Positions 1 to 64,000 of a stretch of DNA of 64,000 nucleotides are shown in pieces. Under the pieces are notes generated by a model. That model made no database searches. It was not told the DNA's origin and saw only the letters and a list, made by a program, of their open reading frames with translations. This DNA is from a bacterium (GTDB lineage Bacteria > Patescibacteriota > Minisyncoccia > Moranbacterales > UBA9337), in NCBI GenBank assembly GCA_021159185.1, contig JAGGSH010000012.1, positions 1,235 through 65,234 of the forward strand, in the 5' to 3' direction. The first letter of the stretch is position 1; the number at the start of each line of letters is the position of its first letter. The position numbers were made by a program, and so were the translations under genes.

Positions 1-221
1 CAAAAAAGTCGTCCACTGGGGATGAAGTGGGAAAATTTCTTTCAGTAAGTTTTGTAGGACTGCTGATAAATATCGGGATGGCTTCACTGATTGTTTTCAG
101 TTTTCAGTCATCTAATGTAACATCGCCGGAGCGCCTAGCCAACATCGGCGCCGGCGCCGCCACAATCGTTTCCCTGATTTGGAATTTCATCGGATATAAG
201 TTTTGGGTGTTTAAGAAATAA
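1..221 (+). CDS. GtrA-family membrane protein, C-terminal part (5' end outside window)
   Basis: Frame is open from nt 3 to the stop at 221. The listed ORF begins at a GTG only because of the window edge. Hydrophobic helices and a C-terminal YKFWVFKK motif are typical of GtrA-like proteins. Confidence 0.5.
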   Translation, partial: KKSSTGDEVGKFLSVSFVGLLINIGMASLIVFSFQSSNVTSPERLANIGAGAATIVSLIWNFIGYKFWVFKK

Positions 222-544
222 ACTTCTCGCTTTTCAAATAAATTAATCTTCCACTCGGGAGATTTTTTTATTTAGCAACGCGATACTACCATTCAACTAC
301 ATAAGGTAGTGTTTTTATTTTTCCCTTTTTTAAATTTTCACCTCTCTGCTCACGACCGTGACGAGGTGAAATTCAAAGAATCCCTGTTTTTAAACAGGGA
401 TTCTTTGCGTGAAGTTTTTTGTGAGGTTATGAAAGATATTTACAAATGTTTTAGTTTTTTCTCGTGGCAAAGTGTTTTCTTTTTTATTTTACTCAAAAGT
501 GCTAGAATGATTTTGAGTGAAGAAATAAAATTATAAATCAATTT

Positions 545-2308
545 ATGTCCGCTACTCTATATCGCAAATATCGCCCCCGGAAATTTTCCGATGTTATCGG
601 TCAGCAAGCTATCGTTAGAACTCTTTCCAACGCCGTGAAGTATAATCGCGTCGGACAGGCGTATCTTTTTGCCGGTCCGCGGGGAACCGGAAAAACCACC
701 TTGGCCAGAATTTTGGCTATGGCGGTTAATTGCGCCAATTTGTCCAGCGAGGAACGAGCTGATAACAAATTGAGCGTCCGCCGAAGCGAAGCGAAGGCGA
801 ATAAGCTTCCTAGCGAGAAACAAACCGCGGAACCTTGCTTTAAATGCGATGCCTGCCGGCAAATCTCACAGGGAAAATCTTTAGACATTATTGAAATTGA
901 CGCCGCTTCCAACACGGGAGTGGATAATATTCGAGAGCTAAGGGAAACCGTCAAGCTTCCTCCGGCTCAAGCGAAATATAAAGTGTATATTATAGATGAG
1001 GTTCACATGCTCTCCATCGGCGCTTTCAACGCGCTTCTCAAAACTCTGGAAGAACCGCCTGAACATGTGATTTTTATTTTGGCCACCACCGAAATCCACA
1101 AGCTTCCGGAAACTATTCTTTCCCGCTGCCAACGCTTTGATTTTTCCCGCCTCTCCTTGGAAAACATAATTAAGAAGCTGGCGTTAATCGCCAAGAGTGA
1201 AAAAGTTAAGATAGAAAAAGCGGCGTTGGAAATGATCGCTATGGCTGCTGAAGGCGGAATGCGAGACGCGGAATCACTGCTCTCCCAGATTATGTCGCTA
1301 GAAGACAAAAATATAACCTCCAAAGAAGTGGAAGAAATTCTGGGAACCACTAATCGCCAGCCCATAGAACAAATGGTTGATTATTTACTGCAAGGAAAAA
1401 CTTCTTCAGCCCTAAAACTCACCAGCCAATTAACCAAAGACGGGTATGATCTGGAGATTTTCAGCAAGTCTTTGCTTAATTATTTCCGCCAGCTAATGCT
1501 GATTGCCGTCAATCCTGAAACTGCCAAAAGTTTTTCCTTTGAACTTACTTCGGAGCAAATCAAAAAAATGGAAACGCTCGCCCGAAAATCCCCGGTTTCG
1601 GAAATTTTGAAAATAATTGATTTAATCAGCGAGGCAAAAGATAAAATAAAATCTTCCTTCATTCCTCAGCTTCCTTTGGAAATGGCAATCGTAAAAATTG
1701 GCCGCGAAGAAAATCCTCCATCTTTTTCAGAAACTAATCCACCAACCATTAATCCCTCCTCTGCTGCCAACCGTGAAAATCCGCCTCAAGAAAAAATTTC
1801 TCCTCCTGAACCTAAATCAGCCGAAGTTGAAACTAAACAGTCTGCTAAAATAATAAAGCCTAAAATTGAGCCGGATGTTTCAAAGAATATAGACAAAATA
1901 TCAGATAATAACAAACAAAATCCAGATTCTAAAAAATCCGAAGTTTCTCTTGACAATATCAAAGAAAACTGGAAAAATATATTAATTAAAGTTGAATCAC
2001 TGAATCATTCCATATCCTCCATTTTAGCCGGCTGCCAACCCATTAAGATTGAGAATAATATCATAGTTATTGCCACTAAATATGGTTTTTATAAAGACCG
2101 GCTCAATGAGAATAAAAACAAAAAAGCTATTGAAGATATTGTAAGCGACATTTTAAAATTTAAAATAAACATTGAAATTCTTACTGAAGAAGAATCCGGA
2201 GTGAAGCTGGAAACAGCCGATGAAAAACCTAGCGAGAAAAAAGGAACGCAGAGTAATTTGCTTTTATCCGACGCTATGGAAATGATGGGAGGAAAAATCG
2301 TTGAATAA
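545..2308 (+). CDS. dnaX: DNA polymerase III subunit gamma/tau
   Basis: N-terminus YRPRKFSDVIGQ, Walker A GPRGTGKTT and the CxxC zinc module match DnaX. A ~33-aa low-complexity insertion precedes the zinc module. C-terminal half is K/E/P-rich. Confidence 0.93.
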   Translation: MSATLYRKYRPRKFSDVIGQQAIVRTLSNAVKYNRVGQAYLFAGPRGTGKTTLARILAMAVNCANLSSEERADNKLSVRRSEAKANKLPSEKQTAEPCFKCDACRQISQGKSLDIIEIDAASNTGVDNIRELRETVKLPPAQAKYKVYIIDEVHMLSIGAFNALLKTLEEPPEHVIFILATTEIHKLPETILSRCQRFDFSRLSLENIIKKLALIAKSEKVKIEKAALEMIAMAAEGGMRDAESLLSQIMSLEDKNITSKEVEEILGTTNRQPIEQMVDYLLQGKTSSALKLTSQLTKDGYDLEIFSKSLLNYFRQLMLIAVNPETAKSFSFELTSEQIKKMETLARKSPVSEILKIIDLISEAKDKIKSSFIPQLPLEMAIVKIGREENPPSFSETNPPTINPSSAANRENPPQEKISPPEPKSAEVETKQSAKIIKPKIEPDVSKNIDKISDNNKQNPDSKKSEVSLDNIKENWKNILIKVESLNHSISSILAGCQPIKIENNIIVIATKYGFYKDRLNENKNKKAIEDIVSDILKFKINIEILTEEESGVKLETADEKPSEKKGTQSNLLLSDAMEMMGGKIVE

Positions 2309-2309
2309 T

Positions 2310-2381
2310 TGCCCGGTGGCCAAGCGGTAAGGCGCCAGATTTTGGTTCTGGTATTCGCAGGTCCGAATCCTGCCCGGGCAA
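2310..2381 (+). tRNA. tRNA-Gln (anticodon UUG)
   Basis: Folds by eye into a cloverleaf: acceptor TGCCCGG/CCGGGCA, D-arm GCCAAGCGGTAAGGC (classic tRNA-Gln), anticodon stem CCAGA/TCTGG with loop TTTTGGT, T-arm GCAGG-TCCGAAT-CCTGC. CCA is not encoded. Confidence 0.8.
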
Positions 2382-2425
2382 CAGACAAGAATAAAAAACA
2401 GTTCTTACAAAAAGGGGGTTAAAAG

Positions 2426-2620
2426 ATGCTAGACATTCTTCATAAATCCATAACTCCGATGAATTTTCAGGAGTTTAACGAATTCCTGGAGCATAGAAAA
2501 AAAATAACGAGAAATTTGAAGAAAGGAGAATGCCCTTCGGGAGCAATCTGCAATGACCCGAAATGTCTCCATTGCCAAGAATATTTAAGACGCATGAAGG
2601 TCAAAGATGGTTATTTTTAA
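2426..2620 (+). CDS. hypothetical small Cys-rich protein (C-x5-C-x4-C-x2-C)
   Basis: 64-aa ORF preceded by the RBS AAGGGGG. Followed by a hairpin terminator. No recognisable family. Confidence 0.4.
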   Translation: MLDILHKSITPMNFQEFNEFLEHRKKITRNLKKGECPSGAICNDPKCLHCQEYLRRMKVKDGYF

Positions 2621-2640
2621 AAAAACCAGACAAACAAAAA

Positions 2641-2666
2641 CCCTGCCAAAAATGACAGGGTTTTTT
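2641..2666. terminator. rho-independent terminator, probably bidirectional
   Basis: Hairpin CCCTGcCA-aaaaTGACAGGG followed by TTTTTT on +. An A-run on the other side lets it also serve the convergent rplL on -. Confidence 0.55.
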
Positions 2667-2742
2667 AAGTTTTACAATCGCGGAAAGTTATTATCAGCAC
2701 ACCAATATATTAATATATTGGTGTATTGGCACACTGCTTGCC

Positions 2743-3219
2743 CTACTTTAAGGTAACTGTGGCTCCGGCCTCTTCCAGTTTTTTCTTCATTTCTTCCGCT
2801 TCTTCTTTGGCTACTTTTTCTTTAATTACTTTAGGAGCGGCGTCTACTAAATCTTTAGCATCTTTAAGCCCCACTCCGGTGATTTCTCTAACAGCTTTGA
2901 TGGCGTTGATTTTTTGGTCTCCGCTAGCGGTTATCTCTACATCAAATTCCGATTTTTCTTCTTTGCCTTCCTCGGCTTCTCCGGCCGCCGGCGCAACACC
3001 CACTGCCATTGGAACGGCGGCGCTAACACCAAACTTCTCTTCCAGGATTTTCACTAATTCTGAAAGCTCTAAAACACTCATTTTCTCAATTTCTTCCACT
3101 AGCTTTTGGAATTTCTTCGGAACTTCCACTTCTTTTTTGTCTTCCTTACTCTCAACATCTTTTTTTTCTACTTTCTTATCCTCCGTAGCTTTAGCGGAGG
3201 CGGATTTTTCTTCAGTCAT
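2743..3219 (-). CDS. rplL: 50S ribosomal protein L7/L12 with a K/E-rich N-terminal extension
   Basis: [19 protein letters not shown] and the C-terminal [20 protein letters not shown]...ATVTLK are canonical L7/L12. About 35 extra lysine/glutamate-rich residues sit at the N-terminus. Confidence 0.92.
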
Positions 3220-3273
3220 AGTTTTATTGTTTATTTAATTAGTTAATTAATTATTTACATTAAACTCCCTTAA

Positions 3274-3499
3274 TGTCATTCCGGAATTTTTTCCGGAACG
3301 CCTGCCTGCCGGCAGGCAGGAAGTGAAAGAAAAAATATTCGGAATCTAGGTTAATTAAATTTTTTTAAGCGTGAGATAACTGAAAGCGTAGATTCCGGAT
3401 ATTTTCCTTTGCTATCGCTACGGAAAATTCCGGAATGACAATAGGTTAAGATTCCGGATAAATTTTTCCGCTACTGCTTCAAAATTTTCCGGAATGACA
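3274..3499. repeat. Family A palindromic MITE-like element (copy A1: one full ~167-bp unit plus a partial second 3' half)
   Basis: Termini are TGTCATTCCGG...CCGGAATGACA. Internal palindrome is CCTGCCTGCCGGCAGGCAGG. About 85-90% identical to copy A2 at 51385-51549. Fills the rplJ-rplL spacer. Confidence 0.85.
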
Positions 3500-3531
3500 T
3501 AAGGCATACTCGCAATCAATCTTGAAACAGC

Positions 3532-4050
3532 CTACGCTTTCTTTTCTCCTATCGCCTTCAACGCTTGCACTAAACTTCTCTGATTTCCCCGTAAAACATT
3601 CATAAATCCGCTCAAAGGCGAACTTAAACCTCCCACCAGCTTCGCCAATAATTCTTCCTTGCTTGGAAGTTTCGCCAAAGCTTTAATTTCCTCCACGCTC
3701 ATTTCTTTAACGCCCAGCAAACCTCCCAAAATTTTTAAATTCTCGTTTTTTTTGGAAAACTTGCTGATAATTTTAGCCGCGGCGGTTTCATCTTCGGAAG
3801 ATACGGACACAGCAATTTGCCCTTCCATTTTTTTGACATCCAAATCGGTGCCGGTATTTTTCAGCGCGATATTGATAAGATTTTTTTTCGCGACTTTAAA
3901 GCTGGCTCCTTCTTTTTTCAGTTCTTTCTTAAGGCTGGTCATATCTTTCACTTCCAAACCCTTGAAATCAGAAAACACCACCGCCTTAGCCGATTTTATT
4001 TCTTCCGCCAAATTTTTAACAATTTCTTCTTTCTGCTTTCTGGTTAGCAT
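3532..4050 (-). CDS. rplJ: 50S ribosomal protein L10
   Basis: MLTRKQKEEIVKNL... is a canonical L10 start at the ATG at 4050-4048. The listed ORF (to 4185) adds 45 N-terminal codons that are read-through of repeat copy C1. Confidence 0.88.
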   Translation of the reverse strand: MLTRKQKEEIVKNLAEEIKSAKAVVFSDFKGLEVKDMTSLKKELKKEGASFKVAKKNLINIALKNTGTDLDVKKMEGQIAVSVSSEDETAAAKIISKFSKKNENLKILGGLLGVKEMSVEEIKALAKLPSKEELLAKLVGGLSSPLSGFMNVLRGNQRSLVQALKAIGEKKA

Positions 4051-4072
4051 AAATTTATATTTTATCGTCTTA

Positions 4073-4204
4073 CCTCCCCTCCTCTTTGAGGAGGGGATTG
4101 AGGGGTGGTGTGTGAATGCTCTGGCTGTAGACTTATTAGCTAAGCTGGTGATATTCACACCCCTCCGTCCCGCTAAGCGGGACACCTCCCCTCAAAGAGG
4201 GGAT
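4073..4204. repeat. Family C palindromic element (copy C1)
   Basis: Terminal hairpin CCCCTCCTCTTTGAGGAGGGG. Inner inverted repeats GAGGGGTGGTGTGTGAAT...ATTCACACCCCTC. The 3' hairpin is TCCCCTCAAAGAGGGGA. Second copy at 6050-6146. Confidence 0.8.
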
Positions 4205-4413
4205 GATGTTTTTTCTAATTTCTAATTTTAAAAAATCCGCGTTCCGCAGATTTAAACCAAGCCTTAATAAATTTCGGCTTCATCCTCAACAGGTCTTATG
4301 TGTTCACATACCGCCTGCTTTCTGCGGATATTTTTTATTTACTTTTCTATTAAGATTGTATATTGTTTTGGAAAAATGTCAATGCTATTATTTCTTTTAT
4401 TTTTATTTTATTT

Positions 4414-4908
4414 TTAGCCTTTCTTTTTTTCTTCTGCTTTTTTCGCCAGCTTAGCATCTTTAATTTTTTCCTTTTTCACTTCAGCATTCTCTTTCTTAGC
4501 GCTCTCTTCTACTTTTTCTTCCGCTTTCTTTTCTTCCGGCTTTTTTTTCACTTCTTCCTTTTTTTCTTCCTTCACTTCCTCTTTATCCTCCGGCTTAATT
4601 TCTTCAGTCTTTTTATCTCCTTCTTTCTTCCCCTTCTCCTTCTTTGGGGTTATTTTTACGAAACGCTTTTTACCTTTGATAACGCCCTGTTTTACTAAAA
4701 CATTATAAACCGAATCGGAAATTTGGGCGCCGTTTTTTATCCAATATTCAATCCTTTCTTTCTTAAAAACGCCCTTTTTAAAATGAGGATCGTAGCTTCC
4801 CAAAATCTCAATATGTTTTCCGGAGGGAGCCGCCGTACGCTCTTGCGCTACAATCCTGAATTGAGCTCTATTTTTTTTTCCCACTCTTGAAAATCTTATA
4901 ACTAGCAT
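4414..4908 (-). CDS. rpsP: 30S ribosomal protein S16 with ~85-aa K/E-rich C-terminal tail
   Basis: MLVIRFSRVGKKNRAQFRIVAQERTAAPSGKHIEILGSYDP is canonical S16. It is followed by a long KEEK low-complexity tail. Confidence 0.9.
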   Translation of the reverse strand: MLVIRFSRVGKKNRAQFRIVAQERTAAPSGKHIEILGSYDPHFKKGVFKKERIEYWIKNGAQISDSVYNVLVKQGVIKGKKRFVKITPKKEKGKKEGDKKTEEIKPEDKEEVKEEKKEEVKKKPEEKKAEEKVEESAKKENAEVKKEKIKDAKLAKKAEEKKKG

Positions 4909-4973
4909 TGATTTTTTATTATCTTTAATTACTAGCTTAACTTATAGCATATTTAAAGCTTTGTCAAATAAGA

Positions 4974-5127
4974 CCCTCTCCCCATTTCCAAGAGGGAGAT
5001 GTCCGTAGGACAGAGGGGATTTCTTAATTTAAGTTTGAGCTAAAAATCTACACGCTCAATTATTCAATGCTTTTCAAATCCCCCCTGCTCGCTTCGCTTG
5101 CTTTCCCCCTTTTCTAAAGGGGGAGTT
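4974..5127. repeat. Family D palindromic element (copy D1)
   Basis: Terminal hairpins CTCTCCC..GGGAGAT and CCCCCTTTTCTAAAGGGGG. Internal GGGGATTTC...TTTTCAAATCCCCCC inverted motif is shared with D2 (50000-50133) and D3 (54357-54480). Confidence 0.75.
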
Positions 5128-5159
5128 TTAAACTATTTTTCTCTTTAACTTACCTCACT

Positions 5160-6005
5160 TTATTCTCCCTCAAACGCCGCTTTCAAATCTTCTCTGGCTT
5201 TTTCCATCGCGGTTTTAAAATCTTCAACGGCTTTCCGTATTGCTTGATTTTTAATCTCGGCTAATTCTCGCGCAGTTTCTCCCACTTTTTCAACTTTTTC
5301 CCTATTGGCTTTAAATTCTTCGCGCGCCGCCCTAAGATCTTCTCTGAAAGATTTCATTGTTTCTTTTGAATCGCTTTCTTCTTTGCAGGCAGATTTCACT
5401 TTTTCGGCTGCCGCTTTTTCGGCGTCTTTAAGTTCGGACACTAATTCATCAATGGAAGATTTTCTGCCGCTAATTATTTCTTTAACTCCTTGGCGGAAAG
5501 TTTGAACCGCCTCGTCAATAGCTTTTCTTCTTTTGGCCACCGCTATCTCAACGGCTTTCTGGAAATTTTCTACCGCTTCTTTCTGCTCGCTATTTTCCGC
5601 TTTTATTTCCAGTTTTTTATAATATTCATCTCTCGCTTCGTCTCTTCTGGCGCGGCGCTCCGCAATTCTAGCGTCTCTTTCATTGCGACGGTCCTCTAAA
5701 TTACTCGAATGATTCGCCCGCCAAGTTTCCAGCCTATTTTCGCGATTCGCGATTCGCTGTTCCACTTTGGATATTATTCCGGCAACGCGGGAACACATTT
5801 TCTCTTTCACTTTTTCCATATTTTCTTCTTTTTTCCCCTCAATATCCTCTTTGATTTTTTGTGATCTGGCTTCCTGGTTTTCTTTTATTTGTTCCGCATT
5901 TTTTCTAGCCGTAACAGCCCAATCTAGAAATGCTTCCGCCGAATAAATATTAACGGAAAACACCAGTCCAAGCACTGCGGTTAAAAATAAAATTTTGTTT
6001 TTCAT
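5160..6005 (-). CDS. secreted coiled-coil protein (signal peptide, then highly charged E/K/R-rich helical region)
   Basis: N-terminus MKNKILFLTAVLGLVFSVNIYSAEA looks like a signal peptide. The remainder is low-complexity charged heptad-like sequence. No family assignment possible. Confidence 0.55.
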   Translation of the reverse strand: MKNKILFLTAVLGLVFSVNIYSAEAFLDWAVTARKNAEQIKENQEARSQKIKEDIEGKKEENMEKVKEKMCSRVAGIISKVEQRIANRENRLETWRANHSSNLEDRRNERDARIAERRARRDEARDEYYKKLEIKAENSEQKEAVENFQKAVEIAVAKRRKAIDEAVQTFRQGVKEIISGRKSSIDELVSELKDAEKAAAEKVKSACKEESDSKETMKSFREDLRAAREEFKANREKVEKVGETARELAEIKNQAIRKAVEDFKTAMEKAREDLKAAFEGE

Positions 6006-6049
6006 ATTTTTAGTGAGTTAAAAAATTAATGAATTAATGCTCAAGACAT

Positions 6050-6146
6050 CCTCCCCTCCTCTTTGAGGAGGGGATTGAGGGGTGGTGTTGTTTTCGCTGG
6101 CGATATTCACACCCCCCAGCCCTCCCCTCAAAGAGGGGAGGGGGCA
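6050..6146. repeat. Family C palindromic element (copy C2)
   Basis: CCTCCCCTCCTCTTTGAGGAGGGGATTGAGGGGTGGTGT...ATTCACACCCC..CCCTCAAAGAGGGGAGGGGG. Near-identical termini to C1. Confidence 0.8.
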
Positions 6147-6148
6147 AT

Positions 6149-6460
6149 TTAAAGCAACTCCGCGTCATCAATTGATTCTAAATCTATATCCTCGTCAAAA
6201 TTATCCAAGCTTTCTAAATCGCTTTCAAAATCTTCAATATCTGCCTCAAAATCAGCGTCTGAATTTCCCATATCAATTTCAGGGACTGTTTCATTTTCCG
6301 GCAAAATCTTTTCTTCCGATAAACTAGGGTTTAAATTACCAGCCGGAGCTGAAATTTCCAATTCGTCGTTTTTTAAAAAGCTACTATTTATAATCAATAG
6401 GATACCGGCTATGATAATAAATACTCCGAAAAGTATCCACCCGTAATATTTTTTTGCCAT
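6149..6460 (-). CDS. small membrane-anchored acidic protein
   Basis: N-terminal TM helix WILFGVFIIIAGILLII followed by a D/E-rich tail. Its 3' end abuts repeat C2. Confidence 0.4.
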   Translation of the reverse strand: MAKKYYGWILFGVFIIIAGILLIINSSFLKNDELEISAPAGNLNPSLSEEKILPENETVPEIDMGNSDADFEADIEDFESDLESLDNFDEDIDLESIDDAELL

Positions 6461-6527
6461 ATATTTTTGTTTTTATTTGATTAACTTTGATTATTAAATT
6501 ATACAATATTATTTTGCAAATTACTAA

Positions 6528-8873
6528 TTATTTTTCTATTTTTCCATCCTGTCTTACTTGTTCAAGATTAACCGACAAAAGTTTTGACACGCCGTTTTCG
6601 CCCATTGTCACTCCGTAAAGCAATGAGGCTTGGCGCATTGTTTCGCGGTTATGAGTGATAATAATAAATTGGGTATTGCCGGACAATTCCCGCACGATGC
6701 GATTAAAGCGTTTGGCGTTGGACTCGTCCAGCGCCGCTTCCACTTCATCCAACGCCGCGAAAGGAGGCGGATTGAAAGAGATGATGGCAAAGAGAAGCGC
6801 GATAGATGTAAGCGACCGTTCCCCTCCGGAAAGCATCGCGAGGCTGGAGATTTTTTTCCCCGGCGGACAAGCTGAAATATCAATTCCGATTTCTTCTTTT
6901 TCCGACTGATTACTTTCGCCATTATCATTTTCTAATTCCGCTAAACTGTTTTCATCATTTTCCGCTTTTTCTTTTCCAATTCTCAATTCTTGGCTTTTGA
7001 CTTTTGACTTTTGACTTTTGACTTTTGACTTTGTCAGCTTCGCGTTTCCTCCTCCAAAAATCACGCGAAAGTATTTCGTGAATTCTTTGTTTATTCGCGC
7101 GAAGGCTGTTATAAAAACTTCGTTTATTTTTTTGTCCATTTCCTTCACTACCTCCTTGAGAGAATTTATCGCGTCTTCTAAGTCTTTTGATTCTTTAATT
7201 AGAAAATCAAAGCGGCTGTTCGTTTCCTGATATTCTTTTAGTACTATTGGATCGATTCCGCCTATCTGCTCCATCTGTATTTTAAGCCTTGTGATTTCTT
7301 TTCTTAAATCATCTTCGCTGACGGGCTGGCCGTCATACTTCAATTCGCTAACGCTAATTTTAAGCTCATCTCTAACTTCGCTAATTAAATCTTCCTCCTT
7401 AACTTCAACACGAGCCAGTTTTATTTTAGCCTCGTTAAATTGGTCTTTAAATCTATTCAGCTCATCTTGCTTGGCGCGCAATTGTCTCTCAACTTCAAAG
7501 AAATGCCGACGCGCCTTTTTATCTTCTTCAATCTCATCATTAATATTTTTATCCAATTTTTTCAGGTTTTCTTTCAGTAAGCTAATATTTTTAGCCGTTT
7601 TTTCTTGATTTTCTTGAAATTCTTTAATTCTTTTTTCCGTGTCTTTTTTCTCATCCGTTTCAACTAATGATTTTTCAACTTTTATTTCCCTCTTGCCTAC
7701 GGCTGAATAAAGCTTATGCAGATTTTGCTGGATGGCTCTGGCAAATTCTTTAATCTCTTGAAGCTCTTTCAAAGTTTCTATTTTTTCCAGTCTTTTAATT
7801 AATTTTTCCTGGCTGCGGCGAATTTGTTCCAAATTAGACTGGACATAATTCAAGTCAACCGGAATGCTTTGGATAATTTTTTGCTGGGATTGTTTTTCTT
7901 TCAATAATTCTATTCTTCCCTCTGTTATCACCAGTTCTTTTTCCAAATCATTAAGTTTTTGGCGCGTGTCGTTTCGTTTTCTTTCCAACTCTTCCTGCTT
8001 TTCCATCCCTCGCGTTTTTTTTGATTCGGCCTGCATTTCGTCATTAAGCTTGTCCGCTTCACGCTGAATATTTATGGCTTTTCTGCCCAGCTGTTCTTTT
8101 TCTTCATACGAACCGTCTTTTTCGGCCTGAAAAGCGTTCCAAAGATAAGAAAATAATTTCATCCGTTTTTCTTTAAGTTTTTGGGAAACTTCTTTTCCTT
8201 TTTTAGCTTTTTCCGCTTGCCGTTTGAGCATTTTAAGATGTGGTTCAATTTCATTGGCTAATTCTTTTACTCGCTCCAAATTTTTTTTGGTTGATTCAAT
8301 TTTTTTTAGCGCTCGCGCTTTTTTAATTTGGAATTGCTTGACGCCGGCCGCGTCTTCTAAGATTGTCCGCCGTTCACTAGGCGAAGCGTTTAAAACTTCG
8401 TCGGACATGCCTTGATTGATTACGCAGTAGCTTTTTTTTCCTATGCCCGCTTTGGCCAAAATGTCAACAATGTCAATCAATCGCGCGCGGCTTCCGTTAA
8501 TTAAATATTCGGATTCTCCGTTTCTAAAAAGCTTGCGGCTTATTGCCACTTCTGAAAAATCCAGCGGTATTTTTTTATCGGAATTGTCAAAATATAAAGT
8601 GGCCGAAGCGCAGCCTAAGCGCGCTTTTTCTCCCGATCCGGCAAAAATAATATCTTCCGATTTTTTTCCGCGCAGGCTTTTCATTGACTGTTCGCCCATC
8701 ACCCATTGGATAGCGTCGGCTATATTGGATTTCCCCGATCCATTGGGGCCGACAATCACGGTTATGCCGCAGTTTTTACTTCCATTATTAAGACTGCGCG
8801 CCGGCGAAAAATCCAGCGTGGTTTTTTTAGCAAAAGACTTAAATCCCGATAATTCTAATTTTCTCAAAAACAT
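6528..8873 (-). CDS. smc: SMC-family chromosome segregation ATPase, short form (~782 aa, no obvious hinge)
   Basis: N-terminal MFLRKLELSGFKSF...GPNGSGKSNIADAIQWVMGEQS (Walker A). C-terminal LSGGERSLTSIALLFAI...ALDEVEAALDE (signature and Walker B). The middle is continuous coiled coil with no recognisable hinge domain. The listed ORF (to 9014) adds 47 codons read through repeat copy A3. The true start is the ATG at 8873-8871. Confidence 0.8.
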   Translation of the reverse strand: MFLRKLELSGFKSFAKKTTLDFSPARSLNNGSKNCGITVIVGPNGSGKSNIADAIQWVMGEQSMKSLRGKKSEDIIFAGSGEKARLGCASATLYFDNSDKKIPLDFSEVAISRKLFRNGESEYLINGSRARLIDIVDILAKAGIGKKSYCVINQGMSDEVLNASPSERRTILEDAAGVKQFQIKKARALKKIESTKKNLERVKELANEIEPHLKMLKRQAEKAKKGKEVSQKLKEKRMKLFSYLWNAFQAEKDGSYEEKEQLGRKAINIQREADKLNDEMQAESKKTRGMEKQEELERKRNDTRQKLNDLEKELVITEGRIELLKEKQSQQKIIQSIPVDLNYVQSNLEQIRRSQEKLIKRLEKIETLKELQEIKEFARAIQQNLHKLYSAVGKREIKVEKSLVETDEKKDTEKRIKEFQENQEKTAKNISLLKENLKKLDKNINDEIEEDKKARRHFFEVERQLRAKQDELNRFKDQFNEAKIKLARVEVKEEDLISEVRDELKISVSELKYDGQPVSEDDLRKEITRLKIQMEQIGGIDPIVLKEYQETNSRFDFLIKESKDLEDAINSLKEVVKEMDKKINEVFITAFARINKEFTKYFRVIFGGGNAKLTKSKVKSQKSKVKSQELRIGKEKAENDENSLAELENDNGESNQSEKEEIGIDISACPPGKKISSLAMLSGGERSLTSIALLFAIISFNPPPFAALDEVEAALDESNAKRFNRIVRELSGNTQFIIITHNRETMRQASLLYGVTMGENGVSKLLSVNLEQVRQDGKIEK
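6993..7034. repeat. tandem 7-nt repeat (CTTTTGA)x5-6 inside smc
   Basis: Encodes KSKVKSQKSKVKSQ in the SMC C-terminal head (21-nt protein-level period). Confidence 0.8.
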
Positions 8874-8923
8874 ACAATTTTTCTCAAAATTTCTGACTCT
8901 ACTAAAACGATAGAAATTCCTTT

Positions 8924-9008
8924 TGTCATTCCCGCGTAGGCGGGAATCTAGGATGAAATCGCCAGTTTCAGAAATTACTCTAGATTCCCGATCAAGTCGG
9001 GAATGACA
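8924..9008. repeat. Family A palindromic element (copy A3, short cccg subtype)
   Basis: TGTCATTCCCGCGTAGGCGGGAAT....GATTCCCGATCAAGTCGGGAATGACA. The internal ~36-bp segment is the reverse complement of the one in A6 and A4. Confidence 0.85.
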
Positions 9009-9116
9009 AAGCAAAAAACAAGAATAACAAAAAAATAAAGTACTTCATAATTCCATAAACTACGCGTTTCAATCACACAATATCATCTTACTATATTTTT
9101 TAGTTTTAGAGAAATA

Positions 9117-9148
9117 AAAAACTGGAACCGTAATTGATTCCAGCTTAT
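9117..9148 (-). terminator. putative rho-independent terminator (minus strand)
   Basis: On the minus strand reads GCTGGAATCAATTACGGTTCCAG followed by TTTTTTATTTC. Lies downstream of the 9443..9712 gene and the small ORF. Confidence 0.45.
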
Positions 9149-9250
9149 AAAACTTTTTTTCACCTCCCCTGTTTTACCGAGGGCGCTAAACCCCCGCCAA
9201 TGCTTCAGTTCACAGAACTTAGCATCTCTTAGATAATGACCACCTACCTT

Positions 9251-9337
9251 TCACGATAAATTTTCTGAGTTGCTAATCTTAGCTCTATTTTCCACAATCG
9301 CCCTAGCCATTTTGGACATTTCCATATTCTCGTACAT
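9251..9337 (-). CDS. possible 28-aa small protein (MYENMEMSKMARAIVENRAKISNSENLS)
   Basis: Perfect RBS GGAGG 8 nt upstream of the ATG at 9337-9335. Lies in an otherwise ORF-free 430-bp region. Below the ORF-track threshold and purely sequence-inferred. Confidence 0.25.
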   Translation of the reverse strand: MYENMEMSKMARAIVENRAKISNSENLS

Positions 9338-9442
9338 TTAGCAATCCTCCTTTTGGCATTAAAATAGTTGGTACTTCTTCTATCTTTAATGGCAGTTACC
9401 TCCTTTCAAATTTGTAAAAAATTTCACCATTTTCTCTCAATA

Positions 9443-9712
9443 TTAAGAATGAACTCTTTTTTTACAAACAGGGCACATTATATTCCTATGCCCATCAGAA
9501 TATTCCAACCAAAACATTTGTTCGCAATGAGGACAAGTATATCTAACCAATCTATAATTCTTTTCAAAAGGATTATACCTCACCGTCGCTTCAGGCAATT
9601 TTTCCTGATTTGACAATTTTTCTTGCGACGCTTTGCTCGCTATTAGTTTTTTCGCATTGCGTCCAAATCTTTTTTGATGATTGTGACCGATAGTCGTTTT
9701 AGCGCTAAACAT
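9443..9712 (-). CDS. hypothetical zinc-ribbon protein (CPHC...CPVC)
   Basis: 89-aa basic ORF with two CxxC pairs 17 residues apart. No family recognised. Confidence 0.5.
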   Translation of the reverse strand: MFSAKTTIGHNHQKRFGRNAKKLIASKASQEKLSNQEKLPEATVRYNPFEKNYRLVRYTCPHCEQMFWLEYSDGHRNIMCPVCKKRVHS

Positions 9713-9803
9713 CCTGCCTCCTTTTGTCAGCTAATTGTTTTGGGCAATATGCCCACTTACTATATTTTAAATTCTTTTGTCAACGAGCTAAGACGCTTAT
9801 TGC

Positions 9804-10490
9804 TTACTTCCACCCTTTCGTTTCCAATCCCTTTTTAGCCGCTTCTCTTTGGGCGTCTTGTTTAGATATCCCTTTCCCTTCAGCAACCAATTCTTCGTCT
9901 AAATAAACTCCAACGATAAAGTGCTTATCATGATCCGGTCCCCATTCTTTTATCAATTTATAGCTGGGAGTAATTTTCTCATGCTCTTGCGCCATTTCTT
10001 GAAAATAGCTTTTGGAATCCATATATGATTTATCTTTCAATACCTTATCTAGATTAACAACTATATTTTTTAAAATAAATTTTTCCGCCGCGCCGTATCC
10101 TTGATCTAGATAAATGGCTCCGATGATAGCTTCCATAGCATTGGCCAAAAGATATTGCCTGGCGCGCCCAGTGTCCTTGGTTTCTCCTTTGCTCATTAAT
10201 AAATAATTATCCACATTTAAACCCTTGGCTACTTTCGCCAACATTTCGCCATTAACCAGCGCCGCCCGCCAGCTGGTAAGATCTCCTTCCGGATTGGGAT
10301 AATTTTTATACAAATAATCTGTCACCGCCAGTTCCAAAACCGCGTCCCCCAAATATTCCATTCTTTCATTATGGTTTAATTTATAACCGCGGTGTTCATT
10401 GAGATAAGAGCGGTGAGTCAAAGCTTCCTGTAAAAATTTTATATCGTTAAATTTTATTCCGATTTTTTTGGAAAAATTTTCAATAGGCAT
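9804..10490 (-). CDS. rnc: ribonuclease III
   Basis: RNase III signature HRSY...NERMEYLGDAVLELAVTDYLY and a C-terminal dsRBD (QEMAQE...GKGISKQDAQREAAKKGL). The likely start is M9 (MPIENFSKK). The listed ORF extends to 10514. Confidence 0.9.
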   Translation of the reverse strand: MPIENFSKKIGIKFNDIKFLQEALTHRSYLNEHRGYKLNHNERMEYLGDAVLELAVTDYLYKNYPNPEGDLTSWRAALVNGEMLAKVAKGLNVDNYLLMSKGETKDTGRARQYLLANAMEAIIGAIYLDQGYGAAEKFILKNIVVNLDKVLKDKSYMDSKSYFQEMAQEHEKITPSYKLIKEWGPDHDKHFIVGVYLDEELVAEGKGISKQDAQREAAKKGLETKGWK

Positions 10491-10504
10491 AGACACGCAA
10501 AACC

Positions 10505-10625
10505 TAAAATTCAAAGCTCAAATTTCAAATCAAGCACTAAATCTAAAATGCCAAATGGTTATTTTAATTTTTTAGATTTTGAGCTTGATTTGTTATTTTT
10601 ATTTTGAAATTTGGATTTTAAAAAT
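10505..10625. repeat. Family E AT-rich palindromic element (copy E1)
   Basis: Imperfect ~120-bp palindrome TTCAAAGCTCAAATTTCAAATCAAGC...GCTTGATTTG..TTGAAATTTGG. Its 5' half is highly similar to 57371-57412 (E2). Confidence 0.65.
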
Positions 10626-10643
10626 TTAAAAAAATTAACTGCT

Positions 10644-11129
10644 CTATTTCTCTTCCAACTTTTCTTCCTCAATATTCTTTTTTTTGTCCGATTCATCGTC
10701 TTTCATCGGTTCTCCCATCTCGCGATAAATTGTTCCCAGCACCCCATTTACAAACTTAGCGGAGTTTGGTCCGCCAAAAGCCTTGGCTAATTCTATGGCT
10801 TCATTGATAGCCACTTTTGGGGGAACTTCATCATAATTCCCATGCATAAGTTCATATATTCCCAGCCTCAAAATATTTCTATCCACTACGGTAATTTGAG
10901 CAATCGGCCATTCCGGAGCGCACTTTTCAATCAGTTCATCTATTTTTTTCTTGTTCTTCAAAACTCCCTCGGTCAATGATTTGGCAAATTCCGTTTCGCT
11001 TGATCCGGAAGCGAAATTTTCTACATTGCGCTGAATTATTTTCGACATTTTATCATTCTGGCAACCTTGAAAATCCCATTCAAAAAGGGATTGCATCGCT
11101 ATTGACCGCTGGAGATGCCTATTTGCCAT
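10644..11129 (-). CDS. nusB: transcription antitermination factor NusB
   Basis: LFEWDFQG...[47 protein letters not shown] is a canonical NusB fold. Acidic C-terminal tail. Confidence 0.88.
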
Positions 11130-11316
11130 TTTTGCTTTTCTTTAAAACATTAATAACTTCCCGGCCTTTATAATATCCGCATTTGGGGCAAACGCGGTGA
11201 GGAATTATAAAAGTTCCGCATTTGGGACATTTTTGAAGTTTCTTGGCAGTAAGTTTGTGATTGACTCTGCTCCTGTCTCTTCTGCTTTTATTGTGCCTTT
11301 GTTTCGGTACTGGCAT
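11119..11316 (-). CDS. rpmF: 50S ribosomal protein L32 (zinc-ribbon type)
   Basis: [17 protein letters not shown]...[25 protein letters not shown] matches the CxxC L32 of Gram-positive type. The likely start is M4 of the listed ORF. Overlaps the nusB start by ~10 nt. Confidence 0.85.
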
Positions 11317-11475
11317 AAGTCGCAAATCTCAAAACATGCAACTCGAAACTCAAGAAAAAGAAAATTTTGAGTTATAAGTTTTGAGTTATAAGTTAAAATT
11401 TATAATATATCTCACTATCGCACAGCTTAGCACTAAATATGCTTCATAGCAAGAATGAAAATAAAAAATGCTAAC

Positions 11476-11552
11476 TGGTCCGCCCGACAGGATTTGAACC
11501 TGTGACCATTTGCTTAAAAGGCAACTGCTCTACCAAGCTGAGCTACGGGCGG
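11476..11552 (-). tRNA. tRNA-Lys (anticodon UUU)
   Basis: Reverse complement reads CCGCCCG-TA-GCTCAGCTTGGTAGAGC-A-GTTGC-CTTTTAA-GCAAA-TGGTC-ACAGGTTCAAATCCTGT-CGGGCGG-A-CCA. Nearly collinear with E. coli tRNA-Lys. CCA is encoded. Confidence 0.9.
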
Positions 11553-11610
11553 TTAAACGCTAGCGCAAACAAATAATATTGTACTAAAAATTTCATTTTA
11601 GTCAAGTCTG

Positions 11611-12111
11611 CTACTTTGATTTTCTATTGATAAAAAATAAAAACACCAGCGGGGCTGTCATCCAAAAAATTCTAGCAGAAGGCGAAGCGAAATACTGATA
11701 CATATTCTGCGAAACATATTCCAATAATTTATCTGATGGAACCATAGAAATAATTACGCTGAAAATAAGCCCCACTTCTAAAAAGCTCATTACCACCAGC
11801 CGTCCGAAGAAACCGGATCCCGAACTGGGAATGTGAATATCAAACAAGCTATCCCCTATAATAGTCAGCACCGTTAGTAAAAGCAGGAATAATAATAAGT
11901 TTGAATTAGCGTAAAGATTTAAAAAGTTTTCCGGAATAACCATCAAAATAGCTACGGCGATGTAAACATTTATTAATATATTGGCCAGCCGAAATCTTCC
12001 CACAAACATTCCGAACATTAGGCTGATCGCCACTAAAACCAAAAACAGCGACATATCTCCCGCCAATTTATCCGAAATGCCCATTTTTAAAAAAATACTG
12101 TTTAACCCCAT
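11611..12111 (-). CDS. hypothetical polytopic membrane protein
   Basis: 166 aa with about five hydrophobic helices. No recognisable motifs. Confidence 0.5.
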   Translation of the reverse strand: MGLNSIFLKMGISDKLAGDMSLFLVLVAISLMFGMFVGRFRLANILINVYIAVAILMVIPENFLNLYANSNLLLFLLLLTVLTIIGDSLFDIHIPSSGSGFFGRLVVMSFLEVGLIFSVIISMVPSDKLLEYVSQNMYQYFASPSARIFWMTAPLVFLFFINRKSK

Positions 12112-12166
12112 AATTTTTGCTGATTAGACAAAACAAAAGCCATCCGCTACTATTGTATTGTAAAAT

Positions 12167-13630
12167 ATGACTGGAATAAATACAAGAAAAATATTCTTTT
12201 GGTTATTGACGCTGTTTTTTATTTTCACGGCTCTGTTGGTTATTTTTTATACACTGGGCTACCGCTTTAATTTCAAAAGAGGAATTTTTATTTACACCGG
12301 GGCAGTCACCGTCAAGTCTCTCCCCCAAAAAGTGAGTATTTTTATTGACGACGAACCAATCTCCAATAAAAGAACAAACTATTTAAATAATTCTTATCAT
12401 ATTAACGGAGTAAAGCCTCGCAGCCATTTATTAGAAATAAAAGCGCCCGGATACAATACTTGGTTTAAAAAAGTGGCTGTTCATAGCGGAGTTTCAACGG
12501 AGTTCTGGAATGTTCTCCTTACTAAAGAAAGGTATTCTCCCGAAAAATATTTCGCCCATAAAATAGAAAAATTTTTCATATCTCCCAAAAGCAAGAAAAT
12601 AGCTTATGTTCAAAACGAACAAAAAACGGGGGAATTTTTGGTAAAAATACTTGATATTGAAACCGGGATATCAGAAAATATATTTTCCTCCAAGGAATAT
12701 AAATTTTCCACCGATGGGACAGAGAATATTGAATGGTCTCCTCAAGCGCATAAAATTATAATTCCTGCTCAAGAAGAAAGCGGAAAATATTATTTTATTA
12801 TAGATATTGAAAATAAGCAAGCTGTCAATTTTAAAGATATCGTTTCTGAAAAAAAAATACGAAATGTTCGTTGGGATCCTTCAAGCAAAGATTTTTTATT
12901 TTATGTAACGGAAGGATGCTTGCACAGATTAAATCTTAATGACCCGGAAGAAAATAATATTTTAGCTCAAAATATAGCCGGCTATGATTTGTCTTCATCG
13001 GATATTTTTTATCTTCAATCCGGCAACGGGATAATTTACAAGGCTGATCTAAAAAACGGAAAATCTGAAAAGCAAATCACTACCTCTCCGATAAGCGGCG
13101 CGGAAAGCTCTAACTTTCGCGTCATAGCTTACGACGAAAAGAGAATCGCTGTTATTAGCGGCGATAAAAAACTCTATATTTATAATGACGGGGAAAAAGA
13201 AAAATATTTTAACCAACCGGCGGGAGAAATTTTGGGCGTCCAATTTTCCAATGACGGTAAAAAATTATTATATTGGACCGACAGAGAAATTTTCGTTTAT
13301 TTCACCCGCGATTGGGATGTCCAGCCAGCGCGAATGGAAAATGAAACCAAGCTTATTACCCGCTTTTCCCGCCAAATTAAAAATGTTCAATGGTCCAAAG
13401 AATATGAGCACATTATTTTCAGCGCGGAAAATGTTATAAAAATTATTGAGCTGGACCGCCGCGACCATCGCAACACTATGGATATTGTAAAGCTTAATAG
13501 CGATAATTCACAAGTGATAGCCAATTTTTCCGAAAACAAATTATATTTCACGGATATCAATGAAAATGAATCTTTTTCTGATTTATATTCCATTGAATTC
13601 CCCGATAAAAACGGATTTTTGGGACAGTAA
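12167..13630 (+). CDS. membrane-anchored protein with a PEGA-like domain and TolB-like beta-propeller repeats
   Basis: N-terminal TM helix. Segment SIFIDDEPISNK..YHINGVKPRSHLLEIKAPGYNTWFKKVAV resembles a PEGA domain. The rest has repeated W/Y-containing beta-strand patterns. Confidence 0.4.
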   Translation: MTGINTRKIFFWLLTLFFIFTALLVIFYTLGYRFNFKRGIFIYTGAVTVKSLPQKVSIFIDDEPISNKRTNYLNNSYHINGVKPRSHLLEIKAPGYNTWFKKVAVHSGVSTEFWNVLLTKERYSPEKYFAHKIEKFFISPKSKKIAYVQNEQKTGEFLVKILDIETGISENIFSSKEYKFSTDGTENIEWSPQAHKIIIPAQEESGKYYFIIDIENKQAVNFKDIVSEKKIRNVRWDPSSKDFLFYVTEGCLHRLNLNDPEENNILAQNIAGYDLSSSDIFYLQSGNGIIYKADLKNGKSEKQITTSPISGAESSNFRVIAYDEKRIAVISGDKKLYIYNDGEKEKYFNQPAGEILGVQFSNDGKKLLYWTDREIFVYFTRDWDVQPARMENETKLITRFSRQIKNVQWSKEYEHIIFSAENVIKIIELDRRDHRNTMDIVKLNSDNSQVIANFSENKLYFTDINENESFSDLYSIEFPDKNGFLGQ

Positions 13631-13780
13631 ATAATAGCATATGAGTGCTAAAAATAATAAGGCGCCATAATAAATACTGAATTTAAAATTACCTTCCACT
13701 ACTGCATAATCGTGCAGTAATCGCATAATGTTAAAATGAGATTGTGTGTCCTTATGTGGTTATATGGACATCTAGATACA

Positions 13781-13811
13781 AAAAACACTGAATTAAATTT
13801 CAGTGTTTTTT
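13781..13811. terminator. bidirectional rho-independent terminator
   Basis: AAAAACACTGAATTAAATTTCAGTGTTTTTT: 9-bp stem flanked by an A-run and a T-run. Sits between the convergent 12167..13630 (+) and rpsI (-). Confidence 0.6.
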
Positions 13812-13841
13812 GCAATAAAATAAATAAAAATTCGTAAAATC

Positions 13842-14312
13842 CTATCTCTTCTGCCACTGGGGCGCTCGGCGGGCTTTTTTTAGTCCGGGTTTTTTTCGCT
13901 CTACAATTCTGGCGTCGCGAGTCAGAAATCCGGCGCTTTTAAGAGGTTTTCTAAAATTCTCGTCAAATTTTACTAACGCCCTGGCAATTCCCAGCCTGAT
14001 AGCTTTCACTTGTCCGCTTAATCCCCCGCCTTTAACTAAAACGGATATTCGCAATTTATTCTGCATTCCTGCTGTTTTGAGCGCGCTGAGAAAAATATTT
14101 TGCAATGCCAATATAGGAAAATATTCTTTCATTTTTCTCTCATTAACAGCCAAACCATCCTCTCCCGCCTTTTTTTCAGGATAAAGACGTACTTGCGCTA
14201 CGGAAGTCTTTCTTCGACCAACCGCGTAAAAATATTTCTCGGGCGCCTTAACCGCTTCCGATTTTTTAACAGTCTTTTTAATATTCTTTTTTTCTTTAAC
14301 TTTTTCCGCCAT
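13842..14312 (-). CDS. rpsI: 30S ribosomal protein S9 (N-terminal K-rich extension)
   Basis: C-terminus ...GLKKARRAPQWQKR and YAVGRRKTSVAQVRL are canonical S9. About 25 extra N-terminal residues. Confidence 0.9.
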   Translation of the reverse strand: MAEKVKEKKNIKKTVKKSEAVKAPEKYFYAVGRRKTSVAQVRLYPEKKAGEDGLAVNERKMKEYFPILALQNIFLSALKTAGMQNKLRISVLVKGGGLSGQVKAIRLGIARALVKFDENFRKPLKSAGFLTRDARIVERKKPGLKKARRAPQWQKR

Positions 14313-14318
14313 AACTTA

Positions 14319-14732
14319 TTATTCGTGATTATTTGCGATTGAATCAGTGTTGATTAGGGATTCATATTTTCCAGGCGCGTCTTTTTTATAAATAAACAGC
14401 CTTTTCAGCATACAGCGCCTTAATTTATTTTTGGGAAGCATTCCGTAAACCGCGCTTTTTATAATTTTCCGAGAGTCTTTTTTAATTTGATCTTTAAAGG
14501 CTATTTCCGTAATCCCCCCGGGATAGCCGCTGAAACGATAATATATCTTACCCTTGGTTTTATTGCCTGTAACTTTCACTTCGTCGGAATTTGTTATCAC
14601 CGCAAAACCGCCTCCGTCAACATTGGGAGTAAAATCAACTTTGTTCCGCCCGCTAAGAACCTCGGCAATTTCAACCGCCAAGCGCCCTAAAATTTTCCCT
14701 TGAGCGTTAAATAAATGGTATTTCCTGTTCAT
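14319..14732 (-). CDS. rplM: 50S ribosomal protein L13
   Basis: KYHLFNAQGKILGRLAVEIAEVLSGRNK..FTPNVDGGGFAVI is canonical L13. Confidence 0.9.
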   Translation of the reverse strand: MNRKYHLFNAQGKILGRLAVEIAEVLSGRNKVDFTPNVDGGGFAVITNSDEVKVTGNKTKGKIYYRFSGYPGGITEIAFKDQIKKDSRKIIKSAVYGMLPKNKLRRCMLKRLFIYKKDAPGKYESLINTDSIANNHE

Positions 14733-14791
14733 AATGATATAAATTTCTGATTCGCCAGTTTTTTATATATTCCTCTTGATTGTCTTCCATA

Positions 14792-14882
14792 TGTCATTCC
14801 CGCCCCGCTAAGCGGGGGGATCCAGAGTGATTTCTGGAGTTAGTAATTTCATCCTGGATTCCCGATCAAGTCGGGAATGACA
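14792..14882. repeat. Family A palindromic element (copy A4)
   Basis: TGTCATTCCCGCCCCGCTAAGCGGGGGGATCCAGAG...CCTGGATTCCCGATCAAGTCGGGAATGACA. The 5' flank CTTCCATATGTCATTCCC is shared with A7. Confidence 0.85.
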
Positions 14883-14893
14883 TTAGAGCAATC

Positions 14894-15259
14894 TCATACA
14901 AATTCTATCATCGCCATTTTGGCGCTATCGCTTTCTCTGGCTTTCAATTTTATAATTCTTGTGTATCCGCTATTTCTTGTTTCAAATTTTTTTGAATAAT
15001 CCCCCGTTATTTTTTTAACCGCTTCCGCGGAAATTTTGCAACTTAAATTTCTTATCATCGCCACTTTATCAATTTTGCCATTTTTGTTTTTTTTAACCTC
15101 GCTGACAAGCTTATCTATCAATGGCTTTATTTCTTTCGCCTTAGCTTCAGTGGTAGTAATTTTTTCATTCATTATTAAACTTCCCAACAGCGTTTTTTTT
15201 AACGCTCTCCTTTGCTTTCTGACTCGGCTTAATTTTCGTCCCGCTTTTTTATGCTTCAT
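14894..15259 (-). CDS. rplQ: 50S ribosomal protein L17
   Basis: MKHKKAGRKLSRVRKQRRALKKTL...TTEAKAKEIKP...GYTRIIKL is canonical L17. Confidence 0.9.
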   Translation of the reverse strand: MKHKKAGRKLSRVRKQRRALKKTLLGSLIMNEKITTTEAKAKEIKPLIDKLVSEVKKNKNGKIDKVAMIRNLSCKISAEAVKKITGDYSKKFETRNSGYTRIIKLKARESDSAKMAMIEFV

Positions 15260-15269
15260 AGCGCTTAAA

Positions 15270-16247
15270 TTATTTGGAGCTTTTTAATATAAGCCCGAAA
15301 CTTCCAATGGCTTTTTTCATTTCTTTTACGCCTTTGCCACCCATTCCTTCCAGTCCGATTAATTCCTTTTCCGACAATTTAACTATATCACCCACTTTTG
15401 ATATTTTATTGGCGCTTAAAGTATTCAGCGTTCTAGTGGAAAGGACTTTAAGATCTTCTACCTTTATTTTTTTCGGGTCAGGTATTTCTTTTTGAGCCTT
15501 TTTTGGCTTCACCGCTTTCATTTCTCTTTCTTCACCTTTTTTATCCTTTTTCTTCTCCTCCGAAGAAAGTTCAAAAAGCGCGGAGAACTGGTCAACCAAA
15601 ATATGCGTCGCTTTTTTAAACGCCTCTTGAGGAGAAATACTTCCATCCGTAATAATTTCTAAAGTAACCCTGTTATAATCAGTTCTTTTGCCTACCCTCA
15701 TATTTTCTATAACATAGTTTACTCTCCTAATAGGCGTGTAAACAGCATCAATAGCTATCACTCCGACTTTTTTTTCTTTTCTTTCTTGCTGTTCCACCGG
15801 CACATAGCCCATTCCTCTGCTAATTTCCAAATCCATTTTAATTTCAGTATCTTTATCCGTGGCATTGGAAATAAGCTGGCTAGTATTCATTACTTCCACG
15901 CTGGAAGGACATTCAATCTCCTTAGCGGTAACCTTGCCTTCTCCTTTCCAATTCAAACTGGCTGTAACAGGCTCGTCTCCATGCATTTTAAGCCGCACTT
16001 TTTTTAAATTAAGTATGATTTGCACAACATCTTCCGGAACTCCTTCAATAGTGGAAAATTCATGCAGAACTCCTTTAATTTTAACCGAGGTAATGGCCGC
16101 GCCTTCCAAGGAAGACAATAATACCCGGCGAATAGCATTGCCTAAGGTAGCTCCATACCCGGGATGGCAGCCTTCTATTATAAATTTTCCGCTGTTTTTG
16201 CCTGTTGAGACAAATTTCGGTTTCTGGGGAAGTGACATAGCTTGCAT
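15270..16247 (-). CDS. rpoA: DNA-directed RNA polymerase subunit alpha
   Basis: GKFIIEGCHPGYGATLGNAIRRVLLSSLEGAAITSVKIKGVLHEFSTIEGV is the alpha NTD. A C-terminal alphaCTD helix-hairpin-helix is present. The start is probably M15 or M18 of the listed ORF (which begins at 16289). Confidence 0.9.
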   Translation of the reverse strand: MQAMSLPQKPKFVSTGKNSGKFIIEGCHPGYGATLGNAIRRVLLSSLEGAAITSVKIKGVLHEFSTIEGVPEDVVQIILNLKKVRLKMHGDEPVTASLNWKGEGKVTAKEIECPSSVEVMNTSQLISNATDKDTEIKMDLEISRGMGYVPVEQQERKEKKVGVIAIDAVYTPIRRVNYVIENMRVGKRTDYNRVTLEIITDGSISPQEAFKKATHILVDQFSALFELSSEEKKKDKKGEEREMKAVKPKKAQKEIPDPKKIKVEDLKVLSTRTLNTLSANKISKVGDIVKLSEKELIGLEGMGGKGVKEMKKAIGSFGLILKSSK

Positions 16248-16323
16248 AAAATTACTGGCGGTGAATTCCGCGCAGAATTTCTGCGCCAAACTGCCGCTAA
16301 GCTAAATATTTATTATAATTTTA

Positions 16324-16956
16324 TTATCTTGAATAATATTCAACCACTAATTGAGGATTAACTCCTACTTCGGTTTTTTCCATGGATGGGCTGGACAAAA
16401 CTTTTCCTTCCAGTTTTTTCGCGTCAAAGCTGATCCATGCGGGAAAATCTTTTTTATTTTTTAAAATCTGGGATCTGTTTTTAAAATAGTTTTTATTTTT
16501 TTTATTGCCTCTCACGGATATTAAATCGCTTGTTTTAATTTTACAAGAAGGAATATTTACCTTTCTTCCATTAACTTCAAAAACGCCATGCCCCACCAGC
16601 TGTCTGGCTAGCGCTCTGGAACTGGCGAAACCCATGCGATAAACTACATTATCCATTCTCATTTCCAATCTTTCCATTAAAAGATCGCCTGTCACTCCTT
16701 CTTTATTTTTAATTTCGTCAAAATGTTTTTTGAATTGTTTTTCCATTATTCCGTAAATCCTTTTGATTTTTTGTTTCATGGCAAGCTGTTTCCCATATTC
16801 ACTCAATCCCCGCCCAAAGTTCTTGCCATGCATTCCCGGCGGATAAGCTTTTTTTATCATAGCGCACTTAGGCGAATTACAACGATCACCTTTCAAAAAA
16901 AGTTTTTCTCCAGCCCTTCGGCATTTTCTGCATTTTGCTTTTGTATCTCTAGCCAT
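16324..16956 (-). CDS. rpsD: 30S ribosomal protein S4
   Basis: CRKCRRAGEKLFLKGDRC..PGMHG...LSEYGKQLAMKQKIKRIYGI is canonical S4. Confidence 0.92.
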   Translation of the reverse strand: MARDTKAKCRKCRRAGEKLFLKGDRCNSPKCAMIKKAYPPGMHGKNFGRGLSEYGKQLAMKQKIKRIYGIMEKQFKKHFDEIKNKEGVTGDLLMERLEMRMDNVVYRMGFASSRALARQLVGHGVFEVNGRKVNIPSCKIKTSDLISVRGNKKNKNYFKNRSQILKNKKDFPAWISFDAKKLEGKVLSSPSMEKTEVGVNPQLVVEYYSR

Positions 16957-16969
16957 AGTTGTTCTTGTA

Positions 16970-17066
16970 ACTCGCCTCTTGTAGCTTGAAACTCAAGATA
17001 AGAAATTGATCAATTATTAAATCTTAATTCTTGGGTTATAAGTTGCGAGTTGCGAGTTTTGAGATT
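16970..17066. repeat. Family R intergenic ~96-bp element (copy R1, rpsM-rpsD spacer)
   Basis: CTCGCCTCTTGTAgCTTGAAACTCAAGATAAGAAATTGATCAATTATTAAATCTTAATTCTTGGGTTATAAGTTGCGAGTTGCGAGTTTTGAGATTA. Near-identical to 17471-17568. Palindromic termini ...ACTCGC / GCGAGTT. Confidence 0.85.
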
Positions 17067-17454
17067 ATGTTTTTTCCGACGCTGATCTTCTTCCGCTTCC
17101 CATCGTGCGCCGCACATTCCCCCTTACGGTTCTGGTGTTAGTCTTGGTTCTCTGCCCTCTTACCGGAAGGCCTTTTTGGTGCCTGATTCCCCGATAGCAT
17201 CCAATTTCTTTTAAACGCCTGATATTCATTTCAACACTATGTTTTAACTCTCCTTCTACGCTGTACTTTTTCTCTATTTCGTTTCTAAGGCTGTTAACTT
17301 CTTCAGCAGATAAATCTTTCGTTTTAGTATCTTTATTAATTTTAAGGCACTCCAAAATTTTTCCACTGCAAGGCTTGCCTATGCCATAAATATAAGTTAA
17401 CGCGATTTCTATTCTCTTGTTATCGGGAATATTAATCCCAGCTATTCTAACCAT
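17065..17454 (-). CDS. rpsM: 30S ribosomal protein S13
   Basis: [26 protein letters not shown]...[24 protein letters not shown] is canonical S13. Confidence 0.93.
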
Positions 17455-17470
17455 AATTCTTACAACTCAC

Positions 17471-17568
17471 GACTCGCCTCTTGTAACTTGAAACTCAAGA
17501 TAAGAAATTGATCAATTATTAAATCTTAATTCTTGGGTTATAAGTTGCGAGTTGCGAGTTTTGAGATT
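17471..17568. repeat. Family R intergenic ~96-bp element (copy R2, rpsK-rpsM spacer)
   Basis: Same sequence as R1 with 1-2 mismatches. A degenerate third copy lies at ~18150-18255 (rpmJ-rpsK spacer), and a related motif at 11340-11400 upstream of rpmF. Confidence 0.85.
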
Positions 17569-18148
17569 ACACTCGGCGCGGTTTGCGCGAACGGCATCCA
17601 TTATGAGGTATGGGGGTCATATCTCTAATCGCCAACAGCGTAAACCCGCCATTAGCTAAAGACCTGACGGACGACTCTCTTCCGCTTCCCACACCCTTAA
17701 TAAAAACTTCCAATTCACGGACATCAAATTTTTTCACTTTTTCAGCCACATCTCTGGCCACTTGAGTAGCGGCGTAAGGAGTGGATTTTTTAGCTCCTTT
17801 AAATCCTAGTAATCCCGCGCTAGACCAACCCAAAACGGCGCCGTTAAGATCAGAAATGGTTATCATTGTATTATTGTAAGTGCACTGAATATGCGCCTGC
17901 CCTTTCAGCACCTGCCGTTTTATTTTTTTCTTTTTTTTATTTTTGGCAACCGCTTCCGGTTTTTTCACTCCTCTCTTTTCTTCCATCTTTTTAGTTTTTG
18001 CGTCCTTTTTATTTTTTCCTTTTTTTTCCGGCACAGTTTTATTAGCAATAGATTTAGCAACAGATAATTTATCTATCTTTTGTTTATCTTCCGCATTTTT
18101 AGCGAGAGATTTTTTCTTTTTTTCAATTTTTTTATTTTCCTCTGCCAT
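17567..18148 (-). CDS. rpsK: 30S ribosomal protein S11 with ~75-aa K-rich N-terminal extension
   Basis: GQAHIQCTYNNTMITISDLNGAVLGWSSAG..GFKGAKKSTPYAA..GVGSGRESSVRSL..GGFTLLAIRDMTPIPHNGCR is canonical S11. Preceded by a lysine-rich low-complexity N-terminus. Confidence 0.9.
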   Translation of the reverse strand: MAEENKKIEKKKKSLAKNAEDKQKIDKLSVAKSIANKTVPEKKGKNKKDAKTKKMEEKRGVKKPEAVAKNKKKKKIKRQVLKGQAHIQCTYNNTMITISDLNGAVLGWSSAGLLGFKGAKKSTPYAATQVARDVAEKVKKFDVRELEVFIKGVGSGRESSVRSLANGGFTLLAIRDMTPIPHNGCRSRKPRRV

Positions 18149-18259
18149 ATTATTTTTAAACTCACAATTTATAATTTATCTTGTAACTTGCAGCTCAAGA
18201 AAGAAAAATTATAAATCTTAATTCTTAAGTTTCGAGTTACGCGTTACAAGTTACGTGTT

Positions 18260-18373
18260 TTACCCTTGTCTCTGTTTATGTCTCGGATTAGAACAAATCA
18301 CATAGAGTCTTCCTCTGCGCTTCACTATTTTGCACTTATCGCACATTTTTTTAACTGACGCTCTAACTTTCAT
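18260..18373 (-). CDS. rpmJ: 50S ribosomal protein L36
   Basis: Not in the ORF track (37 aa). The minus strand reads [37 protein letters not shown], canonical L36. Its ATG overlaps the infA TGA as ATGA. Confidence 0.9.
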
Positions 18374-18582
18374 AGCCTTTGAGTTATTCTTCCTTTAGTT
18401 AAATCATAAGGACTCATTTCCAATAAAACTTTATCCCCCGGCAATAATCGAATATAATTAACTCTCATTCTACCCGAAATGTGGGCTAAGATTTCATGGC
18501 CATTCTCCAGCTTAACTTTAAAAGTGGTGCTGGGCAATGTTTCCATAACTACGCCCTCAAGTTTTATTAATTCTTTTCCCAT
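18370..18582 (-). CDS. infA: translation initiation factor IF-1
   Basis: [64 protein letters not shown] is canonical IF-1. Confidence 0.93.
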
Positions 18583-18749
18583 ATTAAAGCCAATATAAAA
18601 ATAGAGGGACTTTTTCTTCTCCGGCTAAAAATCGGAGAAGTGTTAACAAGCCAGTCCTAATTCTTGAAACTTGAGTTCTGCTGAAAAACAGCAGACCAAT
18701 GAAACCTCTATTTTAAAACTTCTATTAAATTTTCCAAATGTCTTAATCC

Positions 18750-18777
18750 ATACTAACAAGTATTAAAATTTTGTCAA
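18750..18777 (-). promoter_or_regulatory. putative sigma70-like promoter for the infA-rpmJ-rpsK-rpsM-rpsD-rpoA-rplQ cluster
   Basis: Minus strand shows TTGACA, a 16-nt spacer, then TAGTAT, ~170 nt upstream of infA. Two hairpins (CTTCTCCG..CGGAGAAG, TCTGCTG..CAGCAGA) lie in the leader. Inferred by eye only. Confidence 0.3.
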
Positions 18778-19590
18778 ATAAAATTGGTTGCAGCGATAGC
18801 GGGAAGAATTAATAAGCGTAAATATATTCAAAATAATAGATAAGACCAATATTATTGGCAGAATAACCCATGCCATGCCACTTAATATATTCCGATTATC
18901 ATTTAAGCTTCCCCTTACTATAATCATTTCTTTACTTTCTTCTTCATCATTTTTCACTTGAGCAATTATTTCTCTAGCTTCGGGATTGTTGCTTGCGTTG
19001 AATTCAACAGTTTCATAAATTAAACTATCCGATTCGCTTTTAGCGTTACTTTTAATTTCACCTGTTTGCGATAATACAATTGCGCCTGCCTCGCGCGCGC
19101 CAAATATCTGAACCGTTACAACAGCTTCTTTTCCATTGATATTTCCTTTTTTAACCGCCACTCCTATTTCTTTATAATTAGAATTGATAATATTTTTGCG
19201 GTGCTCCAAACTTTCCATCCAAGCCTTGTGCTGATTTTCAGCGCTGGAAAAATTTATAGCCAGATTTTCTCCCGCGTATATGTAGTCGTATTCGTTCTTC
19301 TCGATCCAATGCCAAGGAGTTAATCCGTTGGGAGAAGTATGGGCAAAATAATTATTACTTATCATATCTTCGGATTTTTCTTGAGCAGCCCGTGAAAGCT
19401 GATAATTTTCCGTTAAAATATCCAGCCCTATGGATTTTCTTTCCTTATTTACTAGTTCAATAACATTTTCAGCTGTTATTTCTTTCGCCCAAACTATCTG
19501 ACTGTTCGCGAATAATCCCAAAAACAGCCCGCTTGTTAACAGCGCTAGCGATAGTATTTTTTTACTTTTATTGATATTCTTGGCTTTCAT
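18763..19590 (-). CDS. CAP (SCP/PR-1-like) domain protein, membrane-anchored
   Basis: N-terminal signal/TM. YFAHTSPNG...GENLA...HRKNIINSNYKEIGVAV resembles bacterial CAP/YkwD-like domains. C-terminal TM helix. Confidence 0.55.
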   Translation of the reverse strand: MKAKNINKSKKILSLALLTSGLFLGLFANSQIVWAKEITAENVIELVNKERKSIGLDILTENYQLSRAAQEKSEDMISNNYFAHTSPNGLTPWHWIEKNEYDYIYAGENLAINFSSAENQHKAWMESLEHRKNIINSNYKEIGVAVKKGNINGKEAVVTVQIFGAREAGAIVLSQTGEIKSNAKSESDSLIYETVEFNASNNPEAREIIAQVKNDEEESKEMIIVRGSLNDNRNILSGMAWVILPIILVLSIILNIFTLINSSRYRCNQFYLTKF

Positions 19591-19731
19591 AAGCTGTTTT
19601 TAAATACAAAAAAGGCGTCTCACCCATTTGAAACACCCTTGCTTTATTTTCTTCACTATATTCATTATATCTTATTTAAAACAAAAAGTCAAGCTTTGCG
19701 CCTTAATTTAATTTACGCTAGTATTACAGTT

Positions 19732-21330
19732 ATGGATAGTGCAAGAAGAAAAGTTTTGTCTCGGCAAGAAAAATATCATACTCCGCCGGTTTCTAAATTT
19801 TCTCCCCCTAAAAGAAACGGGGGAAGAAAAATTTGGATTAAAATTTTAAGTGGCATTTTTTTGCTGGCGACTTTTTTGTTTTTAAGTGGCGGCGCATATT
19901 TTGTTTGGAAAATTTGCTCCGTCAGCCAAAAGATTACGGTTGAGAATACTGAAAATAAAAAACCGGTGTCTTTAATAAAAAATGTCCATTCTATTATCGC
20001 CCCTATCGCTAATCCCAAAAAAAATCTCAAGCCTCTGGTGGGCGAAAAAGAAGGAAGAATTAATATCTTGCTCTTAGGGATCGCCGGAGAAAAAAACCCG
20101 GGCAAAAATTTGACCGACACTATAATGATAATGAGCGTAAATACTGACTCCAAGAAAGCGGCTTTACTCTCCCTGCCACGCGATTTTTACGCCAATATTC
20201 CCGGCGCGAACCGCCGGACTAAAATAAATTCCATTTACCAATACGGCCTGGACAACGACGCGGGAATAAATCCCGTTAAAAAGGCGGTAGAAAATATTAC
20301 CAATCTTAAAATCCATTATTTTTTAGTTATGGACTTTGAGGGATTTAAAAAAATCATAAACGATATCGGAGGAATTAATGTTTCCGTGGAAAAAGATATT
20401 TACGATCCCCGCTACCCGGGACCGAATTACAGCTACGAAACTTTTGAGATTAAAAAAGGGCTGCATAAAATGGACGGGGAAACAGCCCTTAAATACGCCC
20501 GCGAACGCCACAGTGATTCGGAAGGAGATTTTGGAAGAGCCAAAAGACAGCAAAAAGTGATTCAAGCCGTGAAAAACAAAATCTTCTCGCTTAGGACATT
20601 TTTAAATATTTTCACTCTTAATAAATTATTGGATGCTTTGGGGGGGAATATGAAAACCAACATTCAGCTGGACGAAATTGAAAGTTTTATAAACTTAAGC
20701 CGGCAAGTGGACAGCCAAAACATCACTACCGCCGTGGTGGACGCGTGGAAAAAAGACAGCCTGCTTAAAGTTTCCCACATCTTCTATGAAAACAAGCGAA
20801 TCTTTATTTTAATCCCCCGCGTGGGAAATTACAGCGAAATTCAAGATTTGGCGCAGAACATTTTTGATCTTGACATTATTCGCCGAAGGCAAGCGGAAAT
20901 TAAAAAAGAAGAAGCCAACATTGCTATCATCAACCAAAGCTCCGATTATAGCCTAGTTTTTAAAATAAAGAATCTCCTGGAAAAAGATTTGGGTTTTAAA
21001 AAAGCGGCGATTTTAAAAAGCGCAAGCGATGAAACGCGAAATCAAAGCGTCGCGATTGATCTAACTTTAGGCGAAAAGCCTTTCAGTCTGGATGAGATTA
21101 TAAAAAGACTGCCGGCGAAACTTGGGAATAATAGTGAAAGTGATATAATGGATTTATCCGCCAGCCTCCTTCCCTCTTTGGGAAAAGGTTGGAATGAGAA
21201 ATATGATTTTATAATCCTTCTTGGTGAAGATTTGGAAAAAATCTATTCTTTTGAAGAAGACTCGCTGGAAGATTTAAATAATACGGAATATAAACAGATG
21301 TATTTCAATCTATTAAATAGTAATAATTAA
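19732..21330 (+). CDS. LytR-CpsA-Psr (LCP) family cell-envelope phosphotransferase
   Basis: TM anchor, then INILLLGIAG...NLTDTIMIMSVN...LLSLPRDFYANIPG and ...GETALKYARERHSDSEGDFGRAKRQQKVIQA: an LCP catalytic domain plus a LytR_C-like tail. The start is ambiguous (the listed ORF begins at 19639; MDSARRKV at 19732 looks more plausible). Confidence 0.78.
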   Translation: MDSARRKVLSRQEKYHTPPVSKFSPPKRNGGRKIWIKILSGIFLLATFLFLSGGAYFVWKICSVSQKITVENTENKKPVSLIKNVHSIIAPIANPKKNLKPLVGEKEGRINILLLGIAGEKNPGKNLTDTIMIMSVNTDSKKAALLSLPRDFYANIPGANRRTKINSIYQYGLDNDAGINPVKKAVENITNLKIHYFLVMDFEGFKKIINDIGGINVSVEKDIYDPRYPGPNYSYETFEIKKGLHKMDGETALKYARERHSDSEGDFGRAKRQQKVIQAVKNKIFSLRTFLNIFTLNKLLDALGGNMKTNIQLDEIESFINLSRQVDSQNITTAVVDAWKKDSLLKVSHIFYENKRIFILIPRVGNYSEIQDLAQNIFDLDIIRRRQAEIKKEEANIAIINQSSDYSLVFKIKNLLEKDLGFKKAAILKSASDETRNQSVAIDLTLGEKPFSLDEIIKRLPAKLGNNSESDIMDLSASLLPSLGKGWNEKYDFIILLGEDLEKIYSFEEDSLEDLNNTEYKQMYFNLLNSNN

Positions 21331-21511
21331 ATTCGCGTTAAAATTTCAAATTCAAAATTCTAAATCTTAAATAATATCAAAACACAAAATCCAAATGTCT
21401 AAAACAGTTTTGAATTTGTAATTTTGGCAATTGAAATTTATTTGAGATTTGGCGCTTTGGATTTTGGATCTAATCCTTACTTCATAATACTTTATACTTT
21501 ATACTTAATAC

Positions 21512-22057
21512 ATGCTACTAATCATAGGTTTAGGCAATCCCGGAGAAGAATATAAAAAAACCAGGCACAATGCCGGGTTTATTATAATTGATGAACTGCG
21601 AAAAAAATGGAATCTCCCGGAATTCAAATTCAACAAAAAATTCAACGCCGAAGTTTCCAAAAAAAGTTGTGGGTTGTGGGTTATGGGTTGTGGGTTATTA
21701 TTAGTCAAGCCTCAATCTTTTATGAACCGCTCCGGTGAAGCTGTCCGTAAAATTATGGATTATTACAAATTAACTCCTAAAAATATCATTGTCATTCACG
21801 ATGATCTGGACATAGAAATCGGAAAATATAAAATCTCTGCCAATTCATCTTCCGCCGGACATAAAGGCGTCCAGTCTATCATTGACAATCTCGGAACGCA
21901 AAAATTTAAAAGAATCAGAATTGGCGTGGAAAAAGCCGGCGGAAGAAAAAACCGTGGAAAAATTTCAGGAAACGACTTTGTTTTGCAAGATTTTGAGGAA
22001 GAGGAAATTGAGAAAGTAAGAAAAATGGTGGGAGATATTAAAAAAGAAATAAAATAA
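21512..22057 (+). CDS. pth: peptidyl-tRNA hydrolase
   Basis: MLLIIGLGNPGEEYKKTRHNAGFIIIDEL...VKPQSFMNRSGEAV...IVIHDDLD is canonical Pth. Confidence 0.92.
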   Translation: MLLIIGLGNPGEEYKKTRHNAGFIIIDELRKKWNLPEFKFNKKFNAEVSKKSCGLWVMGCGLLLVKPQSFMNRSGEAVRKIMDYYKLTPKNIIVIHDDLDIEIGKYKISANSSSAGHKGVQSIIDNLGTQKFKRIRIGVEKAGGRKNRGKISGNDFVLQDFEEEEIEKVRKMVGDIKKEIK

Positions 22058-22115
22058 AAAGAAGCCACTGATATCTACCAATGGCTTCGGTTTGCATAAA
22101 CACTAGAAAACAGCT

Positions 22116-22451
22116 TCACGATTTCTTTTCTTTCAGCCCTTTCAACAACTTATACCCTTTCGGAATTTCAAATGTAGCCTTCACTAGCTTTCTTATCGTG
22201 CTTTCGCCACTGAGATCATCAGACGACCAGAGACTTTTTACAACATATCGTAGCGTTAATCTTGGCTTAATCCCGTTTCGATAAGTGATACTGACTACAT
22301 TAAGAGGAATATCTAAAATCGCGACTCCATTTTCTTGTTGACCTATAACTATAAATCTATCAACTGAAGCGAATACCCTCTCGGGAATAAACTTAACCTC
22401 CTTGACTTTGTAACTTTCCTCTACAAAATGTGATGACACTGACACTGGCAT
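22116..22451 (-). CDS. hypothetical protein
   Basis: 111-aa ORF with a perfect AGGAGG RBS. No recognisable family. Divergent from 22717..23010 across a structured 265-bp spacer. Confidence 0.5.
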   Translation of the reverse strand: MPVSVSSHFVEESYKVKEVKFIPERVFASVDRFIVIGQQENGVAILDIPLNVVSITYRNGIKPRLTLRYVVKSLWSSDDLSGESTIRKLVKATFEIPKGYKLLKGLKEKKS

Positions 22452-22716
22452 GATAATTTCCTCCTATCTTTTTCAATTTTCAAAGAATAAGTTCTACTTT
22501 TAATTTCTCTGGAATGATTTCCAGAATTCCGCCCGCAGTGGCATCCTTTTCTGAAAAATCAGAATTGAATGCGCTCAACTTACTAAGGCGAAACAAGGAG
22601 GATATTCGCCGGTTCAACTGCGGGCGGAATTCTAAAAACCAATATTTAAAATGACCCCAAAATGTAGCAGATTAGCAGAATTTGTCAAGGTTCTGTTTCT
22701 CTGATATGCTGAAACT

Positions 22717-23010
22717 ATGCAAGCGAAAAAGAAAACCGGAAAAAAAGTAAAAGCGAGAAAAGCTTCTCCGAAACTTGTTTTAAAAAAAGAAGATCAGTTT
22801 GGCGTTATTCTGGAAGATATAAATTCCAAATTTGATTATCTCGCGGAGGGTTACGATATTTTAAATTCCAAGTTTGATGCTTTGGACGCTAAGGTTGATA
22901 AAAACCACGGGGAATTCAAAGAATTTCGCGATGAAGCTAACAGTAAATTTAATACTATTCTCCAGCAGCTTTTTAATATTGACGACGAACTGCAATTCAT
23001 AAAGTCGTAA
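22717..23010 (+). CDS. hypothetical K-rich / coiled-coil protein
   Basis: 97-aa ORF: basic N-terminus, then helical repeats (SKFDYLAEGYDILNSKFDALDAKVDK). Confidence 0.45.
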   Translation: MQAKKKTGKKVKARKASPKLVLKKEDQFGVILEDINSKFDYLAEGYDILNSKFDALDAKVDKNHGEFKEFRDEANSKFNTILQQLFNIDDELQFIKS

Positions 23011-23025
23011 ATTACGGGGTTGAGA

Positions 23026-23142
23026 ATGGAGCTTAAAAAGAAAGCGAATTTGGACCGTTTGGAATCACTGGAAAAAAGAGTCAGGAAGTTGGAAGCCAGC
23101 AATGTAAAACTGCGCGCTTTAGCAATACAGCCCAAATCCTGA
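23026..23142 (+). CDS. possible 38-aa coiled-coil peptide (MELKKKANLDRLESLEKRVRKLEASNVKLRALAIQPKS)
   Basis: Unlisted small ORF immediately downstream of 22717..23010 with leucine-heptad periodicity. Weak RBS. Confidence 0.2.
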   Translation: MELKKKANLDRLESLEKRVRKLEASNVKLRALAIQPKS

Positions 23143-23479
23143 AATCTAAAAATTTAGCATAAGTCTGGAAAACGAATTTCTAAAGTTCGTTTTTTATTTG
23201 TGCTATAATAAATTGTAGGATTCACTGGCATTATTTACAGTTTTTGAAATATTATTTTTCAAATTATAAAAATAAAAATCACAAATCCAAAGCACCAAAT
23301 TCCAAATAAATCATAATGCTCAAAATCCAAATATTCAAAACTGTTTTGGATTTTAAGCATTGTAATTTGTAATTTATTTGGAGCTTGTAATTTTGAATTT
23401 TTCAAAGTTTAGGTTGTTTTCTCAAAAATTATAATTTGGAAAAATGTAAATAACACTAGATAATCTAACAAATAGCCCC

Positions 23480-24556
23480 ATGAAATACTTGAACGCCTTG
23501 AATAAAATATCGGGAGTGGGATCGCAAAAAATCAGGAAGCTGATTGGCTTTTTTGGAAGCGCGGAAAAAGCTTGGAACGCCGGCTCCCGAGAGCTTGCCA
23601 AAAGTGGTATTGAGGAAAAAATAGTCGGAAATATTTTAGCCGAAAGAGAAAAAATTAATTCCGACGAGGAATGGGAAAGGATGATAAAAGAAGATATAGA
23701 AATGATCACTGCGGAAGATGAGAATTATCCGAAGTTGCTCAAAGAAATTCCCAATCCTCCCTACTCCTTATACATAAAAGGTGAAATGAATTTTAATTCC
23801 CGCCCGATGATTACCATAGTGGGATCGCGCAAGCTTACCAGCTACGGCAAGCAAGCCGCCCGCGGTTTGGCGCGCGATTTATCCCAGGCCGGGATTACGA
23901 TTGTCAGCGGAATGGCTTTGGGAATTGATGCCGCCGCCCATCGCGGAGCGCTGGACACTAAAGGAAAAACTATCGCCGTTTTGGGAAGCGGGCTGGATGA
24001 CAGAAATATCGGTCCGCAGACAAATTTCAATTTATCCAGAGAAATAATTTTTTCCGGAGCGCTGGTGAGCGATTACCCTGCGGGAACTCCGGCTCTCCCA
24101 GGTTCTTTCCCCGCCCGCAATCGCATAATGGCGGGGATGGCTTTGGGAACATTAGTCATTGAATCCGCCCAGGCCAGTGGCACGCTCATCACCGCCAATT
24201 TGGCCTTGGATTTTAATCGAGAAATTTTTGCCGTCCCTGGTTCAATTTTCTCCCCTGTTTCTGAAGGAACTAACCAGCTTATAAAATCAGGCGCTAAACC
24301 GGTTACTTGCGCCAAAGATATTTTGGAAGAATTAAATATTGAAAAAATAAAAGAAGCGGAGAAAATAAAAAAGATAATTCCGGATTCCCCGGAAGAAGAA
24401 AGGATCTTAAAAATTTTGTCCGGCGAGCCACTTCATATTGACAAGATAATTAAACTCTCTAAACTGAAAACCAGCGTTGCCAGTTCCACCATCGCCATTA
24501 TGGAAATGAAAGGAATGATAAAAAATATGGGCGGGCAGAACTATATGGTGATATAA
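23480..24556 (+). CDS. dprA: DNA processing protein DprA
   Basis: Rossmann-like DprA core VGSRK.T.YG....LA..L...G.TIVSG.A.GID..AH.GAL....TIAVLGSGLD ... FPARNRIM. C-terminal winged-helix-like tail. Confidence 0.9.
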   Translation: MKYLNALNKISGVGSQKIRKLIGFFGSAEKAWNAGSRELAKSGIEEKIVGNILAEREKINSDEEWERMIKEDIEMITAEDENYPKLLKEIPNPPYSLYIKGEMNFNSRPMITIVGSRKLTSYGKQAARGLARDLSQAGITIVSGMALGIDAAAHRGALDTKGKTIAVLGSGLDDRNIGPQTNFNLSREIIFSGALVSDYPAGTPALPGSFPARNRIMAGMALGTLVIESAQASGTLITANLALDFNREIFAVPGSIFSPVSEGTNQLIKSGAKPVTCAKDILEELNIEKIKEAEKIKKIIPDSPEEERILKILSGEPLHIDKIIKLSKLKTSVASSTIAIMEMKGMIKNMGGQNYMVI

Positions 24557-24576
24557 TTTCAAAATCTAAAATCCAA

Positions 24577-24957
24577 ATGCCAAATCAAACTCAAAATCCA
24601 AAAAACAAAAAATACGATCTTGAAGAAAGAACGGCTATTTTTGGAGAAAATACAATAAAGTTTGTAAAAACTTTGCAAAATAATAATATAAACAAACCAA
24701 TTATATCCCAGCTAATACGATCAGCAACTAGTGTGGGCGCTAATTACTGTGAGGCAGACGGAGCGGAGTCAAAAAAAGATTTTCAGCACAAAATTGCGCT
24801 TTGTAAAAAAGAAGGGAAGGAAACGAAATATTGGTTTCGGATGCTCTCCGTGGTAAATCCTGAACAAAAAGAAAAATGTAGAGAATTATGGAAAGAAACT
24901 CATGAGCTAGTTTTAATTTTTTCTAAGATAATAAACAACTCTAAAAAGAAAAAATAA
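24577..24957 (+). CDS. four-helix-bundle protein (23S rRNA intervening-sequence / Avd-like family)
   Basis: YDLEERT..F......QLIRSATSVGANYCEADGAESKKDFQHKIALCKKEGKETKYWFRML matches the conserved pattern of TIGR02436-type four-helix-bundle proteins. Confidence 0.7.
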   Translation: MPNQTQNPKNKKYDLEERTAIFGENTIKFVKTLQNNNINKPIISQLIRSATSVGANYCEADGAESKKDFQHKIALCKKEGKETKYWFRMLSVVNPEQKEKCRELWKETHELVLIFSKIINNSKKKK

Positions 24958-25072
24958 TTTTGGGTTTTATTATTTGGATTTGATTTGAAATTTGAATTTT
25001 GTAATTTAGGTTTAAAAATCTTAAAAACATCCTTTTACAATCTAAAAAATTACACGCTAATAAAAAACGATT

Positions 25073-27334
25073 ATGAACCTAGTAATAGTAGAGTCTCCCA
25101 CCAAAGCCAAGACTATTTCAAAATTTTTGGGCAAAGATTATGTCGTGAAATCTTCTTACGGACATGTTCGCGATCTGCCTAAAAATAAAATGGGTATTGA
25201 TATTAAAAATAATTTCAAGCCTGATTATGTTATTCCCGACAAAGCTAAGGAAAAAGTGGACGAGCTTAAAAAAATTTCCCAGAAATCCGACGAAATAATA
25301 TTAGCTACTGATGAAGACCGCGAAGGAGAAGCTATCGCTTGGCATCTTGTCTCTGCTTTAGAATTAAAAAAATTAAAATCAAAGAAAATTAAAAGGATAG
25401 TATTCCACGAAATAACTAAAAACGCTCTGGAAAAAGCGATGAAAAATACCAGAGAAGTTGACATTAATCTGGTCAACGCCCAGCAAGCCAGAAGAATTTT
25501 GGACCGGCTGGTTGGTTATGAATTGTCGCCGTTTCTTTGGAAAAAAATAAGACGCGGACTTTCAGCCGGAAGAGTCCAATCCATTGCTTTGCGTTTTATC
25601 GCAGAGCGCGAAAGGGAAATTGAAAAATTTAATAAAGAAGAATATTGGACAATCTCCGCTCAACTTAAAAAAGAAAATACAGAAGATAAAAATGGATTTG
25701 AAGCAGGTTTAATCAAGAAAAATGATAATAAAATAGAAGAAGTTATAACTTTAAAACTTTTTGCGGGAAATTATAAAACTAAAAAAACTATCATTGCCGA
25801 TAAGAAATCGGCTGATCATATCGCGACCGAATTAAAAAACGCTCGCTATAAAATTAAAGATATTGCCAAAAGGGAAATTAAACGAACACCGCCGCCACCG
25901 TTTACCACTTCCACTCTTCAACAAACGGCCATCAGCGCTTTGGGATTTTCTTCAAAGCAAACAATGATGATCGCCCAAAAATTATATGAGAAAGGTTTCA
26001 TCACTTATATGCGAACTGACAGCCTTAATATGTCAATGGAATCAATGCTGTCTGCCAAAAAAATAATCGGAAAATTATTCGGCGAAGAATACGCTTTGGA
26101 AAATCCAAGATTTTTTAAAACTAAATCCAAAGGGGCGCAGGAAGCTCACGAAGCCATCCGCCCTTCCCATCCTGAAAAAACTCCCGACGAGCTCAGAAAA
26201 TCACTGGATCCCAAACAATATAAATTATACAAACTTATCTGGAGCAGAATGATAGCTTGCCAAATGCAACCAGCTGTTTTAAATTCAGTCAAGGTGATTA
26301 TTGAAGCTACTCCTAAAAAATCAAAGAATAATTATTCACTTCAAGCTAACGGATCTACCGTAAAATTTGACGGATTTTTGAAAGTTTACGGCGCGAAATA
26401 TTCAGCCAAAGAAAAACTTTTACCGCTATTGGAAATAGATGAACTTTTGAAATTAATCAGTTTGAATCCCGAGCAGAAATTTACTTCTCCCCCGCCTCGC
26501 TACAGTGAAGCAGCATTAGTCAAGATTTTGGAAGAACACGGAATCGGCCGCCCTTCAACTTACGCGCCGACTATTTCCACTATCATTGAAAGAGAGTATG
26601 TGGAAAAAAATGAAGAGAGAAAACTTTATCCTTTGGAAATCGGGCTTTTGGTAAATGATTTGCTGGTTAAGCATTTTGCCGATATCGTCAATCCTGAATT
26701 TACCGCTGAAATGGAAAACGATATGGATAAAATAGCTGTTAAAAAAAGGGAGTGGACTTCCGTAATTGGAAATTTCTATAAACCTTTCCATGAAAATTTA
26801 GTAAAGAAAACTGAGAAAGTTAAAAAAGAAGACTTAGTTGAAAAAGTTGGGCGAAAATGCAAGAAGTGCGGAGGAGATTTAGTGGTAAAATTCGGCCGTT
26901 TCGGAAAATTTATCGCTTGTTCAAATTATCCCGAATGCAAATATACCGAAAAAAACGAAGCGGATAAAAAAATTGAGAAAGAAAATAAGGGAGTGAAATG
27001 CGAAAAATGCGGAGCCAATATGATTGTCAAATACGGAAAATTCGGCGCTTTTTTGGGATGTTCCAATTATCCCAAGTGCAAAAATATCCAAAGGATTGAA
27101 AACAAGATAGGAATAAAATGCCCCAAGTGCGGAAAGGGAGAAATAGTGGAAAAGAAAACAAAAAAAGGTAGAATTTTTTACGCTTGCAATCGCTGGCCCG
27201 AATGCGACTTCGCTCTCTGGCAAAAACCCACCGGAGAAAAATGCCCCCGCTGCCAGTCCCCCCTCGTTTTTGCCGCTAAAGGAAAAATCAAATGCTCCAA
27301 CAAAGAATGCGGGTTTGAGAAAAATATAAATTAA
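25073..27334 (+). CDS. topA: DNA topoisomerase I with C-terminal C4 zinc ribbons
   Basis: TOPRIM MNLVIVESPTKAKTI...SSYGHVRDLP, catalytic Tyr region (ITYMRTDS), and 3-4 CxxC...CxxC zinc-ribbon repeats at the C-terminus. Confidence 0.95.
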   Translation: MNLVIVESPTKAKTISKFLGKDYVVKSSYGHVRDLPKNKMGIDIKNNFKPDYVIPDKAKEKVDELKKISQKSDEIILATDEDREGEAIAWHLVSALELKKLKSKKIKRIVFHEITKNALEKAMKNTREVDINLVNAQQARRILDRLVGYELSPFLWKKIRRGLSAGRVQSIALRFIAEREREIEKFNKEEYWTISAQLKKENTEDKNGFEAGLIKKNDNKIEEVITLKLFAGNYKTKKTIIADKKSADHIATELKNARYKIKDIAKREIKRTPPPPFTTSTLQQTAISALGFSSKQTMMIAQKLYEKGFITYMRTDSLNMSMESMLSAKKIIGKLFGEEYALENPRFFKTKSKGAQEAHEAIRPSHPEKTPDELRKSLDPKQYKLYKLIWSRMIACQMQPAVLNSVKVIIEATPKKSKNNYSLQANGSTVKFDGFLKVYGAKYSAKEKLLPLLEIDELLKLISLNPEQKFTSPPPRYSEAALVKILEEHGIGRPSTYAPTISTIIEREYVEKNEERKLYPLEIGLLVNDLLVKHFADIVNPEFTAEMENDMDKIAVKKREWTSVIGNFYKPFHENLVKKTEKVKKEDLVEKVGRKCKKCGGDLVVKFGRFGKFIACSNYPECKYTEKNEADKKIEKENKGVKCEKCGANMIVKYGKFGAFLGCSNYPKCKNIQRIENKIGIKCPKCGKGEIVEKKTKKGRIFYACNRWPECDFALWQKPTGEKCPRCQSPLVFAAKGKIKCSNKECGFEKNIN

Positions 27335-27364
27335 AAACCAATCTTTACTTTTAAGATTTGATTT

Positions 27365-28870
27365 TTGATTTTTGATTTTTTAAATATGCTCACTTTAGAA
27401 GACATTTTCAAATCTTTTAAGCTTCCTCTGACGGAAAAACGCAAAAAGCTTATTGCGGAAGCGTATGAATTTGCCGAAAGCGCCCACGACGGACAAAAAA
27501 GGAAATCTGGAGAAAATTATATCCAACACTCCATTGCCACGGCAATAACCTTGGCTAAGATCGGCATGGGATCAAAAACCGTCGCCGCCGGATTATTGCA
27601 TGACGTTCCCGAAGATACCGCCGTAACGCTTTCGGAGCTGGAAAAAAATTTTGGGAAAGAAATCGCCAACATTATAGATGGGATAACTAAGCTGGGGAAA
27701 ATAAAATTAAGAGCTTCCCGAGAAGAATATTTTTTGGAAAATTTGCGCAAGATGTTCTTGGCCATGGCGGCGGACATAAGAGTAGTTATCATTAAGCTGG
27801 CCGACCGCCTTCACAATATGCGCACTCTGCGATATCTCCCGCCGGAAAAGCAGCAACGCATTGCCCGTGAAACCATGGAAATCTACGTGCCTATCGCCAA
27901 TCGGCTGGGTATTGGAGAAATTAAAGAACAACTGGAAGACCTAGCCCTTCAGTATCTTAATCCCAGAGATTATGAAAATGTGAAAAAATTAAGAACTGAA
28001 AATTATCAAAAAGGAGAAAAATATTTGAAACAAGCTATTAAAGAACTAAAGAAAGAGCTGAAGAAATCCGGAGTGCCGGTAATTGATATTTACGGGAGAG
28101 CCAAACATCTTTATAGTTTGTCTTTGAAACTCAAGCGTTACGATATGGACATTGCCAGAATATACGATCTGGTGGCTGTCCGTATAATTGTTCCCGAAGT
28201 TGCCGACTGCTACGAAGCGCTGGGAATTGTCCATAAAAAATATCATCCCATGGTAGGCCGCATTAAAGATTACATTTCCCTCCCTAAATCCAACGGCTAC
28301 CAATCCATTCACACCACCATTTTCGGTCCCGATGGAAAAATACTGGAAGTCCAGATCCGCACCCAGAAAATGCACGATGAAGCCGAATTTGGAATCGCCG
28401 CCCATTGGATTTACAGCGAAAGAGAAAAAATGGGATGGAAAAAATTTATTTTTAAGCCGCATGGAGACAAAGTTCCGAAGAAAGAACTGGAATGGGTACG
28501 GCAGTTGCGGGACTGGCAAAAAGAAATCGGGCGAGACGATGAAGAGTTTGTGGAAGGATTAAAAATTGATTTTTTCAAAAACCACATTTTTGCTTTTACG
28601 CCTTTGGGTGATATTATTGATCTTCCCGAGGAAGCCACTCCCATTGATTTTGCTTACGCTATTCACAGCGAAGTGGGAAATAACGCCACCGGAGCTAAAG
28701 CCGATGGAAAAATTGTTACACTGGATCATCAAATTAAAAACGGGCAGGTAATTGAAATTTTAACTTCTAAAGAAAATAAAACGCCCAGCCGCGACTGGCT
28801 GGGATTTGTAAAAACTTCCAAAGCCAAAAGCCGCATTAAAAGAGAACTGAAAAAAGAAGAAGGGTATTAA
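27365..28870 (+). CDS. (p)ppGpp synthetase/hydrolase Rel/SpoT homologue (HD + synthetase + TGS; no C-terminal ACT region)
   Basis: HD motif LLHDVPEDT...ADRLHNMRTL. Synthetase RAKHLYSLSLKLKRY..IYDLVAVRIIV and GYQSIHTTI..ILEVQIRT. TGS domain FTPLGDIIDLP..TPIDFAYAIHSEVG. Confidence 0.88.
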   Translation: MIFDFLNMLTLEDIFKSFKLPLTEKRKKLIAEAYEFAESAHDGQKRKSGENYIQHSIATAITLAKIGMGSKTVAAGLLHDVPEDTAVTLSELEKNFGKEIANIIDGITKLGKIKLRASREEYFLENLRKMFLAMAADIRVVIIKLADRLHNMRTLRYLPPEKQQRIARETMEIYVPIANRLGIGEIKEQLEDLALQYLNPRDYENVKKLRTENYQKGEKYLKQAIKELKKELKKSGVPVIDIYGRAKHLYSLSLKLKRYDMDIARIYDLVAVRIIVPEVADCYEALGIVHKKYHPMVGRIKDYISLPKSNGYQSIHTTIFGPDGKILEVQIRTQKMHDEAEFGIAAHWIYSEREKMGWKKFIFKPHGDKVPKKELEWVRQLRDWQKEIGRDDEEFVEGLKIDFFKNHIFAFTPLGDIIDLPEEATPIDFAYAIHSEVGNNATGAKADGKIVTLDHQIKNGQVIEILTSKENKTPSRDWLGFVKTSKAKSRIKRELKKEEGY

Positions 28871-28966
28871 ACTCTATCTTTCTTTGCTTTCTTTAATATT
28901 TTCACAACCCCCGCTTCGCCCCGTCATCCGACAGGACTTCGCTTCGTATATTCTTTTATTTTAGGA

Positions 28967-29837
28967 TTATTTATTATTCTTGCCTTTCGCTCTTTTCAAC
29001 ACCTTCACCGCCCCCCGTTTCGCGTCTACTTCCACCAAATCGCCGTCGTGCAATATTTTAGTGGCGATCTTAGTGCCAATAATACAGGGTTTTTTTTAGT
29101 TCACGGGCGATAATAGCGGCATGGCAAGTGATACCGCCTTCGTCAGTGATGATGGCTCCGGCTTTTTTGATAACAGACATATATTCCGGCGTAGTCATAT
29201 GGGCAATCAATACATTATTCTTTTTCATTTTTTTAAAATCCTGGGACCCAAGGATGATTTTTGCTACTCCTTTAGCCATTCCTTGGGAAGCAACTTCGCC
29301 TTTGATTTTTTTCAATTTACCATTAGAGAAAGCGATTATTCTTTTACTTGAATTACGACTTCTTAAAAAATGCTGAGCCTTTCCATTATTTAAAAAATTT
29401 CCTCTTTCCCGTATTTTTAATTTTTTATTTGGGTTGTATTTATTATAAAGATTAACAAACCGCTCTTCGTCTAAATAATATTTTCCGCCAACAAACTTAT
29501 TCTTAAATTTCTTCACTTCATTATAGTATTTCTCCAACACAAGAAATAGCGCATCTTTTCTGCGCCAATCTAATTCCTTACTTTCAGAATCAACCAAAAT
29601 AAAAAAATCTACGAGTTTTAGCGGTTTTTCTAAAAGATGCAATCTTCGCTCAATTGCCTCTGGAGCGATCTTTTCACAATAAATTTTTCCGACAAAGTAC
29701 AAAATCGCTCTTGCTTCATTGAGAGCCTCCCAACTAGGCTTATCGCATATCTCTTGATATCTTTTCCAAAGGTAATTCATTCTTGATTTAACCCCTCGCA
29801 AATTCATCAGATATGTATATTTTAATAGTAATCGCAT
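28967..29837 (-). pseudogene. PEP-utilising-enzyme swivel (phosphohistidine) domain protein, interrupted by a +1 A in an A8 homopolymer (29090-29097)
   Basis: The listed ORF ends ...GGITCHAAIIARELKKTLYYWH*. Removing one A from the A8 run continues the frame as ELKKPCIIGTKIATKILHDGDLVEVDAKRGAVKVLKRAKGKNNK*, which is collinear with the C-terminus of the paralogue at 30956..33091. Confidence 0.6.
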
Positions 29838-29915
29838 ATTTTATAGATTGGTAATAATGTTTAAATTAAAACCCTATTAAACTCCATTGGAGCTTTTCAA
29901 CTACGGATAATTTTA

Positions 29916-30029
<114 letters not shown>

Positions 30030-30953
30030 TTACGCCGATTTTTCAGTTTCTTTTTTATGTAGCTCATTGTAAAACTTTGCAAGTTCATCAATTTTTTGCA
30101 TATCTAAATATGCATCACCGCCAAGTCTTTTTTGATTATCAAATCGCATTCGTACTTGCCCAAGCTTCCCGTTTCGGTCAGTTTTCAAAACAATATCAAA
30201 TCCTTCGGATGGTTTGAAATTTCCGCCTATTTCTTCCAATGTCGCGCCATGTACTTCATTGCTGTCTTTATCTTTCCAAATTACTGTTTCAGCAAGAAAC
30301 GGTTCAATCATCCCCGTGTGGCTACCAAGTGGAAATAAGAGTCTCTGGTTTGATTTTAACTTTTCTTGCATCATTTTTATATAGTGTTTCACCAAGACAG
30401 CGAGTGAACCGGCGATTTCCTTTCTTGTATCAACCGCGGCTTTGGTCTGTAAACTCATCAGATGTTCTACTGATTTTGCGTCTGCATATTCTGACACCTT
30501 TTTCTTTTCGTTATCTGACAAATCATCAAAACTCTTACCACTTTTTAATACATCACGAATATATTCATTTGCAAAATTTTCGTGTATTTTTAAGTAGTCA
30601 AATGGCATTTCTAAAACCATTGTTTCGTAATTCAAAACATCGCGTGGCCTTGTTCTGTATAATTCATCACCTGCGATTTCTTTACCAAAAATGTGTGCTG
30701 TTTCAAGCGATCTCTGCATTTCCAGCTCTTCGCCTTCCACCTTTGTTTTTGGTCCAGCAGTTGAACCAAACGCTTTTACCGCATTAAACTCTTCGTTTAC
30801 CAAATGACTTGTTTTTGCGATTTCTTTTGTTCTCTCTCTGCCATATTCTTCAAGTGTACCATCTAGGTTTCTGTCACCATGGCGCAACACATGCAAAACA
30901 AGCTCAACATTTGCGCCTTTTTCTTTTTCAATTTCATTTTCAAATCTTTCCAT
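30030..30953 (-). CDS. histidine-phosphatase-superfamily-like protein (RHG motif), tentative
   Basis: N-terminal LVLHVLRHGDRN resembles the RHG catalytic motif of the phosphoglycerate-mutase/histidine-phosphatase branch. A later PLGSHTGMIEP could be the second catalytic His. Otherwise divergent. Confidence 0.4.
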   Translation of the reverse strand: MERFENEIEKEKGANVELVLHVLRHGDRNLDGTLEEYGRERTKEIAKTSHLVNEEFNAVKAFGSTAGPKTKVEGEELEMQRSLETAHIFGKEIAGDELYRTRPRDVLNYETMVLEMPFDYLKIHENFANEYIRDVLKSGKSFDDLSDNEKKKVSEYADAKSVEHLMSLQTKAAVDTRKEIAGSLAVLVKHYIKMMQEKLKSNQRLLFPLGSHTGMIEPFLAETVIWKDKDSNEVHGATLEEIGGNFKPSEGFDIVLKTDRNGKLGQVRMRFDNQKRLGGDAYLDMQKIDELAKFYNELHKKETEKSA

Positions 30954-30955
30954 AG

Positions 30956-33091
30956 TTATTTTTTAGATTTTTCTATGATACGCACAAAGCCCTCATTTGC
31001 ATTTACCTCAACCAAATCTCCGTCTTCCAAAACCTGCGTAGCATTTTTCGTACCAACTATGCATGGTTTTCTCAATTCGCGCGATACAATCGCTGCATGA
31101 CATATAATCCCACCCTCATCTGTGACAATTGCAGATGCTTTCTTGAGTAAGGGAATCATCTGGGGATTTGTCATGCCTGTCACCAACACATCGCCGTTCC
31201 TCACATTTGTTGTATTAGTCCATGATAAATGAGTTACAACACGACCTTTCGCAATACCAGAAAATGCGACATCGCCAATCACTTCGCTATTGTGTATTCT
31301 TTGCATCTTATCTTTCCAGTATGCGTATTGCTCGCCAGTATACAAATTCCATTCATTATTCTCTTTTACAAATACACTTCCTTTTAGTCTTTCTTTGAGT
31401 TCGTCGATGGTTATCGTTAGTTCTCCATGTAATGCTTTTTCAAATTCACTCACACGCATTGCCCCAACAATTTCCATAGGCAAATTGTGTTTTCTGGAAA
31501 CATATTTTAAGAAAATATCGTCCGTAAAAAATTTCTCTGAATCTCCATGGAGTCGCAATTTCATTTTTCCCATTTCAATAAGTCGTTCAACATATTTTTT
31601 AGTTTTAGCATCTGGTAATTTATCAAAAGAGTTATGTGTTAAAATTTCAATTAGTCTCTCTTTGGAAATTGTTTTCAGAATTTCTTGCTCTAATGCCTGT
31701 TGAAATGGCTGCTCGTAAAATCTGTATAGCTCACAAAATTTATCATTCAAAAGCATTGATTTTTTCCATTCCTCATTAAGATTTTTTTCATCCAAATGAT
31801 CTAGGCTGTAAAACTTCAAATCTTTATCTAATTTTTTTGACTCTACAAGAAATTTATGATAAAAATCATCATTTAAAAGCGAAGTGCTAATCTTATAACA
31901 TTCTTTTGCGCCTTTTGGAGATAAATATGCACGAGTAACGTCATTTTCATATAAAACAACATGATCAGCAGCACCATAAGTTTCGTTATTATTAAAAATC
32001 ATGTCTAAAAACAAAATACTGAACCCTGATACTGTAAAATGTAGTTCATAATCTTTTTCTGCATTCTCATTCTTTCTGGGTTTTGTAGTTTTGAGTGTCG
32101 TAATCGGCCTGCTTTGAACTATATAGAATTTCCCGTCAGCATAAGCCCATTCAATATCCTGCGGTTTTTTGTAGTGCTTTTCTATCCGCAAGCAAATTTC
32201 CGCTAGTTCAATAATTTGCTTTCCGGTTAATTTTTGTTTTTCTTGCTGGCTTTTTGCAACCGGAGCCCATCTTACGCCCTTCCGCAAGCATTTTGTAATC
32301 TGCTTTTTCTGTTCAGTTATGTTAATATCTATCATTGACCAATCGCGTTTATCAATAACATAAGCGTCCGGCGTGATTGATCCCGATACGATGGCTTCGC
32401 CTAGGCCCCAACCGGCTTCAATAATCATTTGATTTTTATCCTGCGTAACAGGATGAACCGTAAAAACAATGCCCGAAATTTCTGACGCGATCATTTCCTG
32501 AATAACAACCGCTACACTAACATTGGCCTTTAATAAATCTTTTTCACGGCGATAAAAAATCGCCCGCGAAGTGAATAGGGACGACCAGCATTTTTTTACA
32601 TTTTCCAATAACGTTTCTCTTGTGGTGTTTAAATAACTTTCCAGTTCTCCCGCCCAAGAGGCTACTTCGCTGTCTTCAGCGGTAGCACTGCTTCTAACAG
32701 CTGTAAAAAATTGTCCTTTTGGCTCCGCGGTTTTGAATTTTAATCTTTGAGTCTTAAGATTTAAAAACTCTGAAACTATTTCCTTCTCTAAATCTCTAGG
32801 CATTTTCGCGTCACAAATCAAATCCCGAATAACATTGGAAGCCCTGTCAACAGAATGCGTATCATTATAATTAATCTCATTAAGACGAGCTTCAATGTCT
32901 TGCGTCAAATCTGTCTCCTCAAGAAACCTGTCAAAAGCTTTGGCTAAAACAACAAATCCCGGCGGGACAGGAATTTTATTATTTACCATTTCGCCAAGCG
33001 AAGCGCCTTTGCCTCCGGCAGCCAGAATATCCTTTTTTGTAAGCTGTTTAAAACTTTTCGTAAACATAAAACTCTTAAAAATAATATTCAA
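30956..33091 (-). CDS. PEP-utilising enzyme family protein (PPDK_N ATP-grasp/pyruvate-phosphate-dikinase N-terminal domain + phosphohistidine swivel domain; PEP synthase / rifampicin-phosphotransferase-like architecture)
   Basis: N-terminus AAGGKGASLGEM...VPPGFVV..FDRFL and ...[22 protein letters not shown] (PPDK_N). C-terminus GDVLVTGMTNPQMIPLLKKASAIVTDEGGIICHAAIVSRELRKPCIVG (PEP-utilizers mobile domain with catalytic His). No C-terminal TIM-barrel domain. Confidence 0.8.
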   Translation of the reverse strand: MNIIFKSFMFTKSFKQLTKKDILAAGGKGASLGEMVNNKIPVPPGFVVLAKAFDRFLEETDLTQDIEARLNEINYNDTHSVDRASNVIRDLICDAKMPRDLEKEIVSEFLNLKTQRLKFKTAEPKGQFFTAVRSSATAEDSEVASWAGELESYLNTTRETLLENVKKCWSSLFTSRAIFYRREKDLLKANVSVAVVIQEMIASEISGIVFTVHPVTQDKNQMIIEAGWGLGEAIVSGSITPDAYVIDKRDWSMIDINITEQKKQITKCLRKGVRWAPVAKSQQEKQKLTGKQIIELAEICLRIEKHYKKPQDIEWAYADGKFYIVQSRPITTLKTTKPRKNENAEKDYELHFTVSGFSILFLDMIFNNNETYGAADHVVLYENDVTRAYLSPKGAKECYKISTSLLNDDFYHKFLVESKKLDKDLKFYSLDHLDEKNLNEEWKKSMLLNDKFCELYRFYEQPFQQALEQEILKTISKERLIEILTHNSFDKLPDAKTKKYVERLIEMGKMKLRLHGDSEKFFTDDIFLKYVSRKHNLPMEIVGAMRVSEFEKALHGELTITIDELKERLKGSVFVKENNEWNLYTGEQYAYWKDKMQRIHNSEVIGDVAFSGIAKGRVVTHLSWTNTTNVRNGDVLVTGMTNPQMIPLLKKASAIVTDEGGIICHAAIVSRELRKPCIVGTKNATQVLEDGDLVEVNANEGFVRIIEKSKK
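32098..32195. repeat. 98-bp perfect direct repeat, copy 2 (in-frame inside the CDS 30956..33091)
   Basis: Nucleotide-identical to 29921-30018. Encodes the conserved [20 protein letters not shown] motif. Confidence 0.9.
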
Positions 33092-33984
33092 AAAATTTTG
33101 TCCAATATCCCATCCAGTTCTTCTTCTGAATAATAATCAATTATGATTTTTCCGCCATCGCCGGATTTTTTTATTTTCACTTTTGTCCCCAAAGCTCCCA
33201 TTAATTTATTCTCCAACTCTTTTATTTCGGGATCAACATTTATTTTTCGGCGATGGGATTTGACAGAGACTTCCTTAGTTTTATCTTCAGCTTGGCGGAC
33301 AGTCAGATTGCTTTTCAGTATCAGGCTCAGCAAGACTCTTTGCTTCTCGCTATTGCTAAGCGCTAAAATCGCTTTAGCGTGCCCTTCGGTAATATTTTCT
33401 TCCGCTAAAGCTCTTTGGACTTCCGCCGGCAATTTAAGCAAGCGCGTTTTATTGGCAATAGCGCTGCGGCTCTTTCCTATTTTATGGGCTATTTCTTCTT
33501 GGCTCATTTGAAAATCATCTGCCATCCGCTGATAAGCGCTCGCCTCTTCAATCGGATTAAGGTTATGGCGCTGGACATTTTCCGCTAGCGCTAATTCCAA
33601 CTTTTCTTTTTCTTTTATCTCTCTGGCAACTGCCGGCACTTTTTTCAGTCCGGCTATTTTAGCCGCCTGCAGCCTTCTCTCTCCCGCGATAAGCTCAAAT
33701 TGGGAACCGCTTCGGCTAACTACTAAAGGCTGAATAATCCCATGGCTTTTAATTGACTGGGAAAGCTCTTCTAACTTCTTTTCATCAAATTTCACTCTAG
33801 GCTGATATGGATTGGCGGCGATTTTATCTATTTCTATTTCCAGCGCTTGGCCATTATCATTCGGCGCTTCCTCGCCTAATTTTATTTTTTTCCGTTTTTG
33901 GGAAAATTCAACAGTGGCGTTTTTTTTATTTTTTTGGGGAATTAGAGAAGCTAGTCCTCTCCCCAATCCATAATTTTGCGGCAT
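33088..33984 (-). CDS. parB: chromosome partitioning protein ParB/Spo0J
   Basis: IEIDKIAANPYQPR......GIIQPLVV......ELIAGERRLQAAKIAG and the HTH EIAHKIGKSRSAIANKTRLLKLP are canonical ParB. Confidence 0.92.
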   Translation of the reverse strand: MPQNYGLGRGLASLIPQKNKKNATVEFSQKRKKIKLGEEAPNDNGQALEIEIDKIAANPYQPRVKFDEKKLEELSQSIKSHGIIQPLVVSRSGSQFELIAGERRLQAAKIAGLKKVPAVAREIKEKEKLELALAENVQRHNLNPIEEASAYQRMADDFQMSQEEIAHKIGKSRSAIANKTRLLKLPAEVQRALAEENITEGHAKAILALSNSEKQRVLLSLILKSNLTVRQAEDKTKEVSVKSHRRKINVDPEIKELENKLMGALGTKVKIKKSGDGGKIIIDYYSEEELDGILDKIF

Positions 33985-34021
33985 AAGATTTGTAAGATTA
34001 GTTTAATTTAAAACTCTTTTT

Positions 34022-34149
34022 TGTCATTCCCGTCCTTCTCTATGTCATTCCCGCGAAAGCGGCCTGCCTGCCGGCGAGGCAGGGAATCCAGAGTAATTAT
34101 TTAAACTAGCGATTGCATCCTAGATTCCCAATCAAGTCGGGAATGACAT
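34022..34149. repeat. Family A palindromic element (copy A5, duplicated 5' terminus)
   Basis: TGTCATTCCCGtccttctctaTGTCATTCCCGCGAAAGCGGCCTGCCTGCCGGCGAGGCAGGGAATCCAGAG....GATTCCCAATCAAGTCGGGAATGACA. Followed by further GC-rich inverted repeats up to ~34240. Confidence 0.85.
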
Positions 34150-34420
34150 AAAGGTATACCGAATCCCAGTATCCCTTTCTATCGCCAGGCAATCCAGTCC
34201 GCCGCGGCGGACAGGATTGCCTGGCGGCGGGCAGGGATAAGAAATCGCGAATGCAATAATATAAACAGCTGACTTAAACGCTCTTGCGATCTGACTCTGG
34301 ATTCCAGACATTTTTTCTTCCACTTTCCGCCAAAGGCAGACAAACGTTACAGAAAAAATTCTGGAATGGCAAGTGGAAATAATTGGCAAAAATTGTAAAC
34401 AACGCTGGACGATCTAACAT

Positions 34421-35206
34421 TTAAATCGTAAACTTCTTGTTCTCCCCTTCCATTCTTAATATCTCTTTCGCCAGATTTTTATACGCTCTGGCTCCTTTAG
34501 AAAAAGCGTCAAAATGCAGAATTGATTTGCCGAAACCGGGAGCTTCCGCCAATCTAACGGTACGGGGAATAATACTGTCAAAAACATAACCGGGAAAATG
34601 ATCGCGAACTTCCCGCACCACCTGCCGCGCCAGCCTGTTCCTTCTGTCATACATCGTCATAAGCGCTCCCATAACTTTAAGTTCCGGCTGTAAATTCTCC
34701 CTAACTAAATTTATCGTTTCCAAAAGCTGGCTTAATCCTTCCAGCGCGTAGTACTCGGCCTGGACTGGAATAATAACTTCATCGCTGGCTGTTAGGCCGT
34801 TTATAGTCAATAATCCCAAACTAGGCGGGCTGTCAATAATAATATAATCGTAATCCGTTCTGATCTGGCGGAGAACCTCGTATAATCTAAACTCCCGATT
34901 GTCCAAATGGACTATTTCCACTCCCGCGCCGGCTAAATCCTGGGAAGATGGAATAATATCACAATTAAAATTTTCAATTTTGGTAATTACATCTTGGGGA
35001 TGTTCTCCTGAAATCATTGCCTGATAAAGACTCTTCTTCAAATTTCTAGTGTCAATTCCCAGTCCGGACGAAGCGTTGCCCTGCGGATCCAAATCAACTA
35101 ATAAAACAAACTTTCCGGCATCCGCCAGATAAGTGACCAGATTTATAGCCGAAGTGGTTTTGCCCACTCCCCCTTTTTGGTTGATGAGTGAAATAATCTT
35201 CGCCAT
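34421..35206 (-). CDS. parA: chromosome partitioning ATPase ParA/Soj
   Basis: MAKIISLINQKGGVGKTTSAINL..YLA..GK.VLLVDLDPQGNAS is a canonical deviant Walker A ParA. Confidence 0.93.
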   Translation of the reverse strand: MAKIISLINQKGGVGKTTSAINLVTYLADAGKFVLLVDLDPQGNASSGLGIDTRNLKKSLYQAMISGEHPQDVITKIENFNCDIIPSSQDLAGAGVEIVHLDNREFRLYEVLRQIRTDYDYIIIDSPPSLGLLTINGLTASDEVIIPVQAEYYALEGLSQLLETINLVRENLQPELKVMGALMTMYDRRNRLARQVVREVRDHFPGYVFDSIIPRTVRLAEAPGFGKSILHFDAFSKGARAYKNLAKEILRMEGENKKFTI

Positions 35207-35262
35207 ATGGCTTAATTATACTACATTGACAGATGACTTTCAATTTTCTATTCTTAATTTAT

Positions 35263-35346
35263 GCCCGAGTGGCGGAATTGGCAGACGCGCTGGACTCAAA
35301 ATCCAGTGATGGCAACATCATGAGAGTTCAAGTCTCTCCTCGGGCA
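35263..35346 (+). tRNA. tRNA-Leu (anticodon CAA)
   Basis: Acceptor GCCCGAG/CTCGGGC. Anticodon stem CTGGA/TCCAG with loop CTCAAAA. Long variable arm TGATGGCAACATCA. T-arm GAGAG-TTCAAGT-CTCTC. No encoded CCA. Confidence 0.85.
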
Positions 35347-35486
35347 CAAAGCAACAGCTAGATGGTTTTTGCGATTTGTTCAAGCCTTCAAGTCCTGGGT
35401 ATAAATTGCAAATCCTGTCGAATGACAGGGCAACTCCCGCCATCGGCACAATAAATATCATATCGTGCCATTCGCGTTAATTCGCT

Positions 35487-36389
35487 TTAAATTCGCTCTC
35501 TATTCGCGAGTATATAAACATTTTCCAATAAGCAAGCCACTGTCACCGGACCTACTCCGCCGGGAACGGGAGAAATATATCCGGCAATATTTTTCACTGA
35601 TCCCGCATTAACATCTCCCAAAACTTTTTTTCCTCTCTTGGTTACTCCGCCGTCAATAATAATGGCTCCTTTTTTTATTATTCCGCCCTTAATCAAGCTG
35701 GGAATTCCGCAAGCAGAAATAATAATATCCGCTTTTTTTATTTCGCCTATTACCCCCTTCTCCCTCTGGAAAGAAGCCTGCCTGTCGGCAAACAGGGCGC
35801 TTGAAGAGCGGATGAAGGTATCAGCCAAAAAATACCGCGATTTCATATTCTTCCTTCTTAAAGCCTTTGCCATAATCTCTCCGAATTTTTCAGAGTTAGC
35901 TATTATCACCGCTTTTTTGCCGCTAAGCTTAACGCCGGCGCTTTCAATCATTTTAATTATGGCTCTAGGAAAAACCGGCCAGACTTTTTCTTTGTTTTTA
36001 AAAAATAATTTGACATTTTCCGAATGAAATCCATCCGCGTCTTTTCGCGGATCTATGGAATTTATAATTTTTCGCGTGTCTAATCCTTCCGGCAATGGAA
36101 GCTGGACAATCATTCCTGAAACTTTCTCATCAACATTTAACTCTTTTATTTTTTTAATCACCCTATTTTCCAAATCATTCCTATCCCCCCTATCGTCAAA
36201 CTCGTATTCAAAAAAATTTATTCCTGCTTTCTCCGCCGCTTTATTTTTCAACCGCGTGTAAATTCTTGACGCCTCATCCTCTCCAACTAAAATAACCGCC
36301 AGACCAATGCCCAGCTTTTCTTTTTCTATTTTAAGTTTAATATTCCTTAAAATTTCATCCGCGATTTTTTTTCCTTTTAAAAACTTCAT
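35487..36389 (-). CDS. folD: bifunctional methylenetetrahydrofolate dehydrogenase / methenyltetrahydrofolate cyclohydrolase
   Basis: GLAVILVGEDEASRIYTRLKNKAAEKAGI...VSGMIVQLPLP and ...GGVTKRGKKVLGDV...ISPVPGGVGPVTVACLLEN are canonical FolD. The start is probably MKFLKGKKIADEIL. The listed ORF's 20 extra N-terminal codons look spurious. Confidence 0.88.
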   Translation of the reverse strand: MKFLKGKKIADEILRNIKLKIEKEKLGIGLAVILVGEDEASRIYTRLKNKAAEKAGINFFEYEFDDRGDRNDLENRVIKKIKELNVDEKVSGMIVQLPLPEGLDTRKIINSIDPRKDADGFHSENVKLFFKNKEKVWPVFPRAIIKMIESAGVKLSGKKAVIIANSEKFGEIMAKALRRKNMKSRYFLADTFIRSSSALFADRQASFQREKGVIGEIKKADIIISACGIPSLIKGGIIKKGAIIIDGGVTKRGKKVLGDVNAGSVKNIAGYISPVPGGVGPVTVACLLENVYILANRERI

Positions 36390-36470
36390 AAAAGAAATTA
36401 ACAGCAATAGAGTCGCGCGTTCAGCTTCCAAAGGGAGAGAATTAACCAATTACTAGTTACTAGTACTGTT

Positions 36471-37730
36471 TTACTTATACCTCAACGCATCCAAAGGATC
36501 TATTCTGCTGGCGCGTCTGGCCGGAACAATACCGGTAGCGATTCCAACCAGTCCCGCGAAAATTATAATAGTTAGAATGAACCAATAAGGAATAAAAAAT
36601 AAATCAACTGATTCACCGCCAAAACGGCTGGCAATCGCGTTAACGCCTATATTAAACAATTCTCCGCCCAAGAATCCAATAAGTACGCCTACTACTCCGC
36701 CCAATAATCCCATTATAGCGGCTTCCATAACAAACATTAATGATATGGCTAAATTGGAAGCTCCGATTGATTTCATAATTCCGATTTCTTCCGTTCGTTC
36801 CAAAAGCGCGATAGTCATAGTATTAAACATACCAATAGCGCTAACTACCAAGGCAATTATGCCGAAAATCATCAAGACAATTTGGACAACTTTAAAAACT
36901 TTATTGGCTTGGTCTACTGTTTCTGAAAGAGAAGATACTTGCAATTCTTTGTTTAATAATTTTTCTCTAACAATTTCCATTTTATCATTAGACACGGATT
37001 TGACTTTGACTTGATCGTATCTGTTTATCTTTAAGTATTTCAAGGAATTGGAATTTACATACGCCGCGCTGGAATCTTTTTTTATAACACCCACTATTTT
37101 ATATTTGGTGTCCGGCGCGATTTTTTCAAAATCATCTCGAGACTTACTTTTCAAGTCTGTATCTTTTTTTTCATTGCCAGTTTTATCCGATTTGGGAACA
37201 TAAAAAACAAAAGCTATTTCTTCACCAATCAACTCCTTGCCTTCTTTTCCAAAAATGTCGGCTAAGGCCGATGTTATAACTACTCCTTTTTCATCCTCAT
37301 CATTTATGGACTCTCCCTCTTCAACAATAATGCCTCCCAATCTGAAAAAAGACGGTTCTGCCGCAATAACAGACATATCTACGAAAATGTCTCCCAGACT
37401 TCCCCGCGAAATAATTTGGGAAGAGGCGCTTACTTCTTCCACTTCTTCCATCCTATCAATTTCGGAAATCGTTTTATTATTTAAAACTGTATTCCCGGAT
37501 TTTTTTTTCGCCACATCCAAAGTCAAAAGCGATTCGGAAGTGGTAATTTTTTCCAACAAAGTTTTTTGCAATCCGTATCCAAAAGAAACTAAAAACAGAA
37601 TAGCTCCGATTCCTATGCTCATTCCCAGAATAGTAAGCAGCGTTCGCGAAGTTCTCGCTTTAAACATTCTTATTGACAATTTGAATATATCTATAAGTCT
37701 CATATGGATTATTGTCAGTTTATTATGCAA
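36471..37730 (-). CDS. ABC transporter permease, FtsX/MacB-like
   Basis: N-terminal TM helix, a large extracytoplasmic domain, and a C-terminal FtsX-type 3-TM bundle (MKSIGASNLAISLMFVMEAAIMGLLGG...). Confidence 0.8.
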   Translation of the reverse strand: MHNKLTIIHMRLIDIFKLSIRMFKARTSRTLLTILGMSIGIGAILFLVSFGYGLQKTLLEKITTSESLLTLDVAKKKSGNTVLNNKTISEIDRMEEVEEVSASSQIISRGSLGDIFVDMSVIAAEPSFFRLGGIIVEEGESINDEDEKGVVITSALADIFGKEGKELIGEEIAFVFYVPKSDKTGNEKKDTDLKSKSRDDFEKIAPDTKYKIVGVIKKDSSAAYVNSNSLKYLKINRYDQVKVKSVSNDKMEIVREKLLNKELQVSSLSETVDQANKVFKVVQIVLMIFGIIALVVSAIGMFNTMTIALLERTEEIGIMKSIGASNLAISLMFVMEAAIMGLLGGVVGVLIGFLGGELFNIGVNAIASRFGGESVDLFFIPYWFILTIIIFAGLVGIATGIVPARRASRIDPLDALRYK

Positions 37731-37926
37731 CTTTCATGCTTGGAGGAAAACAAATAAAATATATTTTCTACTCAGCCATAACTACATCTTTAATATGCCG
37801 CGTGAATATAGCTAATATATTTTTAAACAAAGTTTTTTAACCTTATAAAAAAGCCTTTGGAGAAAAATATATTTTATTTGTTTTTTGGAAAAATTTTTTA
37901 AACGCGAAAATTTTGATGCTATTATG

Positions 37927-39246
37927 CTAAGTTGAATATCCCAAAAGCATTATGACTTCTGTTTCCATAGCTATTTTTTCAGCCGTGCTTTTATGAAATC
38001 CCAATCCTCCTAAAAATATTGGATCGTCCAACTTCTTTTGAAGATTTGATCGATCTGTTTTATTCTCAATTCTAAGCCTTAACAATGACTCAAATCGCAT
38101 TCTTAGGCTGTCACTTAATTTAATGTCAAAAGTATTTATTAAATAATCCATAAGTGAAACAGGAGCTATTTCTGGATTACTTTTGACTATTTCCGCTTGC
38201 TCAAACATCAATCGCGCCTTCCTGGTAAATGACTCCGCTCTTTGCTTGTTCCAATTAGCTCCGCCTTTTTCAAAATCGGCATCCAATTTTTTCTCCAAAG
38301 TTTTCGTGTTAAAATTCTTAAACAGGAATTCTCTCAATAAATTTTCCGCCGCGCTTAATTGCTCATTGGTAATTTGCGATAAAATATAATGCAACAGCTG
38401 CTTTGATTTAAATGGGACAAGCAACGCTCCCGTTTGCTGAGCGGAAAGGTTTTTGAAAGTCCTCATTAAAATTCCCAGCTCTTTTGAGACTGCAGGCTCT
38501 TCACCGATAAAAATTTCTTTCCTGATAATCTTCTTGGGTCTTTTGTCTATATTCACATCTTCCTTGATAATTTTTCCATCTTTCATATGAAGCACCCGGT
38601 CAGCGTAGTGAAGATGATCAGGATTATGGGTCACTAAAATAATTGTCTTTTTATCAGTTTCATTCAGCTCTTTTAATATTTTCATTACATTTTCCGAGGA
38701 CTCACTATCCAAATTCCCCACCGGCTCATCCGCTAAAATCACTTGGGGATCATTAGCCAGCGCCCGCGCGATTGCCACTCTCTGTTTTTGCCCCCCTGAA
38801 AGCTGGCTGGGAAACTTCTCAAACTGTTCGCTAATACTGAAACGCTGAAGCAATTTCATCCCTTCTTTGTTTCGTAATTTTCTTTTTTCCCCGCGAAATG
38901 ATTTAGGAATACAGACATTATCTATGACATTTAAAGATGGGATGAGATGAAAAGATTGAAAAATCATTCCCGTTCCGACCTGATGAAGAGCCACCTTATC
39001 CTTATTGCTCATTTGGGATATTTTTTTATCTTCTATGGTGACCTCGCCATAAGTCGGAGCTTGAAGTCCCGCGATAGAGTACAGCAGGGTTGATTTGCCG
39101 CAACCGGAGGGACCGTAAATTATAATATACTCATGAGAATATATATCTAAATTTATATCTTCCAAGGAACGAACTTCATTGGATTCTCCCTGATTATAAA
39201 TAACCCGAAGATTTTGGACTTCAATAATTGGCTGATTTTTTTTCAT
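37927..39246 (-). CDS. ABC transporter ATP-binding protein (MacB/LolD-like) with ~210-aa C-terminal extension of unknown function
   Basis: Walker [13 protein letters not shown]-loop, signature [15 protein letters not shown], Walker [12 protein letters not shown]. Residues ~230-439 have no recognisable similarity. Confidence 0.85.
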
Positions 39247-39310
39247 TTCTATTTTTTATTTACGCATTTTCTATACAATTATTATAGCACGATTTTTACA
39301 ATCAAATAAA

Positions 39311-40159
39311 TTATCGCTTTATTGTCGCGTAAAAAATTATTATCAGCGTTGCTAATGCCAGCCTATACCAAAAGAAGATTTTGTAATTGGATTTTTCAAC
39401 AAATTTAATCAAATATTTTATGGCTAGATAACCGCTAATGGCCGAACAAATAATTCCCAGCGCCATAGCTAAATCAAAGCCGGAAATTAGTTCTTCAAAT
39501 TTTAAAAGGCTGGCGCCGAAAACAATTGGCGTGAGCATTAAAAAGGAAAAGCGCGCTGAAGTTACTCTGTCCAATCCCCTCGCCAATCCCGCCGTGATAG
39601 TAATTCCGGAACGGGAAGTTCCCGGAACAATTGCCAGCGCCTGCGCCAGACCGATTAAAATTCCGTCCATAAAATTTATTTTTTTTAAATTTCTGCTATG
39701 TTTAAAATGCCCATCGGCTAAAAACAGGATTAGTCCCCAGAAAAATAAATTAAAAGCGATTAGTAACGGATTGCGAAAAACCGTTTCCGCTAAATTTTCC
39801 AAAAACAATCCCGCTAAAACTCCGGGAATGGTCGCGATAATTATTATCCAAAGAAAGTTGGATTGTAATTTGTAGTTTGCCTGCCTGTCCGGTAGGCAGG
39901 TAGTTTGCCTGCCTGTCCGGTAGGCAGGTAGTTTGTAGCCTTTTTTAAACGCGAGCTTAAATATAATCATCCATTCTTTCCAAAAATACGCTATTACCGC
40001 TAACAATGTTCCGAAATGCAAAGCCACATCAAAAGCCAGCCCGGGATCTTTCCAACTAAAAATCCAGGGCGCAATAATTAAATGCCCCGATGAAGAAATG
40101 GGCAAGAACTCGCTAGCGCCTTGTATAAATCCTAAGAATACTGATTGAATAATTTCCAT
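39311..40159 (-). CDS. uppP: undecaprenyl-diphosphatase
   Basis: MEIIQSVFLGFIQGASEFLPISSSGHLII is canonical UppP/BacA. Contains an in-frame hairpin tandem duplication at 39873-39936. Confidence 0.9.
   Translation of the reverse strand: MEIIQSVFLGFIQGASEFLPISSSGHLIIAPWIFSWKDPGLAFDVALHFGTLLAVIAYFWKEWMIIFKLAFKKGYKLPAYRTGRQTTCLPDRQANYKLQSNFLWIIIIATIPGVLAGLFLENLAETVFRNPLLIAFNLFFWGLILFLADGHFKHSRNLKKINFMDGILIGLAQALAIVPGTSRSGITITAGLARGLDRVTSARFSFLMLTPIVFGASLLKFEELISGFDLAMALGIICSAISGYLAIKYLIKFVEKSNYKIFFWYRLALATLIIIFYATIKR
39873..39936. repeat. tandem 28-bp duplication (2.3 copies) inside uppP
   Basis: TAGTTTGCCTGCCTGTCCGGTAGGCAGG x2 plus a partial third. Each unit is a CCTGCCTG-N-CGG-N-AGGCAGG hairpin resembling the Family A core palindrome. 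The ORF remains open. Confidence 0.85.
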
Positions 40160-40238
40160 TGAAAACGCTTGACAAAATTAAAAAATTAGAGTATGATGAA
40201 CGATACAAAAAAAATATTAACAACAAGAGGAGATAGCC

Positions 40239-40418
40239 ATGAGTAGTATATTGTTCTTTTTAGTAATTTCTCTGGGAGGAGGAGTGTTCCTCCATAAAAC
40301 TGTTTTTAAAGACTATAACCTTAAACAATTCTGGCTGGCTTTCGCCAAAGCCGGAATAGGATGCGCGTTTGTCTTCGCGCTCCCGTGGGCATTATATTTT
40401 TTAATTTTAATGTCGTGA
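40239..40418 (+). CDS. possible 59-aa hydrophobic small membrane protein
   Basis: Unlisted ORF (MSSILFFLVISLGGGVFLHK...). Strong RBS GAGGAG 7 nt upstream. A hairpin plus T-run follows at ~40430-40470. Confidence 0.35.
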   Translation: MSSILFFLVISLGGGVFLHKTVFKDYNLKQFWLAFAKAGIGCAFVFALPWALYFLILMS

Positions 40419-40533
40419 TAATCCAACCTGCCATCTCGCTTGAACTTTGAGCTTGATGGCGGTTTTTTTATTGTCTTTCGAAATTTTAATTTCGTCCAGA
40501 CAATAAATCCGCCTTTAGCGGATACCGTTCCGC

Positions 40534-43059
40534 TTAAACCACAATATTAACCAACCGCCCCTTTATAAAAATAATCTTCTTAATTTCTTTTCCGCCAATG
40601 TGCTTCTGGATTTTTTCACTGGCTAAAACTTTTTCCTTGGCTTCTTCTTCGGAAATATCCGCCGGCGCTTGAATTTTATCCCGCACTTTCCCGTTAACTT
40701 GCGCCACTATTTCAATCATCTCATCCTTAACCATATCCGGATCATATTTTGGCCATTTTTGGTTAAAAATTGATTCCACCGGTTCTCCCCCTTTCTTAAA
40801 GGGAGAGCTAGGGGAAGATTTTAAGGCGTTAAACAACTCTTCGGCGATAAACGGAGCAAACGGCGAAAGCAAAATCAAAAATTTCTCCATCGCTTCCCTC
40901 GGCAGTACTTTGTGCCTGGGGCATTCATTTATAAAAATCATCAATTTACTGATCGCCGTATTAAATTTCAATCCCTCAACATCTTCTGTCACGCCCTTGA
41001 TGGTCTTGTGCAATAATCTTGACAACTCTTTGGACGCATTGGAAGTCGGAAACTTAAAATTTTGGAAAAGATTATAAATCTTTTCCAGAAACCGATAAAC
41101 TCCCTTTACCCCTTCTTCATTCCATGTTACATCCTCCTCCAACGGTCCGGCGAACATCATATACATTCTAGTAGCATCCGCGCCGAATTTTTTAACCATA
41201 TCATTAGGATTAACCACATTACCCTTGGACTTGCTCATCTTCACTCCGTTTTTATCCAAAACCATTCCTTGATGGCGAAGTTTTATGAAGGGTTCATCAA
41301 ACTCCAATAATCCCATCCCGTGCATCGCTTTCACGAAAAAGCGCGCGTATAAAAGATGCATATAAGTATGCTCCGCCCCGCCGATATATAAATCCACTGG
41401 CAGCCAGCGTTTTAATTTTTCTTTTGAACAAAATTCTTTTTCATTCTCCGTATCCGGATAACGCAAGAAATACCAGGAAGAATCCACAAAGGTGTCCATC
41501 GTGTCCGCTTCCGGCGTCCATCCTTTGCCAAAAATTTTCTCTGTTCGTTTTTTTAATTCTTTAGACTTCGCTAACGGCGCTTCGCCAGTTGGCGTGAAAT
41601 TAACATCCTCCGGCAGCAACCACGGCAAATTTTCCTCGCCGACAAATTTCGCTTCTCCTTCCGGAGAATAAACAATCGGGATCGGACAACCCCAATATCG
41701 CTGGCGGGAAATTGACCAATCTCGCAAGCGATAATTCATCGTCATCTTCCCGCCAATAAATTCCGTAATTGCCCTCTTCGCTTCCTCGCTATCCATTCCG
41801 TCAAATTTGCCGGAATTGATTAAAATTCCGGAACCGACATAAACTTCACAATCTTCTTTACTGTTCCTTGTTCCTTGTTCTCTGTTCCTTGTTCTCTGTT
41901 CCTTATTCTCTGATTCAATCACCTCTCTAACCGGCAAATTATATTTTTTCGCAAACTCAAAATCCCTTTCATCGTGCGCCGGAACTGCCATAATCGCGCC
42001 GGTACCGTAACCGCCCAAAACATAATCCGCTGTAAAAATTGGAATCTTCTCACCATTAGCCGGATTTATAGCAACTAATCCCTCTAATTTAACGCCTGTT
42101 TTTTCTTTGCTTTCCAATCGCTCCATTTCTGTTTTGTTTTTCGCTCGCTCAATATATCTTTTTACATCCTCGTGATTCCTAATCATTAAATCATTATTCT
42201 CGGGGAGTGAAGCGACAAATTTATGTTCCGGCGCCAACACTAAATAAGTCGCCCCGAAAAGCGTGTCTGGTCTGGTTGTAAAAACTTTAATGAAATTTTC
42301 ATTCTTTTGAATTTTGGATTTTGGGTTTGATTTGGATAATTTGGATTTTGAAATAATTTGAAATTTTATAATTGCTCCTTCACTTTTGCCAATCCACGCT
42401 CTCTGGTTTTTCTTAGTCGCTTCCGGCCAGTCAACTTTATCTAAATCCTTAATTAAATCCTCGGCAAATCCGGTAATTTTAAAAAACCAACCCGGAACTT
42501 CTTTTTGTTTAATTTTCGTTTTGCACCGCTCGCACTTTCCATCTGCTACCTGTTCATTGGCAATCACCGTCTGGCAAGATGGGCACCAATTGATTTCATC
42601 GGTTTTTCTCTTAACTAATCCATTCTCAAAAAATTTGCCGAAAATCCATTGGGTCCATTTATAATAAGACGGGCTGGAAGTTCGGATTAAATTTGAAAAG
42701 TCATAGCCAAATCCCAGCATTTTCATCTGCTTAATGTAATTTTTTATGTTCTTTTCGGTAGTTTTTTTTGGATGAACGCCGGTTTTAATCGCGTAATTTT
42801 CCGCCGGCAAACCGAAAGAATCAAATCCTTGCCGATGCAAAACATCATATCCCTGCAGTTTTTTAAAGCGGTAAATTATATCCGAAGCCGTGTAAGATTC
42901 CGTATGCCCCATATGCAAACCGTCTCCCGAAGGATACGGAAACATATCCAAAATATAATACTTCGGCTTCTTCTTATTTCCTTTGGTTTTATAAAGCCCC
43001 TTTTCCTCCCAATATTTTCTCCATTTCCGCTCTATTTTTGAAAAGTTATATTTTACCAT
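40534..43059 (-). CDS. leuS: leucyl-tRNA synthetase
   Basis: HMGH motif (PYPSGDGLHMGHTESYT), KMSKS (VKMSKSKGN), CP1 editing domain, C-terminal anticodon-binding region. Contains two low-complexity insertions encoded by repeats (41861-41917 and 42290-42370). Confidence 0.95.
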   Translation of the reverse strand: MVKYNFSKIERKWRKYWEEKGLYKTKGNKKKPKYYILDMFPYPSGDGLHMGHTESYTASDIIYRFKKLQGYDVLHRQGFDSFGLPAENYAIKTGVHPKKTTEKNIKNYIKQMKMLGFGYDFSNLIRTSSPSYYKWTQWIFGKFFENGLVKRKTDEINWCPSCQTVIANEQVADGKCERCKTKIKQKEVPGWFFKITGFAEDLIKDLDKVDWPEATKKNQRAWIGKSEGAIIKFQIISKSKLSKSNPKSKIQKNENFIKVFTTRPDTLFGATYLVLAPEHKFVASLPENNDLMIRNHEDVKRYIERAKNKTEMERLESKEKTGVKLEGLVAINPANGEKIPIFTADYVLGGYGTGAIMAVPAHDERDFEFAKKYNLPVREVIESENKEQRTRNREQGTRNSKEDCEVYVGSGILINSGKFDGMDSEEAKRAITEFIGGKMTMNYRLRDWSISRQRYWGCPIPIVYSPEGEAKFVGEENLPWLLPEDVNFTPTGEAPLAKSKELKKRTEKIFGKGWTPEADTMDTFVDSSWYFLRYPDTENEKEFCSKEKLKRWLPVDLYIGGAEHTYMHLLYARFFVKAMHGMGLLEFDEPFIKLRHQGMVLDKNGVKMSKSKGNVVNPNDMVKKFGADATRMYMMFAGPLEEDVTWNEEGVKGVYRFLEKIYNLFQNFKFPTSNASKELSRLLHKTIKGVTEDVEGLKFNTAISKLMIFINECPRHKVLPREAMEKFLILLSPFAPFIAEELFNALKSSPSSPFKKGGEPVESIFNQKWPKYDPDMVKDEMIEIVAQVNGKVRDKIQAPADISEEEAKEKVLASEKIQKHIGGKEIKKIIFIKGRLVNIVV
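41861..41917. repeat. tandem 14-nt repeat (CTGTTCCTTGTTCT)x~3.5 inside leuS
   Basis: Encodes EQRTRNREQGTRNS within LeuS. Confidence 0.75.
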
Positions 43060-43149
43060 TACCTAGTTACTGATTACTAGTTATCCAGCCGTGCCAGATC
43101 TAGCATAGCTAGACTGATTACTACTCTATCCCAATTTTCCTTTTTAATT

Positions 43150-44094
43150 TTAAGTTCTTATTTTTCTGTAAATTTTCTTCCCAATCCAATAAATTATCCA
43201 CAAAATCAGTAAAAACGCGGCAATAGAAGGAATTTTTACGATAATAAAATAAATCAGGCTGTCAATGAAACTTTGCGTGTTTTTAATTAAAGTCTTGACT
43301 GAACTTTTCACCGCTTGCCACGGCCGCCAGCCTTCGCCAACCGGAGATATTTCCACATCCTCGCTTAAATTCACGGTGATGATTGACATATTTGTTTGGG
43401 ATTCCAGATATTTTATCCTCCCTTCCAGCCTTTCAATTTCCCCTCTTACTCTTGAGATCTCTTTGGTAACTTTTAGCACATCTTCAATTTTTCCCGCTCG
43501 GTCTAAAATTTTGACAAAAGCTTGTTCTTCCGCCCGCTTATTTTTTAGCTGCGCTTGGAGATCGGCGTATTGCTCCGTCACGTCTTTGCCCGTAGTTGAT
43601 TCACTGACTACTTGCGTAGCTACCTTTTTAATCGCTTCTATGGTTTCTTCAAATTTATCCACTGGAACTTTTACCGTTATTGTTCCGCTTTTTAAACCCC
43701 CGATACTTTCATAAAACCTGGATGAAAAGACTTCTCCTCCTTTAGATTTAGCAATTTCTGAAATCTTTTTGGCGGACTCTTCAGTTTTCGCCACTTTCAA
43801 TGAAAGGTCTCCATTTTTTATCACGCGCTTGCCTTGAAATTCATCCTTGCCGCCGTCCGCGGCGCTTCTTAATTTTATTGAATCTTCCATTTTGGTTTCT
43901 CTCATCTCAGGCGCCGGAATTTTGGAAGGTTTTGCCAAATTAACGCCTTGCAATAATTTATTCGGCTTCTCTTTGAAATTATAAGCCGCTTTATTAGAGA
44001 TATCGCCGTAAAATAAGTTAAAGACTCCGTAAAACAGCAGCGCCCCAATAATTATCCCCACTATTTTTAACCATCTTTTGATTTTCTCGTTCAT
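43150..44094 (-). CDS. DUF4349-like membrane protein (N- and C-terminal TM helices, central coiled-coil)
   Basis: Pattern IKNGDLSLKV..EESAKKISEIAKSKGGEV.SS........TITVKVP.DKFEETIEAIKK....VSESTTGKDVTEQYADLQAQLKN..AEE....IL.RAG.IEDVLKV..EISRVRGEIERLEG matches DUF4349 architecture. Confidence 0.6.
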   Translation of the reverse strand: MNEKIKRWLKIVGIIIGALLFYGVFNLFYGDISNKAAYNFKEKPNKLLQGVNLAKPSKIPAPEMRETKMEDSIKLRSAADGGKDEFQGKRVIKNGDLSLKVAKTEESAKKISEIAKSKGGEVFSSRFYESIGGLKSGTITVKVPVDKFEETIEAIKKVATQVVSESTTGKDVTEQYADLQAQLKNKRAEEQAFVKILDRAGKIEDVLKVTKEISRVRGEIERLEGRIKYLESQTNMSIITVNLSEDVEISPVGEGWRPWQAVKSSVKTLIKNTQSFIDSLIYFIIVKIPSIAAFLLILWIIYWIGKKIYRKIRT

Positions 44095-44227
44095 AAATTT
44101 ATTTTATTGATTACATTTTTAACTGCTTTAATTATAACAAAGAATAAGAAAAATAAAAAATCGCAAGTTAAATACCAGCGGTTTTATAATTCATTTAGGA
44201 AATACCGATTTTATAAATCTGAAAAAA

Positions 44228-44623
44228 TTACTTCGGCTTTAATGACGAATGGTGATGAATGATTTTCCACTCGCCGTTTTTATTTTTTTGCCAGACAAAA
44301 GTAAATCTCGCCCGAATAATTTCGCGATTGCCATTTTTCCCCATTTTAAAATCATACATTCCGGAATATATTAAAGTTTTTCCGTCTTCGGATATCTGGG
44401 CTTCCGATTTAACGACTCGGCTTACTGGACCCTTTTGCAAAAAATGCTTAAAATATTCTTCAGCGCCGCTTAAACCTTTTTTAAAATCGCCGCTTAAAGT
44501 GGGCAGAAAAGCATTTTTAGCGCTGTATAATTCCGCTACTTTACGAGAATTCTTCGTTCGCAACGCTTCATTCCAGCGTTTAAAATTTTCTTCCGCGATT
44601 TTTTTAGCTCCTTTCCGCGCCAT
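44228..44623 (-). CDS. NTF2-like / SnoaL-like (DUF4440-type) small protein
   Basis: C-terminal ARFTFVWQKNKNGEWKIIHHHSS is typical of DUF4440/SgcJ-EcaC NTF2-fold proteins. Confidence 0.5.
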   Translation of the reverse strand: MARKGAKKIAEENFKRWNEALRTKNSRKVAELYSAKNAFLPTLSGDFKKGLSGAEEYFKHFLQKGPVSRVVKSEAQISEDGKTLIYSGMYDFKMGKNGNREIIRARFTFVWQKNKNGEWKIIHHHSSLKPK

Positions 44624-44627
44624 ACTC

Positions 44628-45047
44628 TTATTTTTTTAAATATCGTTTGGCTACCTTCACGCGCGCCAATTCTTTTTCCAACATCGCCGCCACACGGGCG
44701 TATTCCACTTCGTCCATTGACACTCTCTGTTTTTTAATATCTTCCGCTCTTTTTTTGGCTTCTTCCGCTCTCTCCAAATCAATTTCTTCCGCTCTTTCCG
44801 CCGTATCGGCTAAAACTATCAGTTCATTATTATGAAATTCTATGAACCCGCCGGAAATCGCCAAATCAATTTCTTTTTCCTCGTTTTTTTTCTTTAAGAT
44901 AATTTCTCCCGATTTTAAGAACGCAATATATGACCGATGGTTCGGCAGAATCGTCACTTCTCCGTCCGCCACCGGCAAAGTAGCTTGATAAATTTCATCT
45001 TCATAAACCGTTTTTTCGGGGGTGGTAATTTTGAATTTTATATTCAT
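44628..45047 (-). CDS. atpC: F-type ATP synthase subunit epsilon
   Basis: Beta-sandwich N-terminus (TPEKTVYEDEIYQATLPVADGEVTILPNH) and a helical C-terminus. Position after atpD. Confidence 0.9.
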   Translation of the reverse strand: MNIKFKITTPEKTVYEDEIYQATLPVADGEVTILPNHRSYIAFLKSGEIILKKKNEEKEIDLAISGGFIEFHNNELIVLADTAERAEEIDLERAEEAKKRAEDIKKQRVSMDEVEYARVAAMLEKELARVKVAKRYLKK

Positions 45048-45059
45048 ACCGCTTGTCGC

Positions 45060-46475
<1,416 letters not shown>

Positions 46476-46494
46476 TCAAATTTTAAATTATTTA

Positions 46495-47451
46495 TTATTC
46501 TAGCGCCGCTCGTCCCGCGCTGATTTCCGCGATTTCTTGGGTAATTTTCATTTGCCTGATTTGATTGTACGCCAGATTTAATCCTTCTGACATTTCACCG
46601 GCTGCTTCCGTCGCGTTCCTCATCGCCACCATCCGCGCTGATTCTTTGGACGCGTTAGATTCTAAAATCGCGTGGTAAATCTGCATTTCAATAAGCCTTG
46701 GGAAAATGTGAGTAAGCACTTCTTTCGGATTAGGCTCCACTTTATATTCAGACTCCGGTTCATCTAATTTACGCTCTTTAGTTGAATCACTCATTTCAGA
46801 AATTTGTTTTTCCAGATCAGTTTTGCTTATGGGTAAAATTTGTCTTATTTTAGTTTGCTGAACCATTGTGGAAACATAATCAGTATAAACAATCACGGCC
46901 TTATCATATTTTTTGGCTAGATATTCATCTATAACCATTTTTGACAATGGCCGCACGCTCTCAATATCAGGAAGGTAGGTTAGCTCCGGGAAAGAAGCGA
47001 CAATATTTTTTCCCAGTTTCCGCGCCAGACTTTCGCCTTTTTTTCCTACGGTTATAAAATCTATTGCTAATTCTTTATCAGAAACACTTGACTTAATTTT
47101 TTTATCTCCTATTCTATTGATTTTTAACTCTTTCGGATTATTTATTTCTTCTTTGACTTTTTTAATAACTTGCGCGTTAAACGATCCACAAAGTCCTCTA
47201 TTGGATGTGATGATTATGGCTAAAATATTTTTTACCTCTCTCGCTTCCAAGAGCCCGGATTCATACTCCCCGAAAGCTCTGGCTAAATTACCCAATACGC
47301 TCCAAGCACTATGGGCGTAAGGGCGAATTCGCAAAACACTTTCTGTCGCTTTTCTCATTTTAACAGCCGACACCATTTCCATCGCCCGCGTTATTTTGCC
47401 GGTGTTTTTTATAGACTTTATCCGCCTTTTAATATCTTTTCCGTTTGACAT
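46495..47451 (-). CDS. atpG: F-type ATP synthase subunit gamma
   Basis: N-terminal IKRRIKSIKNTGKITRAMEMVSAVKMRKA and C-terminal ITQEIAEISAGRAALE are canonical gamma. Confidence 0.92.
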   Translation of the reverse strand: MSNGKDIKRRIKSIKNTGKITRAMEMVSAVKMRKATESVLRIRPYAHSAWSVLGNLARAFGEYESGLLEAREVKNILAIIITSNRGLCGSFNAQVIKKVKEEINNPKELKINRIGDKKIKSSVSDKELAIDFITVGKKGESLARKLGKNIVASFPELTYLPDIESVRPLSKMVIDEYLAKKYDKAVIVYTDYVSTMVQQTKIRQILPISKTDLEKQISEMSDSTKERKLDEPESEYKVEPNPKEVLTHIFPRLIEMQIYHAILESNASKESARMVAMRNATEAAGEMSEGLNLAYNQIRQMKITQEIAEISAGRAALE

Positions 47452-47454
47452 AAA

Positions 47455-49005
47455 TTATCCCTGATAAATCTCCTTAAACCCTTCAATCGCTTTCTTTAAT
47501 TTCTTAACAACTTTATCAGTTAAATCTTGCTCTTTTTTAATTAAATCCAGCGTTTCTTTGTGGGTGGATTTCAAATATTTATGAAAATCTCTCTCCCAGT
47601 CGGAAACTTTTTCCGCCTTTACATCATCAATATATCCCTGCGTTAATGCGTATAAAACAGCCACTTGATTCTCCACCGATATCGGTTCATACTGCGCTTG
47701 TTTTAAAACTTCTACCGTTCTTTTTCCTCTTTCTATTTGCTTTCTGGTTTTTTCGTCCAAGTCCGATCCAAATTGGGCAAAAGCTTCCAGTTCTCTGAAC
47801 TGCGCTAAGTCCAATCTCAATTTTCCCGCCACCTTTTTCATAGCTTTGATTTGCGCCGCCGAGCCTACTCGTGAAACGCTCAAGCCCACATTAAGAGCCG
47901 GCCTTATGCCTTTATAGAATAAATCGGATTCCAAATAAATTTGTCCGTCGGTAATAGAAATAACATTAGTGGGAATGTAAGCGCTCACATCTCCCGCCTG
48001 AGTTTCAATAATGGGAAGCGCGGTAATAGAACCTCCGCCCAAATCATCGTTAAGTTTAGCGCTTCTTTCCAGCAGACGGGAATGGAGATAAAAAATATCT
48101 CCCGGATAAGCTTCCCGTCCCGGCGGCCGTTTGAGAATAAGCGAGATCTGGCGATACGCCCAAGCGTGCTTTGACAAATCATCATACACTATCAAAACAT
48201 CTTTACCCTGATCCATAAAATATTCTCCGATAGCACATCCGGCGTAAGGAGCGATAAATGAAAAAGAAGCCGGATCAGACGCCCCGGCCACTACTACAAT
48301 CGTGTGCTCCATAGCTCCGTTCTTTTCTAATTCAGCCACAATTCTGGCTACTTTTGATTCTTTTTGTCCAATGGCTACATAAATGCAAACCACATCTTCG
48401 CCGGACTGATTTATAATCGCATCAATAGCAATAGCCGTTTTTCCCGTTTGACGATCGCCGATAATCAGCTCTCTCTGTCCCCGCCCGATAGGAATCATAG
48501 CGTCAATAGCTTTAATTCCGGTCTGCACCGGCTGATAAACCGATTTTCTGGCAATTACTCCCGGAGCATTTTTTTCAATCGGGTAAAACTTATCCGATTT
48601 TATTTCTTCTTTACCATCAATCGCGAATCCCAAGGGATTAACCACTCGTCCGATCATTTTTTCCGCCACTGGAACTGAAAGAATTCGTCCGGTTGATTTT
48701 ACTTCATCTCCTTCTTTTATTCCCTTGTAATCCCCCAATACCATCGCTCCCACTTGATCTTCTTCCAAATTGAGAGCCACTCCCAAAATTGTTTTTTCCG
48801 TATCAGTCCGCGCGGAATCCGCGTCAGTCCGTGTTGTGGTAAATTCCAGCATTTCTGACGCCATAGCGTCGGATAATCCGGAAATTTTAGCCACGCCGTC
48901 CCCTATCTCAACCACTGTCCCGACTTTTTCCGTTTTGGTTTCCGTTTTAATTCCTTCAACTTGTTTTTTAAGCTGTTCAATTATGTAATCTTTTTGACTT
49001 GACAT
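47455..49005 (-). CDS. atpA: F-type ATP synthase subunit alpha
   Basis: [22 protein letters not shown] Walker A region, collinear with AtpA. Confidence 0.95.
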
Positions 49006-49021
49006 ATTTTTTCATTTATTA

Positions 49022-49423
49022 TTATTTTCTCAAATTTTCTTTTAATTTTCGCAACTTTCCTGCCACACTTCCATCCATTATCTCATCGCCTACTTTTATA
49101 ATAATTCCGCCCTTTATATTTCCATCAACTCTATTTTTTAAAACTACTTTTTTTGCTTTGTATTTTTCTTTAATATAATTTTCTGCTTTGCAAACTTGGT
49201 AACTTTCCAATCCGCGCGCGCTAACAACTTCCGCTTCTATAATTCCGTTTTGTTCGTTCCAAATTTCATTAAACTTTTCAATAATTTTATTAGTCAATTT
49301 TAACTGGCCGCCTCTTTTTAATTCCTCCGCGAATTTTATTATCACGCCACCAACATCCGCCTCGCTTTTGCCACCAGTTAAATCATATAAAGCCTGCGCG
49401 TATTGTTTGGCTGAAATTTTCAT
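49022..49423 (-). CDS. atpH: F-type ATP synthase subunit delta (short form)
   Basis: Small helical protein in the delta position between atpF and atpA. Weak OSCP-like C-terminal pattern. Confidence 0.75.
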   Translation of the reverse strand: MKISAKQYAQALYDLTGGKSEADVGGVIIKFAEELKRGGQLKLTNKIIEKFNEIWNEQNGIIEAEVVSARGLESYQVCKAENYIKEKYKAKKVVLKNRVDGNIKGGIIIKVGDEIMDGSVAGKLRKLKENLRK

Positions 49424-49430
49424 AAAAATG

Positions 49431-49482
49431 TATGGCTTATGGCTTATGGCTTATGGCTTATGGCTTATGGCTTATGGCTTAT
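49431..49482. repeat. tandem 8-nt microsatellite (TTATGGCT)x~6.5
   Basis: Perfect octamer array spanning the atpF stop codon (the repeat reverse complement AAGCCATAAGCCATAA provides ...SHKP-stop) and ending 8 nt before the atpH start codon. Confidence 0.9.
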
Positions 49483-49959
49483 GGCTTGTTCTATTATCTC
49501 CCTATCTTTTTCTTCATCCATTTTCTCCCCAATCACTTTCTCTGTTGCTAAAGACACCAGCTCCGCCATTTCAGATTTTACTTCTCCCAGCATTTTATTT
49601 TTTTCTTCTTCTATCTTCTTTTCTGTGTCGGATAAAATTTTCTCCGCCTGTGATTTGGATTCAATTATTATTTCCTCCTTGTTTTTCTTGGCAATTTCCT
49701 CCGCTGAATCTACTATTTTTTGAGCTTCCTTTCTGGCAGTTAATAAGATTTTCTTTTCTTTTTCTTCCATTTCTCCCAGCTTATTTTTAGCCTTTTCAGC
49801 GTCCTGCAATCCTTTTTCTATTTTTTCTTTTCTGTCATCCAACACTTTCAAGATAGGTTTGTAGGCAAATCTTTTTAAAATATAAAGTAAAATAAAAAAA
49901 TTCACTATTTGAGCCAACAGCAATTTTCCATTTATTCCCAGATTTGAAAGCAGTTCCAT
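49465..49959 (-). CDS. atpF: F-type ATP synthase subunit b
   Basis: N-terminal TM helix (LLAQIVNFFILLYILKRF) followed by a long charged helix. Operon position. Confidence 0.88.
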   Translation of the reverse strand: MELLSNLGINGKLLLAQIVNFFILLYILKRFAYKPILKVLDDRKEKIEKGLQDAEKAKNKLGEMEEKEKKILLTARKEAQKIVDSAEEIAKKNKEEIIIESKSQAEKILSDTEKKIEEEKNKMLGEVKSEMAELVSLATEKVIGEKMDEEKDREIIEQAISHKP

Positions 49960-49999
49960 ATCAAAATTAAAAAATATCTTATGAAAAATGGTTTAATGA

Positions 50000-50133
50000 C
50001 CTCCCCCTTTGGAAAAGGGGGAAAGTGAGTGGAGCAAGCAGGGGGATTTGAAAGAGTTAGAAAATGACAATCGCAAGGAATAAATTAGAAGTTTTCAAAT
50101 CCCCCGCGAATGCTGCCCAAAGGAGGAGCTAAA
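50000..50133. repeat. Family D palindromic element (copy D2, atpE-atpF spacer)
   Basis: CTCCCCCTTTGGAAAAGGGGGAAAG...GGGGGATTTGAAAG...TTTTCAAATCCCCC...CCAAAGGAGGAGC. Confidence 0.75.
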
Positions 50134-50139
50134 ACAATC

Positions 50140-50415
<276 letters not shown>

Positions 50416-50456
50416 TTATTGTTAAATTTATTAGATTATTAATTTTAAACTTTGTA

Positions 50457-50541
50457 TGTCATTCCCGCGAAAGCGGGAATCCAGAGTAATTTCTGAAGTT
50501 CGCAGTTTCATCCTGGATTCCCGATCAAGTCGGGAATGACA
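50457..50541. repeat. Family A palindromic element (copy A6, atpB-atpE spacer)
   Basis: TGTCATTCCCGCGAAAGCGGGAATCCAGAGTAATTTCTGAAGTTCGCAGTTTCATCCTGGATTCCCGATCAAGTCGGGAATGACA. Confidence 0.9.
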
Positions 50542-50572
50542 AAGAATGTTTCCGCAATTCCCAAAATAAATT

Positions 50573-51325
50573 TTAATGCGCGACCTCCGCCGTCGCCATT
50601 TTCATAAACACCAATGTCAACATAGCGAACACCAAGGCCTGTATAAATCCCACGAAAATTTCCAAAAACAAAAACGGAAGAGGAATAATATAAGGAACCA
50701 GCATCAGCATTACCGTGAGCAGAACCTCCCCCGCGAAAATATTTCCAAACAAACGAAAGGAGAACGATATTATTTTAGCAAACTCTGAAATTAATTCAAG
50801 CCCTCCGACAAAACTTCCGATAAAATAAGGTTTCTTAAAAGGATTCACGAAAAATTTTCCCAGATATTTTTTAAACCCCAGCGCTGTCACTCCGGCTAAC
50901 TGGGCGGCTGAAACCGAAATAAGAGCAATCGCCAAAGTAACATTCAGATCAGCGCTGTTGCTTCTGATAAAAGGCGCCAGCATCGTTTCCCCATGATGCT
51001 CCTGCTCCACTCCGATAGTTCCCAATCCGGGAATAAGTTCAATCCAGTTGGAAAGAATGACGAAAATAAAAATGGTGGCTACTAACGGAAAAAACTTTTT
51101 GGCCTGCTTTCTGTCTTGAGTAACGCTGTCCACTAAATTCAAAAGAGTCTCCAAAACAATTTCTATAATATTTTGAAAGCCTTTGGGAATTAAAGATATT
51201 CTTTTTTTTACCAGCCACGCTCCAATAATTATAAGAATGGCAATAAAAGCGGTCATCAAAACCGTATTGGTAACCGGGAAACTTCCTATATTAAAAATTA
51301 CTTCTGGTATTAATGATATTTCCAT
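50573..51325 (-). CDS. atpB: F-type ATP synthase subunit a
   Basis: Polytopic. A conserved Arg-containing helix (LSFSFRLFGNIFAGEVLL) is typical of subunit a. Confidence 0.9.
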   Translation of the reverse strand: MEISLIPEVIFNIGSFPVTNTVLMTAFIAILIIIGAWLVKKRISLIPKGFQNIIEIVLETLLNLVDSVTQDRKQAKKFFPLVATIFIFVILSNWIELIPGLGTIGVEQEHHGETMLAPFIRSNSADLNVTLAIALISVSAAQLAGVTALGFKKYLGKFFVNPFKKPYFIGSFVGGLELISEFAKIISFSFRLFGNIFAGEVLLTVMLMLVPYIIPLPFLFLEIFVGFIQALVFAMLTLVFMKMATAEVAH

Positions 51326-51384
51326 AAGCCTAATCTATTAAATTCCGCTTCATTGCTTGTGATTTTTATCGCTTACTCCCTATT

Positions 51385-51549
51385 TGTCATTCCGAAATTT
51401 TTTCTGGAACGCCTGCCTGCCGGCAGGCAGGAAGTGGAAGAAAAAATATCCGGAATCTAGAATTATTAGAATCTTTAAGTCTGAGATGAATGAAAGCGTA
51501 GATTCCGGATATTTTTTTCGCTACTGCTCAAAAAATTCCGGAATGACAT
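51385..51549. repeat. Family A palindromic element (copy A2, long ccgg subtype)
   Basis: About 85-90% identical to A1 (3274-3440), with the same CCTGCCTGCCGGCAGGCAGG core and CCGGAATGACAT terminus. Confidence 0.85.
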
Positions 51550-51601
51550 AAAGAAAGACCCCAAATAATTCTAAAATTTTTTTACAACTAATAATAAACT
51601 C

Positions 51602-51910
51602 TCAATTACTGATTACCGCGTTCACCTTCTTATAAACCAGCCAGCTGGTAATTATTATTGAAATTATAATTCCCGTTAATAACATCCATGGGGAAGTATT
51701 TAATTTGTCGTCTAATAATTTTCCGCCAAAAGCCAGCAAAACTATGGGAATGGTTATTAGATATCCCAACTCCCAAGCCAAAGAAATAACCGACCATCGC
51801 CTATCTGCTTTCCGCACATCATTCCCGACCTTCCATATGTCATTCCCGACCTGATCGGGAATCTTTCTTTTATTTTTCAAATTTTCTTTTTTCATCTTTA
51901 ACACATTCAA
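51602..51910 (-). CDS. AtpZ/AtpI-like small membrane protein (start uncertain)
   Basis: C-terminal half LGYLITIPIVLLAFGGKLLDDKLNTSPWMLLTGIIISIIITSW matches the AtpZ pattern (..LG.w.D..lgTsPwf.l.g...G). The N-terminal ~35 codons run through repeat fragment A7 and are probably not translated. Confidence 0.5.
   Translation of the reverse strand: MNVLKMKKENLKNKRKIPDQVGNDIWKVGNDVRKADRRWSVISLAWELGYLITIPIVLLAFGGKLLDDKLNTSPWMLLTGIIISIIITSWLVYKKVNAVISN
51818..51863. repeat. Family A partial element (copy A7, two tandem 5' termini)
   Basis: TCATTCCCGACCTTCCATATGTCATTCCCGACCTGATCGGGAATC shares the CTTCCATATGTCATTCCCG flank with A4. Confidence 0.6.
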
Positions 51911-52069
51911 TTCTATCGCCCAATTTTAGAAAAGTCAATAAGAAAAATTGAATTTTCACAGCTTAAATGCCTGGAACTTAAAACTTACAGCACCAAATCA
52001 AATTAATATTATGATATATGATATGTCCTTATGTGGTTATATGGATATATTTTACCGTTTCAATTTTAA

Positions 52070-52972
52070 CTAGATTCCAAAAAAATTTTCGGCATTTTGG
52101 GTGGTTATTTTTTCCACTTCTTCAAAACTGATTCTCTTAATCTCGGCTAATTTTTCAGCAGTGTATTTTACATATGCCGGTTCGTTTCTTTTTCCCCGAA
52201 ATTTTTGGGGCGCTAAAAACGGGCAGTCCGTTTCCAGCATAATTCTTTCCAGCGGAATAATTTTTATTATCTCGGCTATATCTTTTTCCGTTCCCTGAAT
52301 TTCTTTTTTTGTTTTGTAAGTGATATTGCCGGTAAAAGAAAAATGTATGTTTTTATGCTTTAATAATTTCTTGGTGAATTCCAAATCACCGCTATAGCAA
52401 TGAAAAACTAATTTGGTCATCCCGAGCTTGCCGAGGGATCCCGTTCTATTAACACTAGCGATATTATTTCGGGATTCTTCGTTCTCACTCAGAATGGCAT
52501 ACACATCCTCATAAGCGTCCGCCGGATTTTGTTCCGACGCCCGACAATGAATAATAACCGGCAAATTTAATTCTTTCGCCAATTCCAACTGTCCAATAAA
52601 TCCTTCTTTCTGTCTTTTTCTAACCTTTTCAATTCCCCTTGCTCCATACTTCATGCTACATACCACATGATAATAGTCCAATCCGATCTCCCCAATCGCC
52701 ACCACCTTTTTATTCTCCGCTAACTTTCTCAATTTTTCAATTTGAGTTTTGAGCTTTGAGTTTTGAGTTACAAGACTAGTCGGGTGCATTCCGACCGCCG
52801 CGTAAACATTTTCATATTTTTCCGCCAGCTTGACAGACGCCTTGCTCTCTTTCAAATCCGTCCCGATGTTAATTATCTTTTTTACCCCGCTTTGAAAAGC
52901 CCGCGAGATTGCTTCATCGCGGTCTTTATTGAAATTCTTAAAATTCAAATGGGCGTGAGTGTCAATTAACAT
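52070..52972 (-). CDS. tatD: TatD-family metal-dependent hydrolase/DNase
   Basis: MLIDTHAHLNF..F..D......A...GV, ...VVAIGEIGLDY, ...HCR.A and ..FHCYSG are TatD signature blocks. Contains a short TTGAGTTTTGAGC-type repeat insertion (52742-52769). Confidence 0.85.
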   Translation of the reverse strand: MLIDTHAHLNFKNFNKDRDEAISRAFQSGVKKIINIGTDLKESKASVKLAEKYENVYAAVGMHPTSLVTQNSKLKTQIEKLRKLAENKKVVAIGEIGLDYYHVVCSMKYGARGIEKVRKRQKEGFIGQLELAKELNLPVIIHCRASEQNPADAYEDVYAILSENEESRNNIASVNRTGSLGKLGMTKLVFHCYSGDLEFTKKLLKHKNIHFSFTGNITYKTKKEIQGTEKDIAEIIKIIPLERIMLETDCPFLAPQKFRGKRNEPAYVKYTAEKLAEIKRISFEEVEKITTQNAENFFGI

Positions 52973-53003
52973 AATCTTTAAAATATTCTATACTGTAATC
53001 AAC

Positions 53004-53594
53004 ATGATCAATTTTATTAAAAAATCCGAATATTTTCTGCATGAAACAAAGCGTCACGCTTTATTAAAATTTTTAGTCATCGCTCTTATATTTATAGCTT
53101 ATCTGCTATGGTTAATTTTCCATTTTGGCGCAAAATCAGGAATTGAAACAGCCGGGCTCACTTGGTCATTTTTTGTCCTTTGCACTCCTATAGCCGACGC
53201 GGGATTTATTTTGGATTTTCCTATTAGAATTATTTCCGGAATTAAAATGGTAATTTCCGAAAGTATTGTGTGGATTGCCGCTATCTCTTTAAATTTATAT
53301 TTTTTCTTTACTTCTCCCGAAGTTTATCAAAAAACAATCGCGCTTAAATTGTTCAGACATATCCTGGAACAGCCATTCCCTTTTTGGGGAATAATTTTTC
53401 TTTCCTTGCTTGGCACTTTCCTTTCTGTTTATTTTGGAGATGAGTTGATAAATTCTATCAGGCATTCAGACAGAAAAAAACACAAAAAGCATAAACTAAA
53501 ACACCGTTTTATAATTCTTTTATTTTTTGTAGGAGCAATTTTGATTTTCTATAACTTCGCCTTAAAGCAATTGGGAATAAATTTAAACTTCTGA
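53004..53594 (+). CDS. hypothetical polytopic membrane protein
   Basis: About four hydrophobic helices and a basic C-terminal HKKHKLKHR patch. The start is ambiguous: the listed ORF starts at 52959 and would overlap the tatD start, so M16 (MINFIKK) was chosen. Confidence 0.45.
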   Translation: MINFIKKSEYFLHETKRHALLKFLVIALIFIAYLLWLIFHFGAKSGIETAGLTWSFFVLCTPIADAGFILDFPIRIISGIKMVISESIVWIAAISLNLYFFFTSPEVYQKTIALKLFRHILEQPFPFWGIIFLSLLGTFLSVYFGDELINSIRHSDRKKHKKHKLKHRFIILLFFVGAILIFYNFALKQLGINLNF

Positions 53595-53674
53595 ATTTAA
53601 TTATGACTGTTCCCATATATCAATATATAGGAATGGTTCTGCCGTTATAATTATCTTTATAAACTTTGTTGCGA

Positions 53675-55204
53675 TTATTTTATTCTTTTAAATAAAACTT
53701 CGTTAAGCCTTTCAGTCTTCAGCGCCTTTTTGATCTTCTCCGCAGTCTCAGACATAAAAGGTTTCAAAAATTCCGCTATTAAACTTAAATCATCAACTAG
53801 TTTCTGTATTACTTTTCTAAACTCCTCTTTTTTACTTTCATCCTTAGCCAATTCCCAAGGTTTAGCATCTTCAATATATTTATTGTCCTCGCGCACAATA
53901 TTCCAAACATAATTCAATGCTTTGTCCAGTTCCAGCTCATCAATTTTTTTTGAAAATTGTTCATTATTTATTGTTTTATGTTTCATATTCCATGTTCCAT
54001 GTTCCATGAGCTTCACTACTCGTGAAATCAGATTTCCCAACCCGTTCGCCAAATCAGCATTGTATTTTTCAACCATTCTTTCCATTGTCATATCAATATC
54101 TTCTCCGAATGATCCCGCGCTCATTAAAAGATAGCGTGTTCCGTCCGTCCCGAATTTTTCCAGCATTTCATCTATACCTATAACATTGCCCAGCGTCTTG
54201 CTCATTTTTTTGCCTTCCGATAAAATATGCCCGTGAACAAATAATTCCCGTGGTAATTCAATTCCGAGATGCAAAAGCATGATCGGCCACATAGTGGCAT
54301 GCATTCTTAAAATATCTTTTCCAATAAGCTGAATATCCGGCGGCCAAAATCCTAGATTCTCCCCCTTTAGAAAAGGGGACCGGGGGGATTTGAAAGATTC
54401 TTTACTTTGTAAAATATTACTTTCATCCACTACATTATTCTTCAAATCCCTCTCTAACTCTCCCTTTTCCAAAGGGAGAGAACCATTCCACCCAACCCCC
54501 GTTAAATAATTCAGAAAAGCATCCACCCAAACATAGGTGGTATAATTTTTATCAAAAGGAAGCGGGATCCCCCAAGAAACATTTTTTCTGGAAATGGAAA
54601 CATCCTGCAATTTCTGTCTTTCCAAAAAAGAAAGGATTTCTCTTTTGTATTTTTCCGGACCAATTTTAAATTCATCGCTTTTTATTTTTTCAGTCAGCTG
54701 TGATTGGACTTCTTCCATTTTCAAAAGATAGCTTTCCTCTTTTATTATTTCCGGTTTAATGTTATGTTCCGGACATTTTCCGTCCACCAAATCGCTTTTA
54801 TTTTTAAACTGTTCGCATCCAACACAATATAATCCTTCATAAGTTCCTTTATAGATCAAGCCTTTATCGTATAACAATTGCAAAACTTTTTGGACTGTTT
54901 CTTTATGCTTTTTGTCAGTGGTGCGGATAAAATTATCGTAGTTTATATTCAACTTCTCGCATAAACTTTTAAATTCTTCCGCGATTTCATCCACGAACTG
55001 CTGAGAATCTTTCCCGGCTTCTTCGGTCTTTTTCTGGATTTTTAATCCATATTCATCCGTTCCCGTAAGCAGAAAAGTTTTTTTACGCTGTTGCCTATTC
55101 CAGCGCGCTAAAATATCCGCCGCCACAGTTGTGTAAGCATGCCCTATATGCGGCTTGGCATTTGCGTAATATATAGGAGTAGTGATATAAAATTTGTTTT
55201 TCAT
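53675..55204 (-). CDS. metG: methionyl-tRNA synthetase (short form, no C-terminal tRNA-binding domain) carrying an in-frame repeat-derived insertion
   Basis: HIGH motif (PIYYANAKPHIGHAYT), four Cys zinc knuckle, KMSKS (KMSKTLGN). Residues LPLEKGELERDLKNNVVDESNILQSKESFKSPRSPFLKGENLG between LNY...and...WPPDIQLIGKDIL are encoded by Family D copy D3. Confidence 0.92.
   Translation of the reverse strand: MKNKFYITTPIYYANAKPHIGHAYTTVAADILARWNRQQRKKTFLLTGTDEYGLKIQKKTEEAGKDSQQFVDEIAEEFKSLCEKLNINYDNFIRTTDKKHKETVQKVLQLLYDKGLIYKGTYEGLYCVGCEQFKNKSDLVDGKCPEHNIKPEIIKEESYLLKMEEVQSQLTEKIKSDEFKIGPEKYKREILSFLERQKLQDVSISRKNVSWGIPLPFDKNYTTYVWVDAFLNYLTGVGWNGSLPLEKGELERDLKNNVVDESNILQSKESFKSPRSPFLKGENLGFWPPDIQLIGKDILRMHATMWPIMLLHLGIELPRELFVHGHILSEGKKMSKTLGNVIGIDEMLEKFGTDGTRYLLMSAGSFGEDIDMTMERMVEKYNADLANGLGNLISRVVKLMEHGTWNMKHKTINNEQFSKKIDELELDKALNYVWNIVREDNKYIEDAKPWELAKDESKKEEFRKVIQKLVDDLSLIAEFLKPFMSETAEKIKKALKTERLNEVLFKRIK
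54357..54480. repeat. Family D palindromic element (copy D3, inside the metG coding sequence)
   Basis: CCCCCTTTAGAAAAGGGGACCGGGGGGATTTGAAAG...CTTCAAATCCCTCTC...CTCCCTTTTCCAAAGGGAGAG. The two terminal hairpins translate to SPFLKGE and LPLEKGE. Confidence 0.8.
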
Positions 55205-55220
55205 AAAATTTTTAATTTAT

Positions 55221-55880
55221 TTATTGTTTAACGCCTTTAACAATAACCGCGAATTCTCCTCTTACTTTTTCCGGATTATTTTCAAAATATTCCAAAACTT
55301 CTTCGGCGCTTCCGCGAATAATTTCTTCGTGCATCTTTGTCAGTTCCCTCCCGACAATTACTTGAGAATTTTCAAGCGTCTTGAGCGCTTTAAAAATTCT
55401 ATAACGCGACTCAAAAAAAATTACCGGCAAATTACTTTTTTTTGCTTCCTTGAAAAAAGTTTCTCTTCCTTTTTTATGCGGAGGAAATCCTAAAAATACA
55501 AATTTTTGCAGGTTAATCCCGGCGACGCTGATTAAAGCTGGCAACGCTGACACTCCCGGAACGGGAATAACTTCAATATCGTTTTTCACCGCCTCTTCAA
55601 TCAGCTTGCCTCCCGGATCGGAAATTCCCGGAGTTCCCGCGTCCGTCACTAAAGCAATGTTTTGTCCCTTTTTTAGTTTATCAATTAAATAATCTATTCT
55701 TGTTGTTTTGCTGTGCTGATGATAAGATATTAAGGAAGTTTTTATGTCATAATGATTTAACAGTTTCTTAGCCACTCTGGTATCTTCGCAAGCGATTAAA
55801 TCAACTTTTTTAAAAATCTCCAAAGCTCTCAAAGTAATATCTTTGAGATTGCCAATGGGAGTAGCTACTATATATAACAT
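55221..55880 (-). CDS. rsmI: 16S rRNA (cytidine1402-2'-O)-methyltransferase
   Basis: MLYIVATPIGNLKDITLRALEI...DLIACEDTR....L and the downstream SAM-binding blocks are canonical RsmI. Confidence 0.9.
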   Translation of the reverse strand: MLYIVATPIGNLKDITLRALEIFKKVDLIACEDTRVAKKLLNHYDIKTSLISYHQHSKTTRIDYLIDKLKKGQNIALVTDAGTPGISDPGGKLIEEAVKNDIEVIPVPGVSALPALISVAGINLQKFVFLGFPPHKKGRETFFKEAKKSNLPVIFFESRYRIFKALKTLENSQVIVGRELTKMHEEIIRGSAEEVLEYFENNPEKVRGEFAVIVKGVKQ

Positions 55881-56339
55881 ATGATTTTAACAACTCACGC
55901 TCTTGCCGGAGCGGTTATTGGAAAAAATTTAAATAATCCTTGGCTGATTATCGCCCTTGTCATTCCGCTCCACTATATTATGGACCATTTTCGCCATGGC
56001 GAATATTTAAATAAGCAAATGCCTTTTCGCGATAATTACTGGAAAGTCGCATTGGATATTGCTACAGGATTAGGAATAATCGGAGCGGTTATATTTTTTA
56101 AAAACTTTGATTTATGGCAAGTGTTTCTGATTTTACTGGGAGCGTTTTTTTCTATGTTTCCCGATTTACTCACTTTATTGTATTGGAAATTTAATGTTGA
56201 ATTTTTAAAAAAACCTTATCAGCTTCATAAGTGGGTTCATAAATTCCCATCCAATTCTCCGGAAAGCCAATGGAATTTAAGAAATGCCGCAAATGATATT
56301 ATCTTTTCTGTTTTAGCTATTTTCCTTTTGCTAATTTAG
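55881..56339 (+). CDS. hypothetical membrane protein
   Basis: 152 aa with about four hydrophobic helices. No recognisable motifs. Confidence 0.45.
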   Translation: MILTTHALAGAVIGKNLNNPWLIIALVIPLHYIMDHFRHGEYLNKQMPFRDNYWKVALDIATGLGIIGAVIFFKNFDLWQVFLILLGAFFSMFPDLLTLLYWKFNVEFLKKPYQLHKWVHKFPSNSPESQWNLRNAANDIIFSVLAIFLLLI

Positions 56340-57360
56340 CGTAATCTTTTTTGGCTATTAAATATTCCGCGATAACTCCGATAGCCGTAGCTGTCGGAAC
56401 CGCCAAAATAGCTCCCAGCACTCCCGCCACTTTTACTCCGATTAAAAGCGCCAAAATAACAGCCACTGGATTAAGCCCGACGGCTTTTTTCATTATCTGG
56501 GGAGTTATGATATGATTTTCAGCTTGTTGAATCAGGATATAAAATAACAGCACTAATAATCCCTTGGCGGGAGAAATTAAAAATCCAACCAGCGTCGCCA
56601 GAATGGTCGCGATAATGGGACCTAAGTAAGGAATAATTTCCAACAATCCTCCTATTATAGCCAATATTAAAGCATAAGGGACACCTATCAAATACAGCGC
56701 TATAAAATCAAGAATAAAAATAACAAACATCAGAAATAACTGCCCCACCATCCATCTTCCTATTTTAGCTTTTATTTTTTCCGCCACGGAAACAACCTGT
56801 TTTTTGTATCCGCCGGGAGTAATTGATTTTAGAAATTTCTCCATCCCTTTCTCTTTCACGGACATATAAAAAGCCACCGAGAAAATTACAACAAAGGAAA
56901 GAAAACCTGAAAAAACTCCCACCGTCGTAGAAAATATTTTGGCCGAAGACTGGCTCAAGCTTTCGCTCAAATTTTCCAAAAAATTCTGGGTGTTAAAATT
57001 AAACCCTTGCGATTCCGTAAAGTTTTTAACTCTGCTGAAAGCGCCGGCTACTTTCTCAGAATAAGCAGGAAGATCTTGGGAAAAATCTTTAAACTGGGAA
57101 ATTAGAGCTGGAGCCAAAAATGAAGCCGAAATCCCCAAGATTAAAAACAGAACAATATAAACTGTTAAAACGGATAGCGATCTGGGAATTTTTCTCCCTT
57201 GCAGCCAATTGACCGACGGCTCTATGGCCGCCATAACTAAAATAGCCACAAAAAACAGCGCGATAACATCTCGAATTAGATACAAAAACCACAGCCCCAA
57301 AAAAACGGCCGCCACTTTTAAAATTATTCCCGTGGAAATATTAACTGTTCTTTTTTCCAT
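56317..57360 (-). CDS. AI-2E family (UPF0118/PerM-like) transporter
   Basis: 8-TM topology. Conserved ...LGPIIATILATLVGFL... and C-terminal ...LGAILAVPTATAIGVIAEY motifs typical of the AI-2E family. Confidence 0.8.
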   Translation of the reverse strand: MEKRTVNISTGIILKVAAVFLGLWFLYLIRDVIALFFVAILVMAAIEPSVNWLQGRKIPRSLSVLTVYIVLFLILGISASFLAPALISQFKDFSQDLPAYSEKVAGAFSRVKNFTESQGFNFNTQNFLENLSESLSQSSAKIFSTTVGVFSGFLSFVVIFSVAFYMSVKEKGMEKFLKSITPGGYKKQVVSVAEKIKAKIGRWMVGQLFLMFVIFILDFIALYLIGVPYALILAIIGGLLEIIPYLGPIIATILATLVGFLISPAKGLLVLLFYILIQQAENHIITPQIMKKAVGLNPVAVILALLIGVKVAGVLGAILAVPTATAIGVIAEYLIAKKDYAKLAKGK

Positions 57361-57364
57361 AAAC

Positions 57365-57500
57365 TATTTTATTAAAATCAAAATTTCAAAGCTCAAATTT
57401 CAAATCAAGCTCAAAATCTAAAAACTTAAAAAAATAAATTTGGATTTTGGATTTGATTTGGAGCAATTTGGATTTTGTAATTTGGATTTTTGGAACTTGC
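57365..57500. repeat. Family E AT-rich palindromic element (copy E2)
   Basis: AAATTTCAAAGCTCAAATTTCAAATCAAGCTCAAAATCTAAAAA...TTTGGATTTTGGATTTGATTTGG. The 5' half matches E1. Confidence 0.65.
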
Positions 57501-57526
57501 GAAATATAATAATAATTTACAACAAA

Positions 57527-58795
57527 CTATGGTTTCATCAACTTCCCCAACTTCTTCCCATCCTTATGCGGTCCAATCACCGCCAGATTTAATTTTTCGG
57601 ATTTAAAAATATCCCAAGATACTCTTAAAACATCTTCCGCGGTCACCTTATCAATCTTTTTAAAAAATTCTGTCATAGACATTATTTTTTTCTCTTTCAC
57701 TTCTTGGTCTATGAAAAACATAGCCACTTCGTCCGATGATTCAAATCTCATTACGCCCTTGCCTTTGATATAGTCTTTGGCTTTTTGCAATTCTTTCTCG
57801 CCCACTTTTTTAGAAGCGATTTTTTTATATTCCTTGAGAATAATTTCCACGGTTTTTTCCAAATTTTTATGTTCCACGCCCGCTTGAGTGGCCAGATAGC
57901 CGCAGTCGCGATAAGCTTCCACTCCCGTCTTTACGGAGTAAGCCAATCCGCGCCGCTCCCGCACTTCAATAAACAACCGGCTGCTCATATTGCCGCCCAG
58001 AATTACCGCCATAACGGAAAGCGCGAATCTATCTTTATGGTTATAATCATACGCTCTCATTCCCAAAACCAAATGAGTTTGGTCGGTTTTTTTATATTTT
58101 AATTTAATTTCAGGCCTCAACTGTTTCTCCGCCACTTTTTGAAATCCGGGTTTTTGTTTATTTTCCATTTCTGAAAAATATTTTTTAATCTGGTTTATTA
58201 TTTTCTCCTCGTTGAATTTTCCGGCTACACAAACAACGGAATTATTAGCCGCATAAAAACGCTTCATATAATCGATAAAATCTTTTCTCTTGAACGCTTT
58301 TATGGTTTTTTTATAGCCGATAATGTCCCGCCCCAGCGGACTTTTTTTATAAAGCAAGTTTTCAAACACATCACTCACAACTCTCATAGGCGTGTCTTCA
58401 TACATACTCAGTTCTTGCAAAATAGTTCCCCTTTCCCGTTCAATTTCTTTCGCGGCTATTTTTGAGTTTAGATACATATCGGAAATTACATCCAGCGCAA
58501 CTTCAAAATGCTTGCAATCAACTTTGGCGTAATAAGCGGTTGTGTCTTTCCCCGTGAAAGCGTTGAATTCTCCGCCGATGGAATCCAGTTCCTCGGAAAT
58601 AGCCAAAGTATTCGGACGCTTTTTGGTTCCTTTAAAAAACATATGCTCAATGAAATGAGAAAGTCCCGCTTCCTTCTCCGTTTCGTAACGAGAGCCCACG
58701 CCCGCCATAACCATCACTGTGGCGGTTTCCGTTCCTTTCATCGGAACGGTAATCACCCGCAGACCATTTTTTAGTTCAGTTTTTTTATAATTCAT
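57527..58795 (-). CDS. M16-family zinc metallopeptidase (insulinase/pitrilysin-like)
   Basis: Inverted zinc motif HFIEHMFFKGT (HxxEH) with the downstream E of the M16 active site. Overall ~420-aa M16 architecture. Confidence 0.85.
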   Translation of the reverse strand: MNYKKTELKNGLRVITVPMKGTETATVMVMAGVGSRYETEKEAGLSHFIEHMFFKGTKKRPNTLAISEELDSIGGEFNAFTGKDTTAYYAKVDCKHFEVALDVISDMYLNSKIAAKEIERERGTILQELSMYEDTPMRVVSDVFENLLYKKSPLGRDIIGYKKTIKAFKRKDFIDYMKRFYAANNSVVCVAGKFNEEKIINQIKKYFSEMENKQKPGFQKVAEKQLRPEIKLKYKKTDQTHLVLGMRAYDYNHKDRFALSVMAVILGGNMSSRLFIEVRERRGLAYSVKTGVEAYRDCGYLATQAGVEHKNLEKTVEIILKEYKKIASKKVGEKELQKAKDYIKGKGVMRFESSDEVAMFFIDQEVKEKKIMSMTEFFKKIDKVTAEDVLRVSWDIFKSEKLNLAVIGPHKDGKKLGKLMKP

Positions 58796-58891
58796 AATTT
58801 GTTTCTGCTTATTCTAATTAACCCCGAACAGGGAATAATTTCTATTTTAATTAAAATTTTTAAGATTTTTAAGTAATTCGGGAATCCTAAC

Positions 58892-59203
58892 TCAACAGTT
58901 ATTTTCCTTTCTATATTCAACTCTTTTCCGATAAAGCTTTTCCGTAAAACCGCCTTCTTGCTCATGCTTCTTTTCCAAAGCTTTAATTTGTTTGTGCAAC
59001 AGATAAGTCGCCTGATGGCAAAGCGTCAAAAGCCAATTAGCGGCAATTTCCGGTTTTCCGCTCCGCGCCGCTCCGGTCATTTGCTCTTTTAATTTCCAAC
59101 TTTTAATCCATTGCTCGCAAAATTTTACGGTGTGGTCGTAAATCAAAACTGAAAACCAATAAGTATAGAGTTTTTTGTAGAGTTGCTGGTTCATCTTATT
59201 CAA
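58892..59203 (-). CDS. hypothetical helical protein
   Basis: 103-aa ORF, W-rich helical. No confident family assignment. Confidence 0.4.
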   Translation of the reverse strand: MNKMNQQLYKKLYTYWFSVLIYDHTVKFCEQWIKSWKLKEQMTGAARSGKPEIAANWLLTLCHQATYLLHKQIKALEKKHEQEGGFTEKLYRKRVEYRKENNC

Positions 59204-59242
59204 GACTTAAGATCCTTAGGTAACTTAAGTAACTTAAGTTAC

Positions 59243-60658
59243 TTAACTATTCAGTTTCTCGCTCAACCACGTTTTTAGCCCTTCTGCTTTCACCCTCTCC
59301 TGCTTCATCGTATCCCGATCCCGAACTGTCACTGTTCCGTCTTTTAAAGTTTCAAAATCCACCGTAATACAGTAAGGTGTACCGATTTCGTCTTGGCGAC
59401 GGTAGCGTTTGCCGATGTTGCCGTTGTCGTCAAACTCGCACATATATTGCGATTTTAAATTTTCGTAAATTTCGCGCGCTTTCTTTACCAACTCCGGTTT
59501 GTTTTTAAGCAAAGGAAAGATAGCCGCTTTAATCGGCGCCAAATTTTTCGGAAATTTCATTACCGTCCGCTCACTGCCATCCTCTAATTTCTCTTTCGTA
59601 ATTGCGTCCGTAATTACGGCCAGAAAAGTACGATCTACTCCCACGGATGTTTCCACAATATGCGGAATGTATTTTTCATTGGTTTGCGGATCGCGATAAG
59701 ATAAGTCCTTGTCCGAGAATTTTGAATGCTGTTTTAAGTCGTAATCCGCGCGATAATGCACGCCTTCCAATTCTTTAAAACCAAACGGAAACTTATATTC
59801 AATATCCCAGGCCGCTTTGGCATAAAAAACCAAATTCTCGTGCTTATGCCATCTTAAATTTTCTTTTTTAATTCCAAGATCTATGTAAAACTGCCAGCGC
59901 CGTTCCCGCCACTCTTCATAACTTTTCATCGCTTCATCCGAATGGACGAAAAATTGCATCTCCATTTGTTCAAATTCCCGTTTGCGGAAAATGAACTGGC
60001 GCGCCGTAATTTCATTTCTGAAAGCCTTTCCAATTTGCGCGATTCCAAACGGCACTTTCACCCGCGTAGAATCCAGAACATTTTTAAAGTTGACATAAAT
60101 CCCTTGGCAAGTTTCCCCCCGCAGATAAACCGGATTCTTACTCCAATCACCCGTAAAATTTCCCAAATTGGATTGCACTAAAAGATTAAATTCTTTGGCC
60201 TCGGAAAAATCACTGTCCCCGCATTTCGGGCATTTTAATTTTTCTCTATTTTCTTTCAGCAATTTATTTATTTCTTCCTCGCTCATTTTTTCGTCCGCGA
60301 AAACTCCCGCTTCTTCCAAAAGATGATCCACTCTCACTCTGGTGTGGCATTTTTTGCATTCCGCCAAGGGATCGGAAAATCCGCTGATATGCCCTGACGC
60401 TTCCCAAACTTTCGGATGCATAAAAATACTAGAATCCAGTCCCACGATGTTTTCATTCTCTTGCACCATCGCTTTCCACCACGCCGATTTTATATTATTA
60501 GCCAGCTCCGCGCCGTAAGGCCCGTAATCATAAACGGCCGAAAATCCTCCGTAAATTTCCGAAGACGAAAAAACAAAGCCTCGCCTCTTGCAAAGAGCTG
60601 CAATTTCTTCCATTAAATCCTTGTCCCGTAAATTATTTTTGTCTTGTTTTTGAGACAT
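59243..60658 (-). CDS. glyQS: glycyl-tRNA synthetase (dimeric class II, alpha2 type)
   Basis: RGFVFSSSEIYGGFSAVYDYGPYGAELANNIK..WW, class II motifs 2 and 3, and a C-terminal anticodon-binding domain are collinear with GlyQS. Confidence 0.92.
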   Translation of the reverse strand: MSQKQDKNNLRDKDLMEEIAALCKRRGFVFSSSEIYGGFSAVYDYGPYGAELANNIKSAWWKAMVQENENIVGLDSSIFMHPKVWEASGHISGFSDPLAECKKCHTRVRVDHLLEEAGVFADEKMSEEEINKLLKENREKLKCPKCGDSDFSEAKEFNLLVQSNLGNFTGDWSKNPVYLRGETCQGIYVNFKNVLDSTRVKVPFGIAQIGKAFRNEITARQFIFRKREFEQMEMQFFVHSDEAMKSYEEWRERRWQFYIDLGIKKENLRWHKHENLVFYAKAAWDIEYKFPFGFKELEGVHYRADYDLKQHSKFSDKDLSYRDPQTNEKYIPHIVETSVGVDRTFLAVITDAITKEKLEDGSERTVMKFPKNLAPIKAAIFPLLKNKPELVKKAREIYENLKSQYMCEFDDNGNIGKRYRRQDEIGTPYCITVDFETLKDGTVTVRDRDTMKQERVKAEGLKTWLSEKLNS

Positions 60659-60785
60659 AATTAAAAAAATAGTTAGAAACTGTTTTTTTAATGATAACTC
60701 TTTTTATCCTTATTTACAAATAATATACTGTGTTTATCAGCCACACTTAGAAATGTTAATTTATATCATATCATACTCACTCTAA

Positions 60786-60819
60786 ATACATTATCTCGCG
60801 ATCGCGGTAAATTGTATTT
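60786..60819. repeat. 34-bp direct repeat DR1 (contains the CGCGATCGCG palindrome)
   Basis: ATACATTATCTCGCGATCGCGGTAAATTGTATTT. 33/34 identical to DR2 at 61513-61546. Lies 128 bp upstream of glyQS. Confidence 0.85.
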
Positions 60820-60868
60820 CTTTAAAAAATATCTTGCAGGAAATATCTTATAGGAAATCACAGCTAAC

Positions 60869-61477
60869 CTACTTATTTTTCATATCATAAACTCTGTCAA
60901 CTAGCAAATAATTCACATAATTTACCATTTTTCTTTTCTTAATTTCTTTTATTAAATCCACTGTTAATGGAAACTTACTCACAAAAACACTTTTCTGAAG
61001 CTGTTTATAGCTTAATAAATAAAGTTCGCTCCTTAACCAGTCCCGCTCCTTCCTTATTTTTTCAGGAATATCAAATATTACTACTCTGTATTTTTTATCC
61101 CACTTTTGTTTTAAGATTTTTTTACGCCTCAATACATAGTTTACTAATTTTTTGCCTTTTTCTGTTATAGAATAAGTGCTTCCGTTCTTTTCCACAAATC
61201 CCTGTTTTTGTAATCTTCTAATACTTTGTTTTATGGTGTTTTTTTCAAATTTTTTCTTTTTTAGCTTGTCTGGCTGTAAAATATCGAAGTTTCCGCTTGG
61301 CAAATCAGCGTAGTAAGAAGGTTTAAGAAAAGTTTCTATAGTGGCTTCACCCAAAAAAAGCAATAAAGAAAAAGACCAAGCGCTTGCGTCAAGTGAACCT
61401 TTTATAATATTTCGAGCTAATTTTTTTGAATATTTAGCTACCTTTTTATTTTTATTTTTATTTTTATTTTTATTCAT
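60869..61477 (-). CDS. PaaX-family-like transcriptional regulator (wHTH-like N-terminus + PaaX_C-like domain), tentative
   Basis: C-terminal KWDKKYRVVIFDIPEKIRKERDWLRSELYLLSYKQLQKSVFVSKFP matches the W.G.W.lv.fDiPE..R..Rd.lR..L...Gf..LQ.SVwv.P motif of PaaX C-terminal domains. The N-terminus begins with an (NK)n low-complexity tract. Confidence 0.5.
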   Translation of the reverse strand: MNKNKNKNKNKKVAKYSKKLARNIIKGSLDASAWSFSLLLFLGEATIETFLKPSYYADLPSGNFDILQPDKLKKKKFEKNTIKQSIRRLQKQGFVEKNGSTYSITEKGKKLVNYVLRRKKILKQKWDKKYRVVIFDIPEKIRKERDWLRSELYLLSYKQLQKSVFVSKFPLTVDLIKEIKKRKMVNYVNYLLVDRVYDMKNK

Positions 61478-61512
61478 TTATATATCTTATAAATTGCAAG
61501 CACATATAAATA

Positions 61513-61546
61513 ATACATTATCTCGCGATCGCGGTAAACTGTATTT
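61513..61546. repeat. 34-bp direct repeat DR2 (contains the CGCGATCGCG palindrome)
   Basis: ATACATTATCTCGCGATCGCGGTAAACTGTATTT. Lies 36 bp upstream of the PaaX-like gene start. Confidence 0.85.
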
Positions 61547-61680
61547 AAGGACTGTGTCTGAGAATTATGTAAATATGAGATTATAACAATGCGAAAATAT
61601 GAAAATATGATTAAAACAGTTAAACTAACTACGATAATTAAAATGATTGGAAGTAGGATGAATTTTTAAAGAATACTTCA

Positions 61681-62973
61681 TTATTTCTTTGTATTTTTTA
61701 TTTTCTTCCTCAATAATGACATTGGTTTAATATTTTTCTTGCCAATATTTAAATAATAAAATTTATTCTGCCCGCCATGCGCCGATTGCACCACTTTCTC
61801 GCTTTCATTGTAAATTTCCTTGATTCTAGTCATTTGATTTCCGTCCGGACTTATAATTTCAATTTTATCATTTTTATAAACCGCGTTATGAGGCTTGATC
61901 TTAATTAAATTTTCATTTTTTTTACTTTCAACTTTCAACTTTTTATTCTCTATTACCTCTCCCACAAATTCATACAGGCATTTTTTATGCGAATTGGAAA
62001 TAAAATGTTCCGGCTCATTGCCCAACAAAAAACCGGCAGTATATCCGCGACGAAACAATTTATTCAATTCTTTTTGCTCTTCTCGGATAATTTTTTGTAT
62101 TTCTTGTTTGGGCTTTTTTTTCAATACCGCGTCCAGAACTTTTCTATAAGCGCGAACCACCACCGACAGATAAAAAACGCTTTTATTTCTTCCTTCAATT
62201 TTAAAGAAAGTTACTCCCGCTTTTCGCAAATCATTCAGATACGCCAATAGATTTAAATCCCGGCTGTTAAAAAAATAGGTTCCATTCTTATCTTCTTCCA
62301 AATCAATTTCAAATTTTTTTTGACTATCGGTAACGGTAGAATATTTCCACCGGCAAGGCTGAGCGCAATCTCCCAAATTAGCCGACCGCCCCGTCATCCA
62401 TTGGCTCAAAATGCAACGGCCGGAATAACTCATACACATCGCTCCGTGCACGAGATACTCCAATTCCACTTCGGGAACTTTCTTTTTAATTTCTTTTATT
62501 TCTTTTAAAGTTGTTTCGCGCGCTAAAATTACCCGTTTTGCTCCCTGCTCTCCCCAAAATTTTACCGCCCGCCAATTAAGAGCGTTGGCTTGTGTGGAAA
62601 GATGAATATTAACATTGGGCAAATTTTTTTTAACCAGCGTTAAAATTCCCGGATCGCTGACAATAATTCCGTCTATATCAAGTTTTTTCAAAAATTTCAA
62701 ATGCCGTTCCGCTTGTTTTAAATGAATATTGTGAGCGTAAATATTGATGGTAATATAAAACTTCTTGCCTTTTTGATGCGCGTATTCAATTCCTTTTTTC
62801 AATTTATTGGGAGTGAAATCATTAATTCGCGCCCGCAAAGAAAAATCAGGAACGCCCGCGTAAACCGCGTCCGCCCCATATTCAAAAGCGTATTTAAGTT
62901 TTTCCGTGTTCCCCGCCGGCGCGAGAAGTTCAAGGGTTTTATTATTTTTCATTATTTTCTTTTCTCTCTCCAC
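61681..62973 (-). CDS. U32-family peptidase (collagenase-like / RlhA-TrhP-type)
   Basis: LELLAPAGN.EKLKYAFEYGADAVY and EYLVHGAMCMSYSGRCILSQ are U32 signature blocks. C-terminal beta-barrel extension. Confidence 0.85.
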   Translation of the reverse strand: MEREKKIMKNNKTLELLAPAGNTEKLKYAFEYGADAVYAGVPDFSLRARINDFTPNKLKKGIEYAHQKGKKFYITINIYAHNIHLKQAERHLKFLKKLDIDGIIVSDPGILTLVKKNLPNVNIHLSTQANALNWRAVKFWGEQGAKRVILARETTLKEIKEIKKKVPEVELEYLVHGAMCMSYSGRCILSQWMTGRSANLGDCAQPCRWKYSTVTDSQKKFEIDLEEDKNGTYFFNSRDLNLLAYLNDLRKAGVTFFKIEGRNKSVFYLSVVVRAYRKVLDAVLKKKPKQEIQKIIREEQKELNKLFRRGYTAGFLLGNEPEHFISNSHKKCLYEFVGEVIENKKLKVESKKNENLIKIKPHNAVYKNDKIEIISPDGNQMTRIKEIYNESEKVVQSAHGGQNKFYYLNIGKKNIKPMSLLRKKIKNTKK

Positions 62974-63074
62974 TCTATTTCATCCGCCCCGCCCTTGTCA
63001 ATTTTCCGACCAATAAAAAACTACGGAGTTTTTATCCGCTTTGGGAGGGAGCTCTGTAATTTTGCTTTATGATT

Positions 63075-64000
63075 TTATCGCAAAGCTTTTTTCATTCCCC
63101 ATAAATAATAACCGTAGCTTGATAGTCCGATAATAATTATCAGACAAGGGAACCAAATATTTATATGGCATTGGTCAAACATATTCCATAGCGACAGCGC
63201 CACGATCGTATAAAGCGCTTCCCAGAACCACCTAATTCTTTCTCTTTTCTGTTCTCCGAAAAAGTTGTTGAAATTGAATAATATAGCATAGACAATTAAC
63301 GCTAACGCCCATATCCACCATGACTGCCCTTTGCAATCACGGCCATGCTCCCCGGCCACCTCGCCGTTTTCCTTCTCGGTTCCCCCTATTTCAGAAGAAG
63401 GCGATAAAGAATCCGCCACTGATGTTTCATTATTTGTTTCTCCGCTCTCACCATTGCTTAAATTTAAACTGCTTGCCAGTATATTGCCCGCCAGCTTTTT
63501 ATTTTTTCTATAATGCTTATGGCTGCTCTTACCGCCGCTTTTTTTGCCGTTGCTTGAGGTTGATCCAAGCGTGGTAAAACTGCGCTCTTCGGTAATGCTT
63601 GGGGGCGAAGCATGGGAGATGGCTCGGTAATAATAAGTTGTTCCTGATGAAAGATTGCTTAAAACAACCGAGTGATTTATAGTTCCGTTCTCACTGATTG
63701 GAAAAACATTGTCTTCCTCAATGGAAGAATAAACATAACCGTAATTCGGAGGATAGTTTAAATTAAAAAGATGGGGAAACCCTTGCGGCGAATAAATTAC
63801 CCGGCTGGTTGAATTATAACTAGTCGTCCATTCAACAATAGCTTGAGTTTCTCCAACCGTAACACGCTCATCCGAGATTACAACTCCAGCGATAATAATT
63901 CCTTCGCTTCCGCCGGAAGGAATTTCCGCCCCTATTGACTCCTCGCCGAAAAATCCTATTTCAATATCAAATTTAACCGCTGATTCTTGATAATCATTTC
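63075..64000 (-). CDS. FN3-domain membrane-anchored protein, partial (N-terminus beyond window end)
   Basis: The minus-strand frame is open from the window edge to 63075. It contains a fibronectin-III / purple-acid-phosphatase-N-like block (VTVGETQAIVEWTTSYNSTSRVIYS...GTTYYYRAISHAS), an S/K/N-rich linker, then 2-3 TM helices. The listed 114-aa ORF is only its C-terminal part from the first in-frame Met. Confidence 0.6.
   Translation of the reverse strand, partial: NDYQESAVKFDIEIGFFGEESIGAEIPSGGSEGIIIAGVVISDERVTVGETQAIVEWTTSYNSTSRVIYSPQGFPHLFNLNYPPNYGYVYSSIEEDNVFPISENGTINHSVVLSNLSSGTTYYYRAISHASPPSITEERSFTTLGSTSSNGKKSGGKSSHKHYRKNKKLAGNILASSLNLSNGESGETNNETSVADSLSPSSEIGGTEKENGEVAGEHGRDCKGQSWWIWALALIVYAILFNFNNFFGEQKRERIRWFWEALYTIVALSLWNMFDQCHINIWFPCLIIIIGLSSYGYYLWGMKKALR

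Follow-up and report, generated by a model that had tools for sequence, protein, structure and literature searches.

Few parts of bacterial genomes are as conserved as the ribosomal protein operons. In the 64 kb of DNA analyzed here (the window), which comes from a contig of Candidatus Moranbacteria (CPR), an uncultured lineage of ultra-small bacteria, the genes of one such cluster lie on the minus strand and are transcribed in the order infA-rpmJ-rpsK-rpsM-rpsD-rpoA-rplQ. They include rpmJ (L36; 18260–18373), rpsK (S11, with a Lys-rich N-terminal extension; 17567–18148), rpsM (S13; 17065–17454), and rpsD (S4; 16324–16956), the last two being assigned from annotation of the same contig (for rpsD, Pfam annotation). 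Although the canonical order is S13-S11-S4, the first two genes are swapped in this cluster, with rpsK upstream of rpsM, an arrangement that is otherwise very rare. The original prediction placed near-identical spacers at the rpsD|rpsM|rpsK junctions. This is where they lie, but as S11 precedes S13, the two spacers flank rpsM.

These spacers, R1 (16970–17067, minus strand) between rpsM and rpsD and R2 (17472–17569, minus strand) between rpsK and rpsM, form a 98-nt direct repeat in which 97 of 98 positions are identical and the two copies are 502 nt apart. Both are structured palindromes, as had been predicted, in that they form long imperfect hairpins bounded by inverted ACTCGC...GCGAGT arms. 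R1 is supported by the 98-nt repeat and its fold, and R2 by the repeat and by a derived base in the loop sequence GATC. R1 begins 3 nt past the rpsM stop codon; 17 nt separate the end of its strong helix from the rpsD start codon. Since the same arrangement is found in two independent assemblies, it is not an assembly artefact.

Heptamer hairpins in the spacers of the window

R1 and R2 define module type A, which is approximately 100 nt long. Its arms are tandem heptamers, AACTNNN following the upstream stop codon and NNNAGTT preceding the downstream start codon, and enclose a conserved AT-rich core of approximately 50 nt. Using Tandem Repeats Finder, the arm array of R1 was located at 17041–17058 (AGTTGCG × 2.6 on the plus strand, equivalent to AACTCGC units on the mRNA strand) and that of R2, also of period 7, at 17543–17560, both assigned to the minus strand. 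Further period-7 arrays are present at 18228–18259 and 11365–11405, in two related elements, R3 and R4. The window contains the arm pattern AACTNNNAACTNNNAAC 20 times versus 1.5 expected, and self-identity at lag 7 is 0.52–0.61 in the three spacers, with every other lag at 0.36 or below; the repeat pattern is far beyond chance. Over all loci, AACT-containing heptamers number 42 versus 18 expected, an excess that is modest and confounded by related loci.

A degenerate third copy in the gap between rpmJ and rpsK and a related motif upstream of rpmF had also been proposed, and both were recovered. R3 (18149–18259, minus strand), in the rpmJ|rpsK spacer, is an A-like hairpin with 78–79% identity in two blocks of 38–41 nt, a period-7 array of AGTTACG units (× 4.6), and a weak fold (z = −1.9). 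It is orthologous to intact A copies in strains L084, L087, and L089 and is decaying, a point against the functional explanation that we favor (see below). With R1, R2, and R3, the same kind of element occupies successive junctions of the operon, in agreement with the original prediction. R4 (11326–11405, minus strand), between tRNA-Lys and rpmF, is a heptamer hairpin made of TAACTTA/TAACTCA units, in which positions 11354–11394 are 68% identical to the 41-nt block and fold as a hairpin.

Heptamer-periodic hairpins are also present on the minus strand in the nusB|rnc spacer (10491–10643, a long hairpin with AAATYYC-type units) and in a co-directional spacer at 57374–57490, and on the plus strand in the LytR|pth spacer (21331–21470). 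Between atpF and atpH there is a single-arm array (49431–49487, minus strand; TATGGCT × 8.1 on the plus strand). As the nusB|rnc hairpin illustrates, the heptamer architecture in the window is not confined to the ribosomal protein operon. Type A is one local instance of a wider tendency to form heptamer hairpins, which is found in other spacers of the window and in other Patescibacteria, where same-orientation repeats common to several junctions occur at many loci (L035, L036, L045, L057, L060, and others). When the four-copy family of L035 was subjected to a covariation test, the consensus fold split into local hairpins and was uninformative.

How are genes separated by such modules transcribed? 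A consensus scan yielded 9 promoter-like sites, versus 9.8 expected in shuffled sequence, and none of these is within R1 or R2; terminator-like sites were found in none of the three spacers holding R1, R2, and R3. As neither a promoter nor a terminator signal was found, the modules are probably co-transcribed inside the operon. TATAAT-like strings do occur in the AT-rich loops of R3 and of two further modules, B and C (see below). However, they lack a matching −35 and are missing from some modules, and we therefore rejected the possibility that each gene has its own promoter.

Exchange of modules between neighboring junctions

Comparison of module placement among close strains (L083–L091) revealed at least three interchangeable modules, A (that is, R1/R2), B, and C, which are present in varying combinations at the rpmJ|rpsK, rpsK|rpsM, and rpsM|rpsD junctions. 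Within one Moranbacteria species group, these three modules and their degenerate forms occupy the stop-to-start spacers of infA-rpmJ-rpsK-rpsM-rpsD. In all modules, the hairpin base is 0–9 nt from the stop codon and 7–17 nt from the start codon.

Strains differ in their arms by the gain or loss of complete 7-nt units: AACTCGC is present in 2–4 copies, ACTCAAA in 1–3, and CAACTTA in 1–3, and a 7-nt indel separates the window from L091. Neighboring junctions also copy whole modules from one another. In L091, whose proteins are 98% identical to those of the window, the junction of R2 upstream of rpsM contains module B rather than A, and the loop sequence GATC is found only in R1 and R2, with GACC in every other A copy. 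Since R1 and R2 have this derived base in common and L091 has B at the site of R2, the near-identity of the two spacers is due to recent gene conversion, which either created R2 or homogenized it with R1 after the split from L091.

These exchanges bear on the S4-binding leader of the alpha operon, with which the original prediction had compared the spacers. One possibility is that the modules are a repeated autoregulatory operator for S4 (or another ribosomal protein) placed before each cistron, analogous to the E. coli alpha-operon leader. R2 immediately precedes rpsM and R1 immediately precedes rpsD, conservation of module A at rpsM|rpsD is strong in several lineages, and both the modules and Alpha_RBS (RF00140) are structured RNAs adjoining the rpsM and rpsD starts. 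There is also an Alpha_RBS match at the rpsM start (17422–17526, minus strand), but it scores 20.6 bits versus a gathering score of 38, and most of the aligned identities fall within the first, conserved codons of rpsM. At gathering thresholds, the Rfam search returned only tRNAs, and permissive E-values added only this match and plant pre-miRNA families, which reflect a generic long hairpin and match better on the plus strand. The predicted structures include no pseudoknot with the start codon, and the strong helix ends 17 nt upstream of it. Moreover, B, C, or B-like modules take the place of module A upstream of rpsD in L083, L084, and L086, as does B upstream of rpsM in L091, and related heptamer hairpins are found at non-ribosomal junctions. 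Since unrelated modules occupy the same junctions in sister strains, A cannot be a required operator. The operator reading is thus largely refuted, and we consider it very improbable that the modules are a repeated operator for S4 or another ribosomal protein.

Between lineages, the module cores are 98–100% identical (0–1 substitutions per 47–50 nt), whereas in the same comparison the flanking genes are 82–84% identical and four-fold degenerate sites only ~61%. The spacers therefore present a paradox. Through module swaps and the gain and loss of repeat units, they are the most dynamic part of this ribosomal protein operon, yet their cores are also its best conserved sequence, above the ribosomal protein genes themselves. 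The distribution of modules is incongruent with the host phylogeny. Since L083, which is nearer the window than L087, carries quite different modules, A and B may owe their high conservation to recent horizontal spread and not to functional constraint. At the rpsM start, the spacers of more distant relatives are unrelated, and in L004 and L084 rpsM is likewise flanked by duplicated spacers, with unrelated sequences. Relatives do have spacers at these junctions, in support of the original prediction. In many relatives the spacers are short and carry no hairpin, so the structure is dispensable, which counts against the explanation that we favor.

It is also possible that the modules are selfish or neutral repeats that arose by heptanucleotide slippage and inverted duplication, spread by recombination in the manner of MITE, REP, or ERIC elements, and perform no service for the host, with selection only blunting the sense structure. 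Such an origin would be consistent with the differences in unit number and the turnover of modules among strains whose proteins are 98% identical, with the many relatives that have no long spacers, and with the combination of host-incongruent distribution and conservation far above neutral sites that is seen in young mobile DNA. The coding sequences for SMC, Pth, and LeuRS also contain heptamer arrays, which fits a mutational by-product and counts against the explanation that we favor. However, a module always fills exactly the distance between the stop codon and the start region, in a single orientation, and copies within the 64 kb window are restricted to the rps cluster. A metagenome scan returned two matches, both at the orthologous rpsM|rpsD junction, although this was an exact-match scan of an incomplete collection from which a known JGI contig was not returned. 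Scans of viral contigs with the A and B cores gave no matches. By eye, no target-site duplication is apparent (R1 flanks, …CATAATCTC / TACAAGAAC…; R2 flanks, …GTGTAATCTC / CGTGAGTTG…), and we found no transposase gene inside the window; an rve-type transposase is encoded just beyond its left edge, with no link to the element. Considering both sides, we regard a purely selfish or neutral repeat as a rather doubtful explanation.

The more specific suggestion of a MITE that colonized the operon is borne out insofar as the modules are mobile and more conserved than the flanking genes, but neither target-site duplications nor copies dispersed through the window accompany them. Terminal inverted repeats are present (ACTCGC...GCGAGT, the whole element being palindromic), a property for which any hairpin would qualify trivially. 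A classical MITE is not supported. We also rejected REP/RAYT elements, which pair short hairpins bearing a conserved tetranucleotide head with a Y1 (RAYT) transposase gene, as the modules are ~100 nt without a conserved head motif and the window has no Y1_Tnp domain. TIGR arrays, which are CPR-associated, consist of 36-nt units with box C/D-like motifs beside a Tas (Nop-domain) gene (PMC12045711). The period here is 7 rather than 36, and no Tas gene adjoins the modules, so this candidate was likewise rejected.

Strand asymmetry of folding

The hairpins fold unequally on the two strands. The predicted energy of R1 is −22.2 kcal/mol (z = −4.5) as sense RNA versus −42.9 kcal/mol (z = −8.4) for the plus strand, which is antisense to the genes. 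When 12 type-A copies are placed in one helical register, the antisense strand contains 74 G·U pairs and 10 mismatches and the sense strand 4 G·U pairs and 80 mismatches, a contrast inflated by the fact that the register and consensus structure were predicted from an antisense alignment and thus favor that strand. The sense-strand mismatches are exclusively A·C, the wobbles are located in both arms, and most variation between copies turns Watson-Crick pairs into G·U on the plus strand. Modules B and C show the same antisense bias, and other co-directional spacers in the window show it more weakly.

This asymmetry points away from a sense-RNA structure under selection and thus counts against the explanation that we favor. 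That the sense mismatches are exclusively A·C would fit selection weakening a tolerated structure, as expected of a selfish repeat. Could the functional form instead be on the plus strand, as an antisense RNA hairpin or a single-stranded DNA hairpin? Such a hairpin might impose a one-way block to antisense transcription or, in the manner of attC or REP, provide a strand-specific site for recombination. The difference in folding energy, the excess of wobbles in both arms, the direction of the variation between copies, and the behavior of B and C all favor this possibility, as does the exchange of modules as units between junctions; a role as a recombination site would also account for their cassette-like exchange and for the S11/S13 swap. 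However, there is no promoter-like site nearby to drive antisense transcription, and a U-tract follows the plus-strand hairpin only at those junctions whose upstream gene happens to have Lys codons at its end. We found no integrase or Y1 transposase gene inside the window, and the choice of alignment exaggerates the strand contrast. The bias is also not general in Patescibacteria: 106 spacers are more stable on the antisense strand versus 133 on the sense strand, which gives no phylum-wide strand bias, and some families favor the sense strand. We consider a functional antisense-strand form quite unlikely.

By an indirect argument, we rejected a replication- or transcription-linked mutational bias as the source of the G·U asymmetry. 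Deamination of cytosines on the leading or non-template strand would produce the opposite direction, and the asymmetry of other spacers tends to follow gene orientation rather than one DNA strand.

Integron attC sites have several of the same properties. Both they and the modules are imperfect hairpins of 60–140 nt that lie between co-oriented genes and fold better on one strand, and in both, the sequence is particular to the species and more uniform than the genes on either side; here, the neighboring rpsM has changed position. The modules differ from attC sites in separating core ribosomal genes rather than cassettes, and no integron integrase or tyrosine recombinase was found in the annotated window. 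By inspection, there is no R-box consensus, as the terminal heptamers TCGCAAC, GTTACAA, and GTTGTCA do not fit RYYYAAC / GTTRRRY, and attC was rejected.

A further idea, which we put forward tentatively and judge unlikely, is that heptamer-flanked hairpins are recombination-mobile intergenic modules of CPR bacteria, exchanged among junctions and among diverged lineages, either by means of their repeats as "handles" or by way of an intermediate that is single-stranded and strand-specific, and that the same process drove the rpsM/rpsK swap. Such mobility would explain the near-perfect conservation of the cores compared with ~61% at neutral sites, the distribution that is incongruent with phylogeny, and the one-sided antisense G·U pattern. 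If so, these repeats would be able to reorder even the S13-S11-S4 block.

A candidate intercistronic role and related repeats

The explanation that we favor, and in which we place about as much belief as doubt, is that the elements are co-transcribed intercistronic stem-loop modules that originated from simple-sequence repeats, spread by recombination, and would serve as punctuation between cistrons. Copying between junctions would use the common heptamer flanks as homology, and the periodic arms may let the hairpin form in several registers even when slippage occurs. In the mRNA, a moderately stable stem-loop would draw the upstream stop codon near the A/U-rich start region of the next gene, which has no Shine-Dalgarno sequence. 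By bringing the two together, the module could act as intercistronic punctuation, either as a determinant of processing or stability, as a structure-mediated translational coupler, or as both. The exclusive A·C mismatches of the sense strand may keep the stem weak enough for read-through. If the modules act in mRNA in this way, they represent a candidate device by which CPR bacteria could punctuate or couple cistrons that lack Shine-Dalgarno sequences.

The modules may also be processing sites. Correia and ERIC elements are substrates for RNase III or RNase E that alter mRNA stability, and the window includes rnc, the gene for RNase III. Together with the STRR hairpins of cyanobacteria, repeats of the REP, ERIC, and Correia type are the closest known kinds. 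Like the modules, REP/BIME, ERIC/IRU, and Correia elements are imperfect palindromes of ~100 nt between genes of the same operon, are conserved above their surroundings, and differ between strains in their presence at a given junction. Unlike these elements, the modules give no evidence of numerous copies, duplicated target sites, or an enzyme that mobilizes them; their arms are simple-sequence repeats and their spread seems local, by gene conversion.

The searchable literature yielded no description of heptamer-hairpin modules in Patescibacteria. For annotation, such spacers should not be labeled by default as S4 leaders, miRNA-like hairpins, or MITEs.

The cyanobacterial STRR heptamers include a hairpin between hupS and hupL for which transcript stabilization or translation coupling has been proposed, although neither is proven (PMC2670836). 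Both systems have 7-nt tandem intergenic units capable of forming hairpins between co-transcribed genes, co-transcription being probable in our case. The modules differ in belonging to another phylum (CPR/Patescibacteria) and in their unit sequences, and only they have inverse arrays around an AT-rich core of ~50 nt, discrete modules swapped between junctions, and a strong wobble asymmetry between strands. Since units such as AACTCGC, AACTTAT, and CAACTNA are unlike the canonical cyanobacterial STRR units, the modules resemble STRRs but are not members.

Direct repeats of the heptamer TAACTGA have been described in marine Beggiatoaceae, Cyanobacteria, and Bacteroidetes (MacGregor, 2015; PMC4679880). 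Like the modules, these repeats are found in ribosomal protein operons just upstream of Shine-Dalgarno-less starts, that of rpsD included, and their unit is similar to the TAACTCA and TAACTTA found here. They differ in being direct repeats of one fixed heptamer, with a single indirect repeat reported, whereas the modules contain many variants of the unit and an inverse arm that allows a hairpin to form.

Hairpin spacers of the ribosomal protein cluster

The window has a low GC content (38%) and derives from a Candidatus Moranbacteria/Moraniibacteriota host (CPR, Patescibacteria); its contig is present in two independent metagenome assemblies, and the closest genome records are Moranbacteria MAGs. 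The minus strand encodes infA (18370–18582), rpmJ (18260–18373), rpsK (S11; 17567–18148), rpsM (S13; 17065–17454), rpsD (S4; 16324–16956), rpoA (15270–16289), and rplQ (14894–15259). As originally predicted, near-identical spacers lie on either side of rpsM: R1 (16970–17067) and R2 (17472–17569) are 98-nt direct repeats with a single difference. The degenerate copy (R3) proposed for the rpmJ-rpsK gap was recovered as two blocks matching at 78–79%, and the related motif ahead of rpmF, which likewise folds as a hairpin, has 68% identity over 41 nt.

On the mRNA strand, each spacer runs from the stop codon through a series of heptamers (for example, AACTCGC AACTCGC AACTTAT AACCCAA) and an AT-rich core to inverse heptamers (…GAGTT TCAAGCT ACAAGAGGCGAGTT), with 10–25 nt of A/U-rich sequence lacking a Shine-Dalgarno motif before the ATG. 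Lag-7 self-identity is 0.52–0.61 versus at most 0.36 at every other lag, Tandem Repeats Finder called period-7 arrays in all four elements, and the window contains the arm pattern 20 times versus 1.5 expected.

What are these elements? At curated thresholds, Rfam returned nothing but tRNAs; at permissive settings, the spacers match plant pre-miRNA families, which means merely that they are long hairpins. The suggestion that they represent an S4-binding operator is essentially refuted, as the permissive match to the alpha operon ribosome binding site (Alpha_RBS) scores 20.6 bits versus a threshold of 38 and its alignment rests on the conserved first codons of rpsM. By the membership tests applied, the spacers do not qualify as Alpha_RBS, attC sites, REP/RAYT elements, or TIGR arrays, and classification as classical MITEs is not supported. 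Promoter-like and terminator-like matches were no more frequent than in shuffled sequence, with none in R1 or R2. The spacers are like the cyanobacterial STRR heptamer hairpins, such as that between hupS and hupL (PMC2670836), in composition and placement; they also resemble the TAACTGA repeats ahead of ribosomal protein genes in Beggiatoaceae (PMC4679880) and behave like REP, ERIC, and Correia-type intergenic palindromes. We found no description of heptamer-hairpin modules in CPR bacteria in the literature searched.

Module exchange and conservation among relatives

In relatives whose S13 is 89–98% identical, the three junctions compared (rpmJ-S11, S11-S13, and S13-S4) are occupied by discrete modules: type A (the R1/R2 kind, ~100 nt), B, and C. 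The window carries, in that order, degenerate A (R3), A, and A, and L091, a strain with 98% identical proteins, carries another sequence, B, and A. In L084–L090, an A-type 5′ arm joined to B fills the S11-S13 junction, and S13-S4 holds B (L084, L085), C (L086), or A (L087–L090); rpmJ-S11, covered in all of these except L085, holds A in L084, L087, and L089 and A with an internal deletion in L086, L088, and L090. L083, covered at the last two junctions, has a B-like module at S11-S13 and a different B-like variant at S13-S4. The number of AACTCGC units varies by strain from two to four, and one 7-nt indel separates the window from L091.

Since R1 and R2 alone share a derived base (GATC, where all other A copies have GACC), they were homogenized after the split from L091, and their near-identity is recent gene conversion rather than ancient duplication. 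Near-identical spacer pairs, unrelated in sequence, also flank rpsM in L004 and L084, and same-orientation repeats common to several junctions are frequent in other Patescibacteria (L036, L045, L057, L060, and L035, which has four copies). A far larger version of this pattern occurs in L057, a Kerfeldbacteria relative, with three ~260-nt copies at 87–94% identity in and after the ribosomal protein cluster (3202–3461, 6070–6330, and 6680–6938) and a 167-nt repeat pair alongside (5908–6073 and 6935–7100). In our preferred reading, simple-sequence repeats gave rise to the modules, which then spread locally as homologous recombination acted on their common heptamer flanks, with periodic arms allowing stems to re-pair in shifted registers following slippage.

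Between the window and the L084–L090 lineage, ribosomal protein genes are 82–86% identical in nucleotide sequence, four-fold degenerate sites ~61%, and ordinary spacers about 50–70%. The A and B cores have 0–1 substitutions in 47–50 nt, and the peak of identity falls on the element. Decay of R3 complicates this picture. Moreover, L083 has diverged B-like modules although it is nearer to the window than L087, so module similarity does not follow host relatedness. This mismatch favors a recent replacement or spread of the modules rather than simple vertical purifying selection, although strong constraint may act at particular junctions. A rival explanation is that the modules are a selfish or neutral repeat. 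Exact matches to the A core were found in only two contigs of a metagenome collection, both at the orthologous rpsM-rpsD junction, a count from an incomplete collection, since a known JGI contig was not returned by the scan. The module cores had no match in viral contigs.

The order rpsK-rpsM is swapped in the window (17065–18148) and in L003, L004, L007, and L083–L091; about 75 other Patescibacteria loci retain the canonical rpsM-rpsK-rpsD order, and the swap is common only to the window's closest relatives. Repeated spacers at three junctions would permit such a swap, either by duplication with deletion or by excision with reintegration. S11 also has a Lys- and Glu-rich N-terminal extension of ~70 residues (17939–18148), whose coding sequence is full of short repeats that are T-rich on the + strand.

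Strand asymmetry and possible roles

The strand asymmetry of folding and the island of conservation are the parts of most value for follow-up. As RNA, the R1 sense strand has a predicted energy of −22.2 kcal/mol (z = −4.5) versus −42.9 kcal/mol (z = −8.4) for the opposite (+) strand, where a nearly unbroken helix of ~42 bp is predicted. Counting over 12 type-A copies in one register gives 261 Watson-Crick pairs, 74 G·U pairs, and 10 mismatches for the + strand; for the sense strand, the matching register gives 4 G·U pairs with 80 mismatches, chiefly A·C. This contrast is inflated by taking the consensus structure from the + strand alignment. Wobbles occur in both arms, and where copies vary, it is chiefly by a change between Watson-Crick and G·U pairing in the + strand. 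The bias recurs in modules B and C. It is no general trait of the phylum, and some spacer families of other genomes favor the sense strand.

One possibility, which would fit the asymmetry, is that selection favors pairing in the antisense strand, whether as RNA or in the form of single-stranded DNA; the modules would then function on the + strand. It is also possible that selection has weakened the sense-strand hairpin, which would fit because A·C is the most destabilizing transition product. We infer that the modules fold in vivo as co-transcribed intercistronic stem-loops, as we do each functional step that would follow. Since the hairpin base lies 0–9 nt past the stop codon and 7–17 nt ahead of the start codon, our best guess is that they could act in segmental mRNA processing or stability and/or structure-mediated translational coupling. 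The window encodes rnc (9804–10514).

Heptamer arrays and other repeats in the window

More than 20 period-7 arrays were called in the window by Tandem Repeats Finder, and seven is the most frequent tandem-repeat period in 90 related loci. Several of them make up long hairpins elsewhere, again in co-directional spacers (nusB-rnc, LytR-pth, upstream of dprA, and at 57.4 kb). Heptanucleotide arrays also lie within ORFs of essential genes: SMC (6990–7032), pth (21666–21696), and leuS (41862–41908 and 42305–42350). In Pth, the array codes for a CGLWVMGCGL loop insertion, and the one at this position in the sister strain L090 is different and longer. Between dprA and topA (24540–25080), a small 23S_rRNA_IVP family gene (PF05635; 24577–24957) is bracketed by mutually inverse A/C-rich and G/T-rich heptamer arrays, as if it had parted two arms of one hairpin. 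Avd, an accessory protein of diversity-generating retroelements, belongs to this family as well.

The SMC gene, called at just 781 residues (the N-terminal domain), is possibly split or interrupted: after it come separate ORFs of 103 and 281 residues that lack a Pfam match (5160–8873). Next to tRNA-Leu, the minus strand carries parB and parA (33088–35206). These genes are usually near the replication origin; as gene orientation does not flip around them, the origin is probably outside the window.

A separate ~100-nt family has four same-orientation copies (8931–9008, 14805–14882, 34071–34148, and 50464–50541), one between rplQ and rplM and one within the atp operon. It has inverted repeats at its ends (TGTCATTCCCG…CGGGAATGACA), encloses a hairpin (GGGAATCCAGG…CTGGATTCCC), and resembles a true MITE or REP-type element more closely than do R1 and R2. 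A 102-nt repeat, 87% identical between copies (3264–3365 and 51375–51476), starts with TGTCATTCC and includes a GC-rich palindrome, GCCTGCCTGCCGGCAGGCAGG; related to it is a 28-nt tandem repeat, GTAGTTTGCCTGCCTGTCCGGTAGGCAG, present 2.3 times at 39872–39935. Finally, an exact 99-nt direct repeat (29920–30018 and 32097–32195) codes, on the minus strand, for the last part of a PPDK_N (PEP/pyruvate-binding) domain. One copy is inside the gene for a 711-aa PEP-utilizing enzyme and the other in the gap that precedes a 255-aa ORF with the PEP-utilizers mobile domain only, which suggests that a gene was partly duplicated or has been split.

Follow-up and report, generated by a model that had tools for sequence, protein, structure and literature searches.

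Rickettsia palindromic elements (RPEs), ~100-150 bp in length, occur both between genes and in frame within unrelated housekeeping genes; the ORFs that carry them stay intact, and the fold is judged able to accommodate the added peptide (Ogata et al., 2000, Science 290:347; Ogata et al., 2002, Genome Res 12:808; as summarized in PMC10969869 and PMC3733652). REP and REPIN sequences are short GC-rich hairpins, often arranged as inverted doublets that can fold into one long hairpin, and REPs lie mostly downstream of genes and are occasionally intragenic, including within uvrA and uvrB (Bertels & Rainey, 2011, PMC3116915; Di Nocera et al., 2013, PMC3733652). Bacterial MITEs (Correia, ERIC, BOX, Nezha) are small, non-coding, multi-copy elements with inverted ends that can form in-frame fusions inside genes (PMC10969869). 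By analogy with these systems, the insert described here in metG, the methionyl-tRNA synthetase (MetRS) gene of a CPR bacterium that is Moranbacteria-like by its best named MetRS matches, is the same kind of event as RPEs and intragenic REPs, in a family and a host that are new.

In the window, meaning the whole 64 kb stretch of DNA that was analysed, the repeat occurs as three extended copies, of 126, 154 and 134 nt, and as one single unit (Table 1). The original prediction was of a ~124-bp palindromic element lying in frame within metG; the nested arms and the intact ORF bear this out, with a size of 126 nt. The modules of the element run in the order hairpin, GGGGGATTTGAAAG, AT-rich core, CTTCAAATCCC, hairpin. 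Its outer arms (54357-54377 and 54462-54482) are 21 nt each and 90% complementary, while the inner arms GGGATTTGAA (54385-54394) and TTCAAATCCC (54441-54450) are 100% complementary, and the element folds as mRNA at -61.8 kcal/mol (z=-4.65). Two of its six frames are open, the used frame among them, and both terminal hairpins are in the metG frame as predicted, the ORF reading LPLEKGE...SPFLKGE; conceptual insert peptides include DLKNNVVDESNILQSK. Element-derived DNA probably reaches 54346 via the AAAATCCTAG module, which together with hairpin A and GGGGGGATTT makes up a compact unit (AAATCC..-hairpin-GGGGATTT). The flank AATTTAGGATTTTGGCCG, as found at the metG outer module, also follows the single hairpin in the metG gene of another lineage (P0035/L208). 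Inspection of the insert junctions shows no direct repeat, and the boundaries are uncertain because codons of the ancestral loop have been partly replaced.

Table 1. Positions of metG, its palindromic element and related repeat copies in the window.
Feature	Position	Strand	Remarks
metG, methionyl-tRNA synthetase, 509 aa	53675-55204	minus	intact ORF enclosing the palindromic element
Nested palindromic element in metG, 126 nt = 42 codons	54357-54482	minus	inverted repeats; ~residues 242-283, SLPLEKGELERDLKNNVVDESNILQSKESFKSPRSPFLKGE
Outer module AAAATCCTAG, part of NLGF codons	54346-54355		boundary inferred; profile match 54349-54395
Hairpin A, CTCCCCCTTTAGAAAAGGGGAC	54359-54380		reads SPFLKGE in metG frame
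Inner repeat, left arm, GGGGGGATTTGAAAG	54382-54396		inverted-repeat search
AT-rich variable core, 21% GC	54397-54439		differs between copies
Inner repeat, right arm, CTTCAAATCCC	54440-54450		inverted-repeat search
Hairpin B, CTCTCCCTTTTCCAAAGGGAGAG	54458-54480		perfect 10-bp stem; reads LPLEKGE in metG frame
D1, intergenic copy, 154 nt	4974-5127		profile E=1.5e-8; stops in 6/6 frames
D2, intergenic copy, 134 nt	50000-50133		profile E=6.5e-8; right hairpin partly deleted; stops in 6/6 frames
Degenerate single unit in leuS (40534-43059)	40779-40814	minus	in-frame; profile E=2e-3; reads SSPSSPFKKGGEP

The two intergenic copies that had been predicted, D1 and D2, are present at their expected positions. 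They have four modules, but not the core, in common with the metG copy, and each has an additional spacer of 15-18 nt that the metG copy is missing. The predicted similarity of the three copies also holds, as all of them are found by a single profile HMM that was trained on 118 units from other phyla only, with the window copies left out (metG copy, 54349-54395, E=2.1e-10, 1.03 Mb searched). Allowing up to two mismatches, GGGGGATTTGAAAG has 6 matches compared to 1.07 expected, a number reached in 0/100 shuffles, and the hairpin pattern has 2 matches in the window compared to 0.01 expected. Whereas the lengths of D1 and D2 are not multiples of three and every frame through them is stopped, the copy inside the gene is a multiple of three with an open frame, a difference that supports a selection filter on the genic copy. 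Scans for intrinsic terminators, defined by a GC-rich stem with a T-run after it, gave no such site at either D1 or D2. Two further hairpins were rejected as members or genic copies: a match at 46004-46027 is conserved AtpD coding sequence, and a hairpin at 4075-4097 lies upstream of the likely true rplJ start.

Comparison with the described systems reveals likenesses to each. As with RPEs, metG and leuS are intact with in-frame copies, and two intergenic copies lie within the same 64 kb; the host, however, is a CPR bacterium, so the likeness is one of function only and does not imply RPE membership. The unit is also common to many phyla, unlike RPEs, which are a Rickettsia feature, and one loop has been struck by several families, for which no RPE description was found. 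Like REPs and REPINs, the family consists of GC-rich hairpin units in inverted doublets, and UvrA-like genes appear in its cross-phylum set. Unlike REPs, which carry a GTAG or CGTC tetranucleotide tag at one end of the unit (PMC3733652), neither the window hairpins nor the unit consensus have such a tag beside them; the doublet encloses an AT-rich core of 40-60 nt, and its GGGGGATTTGAA arms are conserved; and the unit is nearly identical across phyla, whereas REPs are usually species- or genus-specific. In REPIN-RAYT systems the units flank a cognate RAYT (Y1 HUH transposase) gene; in the 8-kb loci around the 120 listed copies from other genomes, neither a RAYT nor another transposase recurs. 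The complementary outer arms recall the terminal inverted repeats of MITEs, except that the termini are themselves self-complementary hairpins and no parent IS with matching ends was found for the metG element. The event extends selfish DNA within coding genes, best known from Rickettsia, to tiny CPR genomes and at least two aminoacyl-tRNA synthetases.

The metG product is a MetRS by both Pfam (tRNA-synt_1g, E=3e-93) and PDB MetRS entries (E=1e-113), and it keeps the MetRS motifs intact (HIGH19, KMSK333 and the zinc knuckle CVGC127 + CPEH144). An AlphaFold2 model of the protein has a confident core (mean pLDDT 80.8, pTM 0.80) and agrees with known MetRS structures at TM 0.76-0.79. Residues 246-282 fall below pLDDT 50 between flanks at 84-92, and the insert itself is at 33-38, values that are not in themselves proof of disorder or surface exposure. 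Aquifex MetRS has ~7 residues at the position where the window protein has 49 (PDB comparison). From this model, ~37-42 extra hydrophilic residues are predicted to be disordered with the catalytic fold left intact, and the insert would form a surface loop, translated, to judge from the sequence, as part of the protein.

Among the 112 nearest MetRS orthologues, the loop from LNYLTG to WP is 13 aa in 68, compared to 50 aa in the window. The original prediction of an extended loop between LNY and WP is thereby upheld, with a usual length in close orthologues of 13 aa and not the 15-20 that had been supposed. Where the segment from W..DA..NY to GKDILRVH was locatable in CPR orthologues, its length is fixed at 40 aa in most of them, with identities as low as 42%. 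The 50-aa loop is absent from most of the nearest orthologues in the alignment, and one relative, P0002, shares it. Forty of the 112 carry inserts of 16-50 aa at the loop, and all forty keep the reading frame, a count to be read with the proviso that searches with full-length proteins would miss orthologues with frame-breaking inserts. These inserts are polyphyletic on an NJ tree of MetRS and belong to at least five unrelated palindrome families. A perfect compact unit lies at the loop in P0076/L209, one hairpin with identical flanks in P0035/L208 and two hairpins in P0006/L005; L147 and L151, at a MetRS identity of only ~50%, also have single units in this loop; and L131, L165, L210 and L211 have unrelated palindromes there, two of these families recurring elsewhere. 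Every member of the window's small clade has a loop longer than 13 aa. The window's insert is not an assembly artefact: L001-L004 and L128, independent assemblies that differ in sample and assembler, all have it intact, and so does P0001. On these sequences, the MetRS loop is an insertion hot spot, struck repeatedly in related lineages. It amounts to a natural experiment in which the 13-aa loop of an essential enzyme accepted up to 37 extra residues in about one-third of close orthologues, and a site of such tolerance could serve protein engineering. Inserts of this kind also inflate and distort CPR marker-gene alignments and trees, and create recombination patches.

We consider it highly probable that a copy of the repeat family entered the essential metG gene, was tolerated as a loop and has persisted as a near-neutral passenger. 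The source is a small, non-coding, nested-palindromic repeat in which two GC-rich hairpins in inverted orientation, each with GGGGGATTTGAA on its inner side, flank an AT-rich core. The copy probably landed in the DNA for a short and presumably surface-exposed MetRS loop, bounded by the helix that ends in LNYLTG and by the strand WPxDxQLIGKD; as its length is a multiple of three and the used frame has no stop, it would simply be transcribed and translated. That a mobile element was tolerated as a loop, the original suggestion, is supported by the 13-aa loops of orthologues, the family match, the palindromes at the same site, the AlphaFold2 model and the preserved motifs. Neither a target-site duplication nor sharp termini nor a transposase was found for the metG element, so we infer mobility from distribution alone; filled and empty metG alleles within one population were not seen. 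A clean insertion would only interrupt the ancestral loop, but some of its residues are replaced, so the event either was not clean or has been remodelled since. Persistence is most likely that of a near-neutral passenger and not the result of function. As for how the insertion first came about, no enzyme was identified.

The gene is a mosaic. The insert is 95% identical to that of the relative P0002, compared to 62-84% in P0003-like tracts of the gene, and lies with its flanks in a ~225-nt patch that is 90-97% identical to this relative. On the pattern of identity, we attribute the patch to recombination with the relative's allele, and in the window's lineage homologous recombination of this kind appears to have brought the insert in or exchanged it. 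The shared loop in P0002 would then reflect the patch and not old shared coding sequence, which leaves the reading of the insert as an element standing. Nucleotide-level selection in place of recombination would give the same pattern of 95% identity. Within the insert, 5 changes are nonsynonymous and 1 is synonymous, compared to 84 and 100 outside it, supporting a relaxed protein-level constraint on the insert. At the single hairpin of P0035, local identity to the window is only modestly raised, in a region that is already conserved.

A genome scan found matches to the unit at no fewer than 120 loci in more than 10 phyla, compared to ~0.1 matches estimated to arise by chance if 24 bases are specified and base composition is uniform. 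Non-CPR copies yield the unit consensus GAAATCCC..TTCCCCCTTTAGAAAAGGGGGGTTAGGGGGGATTTGAAGT, and 36 facing doublets with gaps below 100 nt occur among the 120 loci listed. The relative L005 has an intergenic copy of the element family at 6095-6224. In other phyla, family units bracket an ORF for a DUF559 endonuclease, a protein that is not a known transposase. A wider reading is that the hairpin-GGGGGATTT unit belongs to a pan-bacterial selfish element whose gene-bearing form encloses, within an inverted pair of units, a DUF559 (Vsr-like PD-(D/E)XK) endonuclease gene, that the copies in the window, including that in metG, are gene-less derivatives, and that the MetRS loop is targeted as well as tolerant. 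The loop would then be a hot spot partly because native coding DNA there resembles the inner arms of the element, for example GGCGATTTGAAAAATATCCCC in L133. We hold this reading only tentatively and think it unlikely as it stands. Near-identity across phyla and the pairing with DUF559 point to an undescribed mobilising mechanism. ORF clustering of the 8-kb loci around the 120 listed copies in other genomes recovered housekeeping families only and no recurrent transposase-like protein, and identical DUF559 proteins were each seen in a single genomic context, never in differing ones. Literature searches gave no relevant match to the string GGGGGATTT and nothing relevant on CPR and MITE together, and no title or abstract among those returned ties the DUF559 family to repeats.

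It is quite improbable that the insert has been co-opted, with the loop or the mRNA hairpin under selection, for example because it regulates the translation of metG or the stability of its mRNA, or because it gives MetRS a new interaction surface. Long loops exist at this site in other MetRS types, such as that of E. coli, and the intact frame has been kept in at least two lineages at 95% nucleotide identity with the hairpin stems preserved. This identity is accounted for by the recombination patch, which includes the flanks. Against co-option, the insert sequences found here are hypervariable, with unrelated families as their source, the peptide changes freely, with 5/6 substitutions nonsynonymous, and P0035 has a version collapsed to one hairpin.

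Less credible still is that the element is cut out or passed over in expression and so never reaches the protein, whether by RNA processing of the long hairpin and religation or by ribosomal bypassing of the kind known from T4 gene 60 and the mitochondrial 'byps'. Bypass elements are short structured inserts that interrupt essential coding sequences but leave the gene working, and the very stable ~126-nt mRNA hairpin is of the kind seen in known bypassing. Such inserts need neither frame nor openness because they are skipped; here, by contrast, the insert is exactly 42 codons without a stop, and all 40 insert-bearing orthologues as well as the other genic copies are in frame, a regularity that points to read-through translation. 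Self-splicing introns and inteins are far larger than the metG insert, which shows no Rfam family, no intron-like feature and, by Pfam, no Hint domain in its 42 aa. Rfam searches of the window at gathering thresholds and of 54250-54600 at permissive ones returned only tRNAs and sub-threshold miRNA-like hairpins (best 22 bits, compared to a gathering threshold of 211). Excision at the RNA level, which had been offered as an alternative, thus finds no support.

Least probable of all is that the insert is an ordinary lineage-specific coding loop grown in place, which the repeats resemble or derive from: P0002 has the same 50-aa loop and all of the window's small clade exceeds 13 aa, but a profile from other phyla recognises the insert (E=2e-10), its DNA is a nested palindrome (z=-4.65), its substitutions are mostly nonsynonymous, the shared insert lies within a recombination patch and other lineages have unrelated palindromes at this very site.

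Genic units in other genomes behave alike, lying in LeuRS, NadE-like, ABC transporter, UvrA-like and Tgt-like genes with the frame kept. The leuS unit of the window falls within the linker that precedes the C-terminal domain, where there is an 11-residue gap relative to the LeuRS structures 3ziu and 1h3n.

The palindrome within metG, the MetRS gene, is built of modules that run on the plus strand, from 54346, as AAAATCCTAGATT, hairpin A (CTCCCCCTTTAGAAAAGGGGAC), C-GGGGGGATTTGAAAG, a 43-nt core of 21% GC, CTTCAAATCCC then TCTCTAA, and hairpin B (CTCTCCCTTTTCCAAAGGGAGAG). Because hairpins A and B also pair with each other (21-nt arms, 90% complementary), the element is a nested palindrome. Its mRNA form has a folding energy of -61.8 kcal/mol (z=-4.65), with equally good folds in 0/200 shuffles. 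The enclosing ORF encodes a MetRS (Pfam tRNA-synt_1g, 3e-93; PDB MetRS, 1e-113) whose HIGH, KMSK and CxxC/CPxH knuckle motifs are all intact. As originally predicted, the element lies in frame, its 126 nt supplying 42 codons, none of them a stop in the metG frame (conceptual translation SLPLEKGELERDLKNNVVDESNILQSKESFKSPRSPFLKGE), and both terminal hairpins fall within the coding frame, where they read as LPLEKGE and SPFLKGE.

The original prediction also placed this element in one palindromic repeat family, Family D, with the intergenic window copies D1 and D2. This was confirmed: the copies have four modules in common, in the same order, with an additional 15-18 nt spacer in D1 and D2 and unrelated cores; Family D module patterns are strongly over-represented within the window; and an HMM built from 118 non-CPR (candidate phyla radiation) units, independent of the window, matched all three in a search of 1.03 Mb. 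The metG copy has 126 nt and two open frames, whereas D1 (154 nt) and D2 (134 nt) have none, a difference that fits survivorship filtering of insertions in an essential gene. Stop codons are largely absent from the conserved modules, and on our reading of the sequence this would make tolerated insertions more likely.

Scanning one genome per GTDB species for CCCCTTTNNNNAAGGGGN{1,30}GGGGATTTGAA returned at least 120 loci, compared with ~0.1 expected by chance (our own estimate, under uniform base composition). The matches listed include Desulfobacterota, Nitrospirota, Nitrospinota, Chloroflexota, Elusimicrobiota, Omnitrophota, Atribacterota, Planctomycetota (Scalindua) and others, as well as several Proteobacteria (Gallionella, Methylobacter and the isolate Iodobacter arcticus). 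These copies take two arrangements, a compact unit (AAATCCCCC-n3-CCCCCTTT-n4-AAAGGGGG-n3-GGGGGATTT) and an extended doublet with the architecture of Family D (hairpin, GGGGGATTTGAA, core, TTCAAATCCCCC, hairpin); facing doublets with gaps <100 nt number 36 among the matches listed. In a relative, L005, a complete Family D copy lies between genes (L-numbers denote DNA loci of other genomes, P-numbers proteins, here mostly MetRS orthologues).

In its behaviour the metG element matches Rickettsia palindromic elements (RPEs) and intragenic REPs, the latter with cases in uvrA and uvrB (PMC10969869, PMC3733652, PMC3184786); the doublet architecture is similar to that of REPINs (PMC3116915). Family D lacks the GTAG or CGTC tag and so does not belong to the REPs that bear it, and ORF clustering around cross-phylum copies among the matches listed found no RAYT or IS partner. 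On these grounds we class Family D among the in-frame selfish palindromes, which are already known as a kind; both family and host are novel, and recurrence at one site is unusually high. A literature search found no report of such in-frame palindromic elements in CPR bacteria, and in a terminator scan of the intergenic copies D1 and D2 were not canonical terminators.

At five loci of other phyla, in genomes of Desulfobacterota/Syntrophales type, a ~120-aa ORF for a Vsr-like DUF559 endonuclease (PF04480 + PF18741) lies directly between inverted hairpin-GGGGGATTT units. The ORF takes the place of the doublet core and has its last codons in the 3' unit; the 5.4-kb loci L212 and L220 hold units nowhere else. 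This placement suggests, from what is a biased sample of five loci, that an element with a DUF559 gene might be the source of the gene-less copies. Identical DUF559 proteins had a single genomic context each, and the DUF559 gene is absent from the 64-kb window.

Coordinates of the metG element, its relatives and other hairpins
Feature	Locus	Position	Strand or context	Details
metG element with outer module	window	54346-54482	read on plus	
metG ORF	window	53675-55204	minus	509 aa, encloses element
D1	window	4974-5127	intergenic	stops in 6/6 frames
D2	window	50000-50133	intergenic	stops in 6/6 frames
HMM match, metG copy	window	54349-54395		E=2.1e-10
HMM match, metG copy, other half	window	54482-54440		E=3e-3
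HMM match, D1	window	5127-5073		E=1.5e-8
HMM match, D2	window	49997-50053		E=6.5e-8
leuS	window	40534-43059	minus	
Degenerate Family D unit	window	40779-40814	in-frame in leuS	HMM E=2e-3; SSPSSPFKKGGEP (…ALKSSPSSPFKKGGEPVES…)
Complete Family D copy	L005	6095-6224	intergenic	
Unrelated loop palindrome families	L163	14863-14896		
Unrelated loop palindrome families	L193	12953-12978		
Unrelated loop palindrome families	L150	765-788		
DUF559-bracketing	L014	2381-2825		
DUF559-bracketing	L123	~1745-2290		
DUF559-bracketing	L107	~1384-1770		
DUF559-bracketing	L212	2441-2495 + 2849-2885		
DUF559-bracketing	L220	2369-2480 + 2846-2886		
In-frame unit	L081	262-296		
In-frame unit	L089	2362-2396		
In-frame unit	L038	6041-6075		
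In-frame unit	L049	3354-3388		
In-frame unit	L123	631-665		
In-frame unit	L079	1219-1253		
In-frame unit	L098	3882-3916		
In-frame unit	L111	7623-7657		
In-frame unit	L149	2304-2321		
Second-family hairpin	window	4075-4097	upstream of probable rplJ start	
Second-family hairpin	window	6052-6074		
Second-family hairpin	window	6120-6142		
AT-rich hairpin	window	374-407	intergenic	15-bp stem
AT-rich hairpin	window	13779-13812	intergenic	14-bp stem

The alignment of orthologues proposed with the original prediction was carried out on the 112 nearest MetRS homologues with a delimitable loop, measured from LNYLTG to WP. The loop is 13 aa in 68/112 (consensus GWDGDEKNIPEF) and 16-50 aa in 40/112, and an NJ tree computed with the loop left out intersperses long-loop lineages with 13-aa ones. 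Where the segment running from W..DA..NY to GKDILRVH could be placed in CPR orthologues, it measures 40 aa in most of them, at identities down to 42%, and Aquifex MetRS has ~7 residues at the loop compared with 49 in the window MetRS. The DNA of the long loops inspected is mostly palindromic. In P0002 (L001-4, L128) the insert is the same element as in the window; in P0006 (L005, L130, L146) it begins where the window insert does, after GGT TCT, and has two hairpins and GTTGGAGAGGGATTT; in P0076 (L209) it is a perfect compact unit (-48 kcal/mol); in P0035 (L208) a single hairpin lies between flanks exactly as in the window; and in L147 and L151 (MetRS ~50% identical) the inserts are single units. 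At least four palindrome families unrelated to Family D occupy the loop in other CPR lineages (L131/132, L165, L210, L211). Two of these unrelated families have further copies elsewhere, and a 34-nt stretch (CCCGCCTTCGCTAAAGCTTCGGCGGG with flanks) is identical in L211 and, outside metG, in the distant CPR genome L163. Such recurrent, mostly palindromic inserts mark the MetRS loop as a hot spot at which small palindromic elements insert, or as a rare insertion-tolerant site for them; the window metG insert is one of these events.

The empty loop DNA of some lineages (GGCGATTTGAAAAATATCCCC) resembles the element's inner arms, the modules inward of each hairpin. In L133, the empty 13-aa loop (GDLKNIP; GGCGATTTGAAAAATATCCCCGAC) resembles GGGGATTTGAAA and AAATCCCC. 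This resemblance may be target mimicry or an old element remnant and, speculatively, could add targeting to tolerance. A second length-variable site, at MetRS residues ~400-415 (window numbering), between the catalytic and anticodon-binding domains, has extra segments in some orthologues (SISPPKADQPWAG in P0008, a 20-aa insert in P0106) and may also be insertion-tolerant.

An AlphaFold2 model of the window MetRS, from an 88-sequence alignment (mean pLDDT 80.8, pTM 0.80; TM 0.76-0.79 to MetRS structures), gives residues 246-282 a pLDDT of 33-38 and the flanking blocks 84-92. On this model the insert would form an unstructured excursion from the loop and leave the MetRS core intact, and we infer its surface exposure and its distance from the tRNA. 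Together, the HMM, the orthologue loops and this model support the original reading of a repeat-family element inserted into an essential gene and tolerated as a loop, and the insert is very probably a tolerated passenger.

Window metG is mosaic, its sequence switching three times between P0003-like and P0002-like tracts (62-98% identity): nt 45-675 and 945-1125 are P0003-like (83-92% identity, versus 62-84% to P0002), and nt 675-900, which hold the element, and 1125-1530 are P0002-like (90-98%). The pattern indicates probable intragenic homologous recombination between CPR lineages. Between the window and P0002 copies, 6/126 nt of the element differ and 5/6 changes are nonsynonymous, compared with 84 nonsynonymous and 100 synonymous codon differences outside it; in our reading, the element-bearing patch would have moved by homologous recombination and its peptide would be under little constraint. 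A co-opted function for the insert is possible but not favoured, because of this nonsynonymous drift and the hypervariability of inserts. Removal by RNA-level excision, or skipping by ribosomal bypass, is very improbable: the reading frame is kept in every insert-bearing orthologue, no intron-like RNA family matched, and the insert's size rules out inteins and self-splicing introns. Coding sequence evolved in place is contradicted by HMM family membership, the 13-aa loops of most orthologues and the mosaic history of the patch.

Misassembly as a source of the insert is ruled out by recurrence of the element in independent assemblies, namely P0001 (JGI) and L001-L004 and L128 (ENA, JGI, Logan). 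P0001 (432 aa) matches window MetRS exactly over residues 1 to ~425 and then has a different short C-terminus (…EQFSKKLMSWNNRSGYIF), pointing to either a sequencing error or a frameshift variant around codon 425.

In-frame copies also occur in other genes. The leuS unit lies in the linker that precedes the C-terminal domain, at a point where LeuRS structures 3ziu and 1h3n lack 11 residues, and LeuRS of two Nitrosomonadales-like genomes have in-frame units at orthologous positions. In-frame units in long ORFs of other phyla encode peptides such as IPLNPPFxKGGxGGF; the hosts, these two LeuRS included, were identified by eye from motifs, and the others are NadE-like, BioA-like and UvrA-like proteins, an ABC transporter linker and, in another CPR genome, a Tgt-like protein. 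leuS is the second aminoacyl-tRNA synthetase gene in the window with a Family D unit.

The window also holds a second hairpin family (TCCCCTCCTCTTTGAGGAGGGGA and CCCTCCCCTCAAAGAGGGGAGGG). Two of its hairpins flank GAGGGGTGGTG…CACACCCCCC in a doublet architecture as in Family D, and the third is a short way upstream of where rplJ probably starts. Two other hairpins, both AT-rich, are perfect and unrelated to Family D.

Follow-up and report, generated by a model that had tools for sequence, protein, structure and literature searches.

Within the window, by which we mean the whole 64-kb stretch of DNA analysed, a gene for a short PaaX-like protein sits between a Peptidase U32 family gene and glyQS (Table 1). 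The three are all encoded on the minus strand. The PaaX-like gene, which we call the regulator, is bracketed by a 35-nt direct repeat found in a repeat search of the window (60785-60819 and 61512-61546, 34/35 identical, 97%). The copy ahead of the gene is DR2, the upstream copy, and the copy behind it is DR1, the downstream copy; the two are 727 bp apart. A preliminary description of this DNA reported two near-identical repeats around a PaaX-like gene and gave their distances to the regulator and glyQS starts. Both observations hold. DR2 is separated from the regulator ATG (61477) by 35 nt and DR1 from the glyQS ATG (60658) by 127 nt, and the downstream site begins about 49 nt past the regulator stop codon.

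The search for further copies of the 34-mer that the preliminary description had defined was run on the 64-kb window, and it occurs exactly twice, at 60786-60819 and 61513-61546 on the plus strand. A 34-mer match appeared in 0 of 100 dinucleotide-preserving shuffles. Relaxing the search does not add sites. CGCGATCGCG with at most one mismatch is found solely at the two repeat positions, and the pattern AATACA-N(16-28)-TGTATT matches nothing in the window except the two repeats. The next best match to the site in the window is 22/36, which is the level reached by shuffles. The window has 20 CGRYCG hexamers and only 2 of them have symmetric arms, namely the two repeat copies. Since the window has just two copies and relaxed scans do no better than shuffles, we reject a generic repeat present at many loci.

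Around each repeat copy lies an imperfect palindrome of about 38 bp, with the repeat as its core. The centre is CGATCG and the outer arms are AAATACA and TGTATTT; in the window the inner arms are asymmetric.

Table 1. Coordinates of the features at the regulator locus, in window positions
Feature	Position	Strand	Basis
Peptidase U32 family gene, upstream neighbour	61681..62973	-	Pfam Peptidase_U32, 4.3e-89
Upstream site (DR2), 38-bp imperfect palindrome	61510..61547	-	Repeat and palindrome scans; centre between 61528/61529
Predicted regulator core promoter, inside upstream site	61510..61538	-	Consensus scan; inferred
Gene for 202-aa short PaaX-like protein	60869..61477	-	Pfam, AF2 model, fold search
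Downstream site (DR1), second 38-bp palindrome	60783..60820	-	Repeat and palindrome scans; centre between 60801/60802
Promoter-like site of glyQS, TTGTAA-17-TATCAT, outside the module	60691..60719	-	Consensus scan
glyQS, single-chain glycyl-tRNA synthetase, downstream neighbour	59243..60658	-	Pfam tRNA-synt_2b and HGTP_anticodon

The protein encoded between the repeats

The regulator is a protein of 202 aa with an N-terminal winged helix and a Cas2-like PaaX_M domain. PaaX_M (PF20803) is matched with an E-value of 9.4e-16 (58 bits against a cutoff of 24), and the Pfam family HTH_45 is barely over its cutoff (E 1.1e-5). The PaaX C-terminal domain has no Pfam match in the protein, which ends at residue 202 right after the Cas2-like domain. 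The AF2 model has a pLDDT of 86, with helices at 69-74 and 79-92 and a beta hairpin at 95-104. Its top fold match in the PDB is PaaX of E. coli W (8a39, E 2e-5), followed by Rv0674, 3l09 and Cas2; several Cas2 structures were matched by Foldseek. A sequence search of the PDB gave generic winged-helix matches alone, the best being AspA of pNOB8 (E 3e-4).

One can imagine calling this protein a PaaX or a Cas2, but it reaches the cutoff for neither. It scores 33.1 bits against 264.55 for the PaaX equivalog TIGR02277, and 18.8 bits against 24.5 for Cas2 (TIGR01573). The C-terminal domain does carry the Cas2-like motifs VVIFDIPE and LQKSVF, and the acidic residues of this domain (motif FDIPE) are invariant family-wide. 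Gene calls for the 10 kb to each side include no cas gene. Some sources label homologues Cas2.

Every one of the 416 homologues is from the Patescibacteria, and the family is apparently specific to this group (CPR). PF20803 is present in all 120 of the homologues listed. The family forms 2153 clusters at 50% identity (E<=1e-10), with members of 160-230 aa. These proteins are frequently mislabelled as Cas2 or PaaX, and we argue that they should be called neither CRISPR Cas2 nor phenylacetate regulators.

Sites and predicted promoters across the family

The flanks of the gene were compared in 80 Patescibacteria loci from GTDB genomes, 200 nt upstream against 250 nt downstream, with control ORFs taken from the same loci. 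A match of at least 20/24 between the flanks is found at 75% of 73 homologue genes and at 2.5% of 646 control ORFs. Palindrome scans recovered sites in most of the low-scoring loci, and also in L034, where the gene is frameshifted. The preliminary description had considered that relatives might have the same gene without flanking repeats, but relatives carry them. The upstream site is kept in L004, L091 and L092, which are 95-96% identical relatives, and there is a cognate palindrome at the upstream position in L005, L008, L021 and about 60 further loci. An unbiased scan of metagenomes for the DNA pattern alone returned two contigs only, neither from the source sample. Both have two matches 715 nt apart around a homologue that is 96% identical.

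The sites share a common plan, with an invariant CG(A/G)(T/C)CG centre and symmetric arms 12-17 bp out. One site lies about 45 nt ahead of the start codon and overlaps a predicted promoter. The centre of the other lies at a median of +36 nt from the regulator stop, regardless of the gene that follows. That gene is convergent in 18/53 loci and belongs to many different housekeeping families. The sequence of the site varies among genomes, and even among paralogues in one genome (L030, L031, L032), but the copies at each gene match. The arms follow the recognition helix of the protein: TIRQS..RRL pairs with ATTATACAC, NSARTILWRL pairs with TATAACA arms, and NS(L/F)xTALWRL pairs with TA(T)AGCA. 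This co-variation of site and protein holds across about 60 genomes. Few extra copies of the site exist: 875 kb of related loci yielded about 12, most of them less than 3 kb from the gene. This is the behaviour of a local regulator.

Symmetry and identity between copies are 0.8-1.0 at positions 1-4 of the centre and positions 12-17 of the arms, fall to 0.64-0.68 at positions 5-9, and are at background past 19-20. Such a profile, with its two peaks, is more in keeping with a protein site than with a continuous stem. The non-symmetric positions 5-9 are also alike between copies (about 0.7). This likeness is more than a symmetric dimer accounts for, and it needs either a promoter element present in both copies or gene conversion between the copies.

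In the window a consensus scan places the regulator promoter within the upstream copy. Its -35 is TTTACC (61538-61533) and its -10 is TATTAT (61515-61510), with a 17-nt spacer that contains the CGATCG centre. The layout TT(T/C)AC(C/T)-17, with the -10 in the right arm, is also found in L008, L019 and L021. In 47% of loci a -10-like hexamer (at least 5/6) occupies the right arm of the upstream copy, compared with 14-25% for the other arms. The upstream site is thus predicted to coincide with the core promoter of the regulator. There is a second candidate promoter upstream of the site, an extended -10 TGTTATAAT at 61579-61587; use of this promoter would place the palindrome within the transcript.

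A literature search found nothing that combines PaaX with Patescibacteria, CPR or Cas2, and a broader search likewise gave nothing relevant. We found no published description of this flanking-site arrangement.

What the paired palindromes might do

We argue, with a probability of roughly 60%, that the repeats are two copies of the cognate DNA site of the protein encoded between them, and that the regulator would repress itself while the downstream copy would be auxiliary. The two winged helices of a dimer would presumably read the outer half-sites, which are genome-specific (here ATACA/TGTAT) and lie 12-17 bp out, while contact with the invariant centre would presumably fall to the conserved Cas2-like dimer. 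A dimer bound to the upstream copy would exclude RNA polymerase, because the -35 and -10 sit inside this copy with its centre in the spacer, and the outcome would be negative autoregulation like that of E. coli PaaX at Px. The spacing of the arms fits this less well: with about 29 bp (2.8 helical turns) from one arm centre to the other, the half-sites fall on one face of the DNA less neatly than in E. coli PaaX, where the distance is 33 bp. As for the downstream copy, it would serve as an auxiliary operator tied to the 3' end of the regulator and not to glyQS. It may form a loop of about 730 bp with the upstream copy that raises local occupancy, which requires a higher oligomer. It may also act as a roadblock at the 3' boundary of the gene, against read-through into glyQS or against antisense entry from a convergent neighbour.

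The preliminary description offered a shared operator and promoter as one of its two readings. The comparison of loci strongly favours one part of this, a cognate protein-binding palindrome with a conserved predicted promoter at the upstream copy; the control of glyQS is not supported. One can still imagine that both copies are promoters under one repressor, with the regulator controlling itself and also glyQS from DR1. The -35-like TTTACC is kept in both copies. The downstream copies of L021 and L019 have a good -10 (TATAAT and TATGAT) with the next gene 45-133 nt on, and L026 has one copy ahead of each of three adjacent co-directional genes. A -10-like hexamer is found in the downstream right arm in 32% of cases when the next gene is co-directional and in 12% when it is convergent. 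However, in DR1 the -10 position is degenerate (TATTTA, without the final T), and glyQS has the promoter-like site of its own listed in Table 1, about 85 nt beyond the palindrome. That site is conserved as TTGTAA-17-TAT(C/A)AT, being identical in L004 and having TATAAT in L008, but its spacing from the palindrome is not, L008 having about 44 nt. It is the regulator stop that the downstream copy tracks, not the next start, which is 41-690 nt off. Nor is there a function common to the genes that follow, one third of which are convergent. Where glyQS is 1.5 kb off, as in the L005 clade, the copy remains at the 3' end of the regulator. Control of glyQS from DR1 therefore seems unlikely to us, though it deserves more weight than any of the scenarios that follow.

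Another line of reasoning is that the palindromes act in RNA, as hairpins in the transcript that serve as terminators, 3'-end stabilisers or processing sites, and that the copies are alike by duplication. We consider this very unlikely. It can point to some genomes with very stable folds flanked by A- and T-tracts, such as L026, whose perfect palindrome gives a hairpin of -36 kcal/mol, and to convergent loci where the copy lies in a short stop-to-stop gap, just where a bidirectional terminator is expected. There is also no canonical terminator between the regulator and glyQS in the window. The window palindromes, however, fold weakly as RNA (-7.4 kcal/mol, z -1.8 to -2.7), with internal loops of 6 nt on each side, and the dip in symmetry at positions 5-9 is family-wide and unlike a stem. 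Downstream copies do not exceed upstream ones in symmetry (both have a median of 15/20), and the upstream copy would be mostly untranscribed since it overlaps the promoter. No consistent T-run accompanies the sites, and a consensus scan found no intrinsic terminator at the repeats. Rfam has no credible match in 60400-61900. No T-box was found ahead of glyQS in that same interval, and among relatives L021 has a sub-threshold match and L005 none. A hairpin also leaves the co-variation with one protein family unexplained. A role in RNA or termination may nevertheless exist in genomes with perfect palindromes, e.g. L026.

The other reading in the preliminary description took the repeats as the boundaries of an inserted cassette of about 730 bp. 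We reject a recent insertion on the grounds of conserved synteny and of the absence of the module from phage, plasmid and IMG/VR collections, which gave no match. Among the Moranbacteria, relatives as distant as about 61% in protein identity keep the order U32-regulator-glyQS. Arrangement and orientation do not vary among six independent assemblies of the window's lineage, and there is no integrase or transposase within 10 kb of the regulator. Inversion of the Hin type was suggested by asymmetric centres that are flipped between copies or sister genomes (L026/L027, L017, L060). We dropped it because such flips arise by template switching at palindromes and the orientation of the gene never changes.

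A broader version of the cassette is that the palindromes are cut or recombined, perhaps at CGATCG by the Cas2-like domain, so that the gene is moved or excised as a unit. The gene and its two sites do form a self-contained module amid unrelated housekeeping genes, and the position of that module relative to U32 varies within the Moranbacteria (regulator-U32-glyQS in L021 and L019). The single gene by which L026 and L027 differ, a CDPS-SBP fusion, is sited exactly between two palindromes, and the invariant acidic residues of the Cas2-like domain point the same way. The stable synteny argues against this, as does the lack of mobility genes within 10 kb and of matches in the phage, plasmid and IMG/VR collections. 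There is one module per 64 kb, the regulator gene is present in every lineage sampled, and no empty site or remnant was seen among the sampled loci, all of which bear the gene. The paralogues have distinct sites, as diverging regulators would have, and in PaaX the Cas2-like domain serves dimerisation (PMC9493321; 8a39). Of all the scenarios we give this one the least credence.

It is somewhat easier to accept, though still quite doubtful, that palindrome-gene-palindrome is an autonomous Patescibacteria module and not a case of ordinary target regulation. A Cas2-like dimer would read and perhaps nick the centre while the helices read the arms, and the result would be an insulated or looped domain, or gain, loss and relocation of genes in the manner of cassettes. 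Hints of the latter are the difference between L026 and L027 and the altered position of the module with respect to U32.

The self-repressing regulator with an auxiliary site is the reading we prefer, and its consequences go beyond this locus. To our knowledge gene regulation in the Patescibacteria is almost unexplored, since they are mostly uncultured and encode few recognisable regulators. Here a large family is linked to a predicted site whose sequence is evident from the DNA on either side of each gene. That would give hundreds to thousands of predicted regulator-operator pairs with differing specificities on one plan, and these are possible orthogonal parts. The constant second site past the stop codon goes beyond the standard picture of an autoregulated repressor, and may point to looping, insulation or some other boundary function.

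Comparison with known systems

The closest known system is PaaX (COG3327), the repressor of phenylacetate catabolism in E. coli and Pseudomonas. In E. coli it represses its own promoter Px by steric hindrance through the operator TGATTC-N27-GAATCA (PMC9493321). Both proteins have a winged helix followed by a Cas2-like central domain. The layout of the sites is also similar as sequence: the PaaX operator is a long-spaced palindrome of about 39 bp (6-N27-6), and the site here is 38 bp, about 6-N22-6, and overlaps a predicted -35/-10 pair. PaaX is 316 aa with a C-terminal domain that binds phenylacetyl-CoA, whereas the regulator here is 202 aa without it. There are no paa genes nearby; the neighbours are U32 and glyQS, and across 53 loci diverse housekeeping genes lie downstream. 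The conserved GC-rich CGRYCG centre has no counterpart described for the PaaX operator (PMC9493321). The 3' end of paaX overlaps paaY in E. coli, so a downstream copy would be lacking there. An exact search of the E. coli K-12 paa cluster for TGATTC-N25-29-GAATCA gave no match, but real sites are imperfect, so this is uninformative on a downstream PaaX site.

Cas2 shares the ferredoxin-like fold and the motifs. The regulator differs in its fusion to a winged helix, its score below the Cas2 cutoff and the lack of cas genes.

Hin with its hix segments, integron cassettes (attC) and REP/RAYT likewise have a gene between two palindromic sites. However, no recombinase, integrase or HUH transposase accompanies the sites here, and no polymorphism of orientation or presence was seen. 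The site has no obvious attC or REP features. Compared with REP/RAYT and IS200/IS605 the copies are few (2 in 64 kb), and the protein is a winged helix with a Cas2-like domain, not Y1/HUH.

The arrangement of sites can also be compared with looping repressors such as LacI (O1/O2/O3), GalR (OE/OI), lambda CI (OL/OR) and TP901-1 CI (OR/OL/OD). These have a primary operator at the promoter and, some hundreds of bp further on and past the start of the regulated gene, an identical or near-identical second one. Here the second site is just past the regulator's own stop codon, so a loop would enclose exactly that gene, and this arrangement of two predicted operators is kept across thousands of family members.

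Anatomy of the paired repeats

The preliminary description had two near-identical repeats around the regulator gene, and this is borne out. The 34-mer occurs at exactly two positions in the window (DR1 and DR2), and 100 shuffled sequences gave 0 matches. A repeat search lengthens the pair to 35 nt with 34 identities, and each copy is a 38-bp imperfect palindrome. Scans of the 64-kb window confine both the GC-rich palindrome CGCGATCGCG and the outer pair AATACA...TGTATT to DR1 and DR2. When the scan is relaxed, the third-best match to the 36-nt consensus is 22/36, which is the level of shuffled sequence. There are 20 CGRYCG hexamers in the window, and only the 2 in DR1 and DR2 have symmetric arms. 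The symmetric parts are the outer arms AAATACA/TGTATTT and the centre, while the inner arms are asymmetric (TTTACC vs GAGATAA on the gene's strand). Since the U32 peptidase gene, the regulator and glyQS are all on the minus strand, DR2 comes before the regulator start (35 nt) and DR1 after its stop (about 49 nt), 127 nt from glyQS.

Positions of features in the window and in loci from relatives
Sequence	Feature	Positions	Strand
Window	U32 peptidase gene	61681-62973	minus
Window	extended -10-like element	61579-61587	minus
Window	DR2 (centre 61528/61529)	61513-61546	
Window	regulator gene	60869-61477	minus
Window	hexanucleotide repeat	61449-61477	
Window	14-nt tandem direct repeat	60829-60856	
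Window	DR1 (centre 60801/60802)	60786-60819	
Window	promoter-like element before glyQS	60719-60691	
Window	23-nt inverted repeat	60652-60700	
Window	glyQS	59243-60658	minus
Window	overlapping 29-nt palindrome	59202-59251	
L003	split synthetase gene (~ window 53675-55204)	16274-18967	
L021	glyQS leader	4563-4950	
L005	glyQS leader	about 6460-6710	
L005	c-di-GMP-II-GAG aptamer	227-319	
L026	region with the extra gene	5476-8691	
L027	corresponding region	9908-11592	

The arrangement was examined in 80 loci with regulator homologues from GTDB genomes, comparing 200 nt upstream of each gene with 250 nt downstream. The flanks match at 20/24 or better in 75% of 73 homologue genes; among 646 other ORFs of these loci the share is 2.5%. 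Palindrome scans find sites in most of the low-scoring loci too, and a frameshifted regulator copy also has them on its flanks. Relative to the start codon the upstream copy is centred at a median of -44.5 nt, and the downstream copy at a median of +36 nt (range 2-107 nt) relative to the stop codon. One relative, L008, has GTGACACTT(T/A)ACTGCGATCGCGAGATAGTGT(A/C) once on each side of the gene. In another, L005, the upstream element is CTACA...CACGATCGCGAGATTTTGTAG; its downstream copy is inverted and lies 25-60 nt past the regulator stop, with 1.5 kb of other genes before glyQS.

A site profile was made by aligning 51 non-redundant pairs on their centres and scoring palindromic symmetry and identity between copies. 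Counting outward from the centre, both have one peak at positions 1-4 (0.80-0.98) and a second at positions 12-17 (0.82-0.93), with lower values between them at positions 5-9 (0.64-0.68) and background level beyond positions 19-20. C is found at position 3 in 98% of half-sites and G at position 2 in 89%, so the centre is CG(A/G)|(T/C)CG in nearly all members; a few have CTA|TAG. The arms are specific to each genome (ATTATACAC, GTGACA, TTGACAA, TATAACA, TATAGCAC, ATCCACAAC and others), and paralogues within one genome have unlike arms (L030, L031, L032). Arm sequence tracks the predicted recognition-helix sequence. A protein dimer binding two half-sites set far apart would give such a two-peaked profile, and a continuous stem, whether of RNA or DNA, would not. 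The E. coli PaaX operator, TGATTC-N27-GAATCA (PMC9493321), is similar in layout. The variable winged helices would contact the variable arms, and the highly conserved Cas2-like dimer would sit opposite the invariant centre.

Possible roles of the two copies

On the gene's strand the upstream copy in the window reads TTTACC, 17 nt, TATTAT, which places the CGATCG centre within the promoter spacer. L008, L019 and L021 share this layout, and L005 and L021 have TATAAT 6-7 nt upstream of the ATG. In 47% of loci the right arm of the upstream copy contains a -10-like hexamer (5/6 or better); for the remaining three arms the figure is 14-25%. PaaX excludes RNA polymerase at its own promoter, Px (PMC9493321). 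With promoter-like elements inside the upstream copy, a bound dimer would keep RNA polymerase off in the same way. We therefore propose negative autoregulation, which is likely on the sequence evidence. Some 30 nt upstream of DR2 is an extended -10-like element, TGTTATAAT, which is partly kept in L004 (TGTCATAAT), whose regulator is 95% identical, and in L005 (TGTTATAAA). Transcription from this element would put the palindrome in the 5' untranslated region, outside the promoter.

The downstream copy is another matter. It lies 41 to about 690 nt from the next co-directional gene. Of 53 downstream neighbours, 18 are in convergent orientation, and many of these are sizeable genes that are clearly real. 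Downstream genes belong to 63 Pfam families without a common theme, among them glyQS, ksgA, comM-like, enolase, queA, grpE and groEL. DR1 has a degenerate -10 position (TATTTA), and glyQS has its own promoter-like TTGTAA-17-TATCAT separate from DR1, kept in L004 and L008 at a different distance from the palindrome. On these grounds, and because the copy tracks the regulator stop, we argue that it is not for control of glyQS. Of the proposed operator/promoter shared with glyQS, the operator half is thus supported, with autoregulation likely, and the glyQS half is not. In some genomes the downstream copy does look like a promoter of the next gene: in L021 it is a 39/40 duplicate carrying TATAAT, and in L026 three genes, for a cyclodipeptide synthase fusion, a racemase and an MFS transporter, each have a copy ahead of them. 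Extra palindrome copies number about 12 in 875 kb, mostly within 3 kb. We conclude that the family members probably regulate locally, with the 3'-end copy as a putative auxiliary site. It may loop to the promoter copy, or it may instead block transcription across the gene's end; these seem the most likely mechanisms.

Several other features lie nearby. Between the regulator stop codon and DR1 is a tandem repeat, ATATCTTGCAGGAA / ATATCTTATAGGAA on the plus strand (12/14 identical), followed by an A-run that is a T-run on the gene's strand. In L004 and L092 (relatives 95-96% identical) both units read ATTTCCTGCAAGAT on the gene's strand. This could be the site of another protein or a slippage product. 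The 23-nt inverted repeat (83% complementary, 3-nt gap) covers the predicted -10 (TATCAT) and the glyQS ATG, and L004 keeps it with minor differences. Its role may be that of an operator, or of a fold that masks the start codon. Some Moranbacteria have a structured leader ahead of glyQS, with a T-box-like motif GGTGGAACCGCCCCG and a terminator-like hairpin, and it is wholly absent from the window and L008. Rfam gives a sub-threshold T-box match in L021 (24 bits, E 0.0015), where the region also has a tRNA gene, and no T-box in the L005 leader. L005, a Moranbacteria contig, also carries a riboswitch aptamer (Rfam, 43.1 bits, above the gathering score) upstream of a Peptidase_M73 gene. The 29-nt palindrome (AAGACTTAAGATCCTTAGGTAACTTAAGT...) is in the intergenic stretch that separates glyQS from the small ORF next to it.

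Hairpins, cassettes and recombination

The palindromes might work as an RNA hairpin or terminator. This fits some genomes, where they are perfect (-36 kcal/mol in L026). The weak fold in the window (-7.4 kcal/mol), the lower symmetry at positions 5-9 and the overlap with the promoter speak against it. A mobile or recombination role is also hinted at. The gene and its sites form a self-contained module, which is placed otherwise relative to U32 in L019 and L021. The sister genomes L026 and L027 are one gene apart: a 475-aa fusion of cyclodipeptide synthase and solute-binding domain, bounded precisely on both sides by a copy of the regulator's 34-nt palindrome. This looks like gene gain or loss via recombination between repeated palindromes.

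Against such a role, synteny is stable, the called genes within 10 kb include no recombinase, and there is no polymorphism across six assemblies of the window's lineage. Several metagenome contigs hold the exact regulator protein with the same neighbours. The order U32, regulator, glyQS and both repeats are kept in L004 and, from an independent DNA-pattern scan, in L091 and L092 (96% identical homologues). Homologues of the L005 and L008 groups, ~61% identical, are likewise between U32 and glyQS. The genes called in that 10-kb range likewise include neither an integrase nor a transposase. The ~730-bp cassette suggested earlier is therefore not borne out as a recent insertion. We prefer the repeats as the cognate operator of the regulator, at a probability of roughly 0.6.

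Strain-level change is seen elsewhere. In L003, a strain variant from the same metagenome, gene calling splits a class I aminoacyl-tRNA synthetase gene into 432 aa + 298 aa with an opposite-strand 101-aa ORF between the pieces. It is a single 509-aa gene in L001 and L002. The difference is an insertion of about 1.2 kb at strain level.

The regulator, PaaX and Cas2

The regulator has 202 aa. Its 5' end is a repeat of AAAAAT on the gene's strand, encoding MNKNKNKNKNKK; the L004 homologue has two NK units fewer (198 aa), which is an in-frame repeat-length polymorphism between strains. An exhaustive profile search (E<=1e-10) gives 2153 clusters at 50% identity, and the best 150 of these range in length over about 80-250 aa, most being 160-230 aa. 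Among the invariant residues are W126, D127, R131, F135, D136, P138, E139, R145, W147 and R149. Most homologue entries listed carry no source name; those that do are from Patescibacteria or metagenomes labelled Moranbacteria, Falkowbacteria etc. There were no matches in phage, plasmid and IMG/VR collections. We found no literature, outside subscription journals, connecting PaaX-like proteins to Patescibacteria or reporting such a site-gene-site arrangement. The family-wide arrangement is apparently undescribed so far, and the window is one instance of it.

Some databases name the protein Cas2, which we reject; it scores under the Cas2 cutoff. Pfam finds PF20803, the Cas2-like central domain of PaaX (E 9.4e-16), with a winged helix N-terminal to it and no C-terminal PaaX domain. 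The top solved-structure match of its AlphaFold2 model (mean pLDDT 86, 22 homologues as input) is PaaX of E. coli W (8a39, E 2e-5), then Rv0674, 3l09 and several Cas2 proteins. It differs from PaaX proper in having neither the effector domain nor paa genes, and in scoring well under the NCBI PaaX equivalog cutoff. The two are nonetheless alike in predicted mode of action, with 2/3 domains in common.
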